From positions 35,055-99,054 of IMG/VR virus record IMGVR_UViG_3300017991_000075: 64,000 nt of DNA; one strand, 5' to 3'. Source of the DNA: a virus. A program made the translations under genes and the position numbers. Numbering within the stretch: the stretch's first letter is position 1; the number at the start of each line of letters is the position of its first letter. Below the pieces are notes generated by a model, which made no database searches, was not told the origin of the DNA, and saw only the letters and a program-made list of their open reading frames with translations. Below are positions 1 to 64,000 of the stretch, piece by piece.

Positions 1-357
1 AGCGATAACATCGAGGGACTGAAAGGCATCGGCCCCAAGTGGGCGTGGAACATCGCCAGAGCTGGCGGCTTCACGATGGCGAGGATGCTATGGGCCGATA
101 AGAAGGGCGGGAAGTACGAGTACATTTGTTCTGATGAAGCACTGAGAGATTACGATCTATCAAAGCAGTTATCGGAACTACCTAGCCGCTGGATGACGGA
201 CATGATTCATCGCACGCAGCACTATCACGGTCAGTACCCAGGTAACTACGATGAGTTCGTACGCTGGTGCGAATCGTTGAGTCTGCAGAAGATCCAGCAC
301 GGGGTTTTACAAGAAAGGGCTCGCAATGGCGTTACAGTTGATCAGATGCCCGGATAA
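1..357 (+). CDS. 5'-3' exonuclease / flap endonuclease, C-terminal part (truncated by window edge)
   Basis: Frame 1 from base 1 reads SDNIEGLKGIGPKWA, the H3TH motif (SDNIPGVxGIGxKTA), and runs in frame into ORF 76..357. Confidence 0.85.
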   Translation, partial: SDNIEGLKGIGPKWAWNIARAGGFTMARMLWADKKGGKYEYICSDEALRDYDLSKQLSELPSRWMTDMIHRTQHYHGQYPGNYDEFVRWCESLSLQKIQHGVLQERARNGVTVDQMPG

Positions 358-1378
358 AGTCTGGGCGGTGGGTGGTGGAGATCACCACATGCATGATCAT
401 GGGCAGTTCAACGACCCCAGCGTCAGGCCATACGGATCGCGCATCGAACGTAGCGTGACATCGCTGCGTTTCGGGTTCGACCAGGCAAGGTTCTACAAGG
501 TGCCACTGATTCACAACGGCGATCTGATGCACCTCAAGAACTCAATCAGCCCTTTAGTGCTTTGTGCGCTATACCAGATCTGCATAGACAACGCTGATGT
601 TCTGTTTTGGGTCAATACCGGCAACCATGAACGACCCGACAAGCACTCCAACATGACGACACTGACGGCTCTTGGGATGTTTCAGCATATCACAGTCATC
701 CCGGCCGCCTGGGTGTTCGCTACCGAAGAATGTGTCTTCTGTTTCCTGCCGTTTTACTCGACGCAGGGACAGCGTGAAGCAGATCTCGAAGCGATCTGTG
801 ACATGACCAAAGAGATCACGGACAAACCAAAGATCCTGTTCACACACTACCCGCTTGGCGGTGCCGCGATCGGGCGAGGGTTGAAGCTGACTGGAGGGCT
901 GAAGTTCGATGACTTTGCTCCCGCATACTTTGACCTGATATTGTTCAACGACATCCACAAGCACCAGCCCGTAGGCACGCACGGGTATCATCTTGGTGCA
1001 ACTCATGGTAATTCATTCAACGAGGCCGATTATGAATGTGGCTGGTGGTTGATTGGTAAAGACAGCCAAGGGCTTTGCATCTGGCCGGTACGTCAGGGAG
1101 ATCTTCCGGAGTTCAAGATCGCAACTACTGAAGAAGAGGCGAAAGCTCTACAAGAACAAGGACACTTCGTTCGTCTCAATTTGGAAAAGCGTATCGCTGA
1201 CGAACTTGAGATGAGTGAGGCACCCCGTATCACAACATCCGAACTCAACGAGCTGGTCAACGGATGGATTGAACACAAACTCGATAGCCGCAAGGAGCTG
1301 AACGAGGTTCAGATTCAATGCATTCGCGACCGCATTAGCTGGTGCCTTCAGCAGGGAGCAATCGAATGCGGCTCGTAG
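326..1378 (+). CDS. Mre11/SbcD-like metallophosphoesterase nuclease
   Basis: GDHH, NGD, GNHE, FTH and DIH phosphoesterase motifs; lies next to a Rad50-like gene. Confidence 0.85.
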   Translation: MALQLIRCPDKVWAVGGGDHHMHDHGQFNDPSVRPYGSRIERSVTSLRFGFDQARFYKVPLIHNGDLMHLKNSISPLVLCALYQICIDNADVLFWVNTGNHERPDKHSNMTTLTALGMFQHITVIPAAWVFATEECVFCFLPFYSTQGQREADLEAICDMTKEITDKPKILFTHYPLGGAAIGRGLKLTGGLKFDDFAPAYFDLILFNDIHKHQPVGTHGYHLGATHGNSFNEADYECGWWLIGKDSQGLCIWPVRQGDLPEFKIATTEEEAKALQEQGHFVRLNLEKRIADELEMSEAPRITTSELNELVNGWIEHKLDSRKELNEVQIQCIRDRISWCLQQGAIECGS

Positions 1379-3216
1379 CAAAGAACTTCAGGTCCTACGA
1401 ATACTTCGACCTTCACTTCGTAGAAGGCACGAACAACCTGGTGCTCGGTGACAGTGGCAGCAACTCCGATTACGCTACCACCAACGCATCAGGAAAAAGC
1501 TCGATCATGTACGCAGTGATGTGGGCGCTGTTCGGTAAGTGGCCCGACATGCAGAGCGCTAACAGCCCTGTGAATATCGTCGCTGAAAAAGAATGTGAAG
1601 TCTATTACGAGTTCAAGAATACCCAGGGCCAGGCGTGCGCTGTAAAACGCTGCCGTAAACCCAATAGTCTTGAGTTCTGGTGTAACAGCGAACCCGTGAC
1701 CGGCGACATGGCGGTCGTTCAGAATGCGATCAACGAAGCGATCGGTTGCACTTACGATTTCTATCTCAAGGTGTTTGTATACAGCGGAGATAAAGATACC
1801 AAGTTCTCAAGACTGACTGATGCGAAACAGAAAGAGATCCTCGATACGATCCTGCCGATGGACTTTGAGGCCGCAAAGGAATTGGCTGTCAAACAGGGTC
1901 TTCAGATCAAATCAAAGATCGCCGAGAACAAACATCAGATAGATACTTGGACAAATCAGGTTGAGACCCTGAAACTGAAGAGAGATCTCGCAAAGACCAA
2001 TGCCGCTACTTTCGATCAACAGGCAACCCGTGATCGCACCCCTCTGGAACAGGATATCAGAGAAACGAAACGACGTATCACGGAGTACGAGGCGGTCATC
2101 GAACAGAACAGGGCGGCCATCATAAAGGCCCAGGAAGATCTGAGCGCAGCCAAACTAGCCACAGCCCGATTGAACGATAAACGCAACGAACGACAGCGTC
2201 TCCAGACTGCGATGCTGGAAGCAAATACTGCGCTTCATGGGCACTCTGAAAAACTTGACAAGATCCGAAACGAGGAGACTAAAGACTGCCCCATGTGCGG
2301 GCAGATCCTCGGTGCCCCGTATTCTAAACAGCAAGTCATCGCTACGATGGATAAAGAGTGCGTTGAGCTGATTGCTAAAGCAGCCACAGCTACCAACGAG
2401 TACAACGCTGTCACTGAAGAGTTGAATCTGATGCCTGTTCCACCATTAGACGTTTTCGAGCAGCGATACAGCGCCATTACTGCGGTGGAATCTGAACACA
2501 GAACGTATATTCAGCGAGCGCAGGATAGAATCAGTCGATTACAGAAAGAGATCGAAGCAATACCAGCTCCTGGAACTGAGAATCCGTACCACACCGAAGC
2601 ACGAGTGTATGGACAGCAGATCGTAGATCTCGAAAGCGAGATCTGCACCACAGATCAGCAGATCATCGGTTACGAGCTGGATCTTGACCTGTGGAACCAT
2701 GTTATCGACGCCTTCAGCACCAAGGGCGTCAAGCACTATGCATTCGAAACGTTGTGCCCGGAAATGACAGCGATCGCACAGGCGTTCATGCACCATCTGT
2801 CCGCTGATCAGCTCAAATTGAAGTTCCGTTCTCACAAGGCATCCGGAAAAAAGATCATCGAAGGATTCCATGTCGAAGTCACACGTAAAATCGGTGGCAA
2901 AATCAAAGAAGGTTATGGCGATATGTCGGGCGGTGAGAAATCTCGCGTAGATCTCGTCGTTTTTCTGACGCTATATCTCATGGCACAAAAGCATGTCAAC
3001 AACACAGGCTTACTGTTCCTCGATGAGATCGCAGATACGCTTGATCCGGCCGGTAAAGCGGCGGTTGTGGAGCTGCTTGACTTTTTCACCAAAGAATACG
3101 GCGTTACGTCACTCATCTTGACCAACGATGAGCGTGTAGCGTCATACATTACTCAAGGATACCGTTGCAGACTGCTTGATGGTCGGGGACGTATCGAAGA
3201 ACTGTCAGCAGCGTAG
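1366..3216 (+). CDS. Rad50/SbcC-like SMC ATPase
   Basis: KNFRSY, Walker A NASGKSS, coiled coil with CPMC zinc hook, MSGGE signature, Walker B LFLDE. ATG 1366 follows GGGAG. Confidence 0.92.
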   Translation: MRLVAKNFRSYEYFDLHFVEGTNNLVLGDSGSNSDYATTNASGKSSIMYAVMWALFGKWPDMQSANSPVNIVAEKECEVYYEFKNTQGQACAVKRCRKPNSLEFWCNSEPVTGDMAVVQNAINEAIGCTYDFYLKVFVYSGDKDTKFSRLTDAKQKEILDTILPMDFEAAKELAVKQGLQIKSKIAENKHQIDTWTNQVETLKLKRDLAKTNAATFDQQATRDRTPLEQDIRETKRRITEYEAVIEQNRAAIIKAQEDLSAAKLATARLNDKRNERQRLQTAMLEANTALHGHSEKLDKIRNEETKDCPMCGQILGAPYSKQQVIATMDKECVELIAKAATATNEYNAVTEELNLMPVPPLDVFEQRYSAITAVESEHRTYIQRAQDRISRLQKEIEAIPAPGTENPYHTEARVYGQQIVDLESEICTTDQQIIGYELDLDLWNHVIDAFSTKGVKHYAFETLCPEMTAIAQAFMHHLSADQLKLKFRSHKASGKKIIEGFHVEVTRKIGGKIKEGYGDMSGGEKSRVDLVVFLTLYLMAQKHVNNTGLLFLDEIADTLDPAGKAAVVELLDFFTKEYGVTSLILTNDERVASYITQGYRCRLLDGRGRIEELSAA

Positions 3217-3228
3217 CGAGAAACACTC

Positions 3229-3750
3229 ATGGCTAAAGAACCAAAAATCGCGCTGTTTCAATTCGGCTATCTGATCAACGTTCCACCGCTCAAACAGGAG
3301 CTGTTCATCGATAACGATGACATTCTGCTCAAATGGGTGTCTCTTGGATGGCATACGATGCCCGATCAGATGCACAACGACAACACGGCACAGGGCGGTT
3401 TCTTCATTGTCCCTGGTTTGACCATCAAGATTGAAGATTTCGTCTATATGCACCGATGGATCAACATCCAAGCTCCGGGAGCGGGACCGTGGCTTGAGCA
3501 GCACGAGTGGAATTACGACCGCACCGTGATCGGCTATGTTCACAAGATTGTATTCAAGAACGGATGGCAATTAGAAACAGCCTCCCAACACAAGTTCGAC
3601 GATGTGTGGTCGCCGAGGATCGCTGACAACCGCATAGCGCTGCTTGAGAACTCAGCCGTCAACCTGGAGTACGTATCAAAGGTAACGAGCTTCAGGACCA
3701 ACCTGGCTGATTACGTACAGTTTCTGACTGAACGCAAGGAACAAGAATGA
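3229..3750 (+). CDS. hypothetical protein
   Basis: 173-aa ORF packed in the operon, ATGA overlap with the next gene. Confidence 0.75.
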   Translation: MAKEPKIALFQFGYLINVPPLKQELFIDNDDILLKWVSLGWHTMPDQMHNDNTAQGGFFIVPGLTIKIEDFVYMHRWINIQAPGAGPWLEQHEWNYDRTVIGYVHKIVFKNGWQLETASQHKFDDVWSPRIADNRIALLENSAVNLEYVSKVTSFRTNLADYVQFLTERKEQE

Positions 3751-4535
3751 GATACGACTTCATCATCGGTATAGACCCCGGCTATGCGACACTCGGCCTC
3801 GCCATAATCGACCTGCGTAACGGTCGTCCTCAATTCGTTCACATGAGTTCAGCTCTTACCGTAAAAACGGTAAAGGCCCCCACCTCTAAAGAAAAGAAAC
3901 AACTCAAGATCAAATTTCCGATTGAAGAATTTCAAGAACGCGAAGAGACCTTTCAACGAATCAATTTACTCGCTGACTATGTTCGAGGGGCTATACGCCA
4001 CGTATGTAACCCAATATTCAAACTGAATGCTCTTATAGTCATTGAAGAATGGACCGCCAGTCCGAACGCTAGGTACGTAAAAACGATCTACTATCGTGGT
4101 GCGGCTGATGCGGCTGTTCGCCAGGTAGTCAACATGTACGGCGCACAGACTCTAACGGTTGACAATATCTGGGTGAATCAGTTCTCCAACGTACAGGGCA
4201 AGAAAACAATCGACAAAGACAATCCGACACCTATGGAGATCCTGTTGTGCATACAAATGTTGTGTCCTTGGCTCAACGGATTTGACGTACAACAATGGCT
4301 CGAACATCGTGGCACCGCGCATACATTGAATGGTTCAAGACAGCAAAAGGGGGTTCCCGAAAAGGCCAAACTACACTATGCTGATGCTGCGGTGATGGCC
4401 ACCATGGGAGTCCTGGCAATCGATCCAGATCTCGCAGGCCAACGCCCGCCAAATCAGATGGAGAAACTATCGTACCTGTGGGAGCGCCTGCGTGAAGTCC
4501 AAGACCATGATCTTCGACAACGAAGCGGCAACTGA
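3747..4535 (+). CDS. RuvC-like Holliday junction resolvase
   Basis: N-terminal IGIDPG..LGLAII, IVIEE and C-terminal HYADA acidic motifs of the RNase H/RuvC fold. Confidence 0.75.
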   Translation: MRYDFIIGIDPGYATLGLAIIDLRNGRPQFVHMSSALTVKTVKAPTSKEKKQLKIKFPIEEFQEREETFQRINLLADYVRGAIRHVCNPIFKLNALIVIEEWTASPNARYVKTIYYRGAADAAVRQVVNMYGAQTLTVDNIWVNQFSNVQGKKTIDKDNPTPMEILLCIQMLCPWLNGFDVQQWLEHRGTAHTLNGSRQQKGVPEKAKLHYADAAVMATMGVLAIDPDLAGQRPPNQMEKLSYLWERLREVQDHDLRQRSGN

Positions 4536-5391
4536 GCTGGTACTCCAGATCAAAGAGCGTAATGCTCAAATCGCTTCCTTCTCAAAACAACGTGATCAAG
4601 CACCCCATATCCTGCAGGAGCTGCACGGTGAATTCTACGACCACTGTCAGCCGTTCCTGAGATCTGCTGTCCGTGAATTCGCTAAGGGTGCCAACATTCA
4701 GGATCACGAAGATCTTGCGCAGGATGCCTTCCTGAAGATCCTTCGAATGATCGATCGCTACAGTCCGAAAAAGGGTCGCCTCCACAACTGGATGACCAAG
4801 ATCACCAGAAACTTGTGCTGGGATTGGCTCCGGAAGAAAAAACCGCAGCTCCTGGCAGAGGGACTGCCCAAGGACACTCTCTCGATCGAACTAAAACTCG
4901 ACGGCGAGTATAACTTTCCTCTGAACTTCGATCGCAAACCGAGTCCGGAGAACTTGATCGAGGATCGCAAGAAAGTCGATAACTACCTTGACAAAGAAGA
5001 CTACGATATCATCAAAGATTCGTTTCCGTTCTACGTCAGCGATCGCCTGATGTTCGATCTACTAACCACCGTCGAACGACACCGCTTCACAGCCTGCCCG
5101 GCCTGCGTCGAAGACGTGCTTGCGCTACTTGAAGAAGAAGAAATCGATTACACCGAGTATGGCAAGCCCGTAGAGATGGTGAACGCGACCATCATCCTGC
5201 TACGAGGGTTATTGATGCGAGTGATCAATCGAGCTGACATCATCAAGATGGCTCTGATCAAAAACCCGGAATTCAACGAACTCCGGGTCTTGACGAGATT
5301 CCTGGGTCTGGAAACAACGGAAAAACTGATCCTGCTACTGGGGGGACTCAGGATACAACTCCCAGCCCCAAGACAATTCTACCGAGATTAG
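4492..5391 (+). CDS. phage RNA polymerase sigma factor (region 2) with atypical, Mor-like C-terminus
   Basis: EDLAQDAFLKILRMIDRYSPKKGRLHNWMTKITRNLCWDWLRK is sigma70 region 2; no recognisable region-4 HTH. Confidence 0.85.
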   Translation: MKSKTMIFDNEAATELVLQIKERNAQIASFSKQRDQAPHILQELHGEFYDHCQPFLRSAVREFAKGANIQDHEDLAQDAFLKILRMIDRYSPKKGRLHNWMTKITRNLCWDWLRKKKPQLLAEGLPKDTLSIELKLDGEYNFPLNFDRKPSPENLIEDRKKVDNYLDKEDYDIIKDSFPFYVSDRLMFDLLTTVERHRFTACPACVEDVLALLEEEEIDYTEYGKPVEMVNATIILLRGLLMRVINRADIIKMALIKNPEFNELRVLTRFLGLETTEKLILLLGGLRIQLPAPRQFYRD

Positions 5392-6752
5392 GTGAACAAT
5401 GGCGGGAAGTTATTGATAGCTTCTGCCATCCCCGCAGATGGACAACACGGTATCAGTTTCCTGATGTCAGTCGCATCTGTCACATAGTAGAAATACACTT
5501 CCCAGCCGACAGCCGCATACCATTGACGCATGTCTTCATCGAGGGTCGGGTTGTACGCACCGGGATCTGAAACCGAATGCAGTCTAGGACGCACCGATAC
5601 AGCAGCCGTGTTATTGACTCGATGCCAAAGATCGTGGAGAGCTGTTATACCCGGTACTGGGCTTATTACGGTGGGCCACAGCAGCACCTCTTTACTGTAA
5701 GTCTCAGCCAACGGCCATAGATCCGGATCATCAAAATACTTCATGGCGAAGATTGGAGTGGTCTCTCCAGGTGCCAGCATTTGCTGGTTGTGGAGGAACG
5801 GCATGATGTCCTGGATCTGTGCGCCGGTATCAACGATTACTGTCGGGTTCACGAGGAAACTGCCGACTGTCCTGACAGCACTGTACTGCCCGTAGTACCG
5901 CTGACCCATGCAAACCTGCTGAGCCAACATCGACGCAGACTTTTCACCGCCCGCGTAACGATTCGGGTTGTCTGTGAGAATGAAATACTCGATGTCCAGT
6001 GTAAATGCGTTCGTCGTTTGAACGTCGATCCCAAACTCGAAGTAAAGGGCATCGTCATCAGGCTGGATACCTAGTTCGATCGTTCTCCAAGCCCCTCCCG
6101 TGTCTTCAAGATACTGTGTCCCTGAATCCTCCTTCTGCCAGCCGTTAGCACCACCAGACCAAGTTCCGTACAGCTTGGCTGCCTGGCTGGCGTTACAACG
6201 GTATTTGAGTTTCATAGTGAGAGCCTTACCCGCCCAACGATGTCGAGGCAAGTGATAGCTGACCGGCTGGTAAAACACCGGGAGATCTTCAGTGACAGGA
6301 TTACGATACCGCGTGCCAGCATCGAAGTAGAGCGTGAAGATATCTTCATCGGTTCCTGTGAAATCGCCGAAGTGCGTCGAGCCCAAAAGCAGCTCATACG
6401 CGATGTACCATCCGAGAGCTTGTGTCGGATGATAGGTATAATTGGTGCCTGCATAACCGAGCGTGTTACCGTCTTCCAGATTGAAGAAGTTCGTTGACCA
6501 CACTCGATCTGTTGCGGCCGGGCTGATGTACTGTGGCAGTTTGTTTAGGATACGGGTCAATTGGAAATGCCCATTCACCTCTAAGATGCCAGCACCGAAT
6601 AACGAGCTGTCCGGAGTTCCACTCTGAATGGCTGCGTACAGATTGAGGATCTCTGTTCTTGTGAGAGAAAAGTTACCCTCAATGTCATTGACATAATTAC
6701 TAGGCGTAATCGGCAGGATGTAATCTTGTCCTGAAAATGGTGGGCTCGCCAT
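5388..6752 (-). CDS. putative tail-tip / receptor-binding protein
   Basis: Last gene of the tail operon; aromatic, beta-rich central part resembling a jelly-roll carbohydrate-binding module. Confidence 0.55.
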   Translation of the reverse strand: MASPPFSGQDYILPITPSNYVNDIEGNFSLTRTEILNLYAAIQSGTPDSSLFGAGILEVNGHFQLTRILNKLPQYISPAATDRVWSTNFFNLEDGNTLGYAGTNYTYHPTQALGWYIAYELLLGSTHFGDFTGTDEDIFTLYFDAGTRYRNPVTEDLPVFYQPVSYHLPRHRWAGKALTMKLKYRCNASQAAKLYGTWSGGANGWQKEDSGTQYLEDTGGAWRTIELGIQPDDDALYFEFGIDVQTTNAFTLDIEYFILTDNPNRYAGGEKSASMLAQQVCMGQRYYGQYSAVRTVGSFLVNPTVIVDTGAQIQDIMPFLHNQQMLAPGETTPIFAMKYFDDPDLWPLAETYSKEVLLWPTVISPVPGITALHDLWHRVNNTAAVSVRPRLHSVSDPGAYNPTLDEDMRQWYAAVGWEVYFYYVTDATDIRKLIPCCPSAGMAEAINNFPPLFT

Positions 6753-6754
6753 GA

Positions 6755-7021
6755 TTATTCCTCTTCAAGCTCGTAGTACACGGCCATGAACTTATTCCAG
6801 TATTCGAAGTTACCCACGTTGCAGCTCACCAGAACCGCCTTCGGGTGCTTCTTCTGAAAGGTGTCCAAGAATTCTTTTACAGCACTCTCGTGCATAATCT
6901 CGTATTTCAACTTCGCTTGCAGAGCGAAGGCAAACAGTGTCCCGTCAGCGAGAGTCTTCAAAGCTCCCAGCTTAGCGATTTCCGGTATATCGCCGATGTT
7001 TGGAAAAGGCATCCCCGACAT
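6755..7021 (-). CDS. hypothetical protein
   Basis: 88-aa ORF with AGGAG RBS, fills the gap between neighbours. Confidence 0.7.
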   Translation of the reverse strand: MSGMPFPNIGDIPEIAKLGALKTLADGTLFAFALQAKLKYEIMHESAVKEFLDTFQKKHPKAVLVSCNVGNFEYWNKFMAVYYELEEE

Positions 7022-7028
7022 AGCACTC

Positions 7029-8306
7029 CTACGGTGTTGAATTACATATTGTTATTGTTTCCTTCAGCCCCCATGAAGATGTTCCGGCCGGCCAACCCGT
7101 GGGGGCGCTCCCCCACTGCCAACGAGGATCATTCCACGGCACGATCACAGTTTCCTGCCTACAGGTCAAGGTTCCGCCTGTAGATCCGCGAGGACCGCCA
7201 TCAGTTGGGATGTACCCGGGCATGTAATCTTCACCGAGAACGTACACGACGGGATCTACATAAACGGCATCACCATCCGCCGAGTAATCAACCTCGTACA
7301 TAAGATCGGCTAACATACCGAGGAACCCGCCGAATGGCGGCGCTCTTTCGACGAGCGTGTTCGTCGATGGAGAAACCGTAAACTCAAGATGAACGGTGAT
7401 GTAATCGGTCGCGGAGACAGGAAGGTCAGATCGAATCTCGATCCAATAAAGATTATCGACCAGAGCCAGTGGAATCGGAGCTGCAGGAGTGCTCGTATGC
7501 CATCCTGGAGATCCCGGCAGTGTTGCTGCATCGAATATCTCGATCTCTTCGATGACAGCACCGAGGTCCTGCGGCTGTGCTGTGTCGTATTCACGAAGAC
7601 GAACGCGGATATTCCCTGATGGCGATCCGACTTTATTCAGGTACAACCGGATCTCGTCAAGATATCCGTTGAACGCCGGGAACGTCGCGTAAACAGCGAT
7701 GTTGGTCGCAGGTGTTCTGCTCAGATGAACTGTAGCTGTAGGAGCTGTCCCGCCGTACACAGTCCCGCTCACAGGAACGTACAGCGGTGGCAGTCCCAGA
7801 GTCGCACGATAAGCATTGATCTGTGTACGAAGATCAACACTGAGATCGGCGAACTGCACATAATCAAGACCGAACAAGAAATCGAGGTTGTTACCATCGA
7901 TATCGTGGATCGGCACGTACTTGACAACGTAATCATCGTTGTCATCAAAGTTCACTGCTGCACGGCCAATAACCTGCATGTTGCCGGTCTTGTCAATCTT
8001 CAGCAAAACAGGAGTGCCAATAGCATCAGCCACCCATTGCCGGGCTTGGTTGGCGACAAGACAATCACGAACAACAGGACGCCCGGATACTTCGATGAGC
8101 TTCACGTTAGCAACGAAAGCCACCTCTGTCGGTTGTCCCGGAGCAGCATCTTCAGGAAATTCTTTGGTACGAACATCCTCAAGCAGAATGCCGGTTGTGA
8201 ATTCACGGCCGGCGGCAACTTCTTTACCGGCCCAGCCACGGATCGTATCACGAACCCGCTGCCATTCAGCTTCTGTCTGCGCACCAAATCTTGTGTCAGT
8301 TGCCAT
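7029..8306 (-). CDS. putative tail-tip structural protein
   Basis: Position in the tail operon; beta-rich; TAATG coupling to the upstream gene. Confidence 0.6.
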   Translation of the reverse strand: MATDTRFGAQTEAEWQRVRDTIRGWAGKEVAAGREFTTGILLEDVRTKEFPEDAAPGQPTEVAFVANVKLIEVSGRPVVRDCLVANQARQWVADAIGTPVLLKIDKTGNMQVIGRAAVNFDDNDDYVVKYVPIHDIDGNNLDFLFGLDYVQFADLSVDLRTQINAYRATLGLPPLYVPVSGTVYGGTAPTATVHLSRTPATNIAVYATFPAFNGYLDEIRLYLNKVGSPSGNIRVRLREYDTAQPQDLGAVIEEIEIFDAATLPGSPGWHTSTPAAPIPLALVDNLYWIEIRSDLPVSATDYITVHLEFTVSPSTNTLVERAPPFGGFLGMLADLMYEVDYSADGDAVYVDPVVYVLGEDYMPGYIPTDGGPRGSTGGTLTCRQETVIVPWNDPRWQWGSAPTGWPAGTSSWGLKETITICNSTP

Positions 8307-10129
8307 TATGCTATCCTGAACACGTTCGCCGACATCATCGGAGCGATACCACGGCCGATTTCTCGGTTGATTGCTTTCACCTTGTACTTGAAGCCCGTGT
8401 CCTCATCGAGAAACAAATCACCAGGCTCCAATAAAATATCCCTCTTCAATTGAATACTGCGCACGATCTGTTCTGACATCCGGATCGATAACTCGCGTTC
8501 AGCGAACGTAAGAAGACCGGGATTCGTAACTTCCGGCTGACCCGCGTTTGGCCCTGCTGCAACAACAGAGTCGTCCTTCGAAGAGAAGATGTAGTTTTTG
8601 ATCTCGACTTCGCGACGCTCATACTGTCGAAAAGGTTGCCCGGCGAATTTAGAGCCAAAGTGTTCAAGAACAACTTCGGTCTTCAGCTCCTTATAAACGG
8701 GTTCATACGGTATTGCCCAAATGTCGAACGAAAAGTTACCGACCTGTTGCAGCAGCCAGATCGCTGCCAACAACGCCGTAGAAGCCAGCAGATCGTAAAC
8801 CATCGCCTGAGCGGTAGCAGTTATGTTGTCTGGGGAAGGTGCCCCTGGCGGGTGTACGTGGGCTGATGCCTGCTGCTTGATGTAAGAAGCAATCCCGATA
8901 TTTATCGTGTAGGTCAGGAACAACGCAACCAATGTCACGTACACAAGATCAGTATTGTTTCTAACAGTGATCTTGTAACCGTATTGATCGTAGCTCAAGA
9001 ACTCAGGATCTTCGATGAAGAATGTAGAACCCCCACCGAACACCCGAAATTCTCGACGCATGTTTCTAATAGCCGGACTTTCCGGAATAACGTTGCCGTT
9101 ACCATCTTCAACATTAGTTCCGGTCAGAACCAGATAGGACCTTTGATTGTCGTCACTCCAAGTATCTTCAAATTCAACACTAGGATCAAAGAACCCGCAG
9201 GTGCCATTACCCGTGGCCATCTTCTGGAAAGGTTTGATGACCTTCGAGATCTCTTTATCAAGACCAACGGCCGTAATACAGTTGACAGTATTGAAAGCCG
9301 TCGCCGACATCGCTGCGTTCGCTATCTGCAGTCCCGAATAAGATCTACTCACGGTGCCATCGATTCGACGCGATACGAAACGCAGCTTACCTTCACCGTT
9401 GAACTGCGGAGCCAGGTGCAGGACCTCTCCGAGTGTCTTGAGAGCCTCAAACGGATTGACCTGAACGAATTGAAGTTGTTTCTCGATACGATAAGGGAGA
9501 GGGCCGATCAGAACTTCATCGTTCTCAAGGCCCATGCCCCATTCTGTGTTAGTAGCCAGTTCACGAGCGATGCTTCCGATATCGTCATAGCTGTCTCGAT
9601 ATGTGAAGTTTGGATCATCGTTATTTTTGACATTCGGATACCAAGAACCGTCGCTCGTGATCTCACGTTCAGTGAACTGAGCCTCCCTACTTACAAATGA
9701 AAGATTCACCGTAGGAAGAGTCCCCCGCTCAGTCTGGCTTTCCTCGATGTTGATCACTTTATCCTGGAGTCCTTCAGTTGCCCCAGGTTGACCAACGTGC
9801 CACCCTGTAAACGTATTCGGCCAATCATCTTCATCGACCCGCGAATCGCCTTCGTAGATCTTGATGATGCAGTTATAGAACATACCTAATGACAGTTTTT
9901 TCAGAGCAATGGTAAGCGAGGCCGAACTGGCGTCACTCTTGCTGTCAAGATTCAAACTGCCGGTAAGAACATAGTCAGTGATGTTGACCGGCGTCTGTTT
10001 GTACGTTCCACGAACGATATCGCTATCGTTGTCCTGCCAACGAGAAAACCACATCACCTTGAAGGCGGGGATGTGGTCATGAGCTTGAGCCTTATCGTCA
10101 AGCTCGGTGCCTACTAGAGAGTTCAACAT
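8306..10129 (-). CDS. putative tail hub (Tal/gp27-like) protein
   Basis: Hub-like motifs (NITDYV, FNGEGKLRF, LLEPGD..YKVKAINR); contains two hydrophobic helices. Confidence 0.6.
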   Translation of the reverse strand: MLNSLVGTELDDKAQAHDHIPAFKVMWFSRWQDNDSDIVRGTYKQTPVNITDYVLTGSLNLDSKSDASSASLTIALKKLSLGMFYNCIIKIYEGDSRVDEDDWPNTFTGWHVGQPGATEGLQDKVINIEESQTERGTLPTVNLSFVSREAQFTEREITSDGSWYPNVKNNDDPNFTYRDSYDDIGSIARELATNTEWGMGLENDEVLIGPLPYRIEKQLQFVQVNPFEALKTLGEVLHLAPQFNGEGKLRFVSRRIDGTVSRSYSGLQIANAAMSATAFNTVNCITAVGLDKEISKVIKPFQKMATGNGTCGFFDPSVEFEDTWSDDNQRSYLVLTGTNVEDGNGNVIPESPAIRNMRREFRVFGGGSTFFIEDPEFLSYDQYGYKITVRNNTDLVYVTLVALFLTYTINIGIASYIKQQASAHVHPPGAPSPDNITATAQAMVYDLLASTALLAAIWLLQQVGNFSFDIWAIPYEPVYKELKTEVVLEHFGSKFAGQPFRQYERREVEIKNYIFSSKDDSVVAAGPNAGQPEVTNPGLLTFAERELSIRMSEQIVRSIQLKRDILLEPGDLFLDEDTGFKYKVKAINREIGRGIAPMMSANVFRIA

Positions 10130-13100
10130 TACAGATAGCCTTCTGGTGTCACCTTCAATGCCGCGCTGTAATCCTCTGTCAGCTTGTACATCACTGTCGT
10201 AGTATAGCCGTTCCTATGAGCAGCCGATACCACGATGAAATCTCCTACAGCCAGCCCGCGTCCGGCGTCACCGAGCTGGTACGCGGTGCCTAACACGAGC
10301 GTGCCTATAATCTGCTGTCGTACTCCTGTAGATCCATTGATAAACATCACTTGGGCTGTCTGGTAGGTCGCGTTAGACCCATCGTTCTCAAACTCAATCT
10401 CCGCCGTTTCAGACAGGAACTTCATACGCGGCATCGAGAATGCGTACGCGAGTCCCTTGAGCCCCATCGTCGAAGGACCGCCTCTATTGGCCAGGGCCAG
10501 TGTCCCGTTCGAGCGACCCTGCTCGCGGAAATCGTAGAACGTGTTTGCGACACGAACGGCTGAACGATCGGTTGTCCCATCAAAGTGAATGTCCAAATGC
10601 GGGGTAGCTGGATTCGCGAACAGCCGAGATCCTTTACCCCACAGACCAAGACGATAGATGACGCCTTCAGCAACATCGTAAAGCGGTATAGACCCAACAT
10701 CGCCTTTCAGAATGATGTTCTTCACGCCTCCGGATGCCTGTACTTCAGAAAGTCCGCCGATCGGGAACATGATCGTATTGCCATCAAAGAAAGCTCGCAC
10801 CTGGTTGCTACCGACAAGCTGTTGCGTGACCGCTGTTGTCGGTACATGAAGTGCTATCGTATTGCCGCCGTTCGACCACTGCACCAGCACATAATCGGCT
10901 TCGCGAGACATGATCGTACCGGCGAGATCATAATCCTGCGTTGTACCTGCGCCTTGAACGAGGAACACCTGGCTGCTGACATCTCCGATGATCGTAAAGC
11001 CGGAACCATTCCACGGATTCGGTGTCGTGATCGACAGCACGCCCCACTCATTGAATTCGAACGAAGGCATCTCTTCAATGACATCGAGATCCGGACGCTC
11101 CCACATCAGGGATTCGCCGTCTACATTCAAAGGGAACGTACTTCTGATCGTGTAGTCGTTAGTACCTGTGGCATCGACGATCACATCGTACTCAAGAATG
11201 TAGAATGAATCAGTCGAAGACAACCACGACCTGATATCGAGCACAGGAATCGAGGTCCCTTGATCGGGCAGCCGCATAGAGACCATAGCATTCCACAGCG
11301 TTACATCATCGGCCCAGGTCTGCTGGGTTACACCGTTCTGGTCGATCAGCTTTATGTTTTCGAGATCAGGATACGTATGGGGAGCGGTAGGCGCTGGGTC
11401 AAAGAAATCAAGGAAGTTTGGAAAAGCTAGGAAGGGCCACAGCGGGACCCTTGAGTTGAAAAGATAAGTAGGCGGGGCATCGAGATCCGCTATGGCCTGC
11501 TGCCCCCCAACAGAGTACAGACTTACTGCACGATCCCATAATGGGATCTGTCTTACGACAATCTGTGTATCCGTAATCCCAATGAGCATGACGTGCTGCT
11601 CGTCAAGCCCATACCGGCGTAGAAAACGCTGATCTGTAAAATCGACTATGGAAGAAATGTCAAGTGTGCCGCCGATCTGAATCATCTTTGGCGGTACATC
11701 AAGAAAGCCATTCGGCCCTGCAACGACGGCCGATTCAAAACGAGGACCTACCCCGTACAAATTTTTGACGAAACGAAGTTCTGCTGCGGCCATTGACAGC
11801 TTATAGAAATTAGGATCTGCTGTCGTGTCAGCTCCGGCGTAGAACACATCGAGATCTTCGCGGAAACAAAGACCCTCAAGATCTGCTCCATAAATTCCAC
11901 TCGGATCGAACAGTTCAATCTGTGAGGCGTCATCACGATCGACTATCCAGAATTTCTCCGGGTTCGCATCGTTGGTTCCGATGAGACGATTGCGCAGTGT
12001 ATCGAACGTCAGCCCTACGAACGAAGTACCCATGTTGCCAACCAGCGTTGCGGAGAATCCCGCACTGATATCGATCTCGTACAACGGGTAGGGTGCTGTG
12101 CTGGAGCAACAGTAGATTACGTCACGTTCAGTGTCATATGCCAGACCACGAACAAGATAGGCCCCGATAGTCCCTATCTCGGAAGCAGCGCCGGTTGACT
12201 TGTTGACCTCATAAATCTTACCGTCAGGAGTGCTGTTGAACCCACCAGCGATGAGTCGATCACCGACAGGATCAAAAGCCAATGCCTGACAATGCAGCGT
12301 GCCAGGTATGACGGACCCGCCGATCAACGTCATAACGCCTGTTTCAACATCGACGGTATAGAGCGAGTCTGTACCGCCTCCGTCTTCCATCAAGTACATG
12401 GTGTTAGTGCTGTTATCGTATGCAAGACCGCCAGGGTATTTACCAACGGTCAGATATGTGAACTGACCAACGACCTCAAATTCAGGTTCTCCTGTCGCAG
12501 AGATATACGCTACAGCGACACCGAAATCTGTTCCGCTGTACTGACCCCAATCCGGATAATCCTTACGACGGTACTTCGTGATTGTGTAATCACTGCCTGT
12601 CCACTTATAGGCGTAAGCTACTCGTGCAGTAGCTTCAACAGCTCCGCTCTTGAGAAAGTCAACCACAAACACGCCGTCACGTTGCCGCTGCAGATGCCCC
12701 AGCAGCCACGCTGTGGCTTCGGGGCTGAACGGTGCCATTGACACAGGTAGAATGATGCCATCGCCATCAGAACGAAGACGGATCTCTGTAGATGGCGGAA
12801 CCGATGTGAAATTGAACTGTGACAAGCCTTGATCAAAATTTATTTGTGGCAGAGCGCTATCATCGTACGTTTCAAATTGAATGGGCACCTGCAACGGCGA
12901 CACCACTCTAAACGTAATCACAAAGTCCTTGTAGTTAGGGTCACTCTGAGTCGAACGCAGTCTGATACGGATCGCGTAGATCTTCTGAGGGTCCGGATCT
13001 ACGAGAGTGAATGTGCCAACTTGTTCAATCGGCTGTTGAACGATTGCCAGTACGCTGTCTGTCGAAGTTCCTTCAGTAACTCCGTCTTCAAATATCGAGA

Positions 13101-13281
13101 CAAACTTCGCACCGCCATAGCTGCGAATACCGCCGTCATTACGCCAGAAAGGAAGCACCGACAAGGGGATGCTGACGTTACCTGTGATGCTCGGCACGTT
13201 TATGGTGTGCGGTTCGGCGGGATCAGTAAGATCCGCGAAACCTTCGGGGTTATTGACACCACTTCCCGGCAATCCGGCCAT
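10129..13281 (-). CDS. large virion protein with beta-propeller domain
   Basis: 1050 aa; about five GLAYD..LY.VD..TG....IG blade repeats. Confidence 0.65.
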   Translation of the reverse strand: MAGLPGSGVNNPEGFADLTDPAEPHTINVPSITGNVSIPLSVLPFWRNDGGIRSYGGAKFVSIFEDGVTEGTSTDSVLAIVQQPIEQVGTFTLVDPDPQKIYAIRIRLRSTQSDPNYKDFVITFRVVSPLQVPIQFETYDDSALPQINFDQGLSQFNFTSVPPSTEIRLRSDGDGIILPVSMAPFSPEATAWLLGHLQRQRDGVFVVDFLKSGAVEATARVAYAYKWTGSDYTITKYRRKDYPDWGQYSGTDFGVAVAYISATGEPEFEVVGQFTYLTVGKYPGGLAYDNSTNTMYLMEDGGGTDSLYTVDVETGVMTLIGGSVIPGTLHCQALAFDPVGDRLIAGGFNSTPDGKIYEVNKSTGAASEIGTIGAYLVRGLAYDTERDVIYCCSSTAPYPLYEIDISAGFSATLVGNMGTSFVGLTFDTLRNRLIGTNDANPEKFWIVDRDDASQIELFDPSGIYGADLEGLCFREDLDVFYAGADTTADPNFYKLSMAAAELRFVKNLYGVGPRFESAVVAGPNGFLDVPPKMIQIGGTLDISSIVDFTDQRFLRRYGLDEQHVMLIGITDTQIVVRQIPLWDRAVSLYSVGGQQAIADLDAPPTYLFNSRVPLWPFLAFPNFLDFFDPAPTAPHTYPDLENIKLIDQNGVTQQTWADDVTLWNAMVSMRLPDQGTSIPVLDIRSWLSSTDSFYILEYDVIVDATGTNDYTIRSTFPLNVDGESLMWERPDLDVIEEMPSFEFNEWGVLSITTPNPWNGSGFTIIGDVSSQVFLVQGAGTTQDYDLAGTIMSREADYVLVQWSNGGNTIALHVPTTAVTQQLVGSNQVRAFFDGNTIMFPIGGLSEVQASGGVKNIILKGDVGSIPLYDVAEGVIYRLGLWGKGSRLFANPATPHLDIHFDGTTDRSAVRVANTFYDFREQGRSNGTLALANRGGPSTMGLKGLAYAFSMPRMKFLSETAEIEFENDGSNATYQTAQVMFINGSTGVRQQIIGTLVLGTAYQLGDAGRGLAVGDFIVVSAAHRNGYTTTVMYKLTEDYSAALKVTPEGYL

Positions 13282-13290
13282 GAGTCGCTC

Positions 13291-14709
13291 CTAGACTACA
13301 TCCATCTTATAAACGTTCGATGCCTGCGTATTGTCAGGAATCAAGTATCCGAATGGGACAGCAGGCTGCCCCGTCAAAATATTACCAGAGGATACTATCA
13401 GCACCTGTACCGCCATCACATCGCCAGGTACTAACCCAGGAAAGATCGGAAATGAAATCGGGATAGGTCCGGCAGCTACTGCGGCCACTCCCTGTGCTCC
13501 GGGGTTCGTTGACCAGGTTCCGAGTATCCAATTGAAAATTCGAGGAGGCGAGAACGAAGGAGTAACAAGTAAATCCGCAAACGTAGCAGGCGGAGCATAA
13601 GCAAAGTTTTGTCCATTGAGAGCACCCCCATTCCATGTCGCGTCCTTACCCCCAACAAGGACGATCTCAGAAGCTCCCTTGATCCATGACGGAGGAGTCA
13701 TCAGACAAAATACAGTTTGCCCGATAGTAACCGTGTAATCCGCAGGACTCTGCGGATCGAGACGCCAGAAATCGTCAAGTATCGGAAGACCGACATTCGC
13801 CGGTCCCGGAATGAGGCTAGGTCCATCAGCATAGTCGATCGGAATGTTATTAGGAGTCCCTCCCGGTACAGCGGCCGCCACGGATGGGGCCAGATGCTGA
13901 ATCATATACGCATGCCAACGGCCCGTATCCCCTATGACATGAAACCACGCTGGTACAAAACCATTGGTGAACATTTCATCGTCGGATGTCTTAGCAGGAA
14001 TTGCAGGCTCGTCATACCACGGCTCTAAAGGAGTCGGGGCGTTAGGCTGGTGGTAGATGGGGTCGTACGTGCCAGGCACGTAAACACCTTCATCAGGATC
14101 TCGATTAGTTGCTGTGAAAACGCCTTCAGGCTCACAGTCAACCGCAGACGCTCCTACGGAACCAGGACTGAACACCGCACCGGCAGGATCTGCTTCAGCA
14201 GCAGCCGGGGTCCAGTTAGGTTCCTTGTAAAGACAACACGCAAATGGAGCCATGCCGCTCTCGACACGCTCATCGAGTTCGGCGATCGAGCCTGACGGCC
14301 CTGATGCCAGCCAGAAATAGTAGACCTGGCTAACCTCGCGACGGATGTTGCTGGAGATCAATTCCATCCGGAAGCACTGTGGCACACCATAATTCGGCTG
14401 AGGATCTTGCGGGAACCCAAGCTTCATTCCGCCAAGGGCTCCCTCGATCGCCCACTGCTTGTTAGCGACTTCAACGAAACGACGTTCGGCCGCATCTGTG
14501 ATGTCACCATCAACGACACGGCTAAGTTTATAACGGACGTTGATCGTGTCATTGTTGCCGAATACAACGAAGCGAACACCCAAGCCAATAAGCATAGGAT
14601 TATATGACGACATACCGGCGTCACCGTCACCGAGCGTCAAGAAACGTTTGTCCCCAAACCCTCGACGCTCTTTGAGCAGTGAATACCGTAATGTTGTCGG
14701 ACTTCCCAT
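13291..14709 (-). CDS. putative tail structural protein (Pro/Gly-rich)
   Basis: 472-aa ORF in the post-tape-measure cluster. Confidence 0.6.
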   Translation of the reverse strand: MGSPTTLRYSLLKERRGFGDKRFLTLGDGDAGMSSYNPMLIGLGVRFVVFGNNDTINVRYKLSRVVDGDITDAAERRFVEVANKQWAIEGALGGMKLGFPQDPQPNYGVPQCFRMELISSNIRREVSQVYYFWLASGPSGSIAELDERVESGMAPFACCLYKEPNWTPAAAEADPAGAVFSPGSVGASAVDCEPEGVFTATNRDPDEGVYVPGTYDPIYHQPNAPTPLEPWYDEPAIPAKTSDDEMFTNGFVPAWFHVIGDTGRWHAYMIQHLAPSVAAAVPGGTPNNIPIDYADGPSLIPGPANVGLPILDDFWRLDPQSPADYTVTIGQTVFCLMTPPSWIKGASEIVLVGGKDATWNGGALNGQNFAYAPPATFADLLVTPSFSPPRIFNWILGTWSTNPGAQGVAAVAAGPIPISFPIFPGLVPGDVMAVQVLIVSSGNILTGQPAVPFGYLIPDNTQASNVYKMDVV

Positions 14710-14718
14710 GTATGTTTC

Positions 14719-15465
14719 CTAGCACAACGGATTCCCGTCGTTTGGTGCAAAACCAGGTCCTATGCCATCACCATCAGCGTCTCTCGTAAACACAACACCA
14801 GTATGATGCCCGGCCTGCCAATTCAAGGCCGTGATCATAGAGGCTGTCAAGAACGCACTTATATCGGGAACGAACATTGTCAATCTCTGACCGCTCGCAA
14901 AGTCGTACGTCGGATCACTGACGTGCTTCCAGAACCTGAAGCCTTCCCGCTGGAAGAGTTCGAACATCTCGAAGTCTTCAGTTTCTTCAGTTACCGGGCA
15001 TCTGGCGGGTTCTGACTCGTCAGCGATGTCAAGTTGATACTCAACTCGACTTGTGCGTGTAATGTTTGTAAAGGTGAGGGCAAGTGTGAAGTGTACCCCC
15101 TGTGCGTAATCATTGTCAGTGATAACCGAAAAGCCGAGTCCGTCAGGGTCGCCTGCATATGTTCGCATTTCATACCGCCTGCTCCCGCGAGACTGGAACA
15201 GAGGTTTGAGATTTCTTGTATAAGTCGTGGTTCCATCATTGTAGCGAAGCTCTATTTCAAAGTTGCGGGTGTACTGGTTGAGTTCAAGGATGACAGTCAT
15301 CCCCAAGCCTCGCAGGATCGGATTATGGCCGCCCTCCGGATCTCCGTGACCGGCATCAAACATCGTAAGGTTCAGGATATCCGAACGTGCGCGATTACGG
15401 GGCGGTCGTTCCAACCAATGCCCGTTTCCGTAACCAAGAACTGTTGTCCCGTACTTATACGGCAC
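14719..15465 (-). CDS. putative tail protein
   Basis: 248-aa ORF tightly packed in the tail operon. Confidence 0.6.
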   Translation of the reverse strand: MPYKYGTTVLGYGNGHWLERPPRNRARSDILNLTMFDAGHGDPEGGHNPILRGLGMTVILELNQYTRNFEIELRYNDGTTTYTRNLKPLFQSRGSRRYEMRTYAGDPDGLGFSVITDNDYAQGVHFTLALTFTNITRTSRVEYQLDIADESEPARCPVTEETEDFEMFELFQREGFRFWKHVSDPTYDFASGQRLTMFVPDISAFLTASMITALNWQAGHHTGVVFTRDADGDGIGPGFAPNDGNPLC

Positions 15466-15468
15466 CTG

Positions 15469-16176
15469 CTACACCTCGTTGATGTTGAAGAAACCTGCTT
15501 CTTGCGTATCACTACCGCCGATCGACACCAGCGTGCCTTGTGGCATCGCCTCAGCCCTAACACGATAATGAATTTCAAACTGATTGATGGTCCATCTCTC
15601 GTACGACTTCACTATACGGAGGTGCTCCGCGTCATTGGCACTCTCATCGACACAACTTACTTGAGAAAGAATATAGTCAGTACGACCTCTGTATTCGGGT
15701 TTCCACTCCTCGCTTTCAATCATGATCTTCAGAATATCAACCGCGTACGCTTTGTGAGTGCGATCAAACGGTCTCCATATGATGTATTCACCGGCATCCC
15801 AATCAGGATCATTCAGCCACATCTGTTCGACACGATGAATAAATCCCCATGTCACAGCCAGGCCGCCCTCTGGGCGGAAGATCTCTTTGATGATCGTATC
15901 GTCAGTTACCTGCGGGAATTTGGCAAAGACATTCGAACGTAACGTCTTAGCCGTAGCGAGATCTCGATCCGCTTTCACATCGAGTGTGAAGAACACTGTT
16001 TCATCGGGAAGAAACGGATAGATGATCTGCCTGGCGACAAGCCCATCAAGAGCACTGTGATACAGAATGCGAGATCCGTTGACGCTACCAGCGGTCGGAT
16101 CATAGTACGCTGCCGGGTTTTGCCCGAACATGTACGGCCCGAAACGATGTCCTGTGCGTGCGAACGTCAACGACAT
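15469..16176 (-). CDS. putative distal-tail-like protein
   Basis: 235-aa ORF with GGAG RBS; product inferred from size and position only. Confidence 0.5.
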   Translation of the reverse strand: MSLTFARTGHRFGPYMFGQNPAAYYDPTAGSVNGSRILYHSALDGLVARQIIYPFLPDETVFFTLDVKADRDLATAKTLRSNVFAKFPQVTDDTIIKEIFRPEGGLAVTWGFIHRVEQMWLNDPDWDAGEYIIWRPFDRTHKAYAVDILKIMIESEEWKPEYRGRTDYILSQVSCVDESANDAEHLRIVKSYERWTINQFEIHYRVRAEAMPQGTLVSIGGSDTQEAGFFNINEV

Positions 16177-16179
16177 GGA

Positions 16180-17520
16180 TTATTCTCCTCCGACTTCTCG
16201 AATCGTATCCCCGTTCGAGTCGATAGCCGTTGTGAACTCAAGTTTTTCAGCAAGACCAGTATCGTCATCAAGATTGTCCGGATCGATCGACATATCGACG
16301 ATACCCGGATTGAACATGGCAACCTCATGTTCTGATGGCTGACCGGCCAGCATGTTGAGCAATCTGTACTTGGCGTTATGACCCGCCAAGCCGAGTGCCC
16401 GCTCAAGCATGTCGAGATCTACTTGAGCAGAAGTAGAGTCAAAGATGTCGAGGTTGGCCTTGTCACGATGAAGGATCGAAAAATCAAGCGTACGACTGTC
16501 GCTGACACGAAAGACGCCGATGATGTAATACTCCTCTTGATAAGGAAGTATCGTCGAATCAAAGATCACCGTAGCGACACCACCGTTATCGATAAAGTTT
16601 GGGTTGCCGTCGATGTACAGCGCCGTATCCCATGAAGAGATATTCCATTCGGCTGTTGCCGGTGGAAAGTCGAAACGATACAGACTTGTGCTGGAGTTGT
16701 TATAGAACAGCTTGTCGTCGTCAGTGTCGTAAGCCATCCCAAAAGGAGCTACGCCGACTGTTGCTCCCTTCAACGTAGCGATCGCCGTGTCTGGGTCTAC
16801 CTCGTACAGATTGTGCGTGCCGCCAGAACTGGAAGTCATCCAAAGGACTCTACGACGAGTGTCAAACGCCAGACCCGCCGCGATGCTGCCGATGCCTGTC
16901 GAGGCGATGAGTTGACAGGTCGCATCACTGGTATCGACGAGATAGATCTCATCACTAGAGACCAACAGGTACAACCGGCCAGTGACAGGATCTCGTGCTA
17001 GGCTCTGTGGAGTCGTAATCGGTGTACCGCCAACAGTCAATGCTCCGATCAACGTTGCCACCGCTGTTGATGGGTTGATGCTGTACAGCGAGTTAGTCGT
17101 ATCGCTGACACCCCAAATAACGCCTTCACCCGGTGAGTATTCGAGTCCTTCCATAGATGTAACAAGAGGGCCGATCGTGGCCACTGTTACCCCGGTGGTC
17201 TTATTGATCTTGACCAGGTTATTTGCGGATGAGGACGCGAACAGATGCCCATCACCCGGATCATAGCTGTAGGCGTCGATCGCGATCGTAGTCGCAACAA
17301 ACACATCAGGGAACGTCGGATCATTCAGCGAAGCTACCTGCGGCATACTAAAAGTGAAAGGCGTTCCGTCTGGAGTCGCGACAGGATCAATTCGCTTGAT
17401 TCCGACGCCATGTGTCGCCACTGGCACAAACTGTGATGGTGAAAATGGCGACATGAGCCGAAGGGCATCGCCCTCTCTCACCGGGATCACATGAAGATCT
17501 GGTATATTATTCCAGGGCAT
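16180..17520 (-). CDS. beta-propeller virion protein
   Basis: About six repeats of GLAFD/GMAYD..LY.VD...A.ATL.G. Confidence 0.7.
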   Translation of the reverse strand: MPWNNIPDLHVIPVREGDALRLMSPFSPSQFVPVATHGVGIKRIDPVATPDGTPFTFSMPQVASLNDPTFPDVFVATTIAIDAYSYDPGDGHLFASSSANNLVKINKTTGVTVATIGPLVTSMEGLEYSPGEGVIWGVSDTTNSLYSINPSTAVATLIGALTVGGTPITTPQSLARDPVTGRLYLLVSSDEIYLVDTSDATCQLIASTGIGSIAAGLAFDTRRRVLWMTSSSGGTHNLYEVDPDTAIATLKGATVGVAPFGMAYDTDDDKLFYNNSSTSLYRFDFPPATAEWNISSWDTALYIDGNPNFIDNGGVATVIFDSTILPYQEEYYIIGVFRVSDSRTLDFSILHRDKANLDIFDSTSAQVDLDMLERALGLAGHNAKYRLLNMLAGQPSEHEVAMFNPGIVDMSIDPDNLDDDTGLAEKLEFTTAIDSNGDTIREVGGE

Positions 17521-17529
17521 CGTAGCTCC

Positions 17530-18105
17530 TTACTGCACGCGAGCAGAAATCTCACCAACCACACGGTGAGTCTCATCCACAATCTTACGCTGGCTGTATT
17601 GGTAGATGACACTAGAACCCGGATCATCCGGATTGCCGTCATAGATCGTTATTGTTGTCAGGCCAGGAACACCCATCGAAACTTCGTCATGTTCGATGAC
17701 GGTATTCCACCCAAGCAGCCCGGCGATTCGTTTGACGTACTCGTTGATCACCGCTGTGTTGATCGGACCGACAGTGCTGAAAGCAACATCAAATGGTATG
17801 AAGTGCCACTCATCAACGAGAGCAACCAAGCTATTGAAGATCCTCACGCGATAGGTTTCACCCGTGGAATACTTCGTAGGATCAAGATGTATCTTGATGG
17901 CATTGCCCTGTGCCGGCCAGTTCACCGTACCGCTGTCTTTGATGGTCAGCGTTGACATCTCGGTGACTTCATAGCTCCAGGTCGTACTACCGCCAGCCCC
18001 GAAAGTCGGGTCTGGCAGAAACACCAGCACGTTTTTATCGAGCTGGTACTTAGGCAGCGTTGCCACCTCAAGACTGCCACCGTAACTAGGCGCACGTAAA
18101 GGCAT
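17530..18105 (-). CDS. putative tail protein
   Basis: First ORF after the tape measure gene; GGAGG RBS. Confidence 0.6.
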   Translation of the reverse strand: MPLRAPSYGGSLEVATLPKYQLDKNVLVFLPDPTFGAGGSTTWSYEVTEMSTLTIKDSGTVNWPAQGNAIKIHLDPTKYSTGETYRVRIFNSLVALVDEWHFIPFDVAFSTVGPINTAVINEYVKRIAGLLGWNTVIEHDEVSMGVPGLTTITIYDGNPDDPGSSVIYQYSQRKIVDETHRVVGEISARVQ

Positions 18106-18115
18106 CTAAGTCCTC

Positions 18116-21100
18116 CTAGATCGTAGTTCCTCCAGTCGCACCTAACGGATTACCCGCTGACATAGGCGCTCCAGAACGCATGAGTTCAATGATCGTATCC
18201 AGGCGCTTCTCAGTTCCACGCATTGAAGCCCTGAACGCTTCCTCGGTTTCCTTGATGGCGACCGTCGTGGTCCCAGAGATTACACCACGGATCTCTTCAG
18301 TGGAAGCCACTGCATCATCAACCGTGTCCTTGATGATTTCTGCGCTGCCCTGCAGGTTAGAGAGGAAGCCCGTCGCTATAGCGAGAAGACCCATAGCCGC
18401 AGCGGCTAGAGTCTTGTCAAAAACTTTGGTCAACAGGGCAGATAGCCCGCTCTCAGCAGCGTTCACCAGATAAGCGATAGCCTTGTCCGTCAGATCGTCG
18501 AAGATCTTCTTGGCGAACATACTGATCCTGTACAACGTCGCATTGAATGAATTACCTGTCTCCTCAGCGGCTTTTCTAGCTGCATCGACAGCTTTGTTCG
18601 CCGAACCATCGATGACTCCGGTTATGGTGTCACCAAGAGCGGCACCGATCGGTGCTGCAATATTGCTATGTATGAACGGGTAGACCTCGACCTGACGCAT
18701 TGCATCTTCGATGGTCTCCTTGACTTCCGCCGATATATCGCCGGCAGTAGCTGTTGAAAAATCGAAATCAGAATCGAGAGTAATGCCTTCCTTGGCAAGC
18801 TGGAATTCCAATCTACGACGTACTGAAGCAGCCTCTAACTTGGCGGCTTCACCTTCTTTACGACCCTTGAACAGCACTGCAACACGCTCAAGCTCATTCA
18901 GTTTTCTAACAGCCTCGGCAGTTGCAATTTCTGCCGTGCGCATCTCACGCTTCAGATCTTTGGCTTCCTTCACGCCAAAGCCAGCCGCCTCGAAACTGAA
19001 GGCATCCGGACCCGCACCGGATAGTTCTTTGATCCGGGTTTGCAGCAGTTTGTTCTGCTTTTCTTCCTCTTGCGTCGTTTCCTGCTCGGCCTGTTTACGG
19101 TACTGAGCAAGATCTACAAGAGCATGGAGACGTTCTTCAATACGTGCTTCAAGATTGTGCTGCGCTCCGGATATCTGTAACTGCTCAGCAGCATACTGAA
19201 GCCGTTTACGAACCTCTTCCGTGCTGCCCGTGAGGAGCTGCTGCATTGTCTCGAAGACATGTACCAGACGTTCGTCTTCTGGCAGCATCGCATCAAAGAT
19301 CTCGAAGCCGAGATCAGATGCGGCATCCTTTAGAATGGCACGCAGAGCTTCACGTACAGCTAAGAATTGACGACGTTCGATGCTCTTTAGATTTTCTACG
19401 ATACCCGCCGTGAATGGGGCTTTCTTGACGAGAGACTCACGAATCGATTCAGGGAGGGTTTCTCCGAATAAACCCTTGAGCATTTCTGCCATTTTATCTT
19501 CAACGTCTTCTAAAACGCTGGCAGCAACTTCGAGCCCAAACATGTCACCTTTGACCGCACTCTTTCTGGCGTCCTGCATTACTGCGGAAATCAAGTAGAG
19601 CTGATGCCTAATCTTGTTGAGACGCTCCTCGTCACCAACACCGATTGTCTTGGCGATGTCGCTAATGGCTTTGAATCGTTCTTCTGCGGCGTCGAATCCA
19701 ATTTCGGCCTCGCTGCCTATCGTGGCTTCGAGGATCTTAGAGCGTTCGGCCTGCATGCTCGCGATGGCCTGTCCAACTTTATCATAATTACCACCGAGTT
19801 CTGCAACCTTGGTGTTGTACTCTGATTGCTTCGATACAATCTCAACAAGGCGTGTGAGAATCGCATCGAACTTATGAACGTTCTTATCTAGCTCCTTACC
19901 GAGGTTCTCCTGAATCTCGACCTGTTTCTGGACTTCAGCGGATGCATCCTGCAGTCGCTGATCCATGTCGGCCATTTCCTGCTCGTACACGGACCCGATC
20001 TGCTGGCCGAGCCGTACCAGCTCAGGAGCATCCTTCTTGAATCCCTCAAGAGCTGCAGCACCAGCTTCTTTGAACCCTTCGTTGATTTCACCCATCATGC
20101 CGGAAGCTTGCTTACGCAACTCGCGCTGAGCTTCGACTTGTCCGGCAGTAATCGCTCCAGGATCTACCAGGCCAAGCTCCTGCATCATCCGCAGATGCTT
20201 GACCAACTCCTGTGCGGAAACCTTTTCCTTCTTGTGCAGTTCGATATTCTTGAGAATCGTGTCACGCTGTTTTTCAAGAGCTGCCACCTGGTCCCAATAA
20301 CCTTCGGTCATAGGATCGAGTAGCCGTAACTGTTCTGCTTGGGCATCCCACACATCACGAGAAGTAACACCGAGATCACCGATGACATCCCGCAGCTCAT
20401 CAACATTATTACCAATTACCTTGATGGCGTTCTCAACATTTTCAGCGGAGATACCTTCATCAACAGCGGCTTTCAATTTCTTTTGAATCCCGCCGTAGAA
20501 ACTCTCGATACGTGCGGCGTCCTTTTCCTGGCGATCTATTGTGTTACCCCAGATGTCTGCAGTTTCTGCTGCTTCTTCCTTGAGTGTGTCGATGGCATAC
20601 TGTAACCCGCTAGTCAGATCACCCTCATCGACACCGATGAACGGGATCTCTACCAGAATCGATTCCAACCCTGAAGCGATGCTCTCGATAATAACAGCAA
20701 CACCAAGTTTGATCTTGTTCCACAACCATTCACCGAGAGATAGGGCGAAGTTCTTGGCAAAACTAACTGCCTTGGCAGCGAACTTGATGAACTCTGCAAG
20801 AGCGTCAATACCAGCCTTAGCCAAAGTCGATTTGATCTTCGGTGGTATTGCCGCAAAGATCATCTCCAGCCACGTCAGCACCAGACCGCCGCCGTGTTTC
20901 AGTAACGTGTTTATAGCGCCGCCAATGAACGTGAAGAAGGCATTGGCAACGGCACTGACATCGCTCCAGAATTTCTGACTGCCATCCTTGGCCTTGATCC
21001 AATTTTCCTTGACGTAATCGAAGATCAGTCCCAAAGATCTAAATGCGATACGTGTGAATGCACGAACGTGTTCAAGAATCGTCGTAACCAGACTGATACC

Positions 21101-24100
21101 ATCCGTTTCAAGGTTGCTCATCAAATTCGCGAGGAAGGGCGCTAGTTCTTCAAATATAATGATCTTGATGCGCTCGAATATCTGCTTAGAAGTCTCGATG
21201 CTGGCTTTGAATTTTTCTGCGGCCTCAATACCCTTCTTACCGATCGGCGGGATCTTTGATGCGGCAATAATGGACCCGCTGATATCAGCAGTCGCATCCA
21301 TGACCGCACCACGAAGTGTGCCGAATTGAGCACCCATCGCCTGCAGAAGACGTTCTTGGTCCCTCATGCTTAGAGTGCCACTACGGAGAGCTGTAACCAT
21401 CCGCATGAACATCTCGTCAGGCTTCATTTTCTGTAGATCGTTGAATGTGATGCCCACCTTAGCGAAAATCGATGACATCTCACCGACACCGCCCTCACTA
21501 ATCACCTGGGTGACTGTAGATCTCAGTGTCAGGAACGCTTGTTGCACTTCGCTGGCATTCACGCCGAGCATCTCGAAAGCACGAGTCAAACGATCGTACT
21601 GTTCGAGATCTACATCAACAGCAACGGCCTGGCGCTGTAGCTGAACGAGTTTGTTTGCTGTTTCATCAATAAATTTGAACAACTCATTGATGCTACTCTG
21701 AATCATGCCGGTAACAGCGCCGATCACCTTACCGACAATACCAGTGAAAACACTTACCAGACGTAATGGCAACACAGCAACAAAACCTATGAACCCGGTT
21801 AGTGCTTTTACGACCATTCCAATTGTACCGAGGATCAACCCAAGCACGCCTTTGGTCATGCTGGACATCTTCATCAAAAGAGTGCCCGGTAAAGAGATGA
21901 CTTTCTCGAAGGTGTTCGCCAACCAATTTAGTGACGATGATATTCCAGCGGTAACACCTTGAACGACCTTACCAAGACTTCCGAGCACTGTTGAAAAAGC
22001 GCCAACTATTCCCTCATTGAAAACTCTCCCTACCAGTTCTTTTAGGTAGCCGACACCTTTCAACATCTGTTCACCGACAAGAGGTCCAAACTCACGCATC
22101 TTGATAATGCCATCACGGAGTGGACCATACTTCGGCAAAGAACTCGGCATCTGATCTCTGATAGCCGCCTTTAGAATGCCGGCTGTCGCTGCCTTCAGTT
22201 TATTACCGCCAGCGACGATGCCTTTGCCGAGTTCCTGCATCATCGAAATACCGGCTTTTGATGCACCGCTGACAAATTTATTTGTTGCCGTGCCGAGATC
22301 AGCGGTCCCTTTCATCATCTGATTACCGATGATGCTGCCGAACTGCCCCATTGCCACGAAGGTTCTACGGAGGGGTCCTTTCTTTGGCATCGACGACATG
22401 AAGTAATCGGCGACTGTCTGAGCTGCATTTGCGGAAGGCTTTTCGAGACTGCGAACACCTTTCTGCATTTCAGCAGCGATAGCCTCCAGCGTGTTATGTC
22501 CGGTAGCGACGATCTTTTTAGACTTGGCAATTCCGGAGAGACTATTCTCGATCTGTTTGACAACATTCTTCATCTCTGTCGCACGGATCTTGATTTTACC
22601 GAGACCCTTCATCGACAGAGCTTCTTGAATCTTCTTGACGATATTCTCACCAGATAAACCTTCTCCAATACCCTGCAGGAAGGTCTTCATTATGAGATCT
22701 TTGATCGCCTGAGACTGTTCTCCGAACTTATCAATGCCTCTTGTCAAACCGCCAGATAGTTTCTTCTCCAGGCCGTACATAGCATCGGCAACATTGGAGA
22801 ACTGCCGTAAAGTTTCGATACCGAAGTTATCAACAGCCTGGGTCGCCAAACGGCTGTTGGAGCGCATATTGTTATAAAATGCTTTGATACCTTCCGACAT
22901 CTCGGCAAGCTTTGCCGGGACATCACGCTGCATCGTCGCAACAGAACGTTGAAACGCTAGGAAAGGGTCCCCTGTGCGAGCAAGTTCCTCAGAAAACTGG
23001 AATATCTTACTGCCTCGTAGATTACTTTCGATCTTGGAACTGACGCCCTTCACAGCCTGAGCAACAGCAGCCTGGTCCTTGCCGACAGCAAGCACGCCGG
23101 CCAGCAGCTTTTGCAAGCTGAGCCCCGTCTTCTGCATATCCTTAGAAGATGTTGCCAGACCTCCGCTGAGAGCTGCGGCTTTTGTTGTCACCTCAACAGC
23201 ACGACCAGCCTGTACCTCGGATACTTTACGAAGATGAGAAGCGGCTCGTTGACTTTCAGCCATATATGCTTTAGCGGCTGCTGTAGATCCCTCGACAGCC
23301 GTTGTTTTTTCAGCTAGGGCTGCTGCTGTAGTCTGTTGCTGTTTCGTAAGTGCGATCGTTGCTTCAGTATCTGAAATAGCGATCTGCTCGTTGATGTCAC
23401 CACGCTGTCTTTCGAGTGTCTTCTGCACCGCATTCAGCTCGGCAGACATTGCCTTGAGCTGCTCATCGACGGCACCGAAAGTCAATTCTCCGGATTTGAA
23501 TGCTTCTGATACAGCTTCTAACTGCGTCTTCGTGAGACCTGTGGCCTGTATCAGCTCGTCGGTAACTTTCAGCTCGCCCTGTCGAAGCTGCGTCTCCATC
23601 GCCAGGATACGCTCGCCCTTATCGATCTCTGCTGCAAGAGCATCCCGTTTGGCACGCATTTCCTTGAGCGTGACAAGCTCTTGGTTACGCTCATCAATTT
23701 CAGCATTGATAGAATCGATGACAGCTTGAGAGGCCCCTTCAATCCGGGCTCTACCAACACGTTCGACACGCTCCTGCTCGTTACGAGACTGAATCGTCTT
23801 ACCGAGCCGCTCGTTTAGTTTATCGGCGAGCGTATTGCCAGCAGCAACCTCAGCGACGTTGGTATCGAGCACCTTGAACATACGCTCAAAGTTTCCACGA
23901 ATCTTACCGAGCATCCTCTGGTTATCGCCGTAAGCTGTGGAGATACGGTCGATCTCCTTGTTGAGTTCAAGGACCCTGTTGAGTTGAGCGTTGTATTGCT
24001 CGGCAAGTTTCGGCTGCACCTTACCTGTGCGCTCAATGCTGGTGTCGATTGCCTTCATCGTTTCTTTCAACGATGTTTGAGCTTCCTCAAATTCGGCAAC

Positions 24101-27100
24101 TGTCGGCTCTGCTGTCTTCAGAAGATCTCGTAGAGTCACCAATTCCACACGGGCGTCATGCAGCGCATCACGGAATACTCGCATTCCGCCTTCAGGAACG
24201 AGACCTTCGAGTTCTTCAAATGCAAAAGCAGCCTGACGTAACGCCTCATTATTCTGTTTGAGTGTTTCCTCCATTTCACCGACAAGAGCTGTCTCATCCA
24301 GCTTGCCTGACAATGATAGGATATTCTTCTTGTAGAGTTCGTTGGCGGCTTTCAAATCTGGGAATGAGCGCTCGACCTCTGACATCACTGATGTCAGACG
24401 TTCCTGCAGTTTGATAGCTTGTTTTGACTTCGCATCCCGATCCTTTTCACGGGACTCGATCATCTTGGCGCGGCCCTCTTCCAACAAAGCCAACTCGGCC
24501 TCTGCATGCAGCAGTTTGTCGAGAGCTTTATCACTGTGCTCGGCGGGCTCCTGCAGATTCTTGATCTTCTGTTTAGTAGCCTGGATCTCGGCATTGAGTT
24601 CACGAATTGTCTTAGGAACCTGAGCTGAGGCTGTACCCTTCTTCAGGAAACTAATTTCCTTTGTGAGGTTCTTACTCTCCGCATCGAGCTTCATGAAATC
24701 GGCACTGAGTTTCTTTGCCTCCTTCGCAGCAGGACCAAGATCCTCCATCAACATAGCGTACATCATGCCGAGCTTCTTACCGGCCTTAGTATTGTCCGCC
24801 AGGTTGAGAACCATCCCCTTTGTAGCAGCCTCAAGTTTTTCAGCCGCTTTTGTTATATCGATCTGAAACTCGGTCTCTTCAGCAAGTTCTGTTTCAGCTT
24901 TAGCGAACTCAGCCTTGAGTGAAGCGCTGATCTGTTTCTGACGAGATGCCATCTGCGTGACGACATCCTGCACAACCTTCGCAGCGAATGCCCGATCAAC
25001 TTCACCGGCCAGACGTTCTTCCTTGGCTCCTGCGGTTTCACGCCGAACACGACCACCACGAGCCATCCGTTCGATCGGTTTTTCGATGACGACGCCAAGG
25101 GTCTTACCGAACCATGTGATAAACGGACCCATGATCGTTTTGAAATCAGCGCCGACATCTTCCCAGGTCTGCACCATGCGCTGTTCAAAATTCTTAGCAA
25201 ACTCTTCGGCACGATCGATACGGGCCTTCTGATCCTTATCAGAAGCAAAAGACCCCATCGTGAGAAGACCGCTCGCGAACGTACGAGCGAAACCAACCAG
25301 TTTGCCAAACCCTTTGAACAATGTTCCACCAACCCACTTGCCGACAGCAGCCAGGCCCTGGAACGATTTTTTGATGCTTTGGATAGACAGATCGACCGTC
25401 TTGATCGCTGTAGAGAACGAACGGGCAAACAGCCTGCCAAGCTGTGCGCCCATATTGATCATGACCTTCTTTGCGGCGGCTTTGCTGAATGGGGCAACCA
25501 ACGCTAGTAATATCGCATTCTTAGCGAGACCTACGCCATCACCGATGTGCTCACCGATATCACGCCCGACTCTCGCGAGAGCCCCTATAAATCCCGGTTG
25601 TTTCGCAGCTTCACGAATCGTGTCACCGAGACTACGAGCAAGATCTACAGGAACGCCGAACACCTCAGCAATTTTTACACGGGCTGCAACGAACGCCCGC
25701 TTGAAAGCAAGCCCAAGAGGTTCGGTGATGTGTTTGCTGATAAGAGCACCGATATACACACCAACGCGGACAATACCCGGCTTCACCGTGTCGAATGCTG
25801 ATTTCAAAAGCGCGGGGATGCCTTTGACAATATTGAAGATGCCACGAATGACGAGAGGACCAAGAGAAGCGCCGAGGGCGATCCCTATAATATCCATGTT
25901 CTCGGTGACGACAGATAACAAAGAATTGAACGCCTGTTCAGCGTATACCGGTACGGATGCGCTGATGATGCCTAGTTGTGAGAGAGACCAGTCCCAAAAG
26001 TAAGAAAGCCACTGCCGAGCTTCAGATATCTTGATGCGGAGGGTGTTCATAACCCCTCCCATCCAGATACTTGCATCACGGTTGGCGTCATTTAGGAAGT
26101 TCTCAAGCTTCGTTTTCTGCGCAGCATCTGTACCAAAAACAAGTGCTCCGAAGACTCCGCCTGCTGCCATAGCAGCCATGGTCGTTGTCGTTCGGAGCAG
26201 CACTCTGCCGATCTTCATTACGGTGGACTTTGCTTTACCGACCGCGCTAGTAGTATCGACAGTCTTGAAACTGAATGCAGAGCCGATCGTTTTTCCGAGT
26301 TGCTTGAATCGGCCCTCTACCTTGTCTGCGCCGTCTATCGCATCCCGCGCCCCCTTTCGACCGATACGCTCGAATGTCGATACACCGACATCGCGCACGC
26401 CGAGGATCGCCTTGACAATGCGGTCCATTCCCTTTTCCATGCGTTTCACCAGATCATCGATTTGTCTACCGAGCATCTGTACGACCCGCATACCATCCAT
26501 GATAGTCGTCTGTACCTGTTTCACCTTCTTGATGAAACCACCCTTGGCGAACTCCCGGATTAGCTTCGCAATCGGCTTTGCGTTGTCAGCAATCGCCCCC
26601 ATGATCGGGAACATCTGACGAATGGCTCTCAAGAACAATGTCGTTGCAGCACGGCCATCACCGGCTGCAGCTCGAAGTCTTAGTATAAAAGCACTGATTC
26701 TTGTAGCGAACAAACGAACAGCGAACATCACCGTTGTAAACACGCCTACCATCGGCGTAATAACACCAGTAAATCCAACGACCTGAGCCGTCAACAATTT
26801 CATGCTGACGGTTGCTGTCGTTAGTAATGACGTTATCAAACCAAAACGTTCAACGAAAATCTTCGTCCTGTATAACAACCCAATCAAACCGTCGTTCAAT
26901 GCCGCGATAAGGGAGGCAAATCGTGCCAAAGTGCTTTCTGGTTTACGCCCGAGGAACCGCAAAAACAGACTCGTTAGACCCTTCATACCGCCAAAGATCA
27001 GTCCTGTCGTTGCTACGATACCGAGCAAACTCTGTGATATGTTGGTCAAGAAACCAAGCAGCCCCTTGAAGTCGAGCGTTATGATGGCTGTAACAATGTT

Positions 27101-27616
27101 CTTCAGTATCTCTGCAAGAGAACCACCACCTTCAATTGCAGAACGGAGGACACCGGGTATCAATGCTCTAATATCAAATCCCGCTTTTACCAGCCGTTCA
27201 ACAAGAGCTGTAACACCGAGGATGCTACCTAGCACCAACGGGCTCACACGACGAGCACCTTCAGTGATTATTCTGAATACTTTCGTAACGCCATCCTCAG
27301 CATCCTGTCCAACATCCTTGACCTGTTTGCCGAGCCCTTTAGTGATCTGAGTTTGAACGTTGCCGAGTTTGCCGTCGAGCATGTCAAAGAAATTTGTTGT
27401 GATCTTGGCGAACTTCTCAGCGAGATCCGACATGACCGTGATCTTATCAGCGATCTGATCGAGAGCCGTGATGGCCTTGTCATCGATCTTGACTTGAATC
27501 GGTTTACGGCCGGTGAGAACCTTGTCAAGGCGTTCACCGATTTTGTCCAGTTGCTTGAAAACCTGATCGAGGTTCGATTGGAATTCGATTGCAACCTGTC
27601 CGATATTGATCGCCAT
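18116..27616 (-). CDS. tail tape measure protein
   Basis: 3166 aa, helical, Ala/Gly/Lys-rich with hydrophobic segments; IGQVAIEF start; two SSxPKxGPLR motifs; follows the tail chaperones. Confidence 0.93.
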   Translation of the reverse strand: MAINIGQVAIEFQSNLDQVFKQLDKIGERLDKVLTGRKPIQVKIDDKAITALDQIADKITVMSDLAEKFAKITTNFFDMLDGKLGNVQTQITKGLGKQVKDVGQDAEDGVTKVFRIITEGARRVSPLVLGSILGVTALVERLVKAGFDIRALIPGVLRSAIEGGGSLAEILKNIVTAIITLDFKGLLGFLTNISQSLLGIVATTGLIFGGMKGLTSLFLRFLGRKPESTLARFASLIAALNDGLIGLLYRTKIFVERFGLITSLLTTATVSMKLLTAQVVGFTGVITPMVGVFTTVMFAVRLFATRISAFILRLRAAAGDGRAATTLFLRAIRQMFPIMGAIADNAKPIAKLIREFAKGGFIKKVKQVQTTIMDGMRVVQMLGRQIDDLVKRMEKGMDRIVKAILGVRDVGVSTFERIGRKGARDAIDGADKVEGRFKQLGKTIGSAFSFKTVDTTSAVGKAKSTVMKIGRVLLRTTTTMAAMAAGGVFGALVFGTDAAQKTKLENFLNDANRDASIWMGGVMNTLRIKISEARQWLSYFWDWSLSQLGIISASVPVYAEQAFNSLLSVVTENMDIIGIALGASLGPLVIRGIFNIVKGIPALLKSAFDTVKPGIVRVGVYIGALISKHITEPLGLAFKRAFVAARVKIAEVFGVPVDLARSLGDTIREAAKQPGFIGALARVGRDIGEHIGDGVGLAKNAILLALVAPFSKAAAKKVMINMGAQLGRLFARSFSTAIKTVDLSIQSIKKSFQGLAAVGKWVGGTLFKGFGKLVGFARTFASGLLTMGSFASDKDQKARIDRAEEFAKNFEQRMVQTWEDVGADFKTIMGPFITWFGKTLGVVIEKPIERMARGGRVRRETAGAKEERLAGEVDRAFAAKVVQDVVTQMASRQKQISASLKAEFAKAETELAEETEFQIDITKAAEKLEAATKGMVLNLADNTKAGKKLGMMYAMLMEDLGPAAKEAKKLSADFMKLDAESKNLTKEISFLKKGTASAQVPKTIRELNAEIQATKQKIKNLQEPAEHSDKALDKLLHAEAELALLEEGRAKMIESREKDRDAKSKQAIKLQERLTSVMSEVERSFPDLKAANELYKKNILSLSGKLDETALVGEMEETLKQNNEALRQAAFAFEELEGLVPEGGMRVFRDALHDARVELVTLRDLLKTAEPTVAEFEEAQTSLKETMKAIDTSIERTGKVQPKLAEQYNAQLNRVLELNKEIDRISTAYGDNQRMLGKIRGNFERMFKVLDTNVAEVAAGNTLADKLNERLGKTIQSRNEQERVERVGRARIEGASQAVIDSINAEIDERNQELVTLKEMRAKRDALAAEIDKGERILAMETQLRQGELKVTDELIQATGLTKTQLEAVSEAFKSGELTFGAVDEQLKAMSAELNAVQKTLERQRGDINEQIAISDTEATIALTKQQQTTAAALAEKTTAVEGSTAAAKAYMAESQRAASHLRKVSEVQAGRAVEVTTKAAALSGGLATSSKDMQKTGLSLQKLLAGVLAVGKDQAAVAQAVKGVSSKIESNLRGSKIFQFSEELARTGDPFLAFQRSVATMQRDVPAKLAEMSEGIKAFYNNMRSNSRLATQAVDNFGIETLRQFSNVADAMYGLEKKLSGGLTRGIDKFGEQSQAIKDLIMKTFLQGIGEGLSGENIVKKIQEALSMKGLGKIKIRATEMKNVVKQIENSLSGIAKSKKIVATGHNTLEAIAAEMQKGVRSLEKPSANAAQTVADYFMSSMPKKGPLRRTFVAMGQFGSIIGNQMMKGTADLGTATNKFVSGASKAGISMMQELGKGIVAGGNKLKAATAGILKAAIRDQMPSSLPKYGPLRDGIIKMREFGPLVGEQMLKGVGYLKELVGRVFNEGIVGAFSTVLGSLGKVVQGVTAGISSSLNWLANTFEKVISLPGTLLMKMSSMTKGVLGLILGTIGMVVKALTGFIGFVAVLPLRLVSVFTGIVGKVIGAVTGMIQSSINELFKFIDETANKLVQLQRQAVAVDVDLEQYDRLTRAFEMLGVNASEVQQAFLTLRSTVTQVISEGGVGEMSSIFAKVGITFNDLQKMKPDEMFMRMVTALRSGTLSMRDQERLLQAMGAQFGTLRGAVMDATADISGSIIAASKIPPIGKKGIEAAEKFKASIETSKQIFERIKIIIFEELAPFLANLMSNLETDGISLVTTILEHVRAFTRIAFRSLGLIFDYVKENWIKAKDGSQKFWSDVSAVANAFFTFIGGAINTLLKHGGGLVLTWLEMIFAAIPPKIKSTLAKAGIDALAEFIKFAAKAVSFAKNFALSLGEWLWNKIKLGVAVIIESIASGLESILVEIPFIGVDEGDLTSGLQYAIDTLKEEAAETADIWGNTIDRQEKDAARIESFYGGIQKKLKAAVDEGISAENVENAIKVIGNNVDELRDVIGDLGVTSRDVWDAQAEQLRLLDPMTEGYWDQVAALEKQRDTILKNIELHKKEKVSAQELVKHLRMMQELGLVDPGAITAGQVEAQRELRKQASGMMGEINEGFKEAGAAALEGFKKDAPELVRLGQQIGSVYEQEMADMDQRLQDASAEVQKQVEIQENLGKELDKNVHKFDAILTRLVEIVSKQSEYNTKVAELGGNYDKVGQAIASMQAERSKILEATIGSEAEIGFDAAEERFKAISDIAKTIGVGDEERLNKIRHQLYLISAVMQDARKSAVKGDMFGLEVAASVLEDVEDKMAEMLKGLFGETLPESIRESLVKKAPFTAGIVENLKSIERRQFLAVREALRAILKDAASDLGFEIFDAMLPEDERLVHVFETMQQLLTGSTEEVRKRLQYAAEQLQISGAQHNLEARIEERLHALVDLAQYRKQAEQETTQEEEKQNKLLQTRIKELSGAGPDAFSFEAAGFGVKEAKDLKREMRTAEIATAEAVRKLNELERVAVLFKGRKEGEAAKLEAASVRRRLEFQLAKEGITLDSDFDFSTATAGDISAEVKETIEDAMRQVEVYPFIHSNIAAPIGAALGDTITGVIDGSANKAVDAARKAAEETGNSFNATLYRISMFAKKIFDDLTDKAIAYLVNAAESGLSALLTKVFDKTLAAAAMGLLAIATGFLSNLQGSAEIIKDTVDDAVASTEEIRGVISGTTTVAIKETEEAFRASMRGTEKRLDTIIELMRSGAPMSAGNPLGATGGTTI

Positions 27617-27624
27617 TTCAGCTC

Positions 27625-28302
27625 CTACACGCTGATGCCACGCCTCTTCAACTGCTCACGAAGTCCGCCACGCCCTCTGTCGATATCCCTCTTGATATCA
27701 TCGAACTTCGACGTACTCAGGTTCGCTCTGTTATATGTAGCCCATGGGGCGTTTGTTGGCTTTCCTGTCATCTTCGCAAATCCGGCGTCAAGCTTCTGCA
27801 GTATCTTCCACGTCTTCTCAGCTTTCTTGAACTCCGCATCCTCCTCCGGAGGGGGTGGTTGTCGCTCTCGTGGAGCTGAATCACCCTTTTCTATACCTAC
27901 GTCCCGCTCAGCAAACCCAGCTCCATAGAGACCCTTGTATTCACGATCAAGAGTATTCACCTGGTCTGAAATCTTGGTATTCAGCTCGCTGGCGGTCTTA
28001 CCGGCCTCCTCTGAAATGACTGAGGAGATCGCCAGGCTCATTCCAAGGGACTGAGCCTGTTGCGCCTCCAGTTTTTGCTTCAAGGTGAGATAGATGAACG
28101 CTTTGAAGTCCCTAAGCGTCATGCCTTCGCGGATTTCTTCGAGACGGAATCCGGCTCCTATGAGAAGATGCTCGGCCGAAGTCAACCCGATGAGTTCTCC
28201 ATCAGGACCTTCAATCCGCTCACCCTCTTCGACTTGAGCGGCTAGTCTTCGGAGTCCTTCTGGTCCTCCGTCGTCTCCTCCGTCAGGAACTTCTTGGCGT
28301 AT
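27625..28302 (-). CDS. tail assembly chaperone, -1 frameshift extension (gpGT-like C-terminal part)
   Basis: The -1 frame is open from the A7 run (28302-28308) as IRQEVPDGG...GELIG and continues into ORF 27625..28185. Confidence 0.85.
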   Translation of the reverse strand: MRQEVPDGGDDGGPEGLRRLAAQVEEGERIEGPDGELIGLTSAEHLLIGAGFRLEEIREGMTLRDFKAFIYLTLKQKLEAQQAQSLGMSLAISSVISEEAGKTASELNTKISDQVNTLDREYKGLYGAGFAERDVGIEKGDSAPRERQPPPPEEDAEFKKAEKTWKILQKLDAGFAKMTGKPTNAPWATYNRANLSTSKFDDIKRDIDRGRGGLREQLKRRGISV

Positions 28303-28712
28303 TTTTTTAGCGATCCCTCAACGAAATTCACGCGATAGAGAGCTTGGATCAGCATGATAACGTCATCCAGAAGAACCTCTTCAAGATCAGCTCGTGAAAG
28401 AACGGTGTCACCTGAGTCATTCACCTGACCGGCCACAACCAATCCGAGGATCTCTTCGTAATTGCTTTCTACGAGTTCAGCTCCTACCGCCATCCAGTCA
28501 ACCAGATTGCTGATGTTGGTGGATGAGCCTTCAAAGGCCGTGAAGTCCTTGCCTTTTACGGCGTTGAGGATCTTCTTGATAAATCCAAGAACACCGATGA
28601 CGTTGCGCACGCCGAATTCCTGGACCATGATCTTCTGGCCCGTGGAGATCTCTACGATCTCATTGGCGGCATTCTTGTTTTGTTTGCTTCCAGCAGCAGT
28701 TTCCTTACCCAT
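28242..28712 (-). CDS. tail assembly chaperone (gpG-like)
   Basis: Between tail tube and tape measure genes; slippery CTA AAA AAA near its 3' end. Confidence 0.85.
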   Translation of the reverse strand: MGKETAAGSKQNKNAANEIVEISTGQKIMVQEFGVRNVIGVLGFIKKILNAVKGKDFTAFEGSSTNISNLVDWMAVGAELVESNYEEILGLVVAGQVNDSGDTVLSRADLEEVLLDDVIMLIQALYRVNFVEGSLKKYAKKFLTEETTEDQKDSED

Positions 28713-28779
28713 TTTTCCTCCAAAAGTAACACCTCAAAAATAGCAGCAAATGTCTGTGTCAGCATACATCCTATGTGTG

Positions 28780-28815
28780 AAAAAGAAACAGGCAGGGAAT
28801 AAATCCCTGCCTGTT
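28780..28815 (-). terminator. intrinsic terminator after the major tail gene
   Basis: AACAGGCAGGGA-TTTAT-TCCCTGCCTGTT followed by TCTTTTT. Confidence 0.85.
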
Positions 28816-28838
28816 CAAACACCGCTGCTGGAGGTGTT

Positions 28839-30050
28839 TTATGCGCAAGCTCCAGTAGGACTGACAAAGAAGTCGGTCCATTTCTTGAGCAGCACAAAGC
28901 GGCCACGCCGGCCACGACCATCATTCAGGATGGTCGCCATCATGGACGCCTTAGCGAATTCCGACGGATTGACGGTGATAGCACCGTTCAAACCGAGTGA
29001 AACCCGATAGAACTCGTAGAAGCCCTGCGGGCCGTTATTGCTCAGGATCTGAATCCGGAGCAAGCCCTGGAGCACGATACCGTCCTGCAGTGAGTATTCG
29101 CAGCCTTCACGCAAGAAGCTGTAACGGATACGAATCTCAGCACCATCAGGAATCGCGCCAGTGCTAACACGAGCGATCGTAGCTGCTGTGGTAGCAACCG
29201 CACCAGCAAACGAGAACGGGCCGCCACCAAGATCGGTATCCAGATTACCAGTCGCGGTGATGTCATCAGGATCAACACCATCGTAGTAATTGGATTCGAC
29301 CGTAACGACAGATCCGGCCACGGATGCGGTGAAATGAGCACTGTAGGCATTGATCGCTTCTGCAAGCGCCGCTGCCAGTTCCGCCGTTGTACCGAGACCA
29401 GCCTCGAAGTGCGTGGTCGCAGTAAGCGTCAGAGTAGTGCTGTCCGGGTTGGTAAGTACCAGAGTATCAGTACCACCATACGTAACGCCGCCGACAGTGA
29501 TTGCAACAGATGAAGGCGTACCCTCATTCGCTTGCACGAACGTATAGTCCGTTGTGTCAGCATACGTCACGGAACCATCGGGTGAAGTAACCTCGCCAAT
29601 CGTGACTTGGCGGAAAAACAAGTTACCTCCGAGACCACCTTCAAGAGCGGGATCTGCGAACTCCGTCGCGGTCGTGCCGCTGAGACGCGGACGCGAGGAT
29701 TCATAGATCGTAGCGCTATTGCCGGTCGTATCGTTCCGATCGGTGATGGTAGCCGAGCGGAACATGATCTCAAGGTTGCGGCCAACCAGTTCGGTCAGTG
29801 ACAGCGTGATCTCACCAGTGTTTTCCGAGATCAGACGACGTACGACAGCATAAATGCCGCCCCTGGCAGACTTCTTATCAACGAAAGTTTCGCTGATGTT
29901 GATCTCCAGGTCTTCAACGTCACCCAGCTCGAAAGGATCGCCCTGAACACCACGAGCGTCTTCAGGGGCGAACCACACCGAGATGCGAGATGGCAAGCCG
30001 AAGTTGTCCGGGTTGAATGGCCGCTTCACGGTTTTTGCTATTGCGGACAT
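28839..30050 (-). CDS. major tail tube protein with inserted Thr/Ala-rich domain
   Basis: ELGDVEDLEINISE N-terminal tube motif; position; downstream terminator. Confidence 0.8.
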   Translation of the reverse strand: MSAIAKTVKRPFNPDNFGLPSRISVWFAPEDARGVQGDPFELGDVEDLEINISETFVDKKSARGGIYAVVRRLISENTGEITLSLTELVGRNLEIMFRSATITDRNDTTGNSATIYESSRPRLSGTTATEFADPALEGGLGGNLFFRQVTIGEVTSPDGSVTYADTTDYTFVQANEGTPSSVAITVGGVTYGGTDTLVLTNPDSTTLTLTATTHFEAGLGTTAELAAALAEAINAYSAHFTASVAGSVVTVESNYYDGVDPDDITATGNLDTDLGGGPFSFAGAVATTAATIARVSTGAIPDGAEIRIRYSFLREGCEYSLQDGIVLQGLLRIQILSNNGPQGFYEFYRVSLGLNGAITVNPSEFAKASMMATILNDGRGRRGRFVLLKKWTDFFVSPTGACA

Positions 30051-30071
30051 GTGAAAGTCTCCTCAACAACC

Positions 30072-30689
30072 CTAAGACCGCGTGAAACGAACACCTAGTC
30101 TGAATTCCACAGTAAACTCGTCATCGCTACTAATCTTGGAGACTTCAGGTTCGCTCAAAGGAAAGACTCGTTGCACCACCAAATCCTGTCTACTGCCGAT
30201 GACTTCCCCTGTGCTTGAGCTGAAAATCTTTCGTCCCATAGTAAACGTGAGATTACTGAAGAACAGACTCCAAAGGCGCATGGCGACATCCATCGCCCGT
30301 TTGCCTGGAGAACTCTCTACGAGAACTCGAACTGCGCCTGTGTCGGCTTTGTTCTTGAACCCGCGAGAGCCCGAAAACGGAGCAGCAATGCCATCCGACA
30401 ATATGCTGACTCGCGTCTGACGAAAACCATCCTCTGATGATAATTCATCTGTTGTCAACCAGTAAAAAAGGTTTTTACCAATTTCTGCGATAATATGTGC
30501 GCTGATACCGTACCGCCTGTCATCACAAGGGTTATCCGGAAATTCGATCGGGAATCCGATCTGCGCTATGAAATGAGCGATCGCCTTACCCAACGGATAG
30601 CGTGCTTCAACATTCGCCTCGTCATAAGAGTAACGGGTGGCGATATAGATGTCGTTGTTGAACTCAGGTCCTTTGGACTTTGACATCAT
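30072..30689 (-). CDS. putative tail terminator/completion protein
   Basis: Immediately upstream of the tail tube gene; position-based. Confidence 0.55.
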   Translation of the reverse strand: MMSKSKGPEFNNDIYIATRYSYDEANVEARYPLGKAIAHFIAQIGFPIEFPDNPCDDRRYGISAHIIAEIGKNLFYWLTTDELSSEDGFRQTRVSILSDGIAAPFSGSRGFKNKADTGAVRVLVESSPGKRAMDVAMRLWSLFFSNLTFTMGRKIFSSSTGEVIGSRQDLVVQRVFPLSEPEVSKISSDDEFTVEFRLGVRFTRS

Positions 30690-31165
30690 CTACCCCAGCG
30701 TGAGAAATTATCGACGGTTTCACGGTCGTTCGGATCTCGTTCTTCAATATCAGTTTCAACGATGACAATTTCCTCGTCTTCGATATCCGTACGACGGTGT
30801 GTAGGTCTTACAGCATCCTTGTACTTCATCAGACGTACGTCCATGCGGCCGCCAGCACCACCGAATACGCCATCGTCATAATCGATGTCGAATACCTTGT
30901 AGTATTCAGTTTTGCGTTTCTCGAACCGAAGTAAAGCGCCTCTTTGGATCAAGCGGGAAACCTCATCTGTTTCCTTGAAGTACACCTCAGCATCGAGGTA
31001 CACATAATTCATCGAACCAGATTCGCGGATTCTCTTCGCAACACGATCAAAGAAACAAGGAATATTTACGAGCGTTTCATCTTCATGAAGAATTGGACCA
31101 TGCTCCCGTGCCCGTACGTTGTCGGGAGAAACCACAGCTCTGAGTTTCTCATTGTTGTGAAACAC
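30686..31165 (-). CDS. putative head-closure protein
   Basis: Beta-rich 159 aa (NIPCFFD, YKVFDI); position-based. Confidence 0.55.
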   Translation of the reverse strand: MFHNNEKLRAVVSPDNVRAREHGPILHEDETLVNIPCFFDRVAKRIRESGSMNYVYLDAEVYFKETDEVSRLIQRGALLRFEKRKTEYYKVFDIDYDDGVFGGAGGRMDVRLMKYKDAVRPTHRRTDIEDEEIVIVETDIEERDPNDRETVDNFSRWGR

Positions 31166-31167
31166 GG

Positions 31168-32049
31168 TTATCCCCTGAGAGCACGAATCATATTCAGAAC
31201 TCGTGAAGCACCGAACGCGATCAGCGTTGGTAGTGCAATCATGCCTCCGACGACAGGATTGATAAGAAACGCTGACACAATTGCGGCCAACGCTCCTGCA
31301 CCTCCTACCATCAAAAGAAGATCCTCAAGATCTTTCCGACTACGTACTCCGGAAACTACCTTGAGAATTTTGTCAGTGGCTTTACTAGCCCTTATGACAT
31401 CAGTACGTAACCCGCGAAGATCCTCGGCTGTCTTCAGAGCATCCTTGAAAGCAGTCTTTGCCTCCGATACCTGTCTGGCGGCCTGAGAGAACGTTTTCTC
31501 ATCACGAGCCTGTGCAAGGATGTCGTTCAACTTATCGATACGCGGTTCGATCTGCGTAGCCAGGTCATTCAAGTATGTGATTTCTCTCGTGATCGTGGCT
31601 ATGAGTTTATTCAGCTCGTCACGAAGATCTTCTGTTGCTCTTTTCACATCTTCAACGGCCGTACGCTCCGATTGAGTCATGGTCCGCTGACGCAAGATCT
31701 TAGAAGGGTCAAGCTCCTGGGCGCTGAACGTTACACCCTGGTACTTGATCGTGAACTCCTGCCCGTTGTCCTTAGCCTTCTGAGCTTCCTCTTTGAGAGC
31801 CTTTACGATACTCCGATCGCTGCTGAACAGTGCTTGTGAAAGCTTATGGGTTTGTTCGACAACACGCTGGTTATACCGCTCAATGTTCTGAAGAATGGAC
31901 TGCTGTTTCTGACGAGATCCATCAATCTGTCGCCGCAGCTTTTCGGCACGCATGAGAACACTCTCAGCTTCCTTGCGAATTTTGGAAGCAGCTTCTCGCC
32001 GTTTATGTTCTTCAACGGCCTTCAATTCTTCAGCAGTCAAGTCAGCCAT
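31168..32049 (-). CDS. coiled-coil protein with C-terminal transmembrane hairpin
   Basis: Heptad-rich body, then LLLMVGGAGALAAIVSAFLINPVVGGMIALPTLIAFGA. Confidence 0.75.
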   Translation of the reverse strand: MADLTAEELKAVEEHKRREAASKIRKEAESVLMRAEKLRRQIDGSRQKQQSILQNIERYNQRVVEQTHKLSQALFSSDRSIVKALKEEAQKAKDNGQEFTIKYQGVTFSAQELDPSKILRQRTMTQSERTAVEDVKRATEDLRDELNKLIATITREITYLNDLATQIEPRIDKLNDILAQARDEKTFSQAARQVSEAKTAFKDALKTAEDLRGLRTDVIRASKATDKILKVVSGVRSRKDLEDLLLMVGGAGALAAIVSAFLINPVVGGMIALPTLIAFGASRVLNMIRALRG

Positions 32050-32894
32050 TAGTATGTCCCCGTGTAACCAGGTACTGCCTGTGCCAGGAACGGATGAATA
32101 ATTTCATACGCCCGCTGACAGATACGTGTTCTCTTGGCATGAGCCAGATCATAACTCTCGCTGCTCTTGCCGCGACTTGTACTGGACAGACCGCGTGCCT
32201 GCAGTTCCGAACGGCTCTCGTAGTCATGCCCGTTTTGTTCTTGCTGATAGATCCACAACGCCTGTTCACAAGTCGCCTGTTGAATCTGATAGGGTATGAA
32301 CTCATTCGTACCGGCAAAGTAGCCGACTGTTTCATTGATGTTGAAGACCCTCGGAAACTGACGGCTGCCCTTGCTTTGGTCGTACGCAAAGATCCTCAAT
32401 TTCTGACCTTTGTACCTCTCGGTATCAAGATCATCGGAGGCTTCCACCAGCAGCTTGTACGCTGTGGCTGGTTCCGTTCCTATCAAGTCCATGAACGTGT
32501 CACCGCGTCGAAGACCGACGAAATATGTGACAGCAAAAGCCAGGTCAGCGTACGGTTCACGGCCCTCATCAACAGTCGGTATAGCGACTGTAACATCAAA
32601 CAGTATGTATTCGTACCAAGTGATCGTTTGTCCTGACGCCTGATCCGTACCGACGAACTCCGCGATGACATAAATGCCGGGCCAATCGTCAGTATCGCTG
32701 ACATCGTACTGCTGTATCGTATAGGTATACCCGGTGCCGGCATCGTACGACTGCGAGATCCCGCCCGGATAGGTGAGAGAGTCCTTGAGTACGTTGAGCT
32801 GATTCCGCAAATTCACAGTAAGGGCCGAGAGCTGGTTGCCCTTGCCGTCTTGCGGGTTGATCAATTGACTTGAGATATCAACGTAACGGGACAT
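32049..32894 (-). CDS. head-tail adaptor (DnaT-like/gp15 type) with N-terminal extension
   Basis: PYADL..LLVEASDDLD..YKG..QFPR..IPYQIQQATCEQA. Confidence 0.75.
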   Translation of the reverse strand: MSRYVDISSQLINPQDGKGNQLSALTVNLRNQLNVLKDSLTYPGGISQSYDAGTGYTYTIQQYDVSDTDDWPGIYVIAEFVGTDQASGQTITWYEYILFDVTVAIPTVDEGREPYADLAFAVTYFVGLRRGDTFMDLIGTEPATAYKLLVEASDDLDTERYKGQKLRIFAYDQSKGSRQFPRVFNINETVGYFAGTNEFIPYQIQQATCEQALWIYQQEQNGHDYESRSELQARGLSSTSRGKSSESYDLAHAKRTRICQRAYEIIHPFLAQAVPGYTGTY

Positions 32895-32903
32895 AACGCT
32901 CTC

Positions 32904-33419
32904 CTATTTGGGCGTGTTGTCTTCGTAGCGAGTGCTCTTGAAATTCTTGAGACCCTGAGAAGCTGAAGCCGGGACCTTGATCTTATTGGGTTGCACTTCA
33001 CCTTCGGACTGTGGAAGAACGATATCAACTTCGATGTCATCCTTGTAATTGCTGGTCTCGTAAGAATCGCCGTATGGGGTTTTCTTCTTGACCTTGACTT
33101 CCTTGCCGTCTTTGTCTACCTCAACATGCGAGGCACGCTCTTGTTTCCAAGGACCGATGAAACGAAGCTGGCCGTTGTTGACCTTGAATACGGCAGCCTT
33201 GGCGGCGACCTTCAGAGCCTCTTTCCAGTCTTCGAAATTTCGATTGAGCGTTGCGTCATGTCCGCCCATATAGCGGCTGGGGCCGTGCAGTCCGCTGATG
33301 TAACAATCAGCCTCATAACGACCACGACCCGTGCGGTATACGCTGACCTCGACACTGCCTACTCCTTGAGTCCCCTCAATTTCGGCAGTGAAGCAGGCGC
33401 TTTGTAGTTGAAACGGCAT
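32904..33419 (-). CDS. hypothetical protein
   Basis: Start placed at ATG 33419, which has GGAGG 6 nt upstream and lies downstream of the late motif. Confidence 0.65.
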   Translation of the reverse strand: MPFQLQSACFTAEIEGTQGVGSVEVSVYRTGRGRYEADCYISGLHGPSRYMGGHDATLNRNFEDWKEALKVAAKAAVFKVNNGQLRFIGPWKQERASHVEVDKDGKEVKVKKKTPYGDSYETSNYKDDIEVDIVLPQSEGEVQPNKIKVPASASQGLKNFKSTRYEDNTPK

Positions 33420-33467
33420 TACTTCCTCCATTAGTAAGACATCAGGACCTCTCATCCATACCTACGA

Positions 33468-33869
33468 TTACACGTCACCCTTCATCTCGACGTACCTTTT
33501 GAATTCTAGCTCGAACAAGTATTGGTAGAAATCCCCGAAGAACATCAGCGGCTTAGTGAGATACTTAGCTGCACCACGGAACCCCAAGCTAGGATGCCAA
33601 TAGTCCTCTTCCTCGTGCTGCCTGAGAGCGTACGGTACGTTGTAAGTAACTCTGATGATACGAAGGGCGTCGTCTGGTGAGGGCATGACTTCAACCCGCC
33701 CACTGTCCTTCAGAGCACCCGTCAGAACAGGAACAAATGCTCGTGAGTCGGCCAGCAGGCGGGTAGCTACTTGTTGCAGTGCGTATTCTGATGCTTCCGT
33801 GAAGCGCTCTTTCAGCCCAGAGATGTTGAGCTGATCATTGATCTGAACTGAAAAAGCGCCTTCTACCAT
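33468..33869 (-). CDS. HK97 gp10-like neck / minor capsid protein
   Basis: VPVLTGALKDSG, PYALRQHE, AKYLTKP. Confidence 0.8.
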   Translation of the reverse strand: MVEGAFSVQINDQLNISGLKERFTEASEYALQQVATRLLADSRAFVPVLTGALKDSGRVEVMPSPDDALRIIRVTYNVPYALRQHEEEDYWHPSLGFRGAAKYLTKPLMFFGDFYQYLFELEFKRYVEMKGDV

Positions 33870-33877
33870 GGCAGCCT

Positions 33878-35062
33878 TTATGCTGCAGGAACACCTACTT
33901 GTGGTGCCTGCGGCTGCGGGATAGCCGTAGCGTCCGTCACCTCAGAGACCGGAGTAGGGGCCTGTGGTTTGTCCATCGGGATTGAAGTTTTCATATCCCC
34001 CATCGGGCCTTGCGTCTGCGGCGGTGGGCCTGGGGGCGGAGCTGTTGGCAGCGCCTGCTGCTGATACTGCGGCTGCATTTGTTGTGGCTGCTGCGGCTGT
34101 GGCACAGGATGCTGAACCGGCGGCTGTTGATGTGCGGCGTTCGGATCATTCACAAAAGTCTGACCTGATGGAACCGGTGCCGGTCCTGGCTGCGTTGGCT
34201 GATGACCTGGCGTCTGACCTGGCTGCATCGGCATCTGCGTACCCTGACCCTGTACTGGAGGTGGAGGTGCTACAGAAGCGGGCTGCTGCTGACGGTTTTC
34301 AGGATTCATGTTGAGCAGGAAATTTCCTTCGCCTTGCTGACCCTGCACACGAGATACCGTTCCGTGAAAACGTGACGAGTGATCCGTCTGCATGTTCTTC
34401 TCGGCATCCGTCATTTCACGAAAAGCAAGAAAACCGAGCTGAGGGCGTTCAAAGTCCTGAAGCGGTTCCTGACGACGAACCATACGACCAGACGCAGGAT
34501 CGGTGTATGTGATAGCAGCCATACTGTGCTTGTAGCCTTTGAGCTGGTTCAACAGCATGATCGCAACATGGATCGGAACCTTACGAGCTTCCCACGGAAC
34601 AAACTCGAATTGCATCCGACGCCACTGGCACCGCATGCCACGACCGATGTCTGTACCGGTTTGAGGATCTACGACACCGTTTGGCACGAACACTGAAATA
34701 GCGACCTGCATATCCTGCAGCGCTCTTAGAACATCAGTTTTCTTGGGCTCCATAGTGTACGTGAGAACCTCGATGAGAATCAGCAACTCAGGAATCTGTT
34801 CATGAGGCTGATAGATGTGCTGCTGCCAATCATTCGGGTGTGTGTTACGAATGTGGTCATTAGCTCTCTGACGAGCTGCTGCCACAACCTCCTGAACATC
34901 TGTCCGATTCATTGGGTTGAGAGCACGTTGATCTGATTGGAACACCTGTTGAGTTGTTCCATAGGGCAGGATGCCGGGTTGCTGTGCAACCGCGACTACT
35001 CCCTGCGGCTGCGCCTGTTGGGGAGGCAGCCCTGGAGCTTGCTGTGTTGGTATACCTGACAT
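33878..35062 (-). CDS. Pro/Gln-rich hypothetical protein
   Basis: ATG 35062 with AGGAG; low-complexity P/Q termini around a globular core. Confidence 0.75.
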   Translation of the reverse strand: MSGIPTQQAPGLPPQQAQPQGVVAVAQQPGILPYGTTQQVFQSDQRALNPMNRTDVQEVVAAARQRANDHIRNTHPNDWQQHIYQPHEQIPELLILIEVLTYTMEPKKTDVLRALQDMQVAISVFVPNGVVDPQTGTDIGRGMRCQWRRMQFEFVPWEARKVPIHVAIMLLNQLKGYKHSMAAITYTDPASGRMVRRQEPLQDFERPQLGFLAFREMTDAEKNMQTDHSSRFHGTVSRVQGQQGEGNFLLNMNPENRQQQPASVAPPPPVQGQGTQMPMQPGQTPGHQPTQPGPAPVPSGQTFVNDPNAAHQQPPVQHPVPQPQQPQQMQPQYQQQALPTAPPPGPPPQTQGPMGDMKTSIPMDKPQAPTPVSEVTDATAIPQPQAPQVGVPAA

Positions 35063-35108
35063 TTGTTTTCTCCTTCGAAGTAACAAAAAACATCTGCAGC
35101 AGCATAAC

Positions 35109-35137
35109 AAAAAAGGGGAGGTAGAACCTCCCCCTTT
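35109..35137 (-). terminator. intrinsic terminator after the major capsid gene
   Basis: GGGGAGG-TTCTA-CCTCCCC followed by TTTTTT. Confidence 0.85.
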
Positions 35138-35157
35138 CCGTGGACCAGTCAGACCGT

Positions 35158-36174
35158 TTATGAGGTCTGGATGTCGCGTAGAGAACCCGCCATAAACGAG
35201 TTCTTGTACTGCAACTGCGAGTACGTCTTCGCGAACATGATACTAGCATCCTTGTTACCGGCATCGCGAGGTTCGATCTGGAAGTCAAGAAGCATCTTGA
35301 ACTTCAGCAGGTCGATGTCGATGAAGTCAATGCGACCTTCCTCGTACAGCGGAACGCTGACAACAGGAATGTCGTTGAACATCAGCGCCTCGAAACCGCC
35401 AACGTAACGCAGTGGTGCCGTAGACTGATGCGGGCTGAAGGTGTAGCGCCGATCGACGCCAAGCAACAGACCGAACTCAGTGAATACGGCGGGACTGCAC
35501 AGGATGTGAGTAATCTTGCCCTGTCGCACCGCACGAACCTCGTTGAGGATCTGATGGAACAGAACCTCTGAGATCGGACGCGGGGTTCCAGGTGCCAACG
35601 GGTTACGCAGTACGTATGACTGCCACCAGGTGTTGACGGTACGATCGATGCTGGCGTAGTTTGCTACGTCACCGCCGTCGTCCACCATCGCCTGGATACC
35701 CGTCAGGTCGAGCCCTGTGGCGTCAAGAGCCGGGTTCACACCGTTGAGGTTGCCGACACCATCCGAGAGAGCCTGCAGATTCATATTGTGCTGAAGCTGC
35801 TTGAGAGCCTGCTCGGTGTTTTCTGCAACCGCATCGATGATCGCATTCTTGCTGGTCGTAATGGCCTGAGCAAGACCGGACACCTTGATCGGCACACCAT
35901 TCATCTTCCAACTCAGACGAGCCGTGTCGAAACGCTCGCCCAGGTCGGTACGATTGATGCCGATGTCACCGTCTTCGGAGTACGAACCTGCAGCGGGGTT
36001 GCCGCTGTAGTATACCTTCCAAGTGATGTCCTTTTCGGCGTACTTCTCTTCAGTGGGCTTGAGCAGCTCCATGAAGACGTTGTTACGCTGGAAAGTCCGG
36101 TAGAAGGCAGGTTCGAATTCCTCCTTGACCATGACGGCGGCATCATCAAAATTGAAGCCTACAACTCCGGGCAT
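35158..36174 (-). CDS. major capsid protein (HK97 fold)
   Basis: 338 aa downstream of the scaffold gene; LSDG, LTGIQ, YASIDRT..WWQS, GFEALMFNDIPVV; followed by a terminator. Confidence 0.88.
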   Translation of the reverse strand: MPGVVGFNFDDAAVMVKEEFEPAFYRTFQRNNVFMELLKPTEEKYAEKDITWKVYYSGNPAAGSYSEDGDIGINRTDLGERFDTARLSWKMNGVPIKVSGLAQAITTSKNAIIDAVAENTEQALKQLQHNMNLQALSDGVGNLNGVNPALDATGLDLTGIQAMVDDGGDVANYASIDRTVNTWWQSYVLRNPLAPGTPRPISEVLFHQILNEVRAVRQGKITHILCSPAVFTEFGLLLGVDRRYTFSPHQSTAPLRYVGGFEALMFNDIPVVSVPLYEEGRIDFIDIDLLKFKMLLDFQIEPRDAGNKDASIMFAKTYSQLQYKNSFMAGSLRDIQTS

Positions 36175-36346
36175 AGTCAGGAACTCCTGGAAAACGAAAA
36201 ATAAAAAAGGGTTTGGTGGTGCAGCGTGTCAGGCCATCCGGCGCTAAACACAAAGGGTGCGATATCCATCGCACCCTGAGCGTATCCTTATAGTCTATTA
36301 GAAATCAACCACTTTTTTGAGTTAGAGGCAACTTATAATGATGCCT

Positions 36347-37486
36347 CTATGCGGTCGTTCCTGCTTCAGCACTGACACGTTCGTGCAGATTTGCCTTTGC
36401 CTCGGCAAACGTCTCAGGCTTTTTCTTCTGCACTTGCTGCTTCGGTTGAAGCGCCCCACCCTGTGGAGTGCCAGTGTTCTGAGCCCCTGGTTTTATCTGG
36501 GTTTCGCTGGCTTCCTTTTTACCGAACAACGACGGGTACACCTTCTGCATGACCGGGAAAATGTCCTCGTAGGTCATCTCCTTTTGATCTGGATTGTGTT
36601 CCTTGCTGTTGACGATATTCTGTGCGGCCGTGTACGCTAGGTCGTGAGCATCTGACGGTATGCCTGCTTTACCTGCCGCTTTTCCGAACTTCGACTGACG
36701 ATTCTTCTCCTTCAGATCATCGCGCTGTGCGATGACTTCCTTTAGTTTAGAATCACCGTCAGCAACCTGCTGTTTCAGTTCGGTATTCTCTTTCGTGAGA
36801 TTATCAACCTTGGAATTGAACTCGCTCTTGAACGCTTCAATTTGATCACTGACAGCCTTAGTAATCTGTTCTGTCATATCACCCTGTACCGGAGGCTGAG
36901 CCGGGGGCTGATCCGTAGGCGGTTGGGCCGGGGGCTGAGTCGGCGGCGTTTGCTGCGCAGGTGGTGGAGTTTGCTGCGCAGGCGGCTGCTGGGCGGGTTG
37001 AGCTGAGGGCTGCTGTCCTGTAGCTCCACCAGACGCTGGTGGTTGCTGCCCCGAAGTATCTGTGCTTGTTAGCTCTGCCACCTTTTTCTTGATCTCCTCC
37101 AGTTTTTGTTTCTGTTCTTCTGTCAGACCTTCCTCACGGATCTGCTGAAGCTTCGTTGCAAGGTCAAGATCGCTCTCGAACTGCGAGGCTGCTGCATTGA
37201 CCTCTTGAATGAAATTATCGAGATCGAAGTTTTTCAACTTCTCATCAGCGATCGTGTCAGCCTTATCCTTGATAGCCGCTGTCTGAGCAGCCGCAGTCTC
37301 CTGGGCGTCGGCTCTATCACGAACTTTATGACGAGCTTGTGTGAACGAGTCGAAGGTCTTGTCGTCATCCATGCTGCCGCGCTGGACTCCTCCTGGAGCC
37401 TGTGTTTCAGCGCCCTGGTCCGGTTGGGCCGGGGGCACTGCAAGCGGTGTTTCTTGATTAGCTGCTCCTGCCATTTGTTCCTCCAT
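36347..37486 (-). CDS. capsid scaffolding protein
   Basis: Acidic coiled coil with P/Q linker and YPSLFG motif, directly upstream of the capsid gene. Confidence 0.75.
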   Translation of the reverse strand: MEEQMAGAANQETPLAVPPAQPDQGAETQAPGGVQRGSMDDDKTFDSFTQARHKVRDRADAQETAAAQTAAIKDKADTIADEKLKNFDLDNFIQEVNAAASQFESDLDLATKLQQIREEGLTEEQKQKLEEIKKKVAELTSTDTSGQQPPASGGATGQQPSAQPAQQPPAQQTPPPAQQTPPTQPPAQPPTDQPPAQPPVQGDMTEQITKAVSDQIEAFKSEFNSKVDNLTKENTELKQQVADGDSKLKEVIAQRDDLKEKNRQSKFGKAAGKAGIPSDAHDLAYTAAQNIVNSKEHNPDQKEMTYEDIFPVMQKVYPSLFGKKEASETQIKPGAQNTGTPQGGALQPKQQVQKKKPETFAEAKANLHERVSAEAGTTA

Positions 37487-37489
37487 CGA

Positions 37490-38416
37490 TTAGGCTGGTA
37501 TGTAGTGTGGGTTGCCTTTCTTGCGAAGACGTATTTTCTTACTCTGGGACGGCCATCTCTTGACATCCTTTAGTGTCAGGACAGGACCGTATTTGCCATT
37601 GTACGTGTCCATGGTCGCATTGAAAGAGCGTACCACATGATGACGACAATGCGGATGAAATAAATTTGGACTCAGTGCTCTCTGTACAAATTCAAACGCA
37701 TCCGCTGTAAGCACTCTTCCCTGGCACCATATGCATGTCTGAGCTGACTCTGCACTAAAGCCCTTACTGATCAGGAAGAGGCGATCCTTACGTTTGATCT
37801 TGCGTTCAAGTGCTCGTTCTTTCAAGAGAAGAGTATCAGCTTCTCGTATGAAGTTTGCAGGCAAGGTTTTTACCAAAAGCTTCACATAAGCTGTGATCCC
37901 GATACGAAAAACTTGTCGCTGCCCTCCAACTTTCTTTGTTCGAACGATCCCAGAGATGCCTTTATCAAGTCCTTTGACATTACCTGTCGGTGCTGTAGGT
38001 CCAAGAATGATTTCTTTGATACGCTGCAGAATGGTCTTACCGCGTGCCATTCCACGGTGAGATCCTTCAATTGAATTCTCGGCTGTAGCAAAGGCTTTTG
38101 CCAGATTTTGAGCCCATAGGCCGACATAACGATCGCGAAGAGATCTCATCAGCTCAAGAAACCCGGCTGGAACATTGGCCGTACCGATCGATGCTACGTA
38201 ATTACGCTCAAGAGATCGAATAGCCGCCGTACCGTAATCAACCAGCTCTATATGAATTCTGCGAAGCGTGCCACGATCGTACTTCGTAGCATCCTTTTCG
38301 ACCTCACGCTGAAACTTACCGAGATCTCTCATGATCCGGCGGTAACGTGCGTCATCAAGCTTTGGCGTCCCTTGTGCCATGGTGTACAGCCTATGAACTT
38401 GAAGAGGCGGCCGCAA
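37490..38416 (-). CDS. minor head / morphogenesis protein (MuF-like)
   Basis: TCIWCQGR..LFHPHCRH motif; basic protein. Confidence 0.75.
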   Translation of the reverse strand: MRPPLQVHRLYTMAQGTPKLDDARYRRIMRDLGKFQREVEKDATKYDRGTLRRIHIELVDYGTAAIRSLERNYVASIGTANVPAGFLELMRSLRDRYVGLWAQNLAKAFATAENSIEGSHRGMARGKTILQRIKEIILGPTAPTGNVKGLDKGISGIVRTKKVGGQRQVFRIGITAYVKLLVKTLPANFIREADTLLLKERALERKIKRKDRLFLISKGFSAESAQTCIWCQGRVLTADAFEFVQRALSPNLFHPHCRHHVVRSFNATMDTYNGKYGPVLTLKDVKRWPSQSKKIRLRKKGNPHYIPA

Positions 38417-38493
38417 GACCGCCTCAACAAGTCGATGGAGAAAGCAGTACCGTCAGGATTACCACCTTCTACCATACCTACGATTGAGTCGAT

Positions 38494-39126
38494 CTACGAC
38501 TCTGCCTTCGCAGCATCGAGTGCCTTCTGCGCCTCTTCTAATGCGGCTTCGGCGGCAGCGATGGCTTTTTCCTTGTTGGCCTTTTTCGCCTTGGACTTTT
38601 GAGCTTTGTCGAGGGCTGCCTCAGCATCGGCGACGGCCTTTTCGAGACCTGGGATATCCGGACCCTTGTCGCCATCATCATCTTTTGGGTCATCGTCACC
38701 CGTCACCGCTTTTGCCACGGCACCGGCTCCTGGAACGATCGCATTGAGAACGATCGGCCCGACTTCCTTGAGAGTGGCCTTCATCACGTTCATGATTTTA
38801 CGCCACGCTGCAAAAGCTTCGTTGATGGCCTTGTTGGCAGCAATCACCTGGTAGCTGTTCAAAGCACCATAAACACTGCCGATGATGCGCTCACCCTTCT
38901 CAACATCACCCTGCAGGATGACTTCTTCAGCCGCAGCTCGAAGCTGTAGCAGCTTTTCAACAGTGGCTTTGATGGCTGGCTTCGGCCGCTTCTTGTCAGC
39001 ACCAAGAACCTCCATCACGTCACCGAGTAGATCGTCGAAGGATGCCTTGCTGATCTCCAAGATCTCTGCAAGAGCTGGCGTGAGGGCATCCTTCACCTTG
39101 TCTAATGAACTCATTTCAATCCTCAC
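38494..39126 (-). CDS. hypothetical helical protein
   Basis: 210 aa, coupled to the upstream holin-like gene. Confidence 0.7.
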   Translation of the reverse strand: MRIEMSSLDKVKDALTPALAEILEISKASFDDLLGDVMEVLGADKKRPKPAIKATVEKLLQLRAAAEEVILQGDVEKGERIIGSVYGALNSYQVIAANKAINEAFAAWRKIMNVMKATLKEVGPIVLNAIVPGAGAVAKAVTGDDDPKDDDGDKGPDIPGLEKAVADAEAALDKAQKSKAKKANKEKAIAAAEAALEEAQKALDAAKAES

Positions 39127-39488
39127 TTCTGTTTGCCAGCAAGAATACCGGCAATCTGATCGACAGTCATTTTATCGATCTTGGTTCTCGCGAGCGCACC
39201 CTCAACGCCGCGAATGATGGTTTCAGGATCTCCTGTGTGGATAGCATCCTCGGCAAACTTGGATGCCTGTTCCAGCTTGGCGATACTGGAGGGTTTCACA
39301 CCGTGTTTTTCAAGATGTTCCTTGGCCCAGGTCTCAGCGAAATCAACGGCAGCATCAAAAATCTTATGATACTTTTCGTTGATGTTTTTCTTCAGGATCA
39401 GACGAAGAGGTCCAAGGATAAGAAAGATCACCGCTATTACGCCTGCAACAACGGTGATCACGGTTTCTTGAGTGATTTCCAGCAGCAT
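39123..39488 (-). CDS. holin-like membrane protein (LL-H type)
   Basis: Single N-terminal TM helix, then AAVDFAE..AKLEQA..VEGALA. Confidence 0.55.
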   Translation of the reverse strand: MLLEITQETVITVVAGVIAVIFLILGPLRLILKKNINEKYHKIFDAAVDFAETWAKEHLEKHGVKPSSIAKLEQASKFAEDAIHTGDPETIIRGVEGALARTKIDKMTVDQIAGILAGKQK

Positions 39489-39497
39489 AACGACTCC

Positions 39498-39776
39498 CTA
39501 GTCGTCAGCGTTCTTCTCTTCAGCGTTTGAGAGAGCTTCTTCAGCAAGAGCGACGTTAGCGTCAAGGAGCAGTCTAAGGCTCATGCTCTCTGCTGCGTCC
39601 CAATCGTTCTCCCTCGTGTTGTCGAGAATATCCGCTGCGTAGGTTGAATGCTCCCTGAGCTGCTCCGCATTAGACACGAGTTGCTTTGCTATTGCAACGT
39701 CGATCGGTTCTGAGTTTTGGAACAGAGCGCAGCCACTGAGCATCAACAGTGGAATCGTCAGTAGTAACCATCTCAT
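39498..39776 (-). CDS. lipoprotein (possible spanin component)
   Basis: MRWLLLTIPLLMLSG-C lipobox; AAGGAG RBS. Confidence 0.7.
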   Translation of the reverse strand: MRWLLLTIPLLMLSGCALFQNSEPIDVAIAKQLVSNAEQLREHSTYAADILDNTRENDWDAAESMSLRLLLDANVALAEEALSNAEEKNADD

Positions 39777-39838
39777 ACGGATCTCCTTTTTCTCCATCGA
39801 ATTAGTGGTTGCCGGCGCGAGACACCTGTCTCTCCGGA

Positions 39839-39979
39839 TTAGTCTTTCTTCTTGTCCTTGGTTTTTCCAGCTTTAGCATGAGCGATCGCCACTGCCTGAT
39901 CACGGGGCTTGCCTTCACGAATCAGCTTAGCGATGTTTTCACCGATGACCTTCTTACTGGAGCCTTCCTTCAACGGCAT
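39839..39979 (-). CDS. small basic phage protein (46 aa, absent from the ORF track)
   Basis: [46 protein letters not shown]; TGATG coupling; QAVAIA pattern common in phage head regions. Confidence 0.8.
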
Positions 39980-40608
39980 CAGCTCACCTCCGCAGTTTCC
40001 TTTTTCAGCCGGGTAGTCTTTCTGAGAGCTTCGATACTCTGTGTCTGGATGACACGTTTCCGTTTTTCGAGATCCTTCATAGCGGCTTCTATCTCATCTT
40101 CAGAAAACATTTCATCCACCAGGAGTTGTGATAGCGTGCCACTCTTCCTACGATTATCGATCTTCTTCAAAGCCAAGAACTTGTAGACAATATTCAGTAT
40201 CGGCACGCGATACCCAAGATCGTTCAGGTTTTCTATGACGCTGGCTAACTCCGTCAAGGCGATGTACCCGTAGACGACCCCCGGCATGAAGAACAGGTAG
40301 TCCACAGCCAGAGCAGCTTGTGTCGCGATGATGGCAAGGATGCAGTAGACAAACAGTTTGCCACCAGTGCGATACAGCATTCTGCTGTTGAATTCACAGT
40401 GCTTGAATGCACGGATCAATCCGAGAATCAGATCGAGAGCGTACATGATGCCAAGAGCTATCAGGGGATGGATATCCTCGATGACGGTATGGCCCCAAAA
40501 CACGATTGGGACAGCAGCCGTTACAGCTTTCGTTGGTATTCCTGATAACAGAGCTTCCATAGTGCCCGCAGCACCCCTCCATGCAGAAGCTTGAATCACA
40601 GTAGACAT
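39979..40608 (-). CDS. phage holin family protein
   Basis: Three to four TM helices; [23 protein letters not shown]. Confidence 0.8.
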
Positions 40609-40667
40609 GGTTCGTTCTCCTGTTCGAAGTGGTTTCCTGCGTGTCCCCCTTCCTCCCAGATGTAAAA

Positions 40668-42023
40668 TTACGGTTGTAGAGGCGTAGCGTTGACGCTACT
40701 AAGAAGTTCAGTGCGAAGACGGTAGTCTACCGTCGAGAAGAAAGCCGATTTGTCCGGGGTAGGATCTCCCGAATCTTCAAGCGTGTCGATCGACATGAGT
40801 CCCTGCAGAATGGCACTGCGATTGGCCGCAGGTCCTAGTTCGAGATCGAATAGCTGATGCGTACCTACGCTTAGTTGTCCGGCGCTTAGGCTGCAGTCGC
40901 ACTTCATGGAACCGCCGCCCAGGTTGGTAAGACCGACAAGAGTGTCAAGATCCTGTGGCGTCAGTGTCATGCTTCCAGGAGTGAAGGCTGAGAGGTTGGT
41001 GACAGTAAAAGCAGCGTGATTTATTTTCGCAGCGGCCGCACCGATAACTGCCATGAATTGCAGTTTCGGATTTGCGGTATCGCTGTTATCAAGCGTAAGG
41101 TAGATGTAGTTCTCGGTAGGATCGAAACGTCCGCGTGACAGCTCCGTATCGAAATTGCGGATACCGAATGCTGGCACGTAACCATGACCACACATCCAGG
41201 CAGCCCACTGCAGGGCTTCCGGACTCGCAGTGCCGACATGCCGCAACCAGACCCTCATGAGCTGGTTCCATGCCAATTCACCGCCACCGGTAACGTCACC
41301 GTGGAGTTTCTCCAAGGTTTCGTTGAACAGCGTGGCAGTGAAAATGTCCTGGCTCTCAGCAATCCATGAGCGGATGTTGATATCATCGATGTACTGTTTG
41401 CTACGAAGGTAACGACGAATATTCGTCACCGTCAACCGCAGAACAGCGTCACCCGGATCGGCGGTGCCGTTCCAGTTGTTGTCGTGATAGAGACGTACGC
41501 ATGCCGTGGCGAGAGATGCAAGATTCTCATCAGCCATTGCGACGGCCTGAGCGGTTGAGGGGAGACCAAGCCCATTCAACCAGGTACGGATCGTAGCAAT
41601 CGTTCCACCACGGGCAGCCTGGTTCTGCATTTCGATGAAGAAACGCAATGCCTGCATTCGAGGCTTCGTGATCGGGCCACCATTAGGGATGATCGCCTGT
41701 GCATAGTCATCGGCCAGATTCGCGTGCGGGAATGCCACGACAGCAGCATCAGATCGCGCTTCGATCAAGCCAAGACGTGCGATGTCCGCATAGATCATCT
41801 TGTGATAGTTCGTCAGGCCGTTATAACCTGCGAACGTCACGCCGGTCTCAGCGAAGTAAGCCTCAAGCCACGCTTGAATCGTGGCACGAGCTGCGGCAGC
41901 GCCTGCACCGAGTGCTCCCGCACCTGGGCCGTACACGGCCAGCATCTTGAGGTATTCCCTCACATTGTCATGGGGAATCGTTGAATAACCCCCTTGAAGA
42001 AGTGCGGTTTCTGGCGTTGCCAT
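40668..42023 (-). CDS. hypothetical protein
   Basis: 451 aa, AGGAG RBS; helical N-terminal part and beta-rich C-terminal part. Confidence 0.75.
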   Translation of the reverse strand: MATPETALLQGGYSTIPHDNVREYLKMLAVYGPGAGALGAGAAAARATIQAWLEAYFAETGVTFAGYNGLTNYHKMIYADIARLGLIEARSDAAVVAFPHANLADDYAQAIIPNGGPITKPRMQALRFFIEMQNQAARGGTIATIRTWLNGLGLPSTAQAVAMADENLASLATACVRLYHDNNWNGTADPGDAVLRLTVTNIRRYLRSKQYIDDINIRSWIAESQDIFTATLFNETLEKLHGDVTGGGELAWNQLMRVWLRHVGTASPEALQWAAWMCGHGYVPAFGIRNFDTELSRGRFDPTENYIYLTLDNSDTANPKLQFMAVIGAAAAKINHAAFTVTNLSAFTPGSMTLTPQDLDTLVGLTNLGGGSMKCDCSLSAGQLSVGTHQLFDLELGPAANRSAILQGLMSIDTLEDSGDPTPDKSAFFSTVDYRLRTELLSSVNATPLQP

Positions 42024-42040
42024 TACATGGTCTCCTTTGG

Positions 42041-44020
42041 TTACGCCGTCATGGCGACATCTGAACTTCCCTCACCCATACCTACGGCTACACCCGCATT
42101 GACACTTTGTGGTCCATTGAGACCGTAGCCAACATCACTGACTGAGGGCTGTTCACCGCCAATAGGTGTTCCTCCGAAACCAGCAAAATCACTGGCCGGA
42201 GTCATGGTTTCTTCTTCCTCTTGTATGAGCGCGAGTTCCTTCAGGACCTCTTCGTCGCTCATATGATCGATGTCTTTCAGGAAGCGTTGGACTGACATCG
42301 AAGATTTGTTACCAAGGCGATCGATCGCCGTGGACATGTCCTGCGGTAGCGATGGCGTCATACGCACATCGATTTCCTTCAGACGAATAATTGCCGACAT
42401 CGCGACATTGCGGTCATCGATATACTGAAGTTGATCCTGCGTGGCCAGGAACTGAAGCTCATCAGTGGTCTTCGCCAGTTTCGGATCTTCAATGAAAAGA
42501 CCCATCGGCGTATCGTGCAGAACCTCAACCTGTCTAAAGAGATCCTCAAAGCTATCAAGCATGATCACGGTCTTATGGGCTTTGATGTACTTCTGCAACC
42601 ACTGAGCCTTCTGCTGCTCTTTGGGGTCCGCACTATTAGCAGCAACTTCCATATAGCCTTCAGCAAGCTTGTTATCACTGTAATAGTCGATCGCGCTCAG
42701 GATGTTGAACACAACTCGTTCAATCGCCTGGCTTTGGTGGCCTGAACGACGATTCGATTTGTTCAACGTCGGTGTCAGATGCAGCTTGTAGGACACACCG
42801 CTCTGAACCTGCTTCGCTGCCTCGGCATTCAACAGAATGGGCGCTGTAGCAGATTCGATGGCGATCATATCGAGCTGAAAGTCTCTGTTAGAACTGCTAC
42901 CCTGAATGTCCGCCTGTGGCTGCAGGTACGAGGGTGTGAAGTTGTCTTGTGCTCTGACAGCAATAACACCCTCGCGTGGAACGTTATAGAAAGCTTTACC
43001 GGTCGTCGGGTCGTATGAAACTGTGCGATCGCTCACCATGAGATTCGGACCTGCGTACTTGTTCAGCAGCTCACTCTCACGGGAGGCTCTATCATTGAAG
43101 GAAAGGTTGAGATCAAGGATCTCATCCCAATCGCTCTTGAATGTTCCGAGTCTGACGATATTCGGAATTATCGTGATAGCGAAATCCTGCAGGCCGGTCA
43201 AAACGACAGGCTTCATATCAGGATTGTAGTATGCCAGCGGAACATCCCCGACGATCTTGCTGCCGGATACCGCAAACAGGTAATTCTCGTAGTAACCTCT
43301 GAAATGACGTTCCTCAAGAATAAAGCCATCGAAACTACCCTTGACGAAACGAGCGACCTTCTGCCAATCAGCGATATTCATTCGTGGTATGTAGATCTTC
43401 TTAGAGACCGACACGATTTCGTTATCCTGCGAGGCAGAGAATTTGGGGTACAGATTGTGCGGAAGAATACGGGACACCTCCAGCGTTCCTGCTTGTTCAT
43501 CACAAACAACCTGCACCCCTACAAATCCAAACACGCTCGCTTCAAACAACCAGTCATAGATCCTCTCACCGAGGCGCATGTCGTCGTTGAGCAGCACATC
43601 CATGTTCTGCATACCGGTCTTGATTTCGACACCGCCACCGACTGTGAGATCTGTGATTGCCTGGCTGATGGTGAGCACCAAATTGTGGGCTTGGTAGATA
43701 CCCTGCTTGTCGGGCTGATCCTTCGTCGCGTGATAGTAATTCGGCATTTGTGTTTTCATGCCGTGACGAAGGATTTGCGTGTACCTGTCGTACCTCTTGA
43801 AACGCTCTATGTCGTCAGCGTTCTTCCAGAACTTGACGACATTCTTCCCGTCTTGAGTTTTGACAATGTACGTCGAATCACGCAGCGGATCTTGGTGGGA
43901 ACGGACGAACGTCGCATCCTCCTGGATGTAACGTTGCAGCTCCTCTGTGAATCTTGAGTAGCGAAGGGCTACTCGAAGACTGTGCGTGAATGCTGTATGT
44001 AACGGCAGGACACCTGGCAT
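42041..44020 (-). CDS. portal protein (SPP1-like)
   Basis: 659 aa near the terminase; IIPN..SDW, QSGVSYK, acidic EELALIQEE-type C-terminus. Confidence 0.82.
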   Translation of the reverse strand: MPGVLPLHTAFTHSLRVALRYSRFTEELQRYIQEDATFVRSHQDPLRDSTYIVKTQDGKNVVKFWKNADDIERFKRYDRYTQILRHGMKTQMPNYYHATKDQPDKQGIYQAHNLVLTISQAITDLTVGGGVEIKTGMQNMDVLLNDDMRLGERIYDWLFEASVFGFVGVQVVCDEQAGTLEVSRILPHNLYPKFSASQDNEIVSVSKKIYIPRMNIADWQKVARFVKGSFDGFILEERHFRGYYENYLFAVSGSKIVGDVPLAYYNPDMKPVVLTGLQDFAITIIPNIVRLGTFKSDWDEILDLNLSFNDRASRESELLNKYAGPNLMVSDRTVSYDPTTGKAFYNVPREGVIAVRAQDNFTPSYLQPQADIQGSSSNRDFQLDMIAIESATAPILLNAEAAKQVQSGVSYKLHLTPTLNKSNRRSGHQSQAIERVVFNILSAIDYYSDNKLAEGYMEVAANSADPKEQQKAQWLQKYIKAHKTVIMLDSFEDLFRQVEVLHDTPMGLFIEDPKLAKTTDELQFLATQDQLQYIDDRNVAMSAIIRLKEIDVRMTPSLPQDMSTAIDRLGNKSSMSVQRFLKDIDHMSDEEVLKELALIQEEEETMTPASDFAGFGGTPIGGEQPSVSDVGYGLNGPQSVNAGVAVGMGEGSSDVAMTA

Positions 44021-44034
44021 GTGTTATTCTCCGA

Positions 44035-44208
44035 TTACGGCTTTTCAATGACGTAGACGACCTTTTCTCCGCCTTCAACATTGATTGTATACACAGCCAC
44101 GACTTCAGCACTAGCATCAAATGCCGCAACAGCCGCATTGAGATCTGTCATGCGATCGCTGAGGTCCTGTTTTACGTCAGCTTTGAATTCCGTATATTCT
44201 TTTGCCAT
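44035..44208 (-). CDS. small hypothetical protein (57 aa, absent from the ORF track)
   Basis: MAKEYTEFKADVKQDLSDRM...VYVIEKP; GGGAG RBS. Confidence 0.7.
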   Translation of the reverse strand: MAKEYTEFKADVKQDLSDRMTDLNAAVAAFDASAEVVAVYTINVEGGEKVVYVIEKP

Positions 44209-44292
44209 TGCACGTCTCCCTTAGACTGAAGCGGGGGTGCGCACAGCACCCCCGTGTTCTCTTTATTGACAGAGAGTCAGCGAAGAGGTGCT

Positions 44293-44613
44293 TTAGCCTT
44301 CAGCGCCAGACGGGACGCCCTTCGGGGGCTGACCGCCGATAGCTGGTGCTTCCGCACCTGCAGCGTTGGCGGTTCCGGCCTGGATCTCCTGCTGAGCTTC
44401 ATCCAACAGAACTGCACTCTGCTGCAGCTTCTGAGTAGTTTCGTCGGCGATCGTGGGGGCTGCTTCAGCGTTCTGAACAGCTTCGATCGTAGCCGCCTGA
44501 GCTACGTTGAGAGCCTTGACCGCCGCCTGCTCATGCTCCGCATTGGTCGGGGCAGGTGGCTGAGCGGGAGCCATTGTTCCGCCGGTGTTTGCTGCTGTCA
44601 TCATGTCAGACAT
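44293..44613 (-). CDS. Ala/Gln-rich hypothetical protein
   Basis: AAGGAG RBS; late motif upstream. Confidence 0.7.
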   Translation of the reverse strand: MSDMMTAANTGGTMAPAQPPAPTNAEHEQAAVKALNVAQAATIEAVQNAEAAPTIADETTQKLQQSAVLLDEAQQEIQAGTANAAGAEAPAIGGQPPKGVPSGAEG

Positions 44614-44677
44614 TGCTTTCTCTCCTTGTTATCTGAACGTAACGAGTTTGCACTCTACACTATACCTACGACTGAGC

Positions 44678-46762
44678 TTACGCATACGGAACAGATTGTA
44701 CAGGGCCTTGACCCTCGGCCGCTTGAATCGGGTTCTCGGTACGAGGATGCTGCTGTCCCCAGGCCATCATCGCGTCATGCTCATCCATCTCACCGCTACG
44801 TACCTTCTCGCTGACATAAGCATAAATTTCAGGATTACCCTGTAAGAGTCTCTTCATGGATGCCTGGGCCGAAAGCCCTCTGTTGAGATGGAGCGACAAT
44901 CTCTGTAATGCCGCAAGACAGTCAACAACTCCGTCAACACAATCATCATGAGCGCCTTGTGGGAACGTGACGAGTTCTTCAAGTCCGGCCTCGATGTCGG
45001 GTTTCGCCATATCACGATGTGCCGTAAGGGGCACAAAGAATTGATGACGCTCAACCAAAGCCGAAACTCCGAGTGCTCTTGTGGTCTTGTGGCGTTTTCC
45101 ACGTTTCACTTCAATCACTTGTGCATAGAGTCCAAGTGCGATCGACAGCTCATCAAGAAGATCCGCGATCACCTTCTGGAACGCGACTGATTCCACCAGG
45201 AACCCCATGTGCTGCCAATTACGATTGGCATCCAATGTTACGACAGGACCGTCGCCGACTTTACCGGACTGCCAATAGCGCCCTCCGAACTGACTGTTGT
45301 AAGCGACGTAATGCTTGAACATCAAATGCAACATCGTAGCCGCAGACGCTCTGAATCTGTCAATATCAATAAGGTAATATCGACGCTGCGATGGTGAGTA
45401 CCCTATCGTAACGATAGCCGTGTAATCTCTATCGGCTTCTTCAGCTCTCTTGCCACGGGAAGGTGCCGGGTCGATAGAAGTAACGACATATAAATCGTTA
45501 GGCAGGACATCGTAACTGAATCCGGCCGCCATGAGGTTCGCTTCTTGCTCTGGCGTGAAGTACACGCTCTTAGAGATCCAGTAGCGGAACCAATCGCGGT
45601 GGAAGAATCTCGTGCTGTCATCAATCGGTTCTAGCAAGAACTCTTTCGAGAATGCACGACTACCTAGATCACGGCGTTTCCATGCCAGGTAAGAAAGGTA
45701 GAACGTTTCATCCGGATCGAGTTTGGCCTCGATTTCCTCTTCTGAATATGGTCGTCCCGTACGATCAACGGGACGACTCATATCGGGCTTCATCCACTTC
45801 TGCGGCCACAGACAGTTGATGGGGTTCATCTGAGAATCGAAACCGCTACAGGCAGGACGCTTGATCTTCTTCCAGGTAGAAGTCTTTTCCTTGTCCTTAT
45901 GTAGCCGCATCACCAGGTCATCATCATGCACGGTTGTACCGACAACGATGATGTTGCCGATCTCAGAATCGATGACGTTGTAAGCGGTATCCCAGAACCA
46001 GTCCCACAGACGATCTCTTACCATCTGCGTCTTGACGTGCTTGTCCTCGATCACGTCATCAAATATCAGTAGATCCGGACGGAACGATCTAATGCGCCTG
46101 TAACGAGGGCGTCCCCAATAGTCCCGACCGAGGTAGTTATCGAGATCGAGCGTATCAGGCAACGACTCGTTCACACCACGAATAGAACCGCCAACACCTG
46201 CGGTGAAGATCACGACGTGATTCGTGGTCTTGATGTAGGATATCCGCCACGTCTCTTTGGCGTTCTTCTCATCCTGACCAACCAAGTCACCGAAGTGCTT
46301 CCTTATATAAGGGTTGTTCTGCAACTCGGTCTTGATCTTGTTGAGGAACTTTTCCGCCTGTTGCGCTGTCGTGGAGATGATGCCGATATGTCGTTTCTTG
46401 CGGTAACAGACACACCATAACACATACAGGAAATTGATGATGGTCGATTTACCATGTTCACGAGGAAGTAACTTGAGGGAATGCTTGCCGGACTTCAATC
46501 TTTCGAGATCTTCAATGGTCTCCAGATGGAAGTCGCCGAACTCTTCCGTGATGTGCTGACTGCCGAAGCCTCTGCAGAAAAGCAGAAAGTTGTACTCACA
46601 CAGATCGGAAAGATAAGGGTCGAGATCTGCAGGTACTACGTCACCACCAGCCTCGAACTCTTCTTTGATCTCAAGCAGGTACTCTTCGAGCTGATCCCAC
46701 TCCTTTTCGGAAAACTGTGAGACCTTCTCATCGAATGTCGAGATATCGACAGCACTAACCAT
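44678..46762 (-). CDS. terL: terminase large subunit
   Basis: Walker A PREHGKST, GSIRG, RPDLLIFDD, VVGT, nuclease motifs SIDPA, DYTA and HDDCVD. Confidence 0.95.
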   Translation of the reverse strand: MVSAVDISTFDEKVSQFSEKEWDQLEEYLLEIKEEFEAGGDVVPADLDPYLSDLCEYNFLLFCRGFGSQHITEEFGDFHLETIEDLERLKSGKHSLKLLPREHGKSTIINFLYVLWCVCYRKKRHIGIISTTAQQAEKFLNKIKTELQNNPYIRKHFGDLVGQDEKNAKETWRISYIKTTNHVVIFTAGVGGSIRGVNESLPDTLDLDNYLGRDYWGRPRYRRIRSFRPDLLIFDDVIEDKHVKTQMVRDRLWDWFWDTAYNVIDSEIGNIIVVGTTVHDDDLVMRLHKDKEKTSTWKKIKRPACSGFDSQMNPINCLWPQKWMKPDMSRPVDRTGRPYSEEEIEAKLDPDETFYLSYLAWKRRDLGSRAFSKEFLLEPIDDSTRFFHRDWFRYWISKSVYFTPEQEANLMAAGFSYDVLPNDLYVVTSIDPAPSRGKRAEEADRDYTAIVTIGYSPSQRRYYLIDIDRFRASAATMLHLMFKHYVAYNSQFGGRYWQSGKVGDGPVVTLDANRNWQHMGFLVESVAFQKVIADLLDELSIALGLYAQVIEVKRGKRHKTTRALGVSALVERHQFFVPLTAHRDMAKPDIEAGLEELVTFPQGAHDDCVDGVVDCLAALQRLSLHLNRGLSAQASMKRLLQGNPEIYAYVSEKVRSGEMDEHDAMMAWGQQHPRTENPIQAAEGQGPVQSVPYA

Positions 46763-46804
46763 TATTTTCCTCCATCGACATCACAAAGGTAGTTACCTGC
46801 AGGC

Positions 46805-46838
46805 AAAAAAGCAAGAGCGGTCATTTCTGACCGCTCTT
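46805..46838 (-). terminator. intrinsic terminator separating the accessory region from terL
   Basis: AAGAGCGGTCA-GAAA-TGACCGCTCTT followed by GCTTTTTT. Confidence 0.85.
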
Positions 46839-46882
46839 TAGGACTCGACATGATTTTGGAGAAACCGTAGAGGTACTAAACT

Positions 46883-47605
46883 CTAACCGAGTCCAAACTG
46901 GCCGCGCAACATTGGGTTCTGGAACACTGCGTATGCTGCAGCACTCACCAGATAAGCATGATGAGACTTGTCGGTATTACCGAGGTTGATCCCCATGAAA
47001 TCGTACGCCTGTGAGGCTCTGACCATAGGGTCAGGGTCAAAACCACCAGCCTGAGCGATCCTCATGAGAGTACCGTTGTCAGCCGAGGCTACGATGTGCT
47101 GATGAGCTTTCACAACCTCTAACGGGTTATTCGGGTTGAAGGCAGGCTCCTGTGCTGGTGGAGGCGGCATCTGTTGGGGCTGCTCCACCGGCTGTTCTAC
47201 TGGTTGCGGTTCCTCGACAGGAGCTGGTTTGTACTGAGGTTGCACCTGCATCGTTGCGGCTTGAGTTTCTTCAGGGATAGCCGAATTCATAGCCTCTGCC
47301 ACGACATCGTAAGGCTCTGGCTTTTCCTGAACGAGCTGAACGTTCTCGTAGGGGTCTACGTCGGTAGTAATCGCCATCTTGTTGAACTCAGCCACCGAGT
47401 CAGGTATCGGGTTATGCTGAGGATGCTCAGGAGCTGCCTGCGGTCCTGCTCGTAATTTGATCTCGACATCACACCGAGTACGATCGGCGAGGTATTGCAC
47501 GATCGCCTCTATGGGGTGCTCATCGAGAACAGGTCTGATACTTTCATCCATCGAACTCTCTCCATCAAACGACTTGCGAATGTTTGTAGTAAGCGACTCC
47601 TTCAT
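46883..47605 (-). CDS. hypothetical protein with P/Q/E linker
   Basis: 240-aa ORF; exact start uncertain. Confidence 0.7.
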   Translation of the reverse strand: MKESLTTNIRKSFDGESSMDESIRPVLDEHPIEAIVQYLADRTRCDVEIKLRAGPQAAPEHPQHNPIPDSVAEFNKMAITTDVDPYENVQLVQEKPEPYDVVAEAMNSAIPEETQAATMQVQPQYKPAPVEEPQPVEQPVEQPQQMPPPPAQEPAFNPNNPLEVVKAHQHIVASADNGTLMRIAQAGGFDPDPMVRASQAYDFMGINLGNTDKSHHAYLVSAAAYAVFQNPMLRGQFGLG

Positions 47606-47831
47606 TGCTCACGGTATGCGAATAGACGTGCATGACCATTGCCTCTCCGTAGTCAGCACGTTTGAAGTCCCTCTTGCTGTTGTGCAAGAAGAATATCGGT
47701 TCAAGGTCATCGACGCTCGGACCATAAGCAACGAAAATTCTTCTAGGTGCCTTATTGCGGATCTCCCGATGCCCGTCAATAGGTCCGCCCCTGAAAATAC
47801 ACATCATGCTTGTTTGTGTTTGTTCTTCCAT
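47565..47831 (-). CDS. hypothetical protein
   Basis: FRGGPIDG N-terminal motif seen in small phage proteins. Confidence 0.6.
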   Translation of the reverse strand: MEEQTQTSMMCIFRGGPIDGHREIRNKAPRRIFVAYGPSVDDLEPIFFLHNSKRDFKRADYGEAMVMHVYSHTVSNEGVAYYKHSQVV

Positions 47832-48262
47832 GTTGCCAGCATTTCAATCCAGTTCACATCATGACGATGCTTGTACGAAACCGCCAGACCTTCTTTCAAT
47901 AATATCGACGAGAGCGTGATGGTCGTTGCTGCAGACAGATAGACATCAGCTAGCCAACGTCCGAAAGAATCTCCCTTGTAAGTCTTCAGCCACACTCTCG
48001 TGCCGGTTGCAGCTATGGTGTCCCGTACGTACTCCTCGGCGATCGCCGCCATCTCCTTCTCAGCCTCGCGATGCTCAGGAGTGCCTGTTCGGGGACGCTT
48101 CTCAGCGCACTGAATCCCGTTGATACGGATACGCTGAGTGGTTGTATTGTAGAAACCCTGATCGATACAGCAGTCGATCGTGTCACCATCAACAACGTTT
48201 GTGACGGCAGCTTCAAACTTGTAGACCGGGGCATTGCGTCCCCTCGCCTTCAGAGTCGCCAT
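47804..48262 (-). CDS. thermonuclease (SNase-like)
   Basis: VVDGDTID, IRINGIQCAE, DSFGRWLA, LLKEGLA. Confidence 0.92.
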   Translation of the reverse strand: MATLKARGRNAPVYKFEAAVTNVVDGDTIDCCIDQGFYNTTTQRIRINGIQCAEKRPRTGTPEHREAEKEMAAIAEEYVRDTIAATGTRVWLKTYKGDSFGRWLADVYLSAATTITLSSILLKEGLAVSYKHRHDVNWIEMLATWKNKHKQA

Positions 48263-48605
48263 GTTTCTCCTTCCACACCTTTTCAAAAAGCGGCCACAGA
48301 CCGAGGGGCTCAAATCCATCCTCAAGCATCATACCGACCTCAATCGGTTTTCCGGTGCTGAACATATGGTTGACCAGCGTCAACATCTGCAGCTCCTTCT
48401 GGATTAGCTCAAATTCATCTGTCCCTGGACCGTACGATAGAAACAGGGCCATGATAGCCGACTTCCAGATCGTTGTTTTGTCATCCGTCCATGTCGTGTT
48501 TGCAGCACTTCTGAACGCCGTCTCAGCACGGACGATAATAGCATCATCACCAAGGTCGTCACCGATCTCTTGAATGATGATCCTATCAATGTTCGTCAAC
48601 GCCAT
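48213..48605 (-). CDS. hypothetical protein
   Basis: 130 aa; AGGAGAAC RBS. Confidence 0.7.
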   Translation of the reverse strand: MALTNIDRIIIQEIGDDLGDDAIIVRAETAFRSAANTTWTDDKTTIWKSAIMALFLSYGPGTDEFELIQKELQMLTLVNHMFSTGKPIEVGMMLEDGFEPLGLWPLFEKVWKEKHGDSEGEGTQCPGLQV

Positions 48606-49527
48606 TTTGTTCTCCTTGTAACTTGCGAATAATGCGCAGCATTAGCCAGTACAACGCCTCTTTGCTGATGTCTTCAAAAACACGTACGGTGAAATCAGGA
48701 AAGGACTTCATGGTGTAATCACACACCTTGGATAGCTCGGCTGTTTCTACATCGATAACGTGCGTATTATCTCGTCCGAAATATACCCGTTGGAACTCTG
48801 TCGTCGATGCCAGGTAGTAGTCCATACCCTCGACTTCAGAATCCCTCACGAGAACAATACCGTCAACAATGGCAACCGGTTCCGGTATCGTAAGAACCTG
48901 CGGCAAGCCCGACATGACAGGAGTGGCTTCTTTGAGGTCGAACAACTCACGCTGCTCCTCACGCCACGCAAAGATGAGATCTTCCCACAGCTCAGATCCG
49001 CAGATCACAAAGTCAGGCCGATTGCCGAAAAACACCGTGTACTGTGACATGGTGGTTCTGATGAAGGCAAGCTTGTGACGAGGCGTCTTGAAATCGTCAT
49101 TCTTCAACAAGTTATTGACAGCCAGCCACCCACGTTCGGTCAGACTGTAATTGAATGCAGTTTTCTCAGCCTCTCCAGCCATGTTACCTGCCAACCTTTC
49201 TTCATCGTCATTTTTTTGTAGAGCCTTCTGTTGGCCTCCAAAAGGGCAGTCCAATTCTCGAATTCCCTCACAAGCATCCGAGGGCTGTGACGGAAGTTCA
49301 CAAGAATGATGTCGTTCACAAAGTCTTCGTTGCGAAGCCAGAACGTTTGGAGGCCGTCGAAAACGGCTGCGTATGCTATCACAGGTTGGTCTAATTTGTA
49401 CGCCCACCTGCTTTTCGCTTTTCTCGTTCTTACTCTGGTCAATCCGGTCCTTGAGTTCATTCTTTAGATTGATCCTCCGTTGACAAGGTGAGTCATCTAG
49501 GCCCTGAGTATTGATCCACTCCGACAT
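48586..49527 (-). CDS. hypothetical protein (start 49527 or 49182)
   Basis: ATG 49527 has AAGGAG and a promoter just upstream; the 5' third overlaps alternative ORF 49140..49460. Confidence 0.6.
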   Translation of the reverse strand: MSEWINTQGLDDSPCQRRINLKNELKDRIDQSKNEKSEKQVGVQIRPTCDSIRSRFRRPPNVLASQRRLCERHHSCELPSQPSDACEGIRELDCPFGGQQKALQKNDDEERLAGNMAGEAEKTAFNYSLTERGWLAVNNLLKNDDFKTPRHKLAFIRTTMSQYTVFFGNRPDFVICGSELWEDLIFAWREEQRELFDLKEATPVMSGLPQVLTIPEPVAIVDGIVLVRDSEVEGMDYYLASTTEFQRVYFGRDNTHVIDVETAELSKVCDYTMKSFPDFTVRVFEDISKEALYWLMLRIIRKLQGEQNGVDEH

Positions 49528-49547
49528 CCCGTTCTCCTTCGGCGCAT

Positions 49548-49575
49548 ATACTATCCCGGTATGAAATCGTGTCAA
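49548..49575 (-). promoter_or_regulatory. sigma70 promoter with overlapping operator
   Basis: TTGACA-16-TAGTAT. Confidence 0.75.
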
Positions 49576-49578
49576 TTG

Positions 49579-49656
49579 AAAAAGGAAACCCGCCCCTGGC
49601 TAAGAAAGGGCGGGCACCTCGGTTCTTACTCAAGCGCATAGGAGAACGTCATGAGC
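49579..49656 (-). ncRNA. putative small RNA antisense to a shared RBS motif
   Basis: Promoter TTGCGG-16-TAGACT with extended TG; UCAUGACGUUCUCCUAUGC segment; CCCGCCC/GGGCGGG terminator with U-tract. Confidence 0.6.
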
Positions 49657-49676
49657 ACGTACAGTCTAGCAAGCCA

Positions 49677-49710
49677 AAAGAAAACCGCAACCTCCTCCTT
49701 GTTGCGGTTT
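49677..49710 (-). terminator. intrinsic terminator overlapping the sRNA promoter
   Basis: AAACCGCAAC-AAGGAGGAG-GTTGCGGTTT followed by TCTTTT. Confidence 0.8.
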
Positions 49711-49742
49711 CCTGTATGCTCATTCAAACGAATGAACAAGGC

Positions 49743-50216
49743 TCAGGCAGACTTTACAGGGTCTATTCCCGTTTTCAATATCGAAATCCACCTGCCGAGA
49801 TCGGCCGCGTCCACATACACACAGCTATTGACTTCCGAGCGAGAATCTTTTTCTCGAAGGTACTGCTCCTTGTACGCTTCCATGTCACCAATGACTTTCT
49901 GGATGCGCTGCTTCGGTTTCAATGGCCAGTATTTGCGGCTCTTAGCAGCCTTCTTACGTTCCTCTGCCGTACCGCATCTCCACACCTTGGCGACCTTACG
50001 AGATCCTGCTGAGACACGTCTCTGACCGCTGTCAAAGATGTCGCCCATCCTCACCAGATCAAGACGATGCTGGCGTACACGACCTGTCAGGTTTCTAAAC
50101 GCAAGAGCTGCTTCGATCTCGATGTCGGTCGCACCAAAATCACCCTGTTCTTCAATATAAGCAAGAACCTCTTGCCTAGCAGTTTCTGCATCGAGTGTTG
50201 CAATTTCATCTACCAC
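49743..50216 (-). CDS. putative winged-helix DNA-binding protein
   Basis: VLAYI..GATDIEI..R..DLV..G.I.DSG.RR..SGR-like pattern. Confidence 0.65.
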   Translation of the reverse strand: MVDEIATLDAETARQEVLAYIEEQGDFGATDIEIEAALAFRNLTGRVRQHRLDLVRMGDIFDSGQRRVSAGSRKVAKVWRCGTAEERKKAAKSRKYWPLKPKQRIQKVIGDMEAYKEQYLREKDSRSEVNSCVYVDAADLGRWISILKTGIDPVKSA

Positions 50217-50227
50217 GACGTTCTCCT

Positions 50228-50788
50228 TTATCCGTTCAGCACAAGCCGCCCGGTCTTCTCCTTCTGTTGCAGGCCGTACGTTAGTTTGCTGCCGGTTTGA
50301 GTCATACGAACACGGCCAAATTCACATGTCTCCAGATATCCGCGTTCCAGCAGGTACTGACAGGCATGCTCGGTTGTTTTTGTCCATGCCTGTAATCGGT
50401 TGGCGAGATCCTGATAGGACATGCCGAGTGTCACTTGACTGTGGAACTGATCGTACAGGTAACAAAGCACCTTATACTGGAGTTCTGAAAATCCGTGCTG
50501 GCGTTCCTTACGTTGATCAGGAAACAGCTTTTTCTTGATCTTGGCTTCTTTCTCACGTACCTGCTCTAAAGTCAACAGGCCCTCTTTCATAGCGATAGCA
50601 TGTCTGGCTCTGACGACAGCGTACCGATATTCCGGGTCTTCGGTACTACAGTTTTGATAGGCGGCAGTGACTTCGTTCTTTATGGCGAGAGGGACTTTGT
50701 ACCAATGGTCCCTGCACATGAGATACCGAGCTGGAATTTCCTTCCGACAATTCATGGCCGCACAATTATGCGGCAAGCGCTGCGTCAT
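50228..50788 (-). CDS. Zn-binding plus winged-helix protein
   Basis: CAAMNC..MCRDHW N-terminus; MSYQDLA..LLERGYL..MTQTG C-terminus. Confidence 0.65.
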   Translation of the reverse strand: MTQRLPHNCAAMNCRKEIPARYLMCRDHWYKVPLAIKNEVTAAYQNCSTEDPEYRYAVVRARHAIAMKEGLLTLEQVREKEAKIKKKLFPDQRKERQHGFSELQYKVLCYLYDQFHSQVTLGMSYQDLANRLQAWTKTTEHACQYLLERGYLETCEFGRVRMTQTGSKLTYGLQQKEKTGRLVLNG

Positions 50789-50822
50789 ATTACTTATCCT
50801 CCCTTCTAAAAATAAAAATAAA

Positions 50823-50927
50823 CGGCGCAAGAAGGATTCGAACCCTCGACCTCCCAGGCATCTGTCATTCCCGTAGCATGCATAGGTCCTGACGCCCAGG
50901 CGCTCTCCCAGACTGAGCTATTGCGCC
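50823..50927 (-). tRNA. tRNA-like gene with enlarged anticodon arm (identity uncertain)
   Basis: GGCGCAA/TTGCGCC acceptor stem, TAGCTCAG..GAGC D arm, GAGGG-TTCGAAT-CCTTC T arm; 38 nt in place of the 7-nt anticodon loop. Confidence 0.75.
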
Positions 50928-50937
50928 GAATGCAAGT

Positions 50938-50966
50938 ATCCTATTACCGACATGAAATCGTGTCAA
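50938..50966 (-). promoter_or_regulatory. sigma70 promoter of the tRNA-like gene, with operator
   Basis: TTGACA-17-TAGGAT. Confidence 0.8.
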
Positions 50967-50968
50967 CC

Positions 50969-50998
50969 AAAAAGCCCTCCTACACTGGAGGGCTTTTT
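50969..50998. terminator. bidirectional intrinsic terminator
   Basis: AAAAAGCCCTCC-TACACT-GGAGGGCTTTTT. Confidence 0.85.
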
Positions 50999-51017
50999 GA
51001 TGAGCTGATCGGGCTGC

Positions 51018-51446
51018 TCAGCTCTCGTCTGACGTGGGGGCACCCTCGTCAGAATCGGACGGTTCTTCAGCCGGTTTCTCACCCTCGGCATGAATCACCA
51101 TATCATGGTCATCAAGAGCTTCAGATCGAATAGCCCTAACCTCAAGAGTCTTGGATTCCAGACCGATCTTCACTCTGAAGAAATGTGTGTCACCGTCAAA
51201 TAGACGATTCGCTGGAGCAAGCACCAAACTTTCAGGCTGTCCATCTGTCGCCTTACGGTAGCGCTCGTAGGCCAGCTTACCGAGACGTATTCCCGTGATC
51301 CTGTAATTGCCATCGAACGATTTCATGAATCGTTTGACAGCTTTACGAATCACCTTCGCAATCTTCGGATGAGCCACTCTCTCCGCAGTGCTCACACCCG
51401 GTGCCTGGTAGTCGTTCTGAATCTTCAGCTCCATTCTGTTCTCCAT
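51018..51446 (-). CDS. hypothetical protein
   Basis: 142-aa ORF ending before the terminator. Confidence 0.7.
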   Translation of the reverse strand: MENRMELKIQNDYQAPGVSTAERVAHPKIAKVIRKAVKRFMKSFDGNYRITGIRLGKLAYERYRKATDGQPESLVLAPANRLFDGDTHFFRVKIGLESKTLEVRAIRSEALDDHDMVIHAEGEKPAEEPSDSDEGAPTSDES

Positions 51447-51636
51447 TTTTATAACCTATGCGATGCGCACCTTCCTCACCTGTTATCGTGAGCTGTCCAC
51501 ATACACTGCAGTGGTACGCACCATACCTGAAATCGAAAGTAGCCGGTAGGCCACAACGGTAACAACGAGGATGACTGTTGCTGTCATGCATCATCCTCTC
51601 CGCCCGTCGCCTGGTTATTTCCATTACCGGCATCAT
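51343..51636 (-). CDS. small Zn-ribbon protein
   Basis: CYRC..CSVC; start uncertain. Confidence 0.5.
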   Translation of the reverse strand: MMPVMEITRRRAERMMHDSNSHPRCYRCGLPATFDFRYGAYHCSVCGQLTITGEEGAHRIGYKNGEQNGAEDSERLPGTGCEHCGESGSSEDCEGDS

Positions 51637-52093
51637 GATCGAGTATCGTCTTTCCGTTCAAATGGTCCAGCTCGTGCTGGACACATCGTGCCTCCAACCC
51701 TTTGAATGTCCGCCGTACTTCATTTCCTGTAAAAGGGCTCTCATACACAATTGTAACGATATTTGCACGCTCAATCTGTACTTTTTTGCCAGGAAATGAA
51801 AGACAGCCTTCTTTATCCAAACTTTTTCCGTGTGCTTCCACAATCTTAGGATTCACTAACGCGACCCTCTCAGGACATGCTATGACACAGATCTGTAATG
51901 GGACGCCGATCTGTGGTGCAGCCAAGCCCAGGCCCTTGCCATTGAGGAACCAAAACATGTCATTTATGAGCTGTTTCAGCTCCTTCCGATTCATGACTTT
52001 CAGCGACCATCTTCTGCAGGGTTGTCGCAGAATCTCACTGCTGCCATGAACCATTCGTAGAAAATTCTTAGGCTTCTTGACTCTGATACCCAT
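51584..52093 (-). CDS. def: peptide deformylase
   Basis: GLGLAAPQ, EGCLS and QHELDH motifs. Confidence 0.96.
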   Translation of the reverse strand: MGIRVKKPKNFLRMVHGSSEILRQPCRRWSLKVMNRKELKQLINDMFWFLNGKGLGLAAPQIGVPLQICVIACPERVALVNPKIVEAHGKSLDKEGCLSFPGKKVQIERANIVTIVYESPFTGNEVRRTFKGLEARCVQHELDHLNGKTILDHDAGNGNNQATGGEDDA

Positions 52094-52334
52094 TCAGTAT
52101 TTCTCCTAGATCGTACATCGGTAAAGGCCCTGTCCAAAAACCTTTGATGTGTTTCACCCTCACAGCAGATGTCGATCCGTGAAAGAACGCCGAAAACTCA
52201 CCGTTTATCATTTTGAATTTACGTCGTACAAAAACAATCGTAGGAGCTTGAGCCGCCCGTTCAAGAAGATAGTACCCGACTTCCTCCGGAACGCGATTAC
52301 AGTGATTACGATGTAAGGTGATCCTTCTCTTCAA
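52068..52334 (-). CDS. hypothetical protein
   Basis: 88-aa ORF filling the operon; WTGPLP motif. Confidence 0.55.
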   Translation of the reverse strand: MKRRITLHRNHCNRVPEEVGYYLLERAAQAPTIVFVRRKFKMINGEFSAFFHGSTSAVRVKHIKGFWTGPLPMYDLGEILNGYQSQEA

Positions 52335-52575
52335 GAGGATTCATCTCCCGACTCAACTGAACCTTGTAAACCCTGAGTGCGGCAGCATGCTCTTTGGCAA
52401 AATTACTGATACCTTTGTACCAACGTATCCACATAAAAGCATCCTTGGTAGTGGAAAACAGTCTGGCTTCAGATAGCCCCTCTACACGACCATGTTCGTT
52501 CATGACGTACTTGTCAGAATCGATTTCCTTGATCACGTAGAACGTGTGGATACTCTTGTTACACAGATCAGTCAT
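52306..52575 (-). CDS. hypothetical protein (AxxFxxxxDA domain)
   Basis: FYVIKE..EARLFSTTKDA. Confidence 0.65.
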   Translation of the reverse strand: MTDLCNKSIHTFYVIKEIDSDKYVMNEHGRVEGLSEARLFSTTKDAFMWIRWYKGISNFAKEHAAALRVYKVQLSREMNPLEEKDHLTS

Positions 52576-52804
52576 AGATGTCTACCCCATCTGCATAATC
52601 ATCATCCTGATCCTCGGCGGCCACATAGAAGTTCTTTTTGCCTTCAGGGCATTCCTCCCGCAGGAGCGCCAGGCATCGTCTCACACTGGCGGGTCCGTGT
52701 CCATAACTCTCTGTGAAATGCCCACACTCCTGACATGTAACCATCACCATTGGTTTACCGTCTTCATCCTCGGTGTAATCCACATCACAGTAAACTCTAG
52801 CCAT
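52568..52804 (-). CDS. small Cys-containing protein
   Basis: CQECGH..RRCLALLREECP; AGGAGAAC RBS before ATG 52804. Confidence 0.7.
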   Translation of the reverse strand: MARVYCDVDYTEDEDGKPMVMVTCQECGHFTESYGHGPASVRRCLALLREECPEGKKNFYVAAEDQDDDYADGVDIYD

Positions 52805-52814
52805 CGATGTTCTC

Positions 52815-53564
52815 CTAAAGCTGCTCGTATAGATCTCCAAAGATTACCGGCAGATACCCATGCATGATCTTCAGAGCTTTCCGTGCAATCCCTTTGATCT
52901 GCCACTGCGCTTTCGGGTTCAAAGCACGCTCCTTGAATACGTGCCTCCACATCCGCAGATTGAACGTCGTAACTACTTCCGTCTTCGATGCCCCCGGTAA
53001 CACCAGGCGTGCATCTTCTGGTTTCAAACCATGATTACGCAACCACAGGTATGTCCAGTAAGCATCGAAATTGATGCCAAGAAATGCGTTTGCTGTTGCG
53101 ATCTCTTGAATCAGCCAACCTTCATCTGCCACAAATTTATCCAGCAGGAACGGACCCTCGCCTGTTTGCTTAGTAAAATAAATCCGCTTGTCATCATGCC
53201 GCTCGTACTTACCTGGTAGAAGCCTGGTATCCGGCGGCGCTATGATCTTCATAGCCTGAACTTTGCCGTAATCACAATAGCGCTGTGACTCTTGTGAAAA
53301 AGCTGATATACGGTGCCGTACGAGTTGATGTGACATTGTGCGATCACCGACAAAACGTCCTGTGATGACACAATGCTCGATCACAGATTCGTGCCCGCTC
53401 TTGATGATCTTCCTTATGAAGTCGTCAGCGGAATCTTCATGCATAGCTTTTTCTGATTTGTAGCAAGTCCTCCCGGCTTTCTCTAACAGCCTCATGTAGT
53501 ACGGAAAGACTTCCGGATCTGTCATCAACTCGAAGTCCGGTTCTACGACTATCAACGTGGTCAT
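52815..53564 (-). CDS. thyX: flavin-dependent thymidylate synthase
   Basis: GHESVIEH, SHQLVRHR..SQESQRY, EDARLVLP, NLR.W, AQWQI. Confidence 0.95.
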   Translation of the reverse strand: MTTLIVVEPDFELMTDPEVFPYYMRLLEKAGRTCYKSEKAMHEDSADDFIRKIIKSGHESVIEHCVITGRFVGDRTMSHQLVRHRISAFSQESQRYCDYGKVQAMKIIAPPDTRLLPGKYERHDDKRIYFTKQTGEGPFLLDKFVADEGWLIQEIATANAFLGINFDAYWTYLWLRNHGLKPEDARLVLPGASKTEVVTTFNLRMWRHVFKERALNPKAQWQIKGIARKALKIMHGYLPVIFGDLYEQL

Positions 53565-53851
53565 GATTGTTCTCCTTTTACGTCTCCAGGATGCGGGATA
53601 CGTGCGTACGCGATAGCATCGGTACAGGACATCCCGCTCTTAGTGGCAATAATCCAATTGAGATACCAGCGAGCCTTTTTGTAATCCTCAATACCGTTCT
53701 TCTTCTCAGCCCGCATCACGTACTTGAGCACATTGCCGATAGAGAATGACATAGAGTGGCCAAACTCATCCATTACCGTAAGCGGATCATGGACCAGATC
53801 CTTGTAGTGAGCGGGGTTCATCGGATCACCGCATTCAGCTTTGTTGTTCAT
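53561..53851 (-). CDS. DUF3310-like protein
   Basis: NPAHY..GNVLKYVMRAEKKNGIEDYKKARWYL. Confidence 0.85.
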   Translation of the reverse strand: MNNKAECGDPMNPAHYKDLVHDPLTVMDEFGHSMSFSIGNVLKYVMRAEKKNGIEDYKKARWYLNWIIATKSGMSCTDAIAYARIPHPGDVKGEQS

Positions 53852-53869
53852 TTGTTCTCCTATGCAATG

Positions 53870-53914
53870 AAAAAGCGTGGCACGGGATCGTACCACGCTT
53901 TGATGATCTGTCAA
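53870..53914 (-). promoter_or_regulatory. overlaid promoter / operator / terminator
   Basis: TTGACA-16-TACGAT; the -10 lies inside hairpin AAAGCGTGG..CCACGCTTT followed by a T-tract. Confidence 0.75.
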
Positions 53915-53922
53915 TAGGTCGC

Positions 53923-54204
53923 CTAGCGTTTCTTCTTGCCGACCTTCTTTTTGCCGACCTTTTTCTTAGCTACTTTCTTCTTAGCTACTTTCTTCTTAGC
54001 TACTTTCTTCTTGGCTGACTTGACCACGGCCTTGCGCGGGCCTCCAACGTTATCCTTGGTCACAAACTCTTTACCGGCAGCTCCAGCCGCAACGATATGG
54101 CCCGGACCCCAATTACGCTGAACCCACTTGTCACCCATCCACTCATATGCTGTTACACCTGGTGGCCATTCTTCTATCGAAGGTGGTGCTGGTCTTTCTG
54201 GCAT
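53923..54204 (-). CDS. small protein with histone H1-like KKKVA tail
   Basis: (KKKVA/G) repeated five times, encoded by 15-bp tandem repeats. Confidence 0.75.
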   Translation of the reverse strand: MPERPAPPSIEEWPPGVTAYEWMGDKWVQRNWGPGHIVAAGAAGKEFVTKDNVGGPRKAVVKSAKKKVAKKKVAKKKVAKKKVGKKKVGKKKR

Positions 54205-54224
54205 GTGTTCTCCTTGTTCAAAAC

Positions 54225-54269
54225 AAAAAACTCCCACGGCGATGATACCGTGGGAGCTGATGTGGTCAA
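54225..54269 (-). promoter_or_regulatory. overlaid promoter / terminator
   Basis: TTGACC-16-TATCAT; the -10 is in the loop of CTCCCACGG..CCGTGGGAG followed by T6. Confidence 0.7.
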
Positions 54270-54281
54270 GGTTCGCGTCAG

Positions 54282-55850
54282 TTACTTGTCTTTAGCAGGA
54301 GGCATATCGGATTTCTCTGGTGAGAGCACTTGGATATCAAGGATCTGGTACATGCGCCTGGAGTTATCCTGGATCTGTCGAAGCATCTCATATTGAGCCT
54401 CATCAAACGCAAAGATCTTCGCATCCTTCCAGTCTGCGAACAGATCGTCATCAGAGTAATACCCGATGCGTTCTTGTTCGGTGTCCTGTATCTGCAGGAT
54501 GAATCCACTGTGCATGTACCCCTTGCCATCAACACTCATTGCCTGTAGAGCTTCAGCCGATGTCTTCTTAGGCGGCACAGGCTCGCCACATGTGGCTGCA
54601 GCAACTCGATCGACATCGAATGGGCGACCGCCAAGAGGATGATCCTTGTACTTCCTGGCGTATTCAACATCTACCGTAAGCACTAACGCTGTTGAACTCG
54701 GATGTTTTTCCCGCCATGACATGACGACATCATGGGCGTCGTTTGCGTCGGAGAATCTTGTGGCCTTGTCCAGATGTTCGCTCCAATTGTACGTAGGATG
54801 AGCACCTTTCGGATGTATCGTAGACACATAATAATCGATCTTGTCTTCATGCAGACGCCGTACCACGTACAGGCGTTCGGGGAGCTTTGTAGCTACAGCA
54901 ACTCGATTAGCATCAGAGATTGCACGCCCGTCATCTTCCATAGGAACACCCTCCAAAGGAAGCATCTTAGTAGGAGGACCAAGGATCTCATTCTCTTTGT
55001 CCACAGCAACCATCATGACGTGATAAGAAACTCCACAACCTTCTGACTTGAATCTCCATCGATCTCTGGTGTGCACAGCATCCTCAATTTTATCAAACAA
55101 CGATGCTTCAACCCAATGTTCAACCCATTTGTCATTTTCATCATACATCAGTTTTAGATACACGGGTTTCTTCAGCACCGGCTCAGCATCTTTCAACGTT
55201 CTGGCAATCACAAAATTCACAGTAGCATTCTTCGGCCGAAGAATGGTATCGCTGAAATGGACTTCGACAGTACAAGCAACAACATCCACGATGTCATCAT
55301 TCAACAGCTCGAACTTACCATCATCGATATCGTTGTTCACACGAGCCATCAAGCTACCGGCCCTCCTGTAGGAATCAAACGGTGTAGCATGCCTCCAATG
55401 TTCTTCCCATTCGATGCCACCATGATCACGCCCGTGAGAGATATTGGCGAAGAACGTCTTTTGTTCCCCACTCTTGAGAGTCTGCACAAGCATCACCAAC
55501 CAGGCTGACGGTGGTACTGTGTGATCAGACTCTCTTCGTAACAACTCTTGTTCCTCGATAAGACCAGAAAGCGCCTTGTTAGTGATCTCACGAATCTCTG
55601 TGACGGCTGTAGACAGCTCAGGGATAGAAGGACTAGAAGAATGATCCCACGCAATACACCGAACAACTCTTTCAGCGAGTATCTGCAACGGTGACAGTAC
55701 CCCCTGCAACGCCCTCATCGCAGGACGCATATTCTTCTCATCGTAAAGATCGATCTCCTCTTCTCGCACGTCGTACGTACGGATCTTCGCCCGTACACGG
55801 TCTTGTGGTAACGCACCAAGTTTAGCCTGCATTGTTTGTGGGTTCTGCAT
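54282..55850 (-). CDS. hypothetical protein with four repeated small domains
   Basis: Four segments ending W....A..F....A; ATG 55850 has TAGGAG. Confidence 0.75.
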   Translation of the reverse strand: MQNPQTMQAKLGALPQDRVRAKIRTYDVREEEIDLYDEKNMRPAMRALQGVLSPLQILAERVVRCIAWDHSSSPSIPELSTAVTEIREITNKALSGLIEEQELLRRESDHTVPPSAWLVMLVQTLKSGEQKTFFANISHGRDHGGIEWEEHWRHATPFDSYRRAGSLMARVNNDIDDGKFELLNDDIVDVVACTVEVHFSDTILRPKNATVNFVIARTLKDAEPVLKKPVYLKLMYDENDKWVEHWVEASLFDKIEDAVHTRDRWRFKSEGCGVSYHVMMVAVDKENEILGPPTKMLPLEGVPMEDDGRAISDANRVAVATKLPERLYVVRRLHEDKIDYYVSTIHPKGAHPTYNWSEHLDKATRFSDANDAHDVVMSWREKHPSSTALVLTVDVEYARKYKDHPLGGRPFDVDRVAAATCGEPVPPKKTSAEALQAMSVDGKGYMHSGFILQIQDTEQERIGYYSDDDLFADWKDAKIFAFDEAQYEMLRQIQDNSRRMYQILDIQVLSPEKSDMPPAKDK

Positions 55851-55860
55851 GTTCGTTCTC

Positions 55861-56310
55861 CTATTCGTCGTTGAGTACAGGGATAGTCCCATTTGTGCGG
55901 GGGTTATTACAGACCATCACATCATGTACCCTATAATAACTACGACCCGTTTTTTTACGACAAGGCGCAGCACCCGCAAAATGAACAGTACCCCCTACGA
56001 TTGCAATATCGGAAGCAATAAAATAGATCATGGCATGATGAGCATACCTCGACAATCTGCATCTCTTCTTCAACTTTTTGAAAGGAATCTGAACATCGAG
56101 TTCCGGAAGCTCACAAGAGTCACCCGGTTCTAAGACAAAGAGAATCTCTTCCTTGGGAACCCTGTGAATCCTGTGAAAGCGACTCTTCTTTCTGATCTTC
56201 TTTCCCATGTCCAGAGAAAGTGTTGTCGGTGTCTCCGCAACAACGTTGGCGATTACCAAGCCAACACCGTATTTACGGACATCCTTCACCTGCCAGATAG
56301 CTACTCGCAT
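55861..56310 (-). CDS. basic hypothetical protein
   Basis: ATG 56310 with TAGGAG, downstream of a promoter. Confidence 0.7.
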   Translation of the reverse strand: MRVAIWQVKDVRKYGVGLVIANVVAETPTTLSLDMGKKIRKKSRFHRIHRVPKEEILFVLEPGDSCELPELDVQIPFKKLKKRCRLSRYAHHAMIYFIASDIAIVGGTVHFAGAAPCRKKTGRSYYRVHDVMVCNNPRTNGTIPVLNDE

Positions 56311-56328
56311 TGATGTTCTCCTATTCGA

Positions 56329-56378
56329 AAATAAAAACCAGTGACACGAGATCATACCACTGGTTTGTTGTTTGTCAA
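56329..56378 (-). promoter_or_regulatory. overlaid promoter / operator / terminator
   Basis: TTGACA-16-TATGAT (extended TG) inside hairpin AAACCAGTG..CACTGGTTT. Confidence 0.78.
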
Positions 56379-56393
56379 GATGGTTGTCGGACT

Positions 56394-56627
56394 CTAAGCA
56401 GATACAGCTTTTACGTTCGCTTCCGGGTTACGGGCCTTCACAACCTCGATGATCTTGTTGACTTCCTCGATGTCCGTGAACACCTGGGCATCCTGCGTGT
56501 CATCATCGGTCGTCCACCCAAATAGAATCTTCCCCTTCGAGGTCTCACCCTTCGAGTAATAATACCCTTTAGTTCCGTTCTTGAACGTCTTGAGTATCGT
56601 GTACTTCTTGACAGTTTGTTTTGCCAT
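56394..56627 (-). CDS. hypothetical protein
   Basis: 77 aa; W....DAQVF motif. Confidence 0.7.
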   Translation of the reverse strand: MAKQTVKKYTILKTFKNGTKGYYYSKGETSKGKILFGWTTDDDTQDAQVFTDIEEVNKIIEVVKARNPEANVKAVSA

Positions 56628-56693
56628 CTGGACTATCCCCTATTCCAAAAATTGACCAACGTAAGTCATCGGAAAAACCTGACATACTCCAAA

Positions 56694-57230
56694 TCAGGCA
56701 CCCTGCAATTTATTCTCCGGTGGATTACGGTACTTACCGCCGTAATGCATGTGGTACAACGAAATAATTCGCATGTCATCGTTATGCCGAGCGCAGTTGT
56801 CGATATACCACTGAGCATTTTCTTTAGTCCTGAAAAGAGGTGTACTAGGATGCATTTCCCCCTCTTTGTCAATCAGTCTAAGTGTCCTGATCGAGCCATC
56901 ATGTTTGACATAACCAACCGTAAACATCTCGTCAAGATATTCTGCAGAATTACACTCGCATCCTTCAATAAATGGTTTATCGACGAGATCTTTCACCTGT
57001 TCTTCAGACATTCCGGTATAACGGCTTTCAAAAGGAACGTTCAGAGCCGCATCAGCCTTAGTCTCCTCACCCATCTCATTCTCCTTCTCTAACAATATTT
57101 TGCACCGTTCTACGCTCATCCATAAAGATGCTGCCACGTAACTACCGTATCGAGCTTCCGTAAACTTGGCAGCCCGCGTCAGGTCGTCGATTGTATCCTG
57201 TAATGTGAATCTGGCAATAACGCCGTTCAT
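56694..57230 (-). CDS. hypothetical protein
   Basis: 178 aa, ATGA coupling; PLFRTKENA motif. Confidence 0.65.
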   Translation of the reverse strand: MNGVIARFTLQDTIDDLTRAAKFTEARYGSYVAASLWMSVERCKILLEKENEMGEETKADAALNVPFESRYTGMSEEQVKDLVDKPFIEGCECNSAEYLDEMFTVGYVKHDGSIRTLRLIDKEGEMHPSTPLFRTKENAQWYIDNCARHNDDMRIISLYHMHYGGKYRNPPENKLQGA

Positions 57231-57487
57231 GTGTCACCTCGCCTGACAACTGTTCCACCAGCTACCAGAGCACGCCATTGCCACAACGTAAGACCTTTAC
57301 CTCGGTATGTATCCAAACCGCCATATTTGATGTCTCTGGAAACTTGCTTCTCCAACGTAACTTCTACCTGACACCCTCGACAAGGGTTCAACGATGTCAC
57401 CTTTACGATATCCCAAGACGCATATCTCTGCAGTTTGATAACATCACCCTTCGCCGGGTACACTAAAGGATCTCGTTCATCAGTCAT
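57227..57487 (-). CDS. hypothetical protein
   Basis: RDPLVYPAKGDV; GGGAGAAC RBS. Confidence 0.7.
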   Translation of the reverse strand: MTDERDPLVYPAKGDVIKLQRYASWDIVKVTSLNPCRGCQVEVTLEKQVSRDIKYGGLDTYRGKGLTLWQWRALVAGGTVVRRGDT

Positions 57488-57503
57488 GACGTTCTCCCTT
57501 CAC

Positions 57504-57547
57504 AAAAATAATCGGACCACCTTATCAGTGGTCCGATTATGTATCAA
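57504..57547 (-). promoter_or_regulatory. overlaid promoter / terminator
   Basis: TTGATA-17-TAAGGT in the loop of the 13-bp hairpin ATAATCGGACCAC..GTGGTCCGATTAT followed by a T-tract. Confidence 0.7.
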
Positions 57548-57631
57548 TGCCGCGCCTTTCCATGCCTAGCCCGGCCCGGCCTCACCCCGCCCTACCCGGC
57601 ATATCCAAGTCTTGCCGCGTCACGCCATGCC
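57547..57631 (-). repeat. degenerate 5-nt periodic repeat (GGCNN), about 17 units
   Basis: GGCAT GGCGT GACGC GGCAA GACTT GGATA TGCCG GGTAG GGCGG GGTGA GGCCG GGCCG GGCTA GGCAT GGAAA GGCGC GGCAT. Confidence 0.85.
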
Positions 57632-57635
57632 GAGT

Positions 57636-57977
57636 CTATAATTGATGAACGCCATCAGGAGGTGGCGGCATGTGAATCGTCGTACCTGGTTGTGGAATGT
57701 GTCTCTCTGCGATCGCAGAATGCTTCACCGAAAAGAACCCTCTCAGCTCAGGTTCGTGAAGCATCAACATCCTCGCATAGAACGCAGGGAAGTGGTCGGG
57801 CAGTTTGTACTTGCCGTCATACGACATGCTGTGCTGCCACCTGAGAACCTCCCACAAATTCCTGATTCCCCATTTGGTATGACCACGCCTCTTGAGACCG
57901 AGCGCCATTTCACGGAGCTTCACATACACCTCCGGGTGATTGTTGTAGAACTCCACGAATCGCTCGTACATCCCCAT
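57636..57977 (-). CDS. conserved phage hypothetical protein
   Basis: F..F...HPEVY..LWEVLRW..YKL..FYAR.LM..EP...GFF pattern. Confidence 0.75.
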   Translation of the reverse strand: MGMYERFVEFYNNHPEVYVKLREMALGLKRRGHTKWGIRNLWEVLRWQHSMSYDGKYKLPDHFPAFYARMLMLHEPELRGFFSVKHSAIAERHIPQPGTTIHMPPPPDGVHQL

Positions 57978-57985
57978 GACAGCTC

Positions 57986-58213
57986 CTATGGGACCATCGC
58001 TGTTTCGACTTGTTCCATCTCCTCAACCTGTTTGAGGAAATCCTGTCGTCGCTCCTTGGATTCCATCAACGCTTCCCAGGCGATGCGTGATTCCATGCAA
58101 CGACGTTTCTTGCCGCGCTTGGCGCTGGAGATACTCAACAGCTTGCCGGCAAGACGTTCTGATTCTGCTTCGTAGAACTGCAGTTTGAACTGCGCTATTT
58201 CAAGTTCTGTCAT
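57986..58213 (-). CDS. hypothetical protein
   Basis: 75 aa, operon packing. Confidence 0.6.
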   Translation of the reverse strand: MTELEIAQFKLQFYEAESERLAGKLLSISSAKRGKKRRCMESRIAWEALMESKERRQDFLKQVEEMEQVETAMVP

Positions 58214-58505
58214 TACTTTCTTCCTTTTCTATTTCAGCGATAGCACGACCGAGATCCTTGATGTGCGCTTCGATCTGATCCTTGAGTATAATCAGCGTAC
58301 CCCGAACACCGCGCAGGGCACAACCGGGTTTTGAAGACTCCGCAGTAAGGCGGACACCCCGATATCCGAATTTACTTTCTCGACTTAGATCCCAGCTCGA
58401 AGATACCCCAAAAGAACTATCATTTTGCAAGATATCATCTTTCACCAGCATCTTGACTTCAAGACTCGTCGGTAACGCAAGTATCACATCAGCAGTATGC
58501 GCCAT
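58200..58505 (-). CDS. hypothetical protein
   Basis: 101 aa, GGAAGG upstream. Confidence 0.65.
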   Translation of the reverse strand: MAHTADVILALPTSLEVKMLVKDDILQNDSSFGVSSSWDLSRESKFGYRGVRLTAESSKPGCALRGVRGTLIILKDQIEAHIKDLGRAIAEIEKEESNDRT

Positions 58506-58552
58506 TATTTCCTTCCAAAGTAATCATCGAAAAACCGACCTTCTCAAAGGCA

Positions 58553-58711
58553 TCAGTCGTTCTCCACGTCATAACTGTCAGGATCATCGATACCGAGGTC
58601 AGAAAGCTCCTCCCTTATGAGAGCGGCCTTGCTTGCAGCTTCAGCTTCATCAGCTTCAGCATCCTCAAGCTCATCAATCAGTTTCTTGATCCGATCTTTT
58701 TTCTTAGCCAT
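58553..58711 (-). CDS. small acidic protein
   Basis: MAKKKDRIKKLIDELE...; GAGG RBS. Confidence 0.65.
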   Translation of the reverse strand: MAKKKDRIKKLIDELEDAEADEAEAASKAALIREELSDLGIDDPDSYDVEND

Positions 58712-58715
58712 GTCG

Positions 58716-59555
58716 TTATTCCTCGTCGGCGGGTTCATCTGTATCAACGATGGCACCGGCTTTCCTGAGAGCTTCGAAATGCTCGATACGCTGCTGGTGT
58801 TCTTCCTCTTCTATCTTGAGGATCTCTTGAATGGAGTTCTCACCGATCACCACATCCTTGAACTCCATGATAGCGTAGGCGTAATCTTCGATACCACGCT
58901 CCTTCACCCAGCTCTCAGCAAACTCCTTTGATGAGAACATGATAGCCTGGCTGTGGTACACACGATTGCCGTCATCATCACGGATCTGTCTGAAGAGAGG
59001 TACTGTGCTGTTGGGCATGAACTCCTGCACCCACAACAACGTAGCAGGCGTCTTCCAATCACGATCCTCCTGAGAGATATCCTCGTACGGGACCGCCCAC
59101 ATGACATCACCAGCATCCTCGTCGAACGGATCTTCGTCATCCTTCAACGCCCACACATGTCCACCAGCAGGGTGTACCCGCTCAGGCTCAGCATAGAACA
59201 CCTTCGCTCCTGCCACCTCAGCGTACTCGGCAGCCTCACGAGCTGATTGGAAATCCTTGAATGCCTCTTCCCCCATAGAAGCCTTGATGTTCTTCACCAC
59301 AGGAGGTCCGAATGCTGGTGTGTGATATGACGGTATCGCTATGAGGCGTTGTTGCCCTGTTTCACGATCCATCTCCAGTATCACGAATGCGCTCTCATCA
59401 GCCTCTTTCTGTAGAGCGTTCTTATTGAAGGTTTTCAGCTCCTGTAGTTGATCTTCTGATAGCGTTCGTATTTCCTTCTCAGCTCCCACATCTCCTACCA
59501 CGATATCAGCGTTAGGATCTCCTCTCACAGGCTCTGGTATCGGCATTTCTGTCAT
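58716..59555 (-). CDS. acidic hypothetical protein with two repeated domains
   Basis: ATG 59555 with GAGGAG; FQSAREA and FSSKEFA motifs. Confidence 0.7.
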   Translation of the reverse strand: MTEMPIPEPVRGDPNADIVVGDVGAEKEIRTLSEDQLQELKTFNKNALQKEADESAFVILEMDRETGQQRLIAIPSYHTPAFGPPVVKNIKASMGEEAFKDFQSAREAAEYAEVAGAKVFYAEPERVHPAGGHVWALKDDEDPFDEDAGDVMWAVPYEDISQEDRDWKTPATLLWVQEFMPNSTVPLFRQIRDDDGNRVYHSQAIMFSSKEFAESWVKERGIEDYAYAIMEFKDVVIGENSIQEILKIEEEEHQQRIEHFEALRKAGAIVDTDEPADEE

Positions 59556-59689
59556 AACGGTCTCCTCGTGACACATCACCAGAATGGTGATGCTTTGTAA
59601 GTTATTGTATTCAAACAAGTTACGTTTATTTCAGCTCCTATTGAATGTGCCTTTCAAAGGCACACGCCTCTCTCATGAAGCTCACCACA

Positions 59690-60229
59690 TCAGAACTTGA
59701 TGATTTCTGACATCCCCTCTTCGAATTCCTTCTCACGCATCTGCATGATATGACCGCCTGCTATGACACGGGTGACAGCCTGAGCGTTCATCATCACAGC
59801 GATGTTGTAGAAAAAGTGGTTGTTGCATGTCTCCTCATCGTCATCAGACTCATCAGCGATGATGGCCTTTTTGAGAAGCTGCATGATGGCCTTCACGTAC
59901 ATGTTCTGAAGACCATGCTCAAAGAAAGCTGCTTCGAACAAACGGCAAGCGTCGATGCTGAGAGAAAATGGAACCGAGACCCATTGATTGAATTTCGGGT
60001 CCCATCTCCACACCTTCTTCTTTGAGATCCAGTTCTTCTGAGAACTAGGTGCCAGATGAGGGCGATCCTCAACATATGAAGCCAGCATGAACTCAGCATT
60101 ATTGATGAGTTCAAAAACCTTGTGATGATCATCTGGCATTCCAAGTGCTGTCAGCTCCTTATCTTCGAGCTGCTGATTGATCTCTTCCTGTTTGTCCTCA
60201 TCGTTAGGAAGACGTTCCAGTTCGGCCAT
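59690..60229 (-). CDS. hypothetical protein
   Basis: 179-aa ORF. Confidence 0.7.
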   Translation of the reverse strand: MAELERLPNDEDKQEEINQQLEDKELTALGMPDDHHKVFELINNAEFMLASYVEDRPHLAPSSQKNWISKKKVWRWDPKFNQWVSVPFSLSIDACRLFEAAFFEHGLQNMYVKAIMQLLKKAIIADESDDDEETCNNHFFYNIAVMMNAQAVTRVIAGGHIMQMREKEFEEGMSEIIKF

Positions 60230-60327
60230 TATGTTCTATCCCTTTCTGCCTTGTATCTTGTTTCAAGATTTTTGATCAGCTCAGCCTGCTTGTCGATGGT
60301 TCTCTGAAGTTTATCAGCGTCCGTCAT
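60229..60327 (-). CDS. 32-aa peptide (absent from the ORF track)
   Basis: MTDADKLQRTIDKQAELIKNLETRYKAERDRT; fills the gap, TAATG coupling. Confidence 0.55.
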   Translation of the reverse strand: MTDADKLQRTIDKQAELIKNLETRYKAERDRT

Positions 60328-60610
60328 GCCTGATGTTCTCCCATCGCCTGTTAGGCTCTGACCAGACTGCTACCAGGCTATCTTCACAAACGGTAGTATG
60401 GCGTTTATCGCCGCTGGTCTCGACGTAGTAAAAGACCTCTCTGCTGATCTGATCCTTGCCGTGTTCCTGCAGGAAAACCTGAACGCCTCTGACACGGCCC
60501 GTGTATTTCTTGCGCCGACCACCGGCAACGTAGAATCGTACACGCTCATTGATCTCTGCATGGATCTTGATGTGCCTAAACAAACATGTCCTCCACGTAC
60601 TCATACCCAA
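60314..60610 (-). CDS. hypothetical SH3-like protein
   Basis: ERVRFY..TGRVRGV..YYVE pattern. Confidence 0.55.
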   Translation of the reverse strand: MGMSTWRTCLFRHIKIHAEINERVRFYVAGGRRKKYTGRVRGVQVFLQEHGKDQISREVFYYVETSGDKRHTTVCEDSLVAVWSEPNRRWENIRHDGR

Positions 60611-60782
60611 GGAACTCAGCGAGCTTTACTGCATCGGCAATACCGGCAACGCCCTCGCCGTTCAGCCAGCGGGCGAGTTTGCCTCTGCAGACGCCGGATT
60701 GCTCTGCGAGTTCCCGGATGCTGAGACCGCTCTCATCGATGACCTTTTTCTTGAGTTTCTTGAATCGCTGTTTCTTTGTCAC
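60576..60782 (-). CDS. XRE-family helix-turn-helix regulator
   Basis: SGLSIRELAEQSGVCRGKLARWLNGE..AVKLAEFLG; AAGGAG before GTG 60782. Confidence 0.85.
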   Translation of the reverse strand: MTKKQRFKKLKKKVIDESGLSIRELAEQSGVCRGKLARWLNGEGVAGIADAVKLAEFLGYEYVEDMFV

Positions 60783-60787
60783 TGTGA

Positions 60788-61213
60788 CTAACTCCTTCTG
60801 AAGCGATTGCATAGATGCTGGTAGTACGCTTCCCAATCCGCAGGGAAGGGTTGTACCTGGCCCGGCCACAGTCGCGCCAGGGTACGCCAGCCATAAAGTG
60901 TGTGGGCGACCTCCCACGCATGTGATTGTGGGATCTCGCCAAGTCGTTTGATTGTGTAGTCTGTGAATGCTTTAGGATGCCAGGACGTAGCAAGCTGATT
61001 GATCAACCAGTCCCTCCACAGAGGATCTCGAAGCCAATGCCTGATGGGACTTTGGCTAAAGGTGTGGATGTCTTCGAGATCTTTACCCATCTCATGCTCG
61101 AAACACACCATGAACGCGAACCGACCAGGAGCGGTCTTGTCGCCGTTCATGAACCACCACAGGAGATGATCCTGTGTGGTGCAATTAGCTGCTTGTGCTG
61201 AATGCGCTTTCAC
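60788..61213 (-). CDS. Trp-rich hypothetical protein
   Basis: 141 aa, operon packing. Confidence 0.6.
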   Translation of the reverse strand: MKAHSAQAANCTTQDHLLWWFMNGDKTAPGRFAFMVCFEHEMGKDLEDIHTFSQSPIRHWLRDPLWRDWLINQLATSWHPKAFTDYTIKRLGEIPQSHAWEVAHTLYGWRTLARLWPGQVQPFPADWEAYYQHLCNRFRRS

Positions 61214-61868
61214 GGAATACGAACTCCGGTATCTGATAACATTCCTTCAAAAGTGTCTGAAATCGATTGACGAATTTCTGACTGGACTGCTTCGGCTCCA
61301 GGCACATTGGAAATCTGTAGAATCCGTCTTCGAGCATTTTGTTGATCTCTCCCCGGATCTCATCCTGTGACATCTTGATAGCAGACCAATGCTCGCCTTT
61401 GGAAGGAAGTGCGACATGAGCTTCGATCGCCATCATCACGAGATCTACTTTCTTGACAATGTTACGGGTCTCCGGAGTCATGAGAGATGGGAACAGCGGA
61501 TGGATGTAACTCTCGACTATCTTGATGAGAAATTTCTCTTGTTCCTTGAGTTCCGGAGCAAGTTCTTCAGCCACCTGTTTCCACGGGCGGATCTGGTCAC
61601 CCCAATACGCCTCATGGGCATCGTGCATGAAAACAGCCATTCGAGTAATCGGGTCCTTGACACCGAGGATATGATGTGCATAAAACTCGGCAGCGATTGA
61701 ATGCTCCGCTACACTGATACCGGGGTCGGCATGACCGCCGTATCTGTAGGTATAGGCCAAAGAGTGGGCTATATCGTAGATATCTATGTCCGCCACCGTT
61801 GGCAGAGCCAGGTTGACGCCCTTCCCCTTGAAGGTTTCCATCACATATTTTTTACTTAGATCGGCCAT
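61185..61868 (-). CDS. HD-domain nucleotide phosphohydrolase (YfbR/YfdR-like)
   Basis: DIAHSL..RYGGH..SVAEHS..HDAHEAYWGD...P.K. Confidence 0.9.
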   Translation of the reverse strand: MADLSKKYVMETFKGKGVNLALPTVADIDIYDIAHSLAYTYRYGGHADPGISVAEHSIAAEFYAHHILGVKDPITRMAVFMHDAHEAYWGDQIRPWKQVAEELAPELKEQEKFLIKIVESYIHPLFPSLMTPETRNIVKKVDLVMMAIEAHVALPSKGEHWSAIKMSQDEIRGEINKMLEDGFYRFPMCLEPKQSSQKFVNRFQTLLKECYQIPEFVFRESAFSTSS

Positions 61869-61902
61869 GACTGTTCTCCTATTCCTCGAAAATGTTTGGC
61901 CT

Positions 61903-61931
61903 AATATAGTGGCGGCACGAACTCGTGGCAA
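61903..61931 (-). promoter_or_regulatory. sigma70 promoter with operator
   Basis: TTGCCA-17-TATATT, directly after terminator CGGCCGTC..GACGGCCG-TTTTT (61935-61960). Confidence 0.75.
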
Positions 61932-62012
61932 TAGAAAAACGGCCGTCATCTCGACGGCCGCCTCCCTCACCAAGTTTTCTGAACTGCCAGAAAAGTATGA
62001 AACTGCACCAGA

Positions 62013-62420
62013 TTAGAAAGTCCGCTCAGACTTAGCAAGCACATCCTGCTGCTGAAGCTCGCCCAACACATACCGCTGCTCGCAAATCATCAGGCGTCTG
62101 CAGTCCGACAGCATGAATGTGTGGCGCTGGCAGTCGTGCTGCAGGAATAACACGATCATTTCAGGTTCTAGCTTCAGATCCACAGGCTCGCCTAAAGGCG
62201 TCAGCTCCGGAGGACCTACCGCAAGGATCTTCCCGATACCGAAATTGTCCATGTTGGTCATCTCGGCCGGGACGTACAGCTCGCTGGTTGTGATGTGGAC
62301 TCCGCGAAGCAGCAGCACCTTGCCTTTCGTAGGCTGGGCCTTCGCCATATCGAGGTTCTTGTTGTACGTGGGAAAAGCGACACCCGCAGGCATCTCCATG
62401 GTGGTTGGTCCAGATCGCAC
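62013..62420 (-). CDS. GroES-like co-chaperonin
   Basis: QPTKGKVLL, LYVP, GKILAVGP, IVLF and E..VLG motifs. Confidence 0.7.
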   Translation of the reverse strand: MRSGPTTMEMPAGVAFPTYNKNLDMAKAQPTKGKVLLLRGVHITTSELYVPAEMTNMDNFGIGKILAVGPPELTPLGEPVDLKLEPEMIVLFLQHDCQRHTFMLSDCRRLMICEQRYVLGELQQQDVLAKSERTF

Positions 62421-62515
62421 GGCGTTCTCCTTTCTTCCATCGACGATGCCACCATAACGAAACCACCGGCCCTTGTCTAGGCCGGTGGTTATGACGGGCT
62501 TATTTCAGTCTGGTA

Positions 62516-62791
62516 TTACGACCAGGCTACATTGAGCGCTCTTACGATCTCAATGCCATCACGAAGCGTTTCGACCTTATCAACGGCAAGGATGGTCGCT
62601 TCTGTGACTGGAACTCCGAGAGCAACAAGAGCTGCTGCCTGGGCTGCATAAGAACCTGGAGTATCATCCTCCATCCGCTGTTCGAGGAAGTCGAGCATGC
62701 AGAACAGCTCGCCACCGTAGTAGTGGATGTCTGGGTTGGTACTGCCAGAGATCGATGCAGGCACCGTAGTTGGATTGAAAGGTGCGGCCAC
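62516..62791 (-). CDS. hypothetical protein
   Basis: GTG start with AAGGAG; hairpin downstream at 62461-62490. Confidence 0.7.
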   Translation of the reverse strand: MAAPFNPTTVPASISGSTNPDIHYYGGELFCMLDFLEQRMEDDTPGSYAAQAAALVALGVPVTEATILAVDKVETLRDGIEIVRALNVAWS

Positions 62792-62867
62792 GATAGTCTC
62801 CTTCTGTAAAAAAGTTCGTTTGAAAAAGTTCTATATTTGCAGAAACGTCCTTCGTCCCTGCGAACGA

Positions 62868-63179
62868 TTAGGCTTTCGCGCCGGTCATGTCACTGGCCGG
62901 TTGAATCACCTCGTCGTTTTCTTCGTTGCCTTTGCCACTGGCTGGATTCGCGAACGCTTTCTGAGCGGCCGCCTTGGCCAGGGACTTCACTTTGTCCTCG
63001 GCCCAATCAGGGTGGTCTTTCTTGAGCTTGTCTTCGGTCTTCGTGATGAAGCTTTCCTTCGCGGCTCCCTCAAGCACCGTCTCATCCTGACGCTCGTGAG
63101 AAGCGTTGTCATCAACGATACCTTCGGGTCCGGCCTTCGAAGTGCCAGGATCGACTTTGCTCTGAGGAATATCTGCCAT
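62868..63179 (-). CDS. charged hypothetical protein
   Basis: AAGGAG RBS; late motif upstream. Confidence 0.7.
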   Translation of the reverse strand: MADIPQSKVDPGTSKAGPEGIVDDNASHERQDETVLEGAAKESFITKTEDKLKKDHPDWAEDKVKSLAKAAAQKAFANPASGKGNEENDEVIQPASDMTGAKA

Positions 63180-63238
63180 TATCTTCTCCTTGTAAATGGG
63201 CGTTTCTGCCTACACCATACCTACGGATAACGATTAGT

Positions 63239-63847
63239 CTAGTCCGTTATGGCCTTTGCGCTGAATATTGAAACGTTCTCAGGAGCAGGACTGCCTGTTC
63301 CGAATGACGTGTCATACGTTGAGAAATCAGGAACGATCGCCTCCACGGCGGCTACGCTCTCGGCAGCCTCGATCTGTGATTCAAGAGAAATCCCATAGTC
63401 AACAACGGAGTCCATCCAGGCCCACAAGATCTCCATATGCGCGATGCGATTGGGTTTATCGCCATCGGACTGAGCCTTGCTCAGCATGTGACCAAACGTA
63501 CGTTGTTTCTGTGGTGTAAAATGTTCTTCGATATACTCACACACAGCTTGTTCAACGATAACCGTTTGAGCCGCCTGGGACGCACTCAGGAGCGCCGCGT
63601 CAACGGCGTCCTTTTCAGCCTGCGACATTTCGACAACTTTATCGCCGTAGATGGGGTTACTCTCGCCGTCAACACCAATCTGGACGTTTTCGGCTACCTT
63701 TCGGTACTTTTGAGGAATGGCCACAAGATAGGCTTCATCCTCAAAATGCACGTCAAGGTGATACCGTTCCACAGGATACTGGTCGGTCGTAGCTTCATCA
63801 GCTACACCGCATACCTCTCCATTGAACTTTTGAAAAGCGTACTTCAT
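63239..63847 (-). CDS. putative tail-fibre assembly/accessory protein
   Basis: VVEMSQAEKDAVDA..QIEAAESVAAVEAI pattern typical of fibre-associated proteins. Confidence 0.55.
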   Translation of the reverse strand: MKYAFQKFNGEVCGVADEATTDQYPVERYHLDVHFEDEAYLVAIPQKYRKVAENVQIGVDGESNPIYGDKVVEMSQAEKDAVDAALLSASQAAQTVIVEQAVCEYIEEHFTPQKQRTFGHMLSKAQSDGDKPNRIAHMEILWAWMDSVVDYGISLESQIEAAESVAAVEAIVPDFSTYDTSFGTGSPAPENVSIFSAKAITD

Positions 63848-63859
63848 AGGAATACCACC

Positions 63860-64000
63860 TTATACAATTGTAGCCATATTAGTGTAAGTCTCAGTTACAT
63901 TGCCGTCCTGGTCTGCGGTGAATCTCGCACGCACCACAGAATCAGCAGACAGATATAACTCCGGATTACCAGAACCACCAGATTTCAAACGACGCCTAAC
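63860..64000 (-). CDS. 3' end of a CDS truncated by the window edge
   Basis: Open frame VRRRLKSGGSGNPELYLSADSVVRARF...ATIV-stop. Confidence 0.55.
   Translation of the reverse strand, partial: VRRRLKSGGSGNPELYLSADSVVRARFTADQDGNVTETYTNMATIV

Follow-up and report, generated by a model that had tools for sequence, protein, structure and literature searches.

A candidate small RNA mirroring the ribosome-binding site shared by early genes of a phage from a sediment metagenome

Introduction

Lytic phages end early-gene expression with proteins; in T4 this involves RegB, RegA and promoter shut-off. We know of no phage for which a small RNA (sRNA) has been established that shuts down an entire class of that phage's genes by way of a ribosome-site tag common to them. 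RegB, an endonuclease that cuts GGAG, and RegA, a repressor, end the translation of T4 early messages, and since RegB acts through shared GGAG ribosome sites, the logic of such a shut-off has a precedent (PMC3014915). RNA also controls initiation within single T4 messages, as the ribosome sites of genes e, soc, 49 and I-TevI are sequestered in early read-through transcripts (PMC3014915). The c4 antisense RNA of phages P1 and P7 blocks translation with loops that pair around a phage ribosome site (review PMC12197685). Among bacteria, RsaE and RoxS are anti-Shine-Dalgarno-loop sRNAs of Firmicutes (PMC6158497, PMC8216469), and in the icaR mRNA of Staphylococcus aureus the 3'-UTR pairs with the 5'-UTR (PMC3868564).

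The phage locus described here resembles each of these systems in part. As in RsaE/RoxS, its candidate RNA would be short and terminator-ended, with a pyrimidine-rich anti-Shine-Dalgarno sequence in an open loop, many predicted message targets and no long seed. It has one UCUCCU loop, whereas RsaE/RoxS have several C-rich motifs; it is also phage-encoded and directed at the extended site (AUAGGAGAAC) plus AUG of the phage that encodes it, is unconserved, has no match in Rfam and is a prediction from sequence. With RegB and RegA it would have in common the exploitation of a ribosome-site motif that early genes share, the effector being the proposed RNA in our phage and proteins in T4. The c4 RNA belongs to a curated family and serves one operon (ant) in immunity, whereas the candidate matches no Rfam family and has many predicted targets.

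Results

The phage and the locus

The source contig is 99,054 bp long, and its last 64 kb are the stretch of DNA analysed here (the window). A single DNA run, from a sediment metagenome, carries the contig, as one identical copy, and no RNA run is listed for it. The contig is that of a phage: a large terminase is encoded at 44678-46762, and Pfam searches identified ThyX, DUF3310, a Phage_holin_4_1 holin and a protein with sigma-70 region 2 elsewhere in the window. Gene calls, made with our own heuristic, place almost all genes between 5388 and 64000 on the minus strand. The holin hints at a host among the Firmicutes, in which promoters of the TGn type are frequent, as are anti-SD-loop sRNAs that act independently of Hfq. 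The phage-encoded sigma factor (4492-5391, plus strand) matched Sigma70_r2 at E 6.5e-16, with no second sigma region at E 0.001. The tail region holds a single ORF of 3166 aa (18116-27616, minus strand), and the gene at 61185-61868, which had been labelled an HD hydrolase, gave no match to an HD domain in Pfam at E 0.001.

The candidate unit lies in a 215-nt intergenic region between a 157-aa gene (49743-50216) and a 313-aa gene (48586-49527, minus strand), the latter heading the last sigma-70-type operon ahead of the packaging genes. Read along the minus strand, the stop codon of the 157-aa gene is followed by a 9-bp hairpin, terminator 1, the promoter-like elements TTGCGG and TGcTAGACT, a hairpin with UCUCCUAU in its loop, terminator 2, promoter P2 and finally GCGCCGAAGGAGAACGGGAUG, the start of the 313-aa gene. 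The features are as follows.

49743 to 50216, minus strand: 157-aa gene, with ribosome site AGGAGAACGUC-GUG
49717 to 49738, minus strand: 9-bp hairpin between the 157-aa stop codon and terminator 1; it folds
49676 to 49712, minus strand: terminator 1, arms 49712-49701 and 49691-49680, 12-13-bp stem, -14.1 kcal/mol; its 9-nt loop is the Shine-Dalgarno-like AAGGAGGAG and its tail UUUUCUUUU
49663 to 49690, minus strand: putative sRNA promoter, TTGCGG (49690-49685), 16-nt spacer, TGcTAGACT (49671-49663)
49628 to 49656, minus strand: anti-ribosome-site hairpin, 8-nt loop UCUCCUAU at 49645-49638
49634 to 49653, minus strand: mirror segment, 20 nt, complementary to the consensus early ribosome site plus AUG (CAUGACGUUCUCCUAUGCGC)
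49578 to 49615, minus strand: terminator 2, stem 49615-49588, 10 bp (7 G-C), 8-nt loop, T-rich tail
49548 to 49575, minus strand: promoter P2, TTGACA, 16 nt, TAGTAT; strong, of the downstream operon
49525 to 49545, minus strand: start region of the 313-aa gene, GCGC..AGGAGAACG..AUG, cis partner of the mirror segment over 16 bp in three blocks
49651 to 50025, plus strand: 124-aa ORF downstream of the mirrored ribosome site

Searches for relatives were negative throughout. Covariance models of Rfam 15 gave no match in 49520-49760 at E up to 10, and across 47000-52000 Rfam returned tRNA, two sub-threshold chance matches and nothing else. Neither the flanking proteins, the terminase nor a 27-mer of the element found a relative in phage records, IMG/VR, or metagenome and genome contigs; in a set of 5.8 billion proteins the query itself was the only match, and no variant or inverted joint at the locus was found in one DNA run of contigs.

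A hairpin between two terminators

The sequence-only reading had proposed a complete minus-strand unit bounded by two terminators, and every coordinate that it gave proved accurate. Both terminators are present, 96 nt apart, and the terminator with a U-tract that was thought to close a ~78-nt RNA was confirmed as terminator 2, with its 10-bp G+C-rich stem. Our scan gave it -18.7 kcal/mol, and it would provide the sRNA with an intrinsic terminator as its 3' end. Within the set of clear hairpin terminators from the window's intergenic regions, terminator 1 ranks weakest. Terminator 2 is strong and stands 96 nt beyond it without a gene of its own, which counts in favour of an sRNA. No other convincing tandem terminator pair was found in the window region, and the sole other close terminator-like pair there flanks a promoter and a tRNA-like RNA gene. 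That the two terminators bracket a hairpin suggests an RNA meant to end at terminator 2, outside both neighbouring messages, and the fact that the other pair brackets a promoter and a tRNA-like gene favours a short base-pairing RNA.

The fold expected of such an RNA was borne out. The 5' hairpin has an energy of -8.4 kcal/mol, against -4.1 +/- 2.0 for shuffled sequences (p 0.04), and in the predicted 78-nt RNA its UCUCCUAU loop is unpaired with probability 1.0, leaving an accessible seed. The same hairpin also folds in a 167-nt read-through tail, so that RNAs starting at 49656 or at 49745 would carry it alike.

The proposed promoter fared less well. Its elements are where the sequence-only reading had put them, with the -35 inside the 3' arm of terminator 1, but their quality is that of chance, the strand holding 45 promoter-like sites as good or better where random sequence holds 54 +/- 7. 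Evident early promoters of the phage match TTGACA at 5-6 of 6 positions, and the putative sRNA promoter is far weaker. Three of the eight clear phage promoters that we read have TGn, their -10 boxes being TAGTAT, TAGGAT and TATGCT, and the TAGACT form of the putative promoter, judged by its letters, resembles some of these genuine ones. Strictly, the sRNA would need no promoter of its own: terminator 1 is the weakest of its kind, and the loop hairpin forms in the 167-nt read-through tail as well. A further promoter-like site (49751-49778, minus strand; TTGAAA, 16 nt, TAAAGT, 9 of 12 positions) is found within the 3' end of the 157-aa gene, and an RNA from it would begin at about the stop codon and carry all four hairpins. 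The candidate late-promoter motif CGTAGGTATRG was not seen in the stretch that directly precedes the unit.

Several smaller features were seen around these elements. The terminator 1 loop AAGGAGGAG (49692-49700, minus strand) is a strong Shine-Dalgarno mimic that could pair over 7 bp (one G-U, by eye) with UUCUCCU in the anti-RBS loop, which follows 45 nt further on; no other clear intergenic hairpin terminator of the window has a complete AGGAG or GGAGG in its loop. The terminator 1 loop might form a kissing interaction with the anti-RBS loop or serve as its decoy. Just past it, at the TTG of the putative -35 and hence within the 3' arm of terminator 1, starts an ORF of 13 codons (49651-49690, minus strand) that ends at a UGA in the mirror segment (CAUGA); its spacing of 3-4 nt from SD to start was taken as too short for it to count as a likely gene. 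Four early-gene cassettes on the minus strand (53870-53914, 54225-54269, 56329-56378 and 57504-57547) have a -10 box in the loop of a terminator hairpin, so that read-through RNA would end there and RNA initiated there would be without the 5' arm.

The tRNA-like gene (50823-50927, minus strand) scores 45.4 bits against the Rfam tRNA model, is 105 nt long with an insertion of ~30 nt in the anticodon region, and is not called by ARAGORN. It lies past a terminator and has its own strong promoter (TTGACA, 17 nt, TAGGAT). A 15-mer, TTGACACGATTTCAT, is common to this promoter (50952-50966) and to P2 (49561-49575), both on the minus strand; it is partly palindromic (GACAYG..CRTGTC) and may be an operator. 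Its 43 matches in IMG/VR all looked like chance, and tblastn found no common genes.

A mirror of the early ribosome site

The tag that the anti-RBS loop faces is a property of one class of genes. The minus strand has 23 copies of AGGAGAAC and the plus strand two; of the 23, 17 stand 2-5 nt ahead of a start codon. All 17 lie in early or accessory regions, the holin excepted, and late genes carry other Shine-Dalgarno forms. The AAC extension, in which the early site presumably departs from complementarity to the 16S 3' end, is confined to early genes and counts for the sRNA reading.

We asked how far the mirror segment exceeds what chance or a generic anti-Shine-Dalgarno sequence would give. When its duplex energy with 112 start regions was compared with that of controls in which CUCCU was kept and the flanks were shuffled, the segment outscored 300 of 300, and it ranked first of 113 when set among the reverse complements of the 112 real start regions (mean of the ten best). 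It is thus a mirror of a consensus-type early site plus AUG and not a generic anti-SD sequence. GGAGAAC occurs eight times on the plus strand, and the mirror segment holds the only intergenic copy.

Genome-wide comparisons were less favourable. The two plus-strand copies of AGGAGAAC compare with ~1.6 expected, a chance frequency. In random Markov-1 strands of 99 kb the maximum number of start regions matched was 19.4 for 8-mers, 9.7 for 9-mers and 4.1 for 10-mers, against 22, 14 and 7 for the mirror segment. By duplex energy alone, the mirror window came second of the 67 windows with an anti-SD core in intergenic space, one G+C-rich window elsewhere matching or slightly exceeding it. The evidence for pairing beyond chance is therefore mixed: the segment outdoes the CUCCU-keeping controls, and random strands come close to it across the genome. 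By a rough estimate, a wrong-strand AGGAGAAC that is intergenic and has a start codon at the right distance would be expected ~0.02 times per genome, which is suggestive but weak, given a scan of ~250,000 windows. No inverted similarity was found around the mirror segment beyond ~17 nt; a relic of a larger inverted cassette could be ruled out, the similarity extending over at most 17 nt and terminator 2 being oriented for the minus strand.

Predicted targets

The sequence-only reading had listed seven longer complementarities (57487, 61868, 50216, 53851, 56310, 55850 and 53564), and all of them hold on comparison by eye with the start regions. The length of the list, offered as evidence of many targets, does not: a single occurrence of the tag's complement matches every gene that bears the tag, so that a long list follows automatically from one 8-mer of chance frequency.

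We then scored interactions with duplexfold and cofold ensembles, which approximate IntaRNA and CopraRNA. When the 78-nt RNA was combined with each start region (-50 to +25) in cofold ensembles, structure costs included, 18 start regions came out at -10 kcal/mol or better, compared with 1-11 for shuffled seeds, and early genes made up 16 of these 18. The best predicted target was the gene directly upstream, 50216, with a cofold ddG of -21.2 kcal/mol, followed by 55850, 56310, 61868 and 53851. The mirror segment is also closest in sequence to the site of 50216 itself (14 of 16 positions identical). The seed carries a C opposite a position at which 10 of 17 sites have A, and a G at that position is confined to a subclass that includes both neighbours; the element thus fits the neighbouring genes better than it fits the consensus.

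The arrangement recalls icaR, in which an anti-SD motif downstream of the gene for a DNA-binding regulator is likewise complementary to that gene's ribosome site. In the phage, by contrast, the motif lies past the first terminator and would share a molecule with its target solely after read-through.

The upstream gene and the opposing frame

A caveat attached to the sequence-only reading was that the mirrored site might be the relic ribosome site of a plus-strand gene, one whose frame was mostly an antisense shadow of the 157-aa gene. Codon usage was scored with a log-odds model trained on 49 long phage genes, and 131 shadow ORFs were scored with it. The 157-aa ORF scored 0.179, with real genes at 0.188 +/- 0.059, and a full HMMER search found 142 distant homologues of its protein. 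Five of 30 family members weakly matched MarR_2, and the product is probably a winged-helix DNA-binding protein, as judged from these matches. The plus-strand ORF scored -0.157, with shadow ORFs at -0.197 +/- 0.100; it had no family matches, and no plus-strand promoter was seen for 49651-50025. With a shadow-type score on one strand and a coding-type gene with homologues on the other, the ORF is best described as an antisense shadow, and the caveat of a relic site or plus-strand gene was set aside.

Predicted pairing with the start of the next gene

Folding of 49760-49500 added an element to the earlier reading, a strong predicted cis pairing of the mirror segment with the adjacent ribosome site. 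MFE and centroid structures alike join the segment to the start of the 313-aa gene through three blocks (CAU/AUG, CGUUCUCCU/AGGAGAACG and GCGC/GCGC), with a pair probability of 0.95-0.99 at three transcript lengths. The 313-aa ribosome site is paired at 0.97-0.99 in long transcripts and at 0.57 +/- 0.12 once the mirror segment is shuffled; in the transcript from P2, which lies inside the loop of the cis helix (49575-49548) and so yields an RNA without the 5' arm, the value is 0.20.

In T4 gene e, too, an upstream arm masks the SD and AUG, and a promoter that serves the gene itself is placed between that arm and the ribosome site. The stable 16-bp helix of our phage and its arm-free P2 transcript agree with that arrangement. 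The differences are that the phage arm is ~105 nt away and not local, that a strong terminator sits in the loop, and that P2 is sigma-70-like whereas the T4 promoter is late. Long transcripts of the gene e type would have to pass two intrinsic terminators upstream of the 49527 site, one of them inside the loop.

Discussion

The anatomy of the locus, its fold and its complementarity to early start regions are plain; the existence of the RNA, its accumulation and a repression of translation by pairing are inferences. We hold it possible, at somewhat short of an even chance, that the element is a working anti-ribosome-site small RNA that acts in trans, including an icaR-like feedback on its own operon. 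The spacer between the terminators would be made as a short RNA with its 3' end at terminator 2, either as a molecule of ~78 nt initiated near 49656 at the weak extended -10 promoter or as the ~165-nt read-through tail of the upstream message past a leaky terminator 1. The 5' hairpin would keep UCUCCUAU open in its loop, and once the stem opened, pairing would spread over the entire mirror of the standard early site plus AUG. The RNA would then pair with AUAGGAGAACnnnAUG start regions, compete with the 30S subunit and lower early and accessory translation. The effect should be strongest on the 157-aa winged-helix gene, then on 55850, 56310, 61868, 53851 and 57487, and late structural genes, with their other ribosome sites, would largely escape. 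A sigma-70-type promoter would act from the start of infection and fits a late shut-off poorly.

Almost as probable is that the element has no function, the tandem terminators closing the early/accessory region ahead of P2 and the mirror being due to chance or to a short recombination relic of gene-cassette borders. The chance-level promoter fits this account, as do the plus-strand count of AGGAGAAC (2 against ~1.6 expected) and the nearly equal match counts of random strands. A weakest-of-all terminator 1 makes a back-up terminator sensible, ~250,000 scanned windows will turn up rare coincidences, and the likeness of the mirror to the adjacent 50216 site (14 of 16) is consistent with a local origin. 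A recent inverted duplication is nevertheless unlikely with a similarity of at most ~17 nt. Also against this account are the low expectation (~0.02 per genome) for an intergenic AGGAGAAC at the right distance from a start codon, the placing of the motif precisely within a hairpin loop whose stem is more stable than in shuffled sequences (p 0.04), and the lack of a second convincing tandem terminator pair in the window region.

The remaining accounts assign the mirror another role. It could insulate the next gene in cis, masking the 49527 site and AUG in read-through transcripts (for example under antitermination) while P2 transcripts are translated. We regard this as improbable: the helix is present in both MFE and centroid at 0.95-0.99, the site is 0.97-0.99 paired against 0.20 from P2, and T4 e, soc, 49 and I-TevI provide a precedent (PMC3014915), but a strong terminator between the arms and another before them would leave few transcripts with both, any inverted ribosome site near a similar site folds in this way, and 49527 ranks just 4th by duplex energy and 18th once structure costs are taken into account. 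The same two arms, 49634-49653 and 49525-49545, might act at the level of DNA, as an inverted repeat around terminator 2 and P2 that serves as a pair of protein-binding sites or forms the ends of a small invertible promoter segment. They are alike at 16 of ~20 positions and bracket a promoter, yet that identity is simply the identity of two ribosome sites, the ~88 bp between them is very short for known invertases, and the lone public run yielded one identical contig without an inverted joint, where contigs can hide rare forms; we give this account hardly any weight. Just as little credence goes to a plus-strand gene that starts at ATG 49651 and overlaps the 157-aa gene in antisense. It would have a perfect phage-type site (AGGAGAAC, 3 nt, ATG) and a 124-codon frame, but that frame has a shadow-type codon score (-0.157, against 0.179 for an opposing gene with 142 homologues), a composition rich in S/L/R/C and poor in D/E/K, no family matches and no plus-strand promoter; it also crosses terminator 1, and its accepted neighbours from 5388 to 64000 are all on the minus strand.

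A more ambitious form of the small-RNA reading is that the element is the RNA counterpart of T4 RegB/RegA, in which a single loop mirror of AUAGGAGAAC plus AUG turns off translation of ~17-20 early and accessory genes as a class, with late genes escaping and the terminator 1 loop as a possible decoy. We consider this rather unlikely.

The present case, a lone metagenome assembly, is weak as proof. If the reading is true, a stereotyped ribosome site can be an address label for RNA-based temporal control, and the phage would hold a simple, portable switch by which one RNA acts on many genes.
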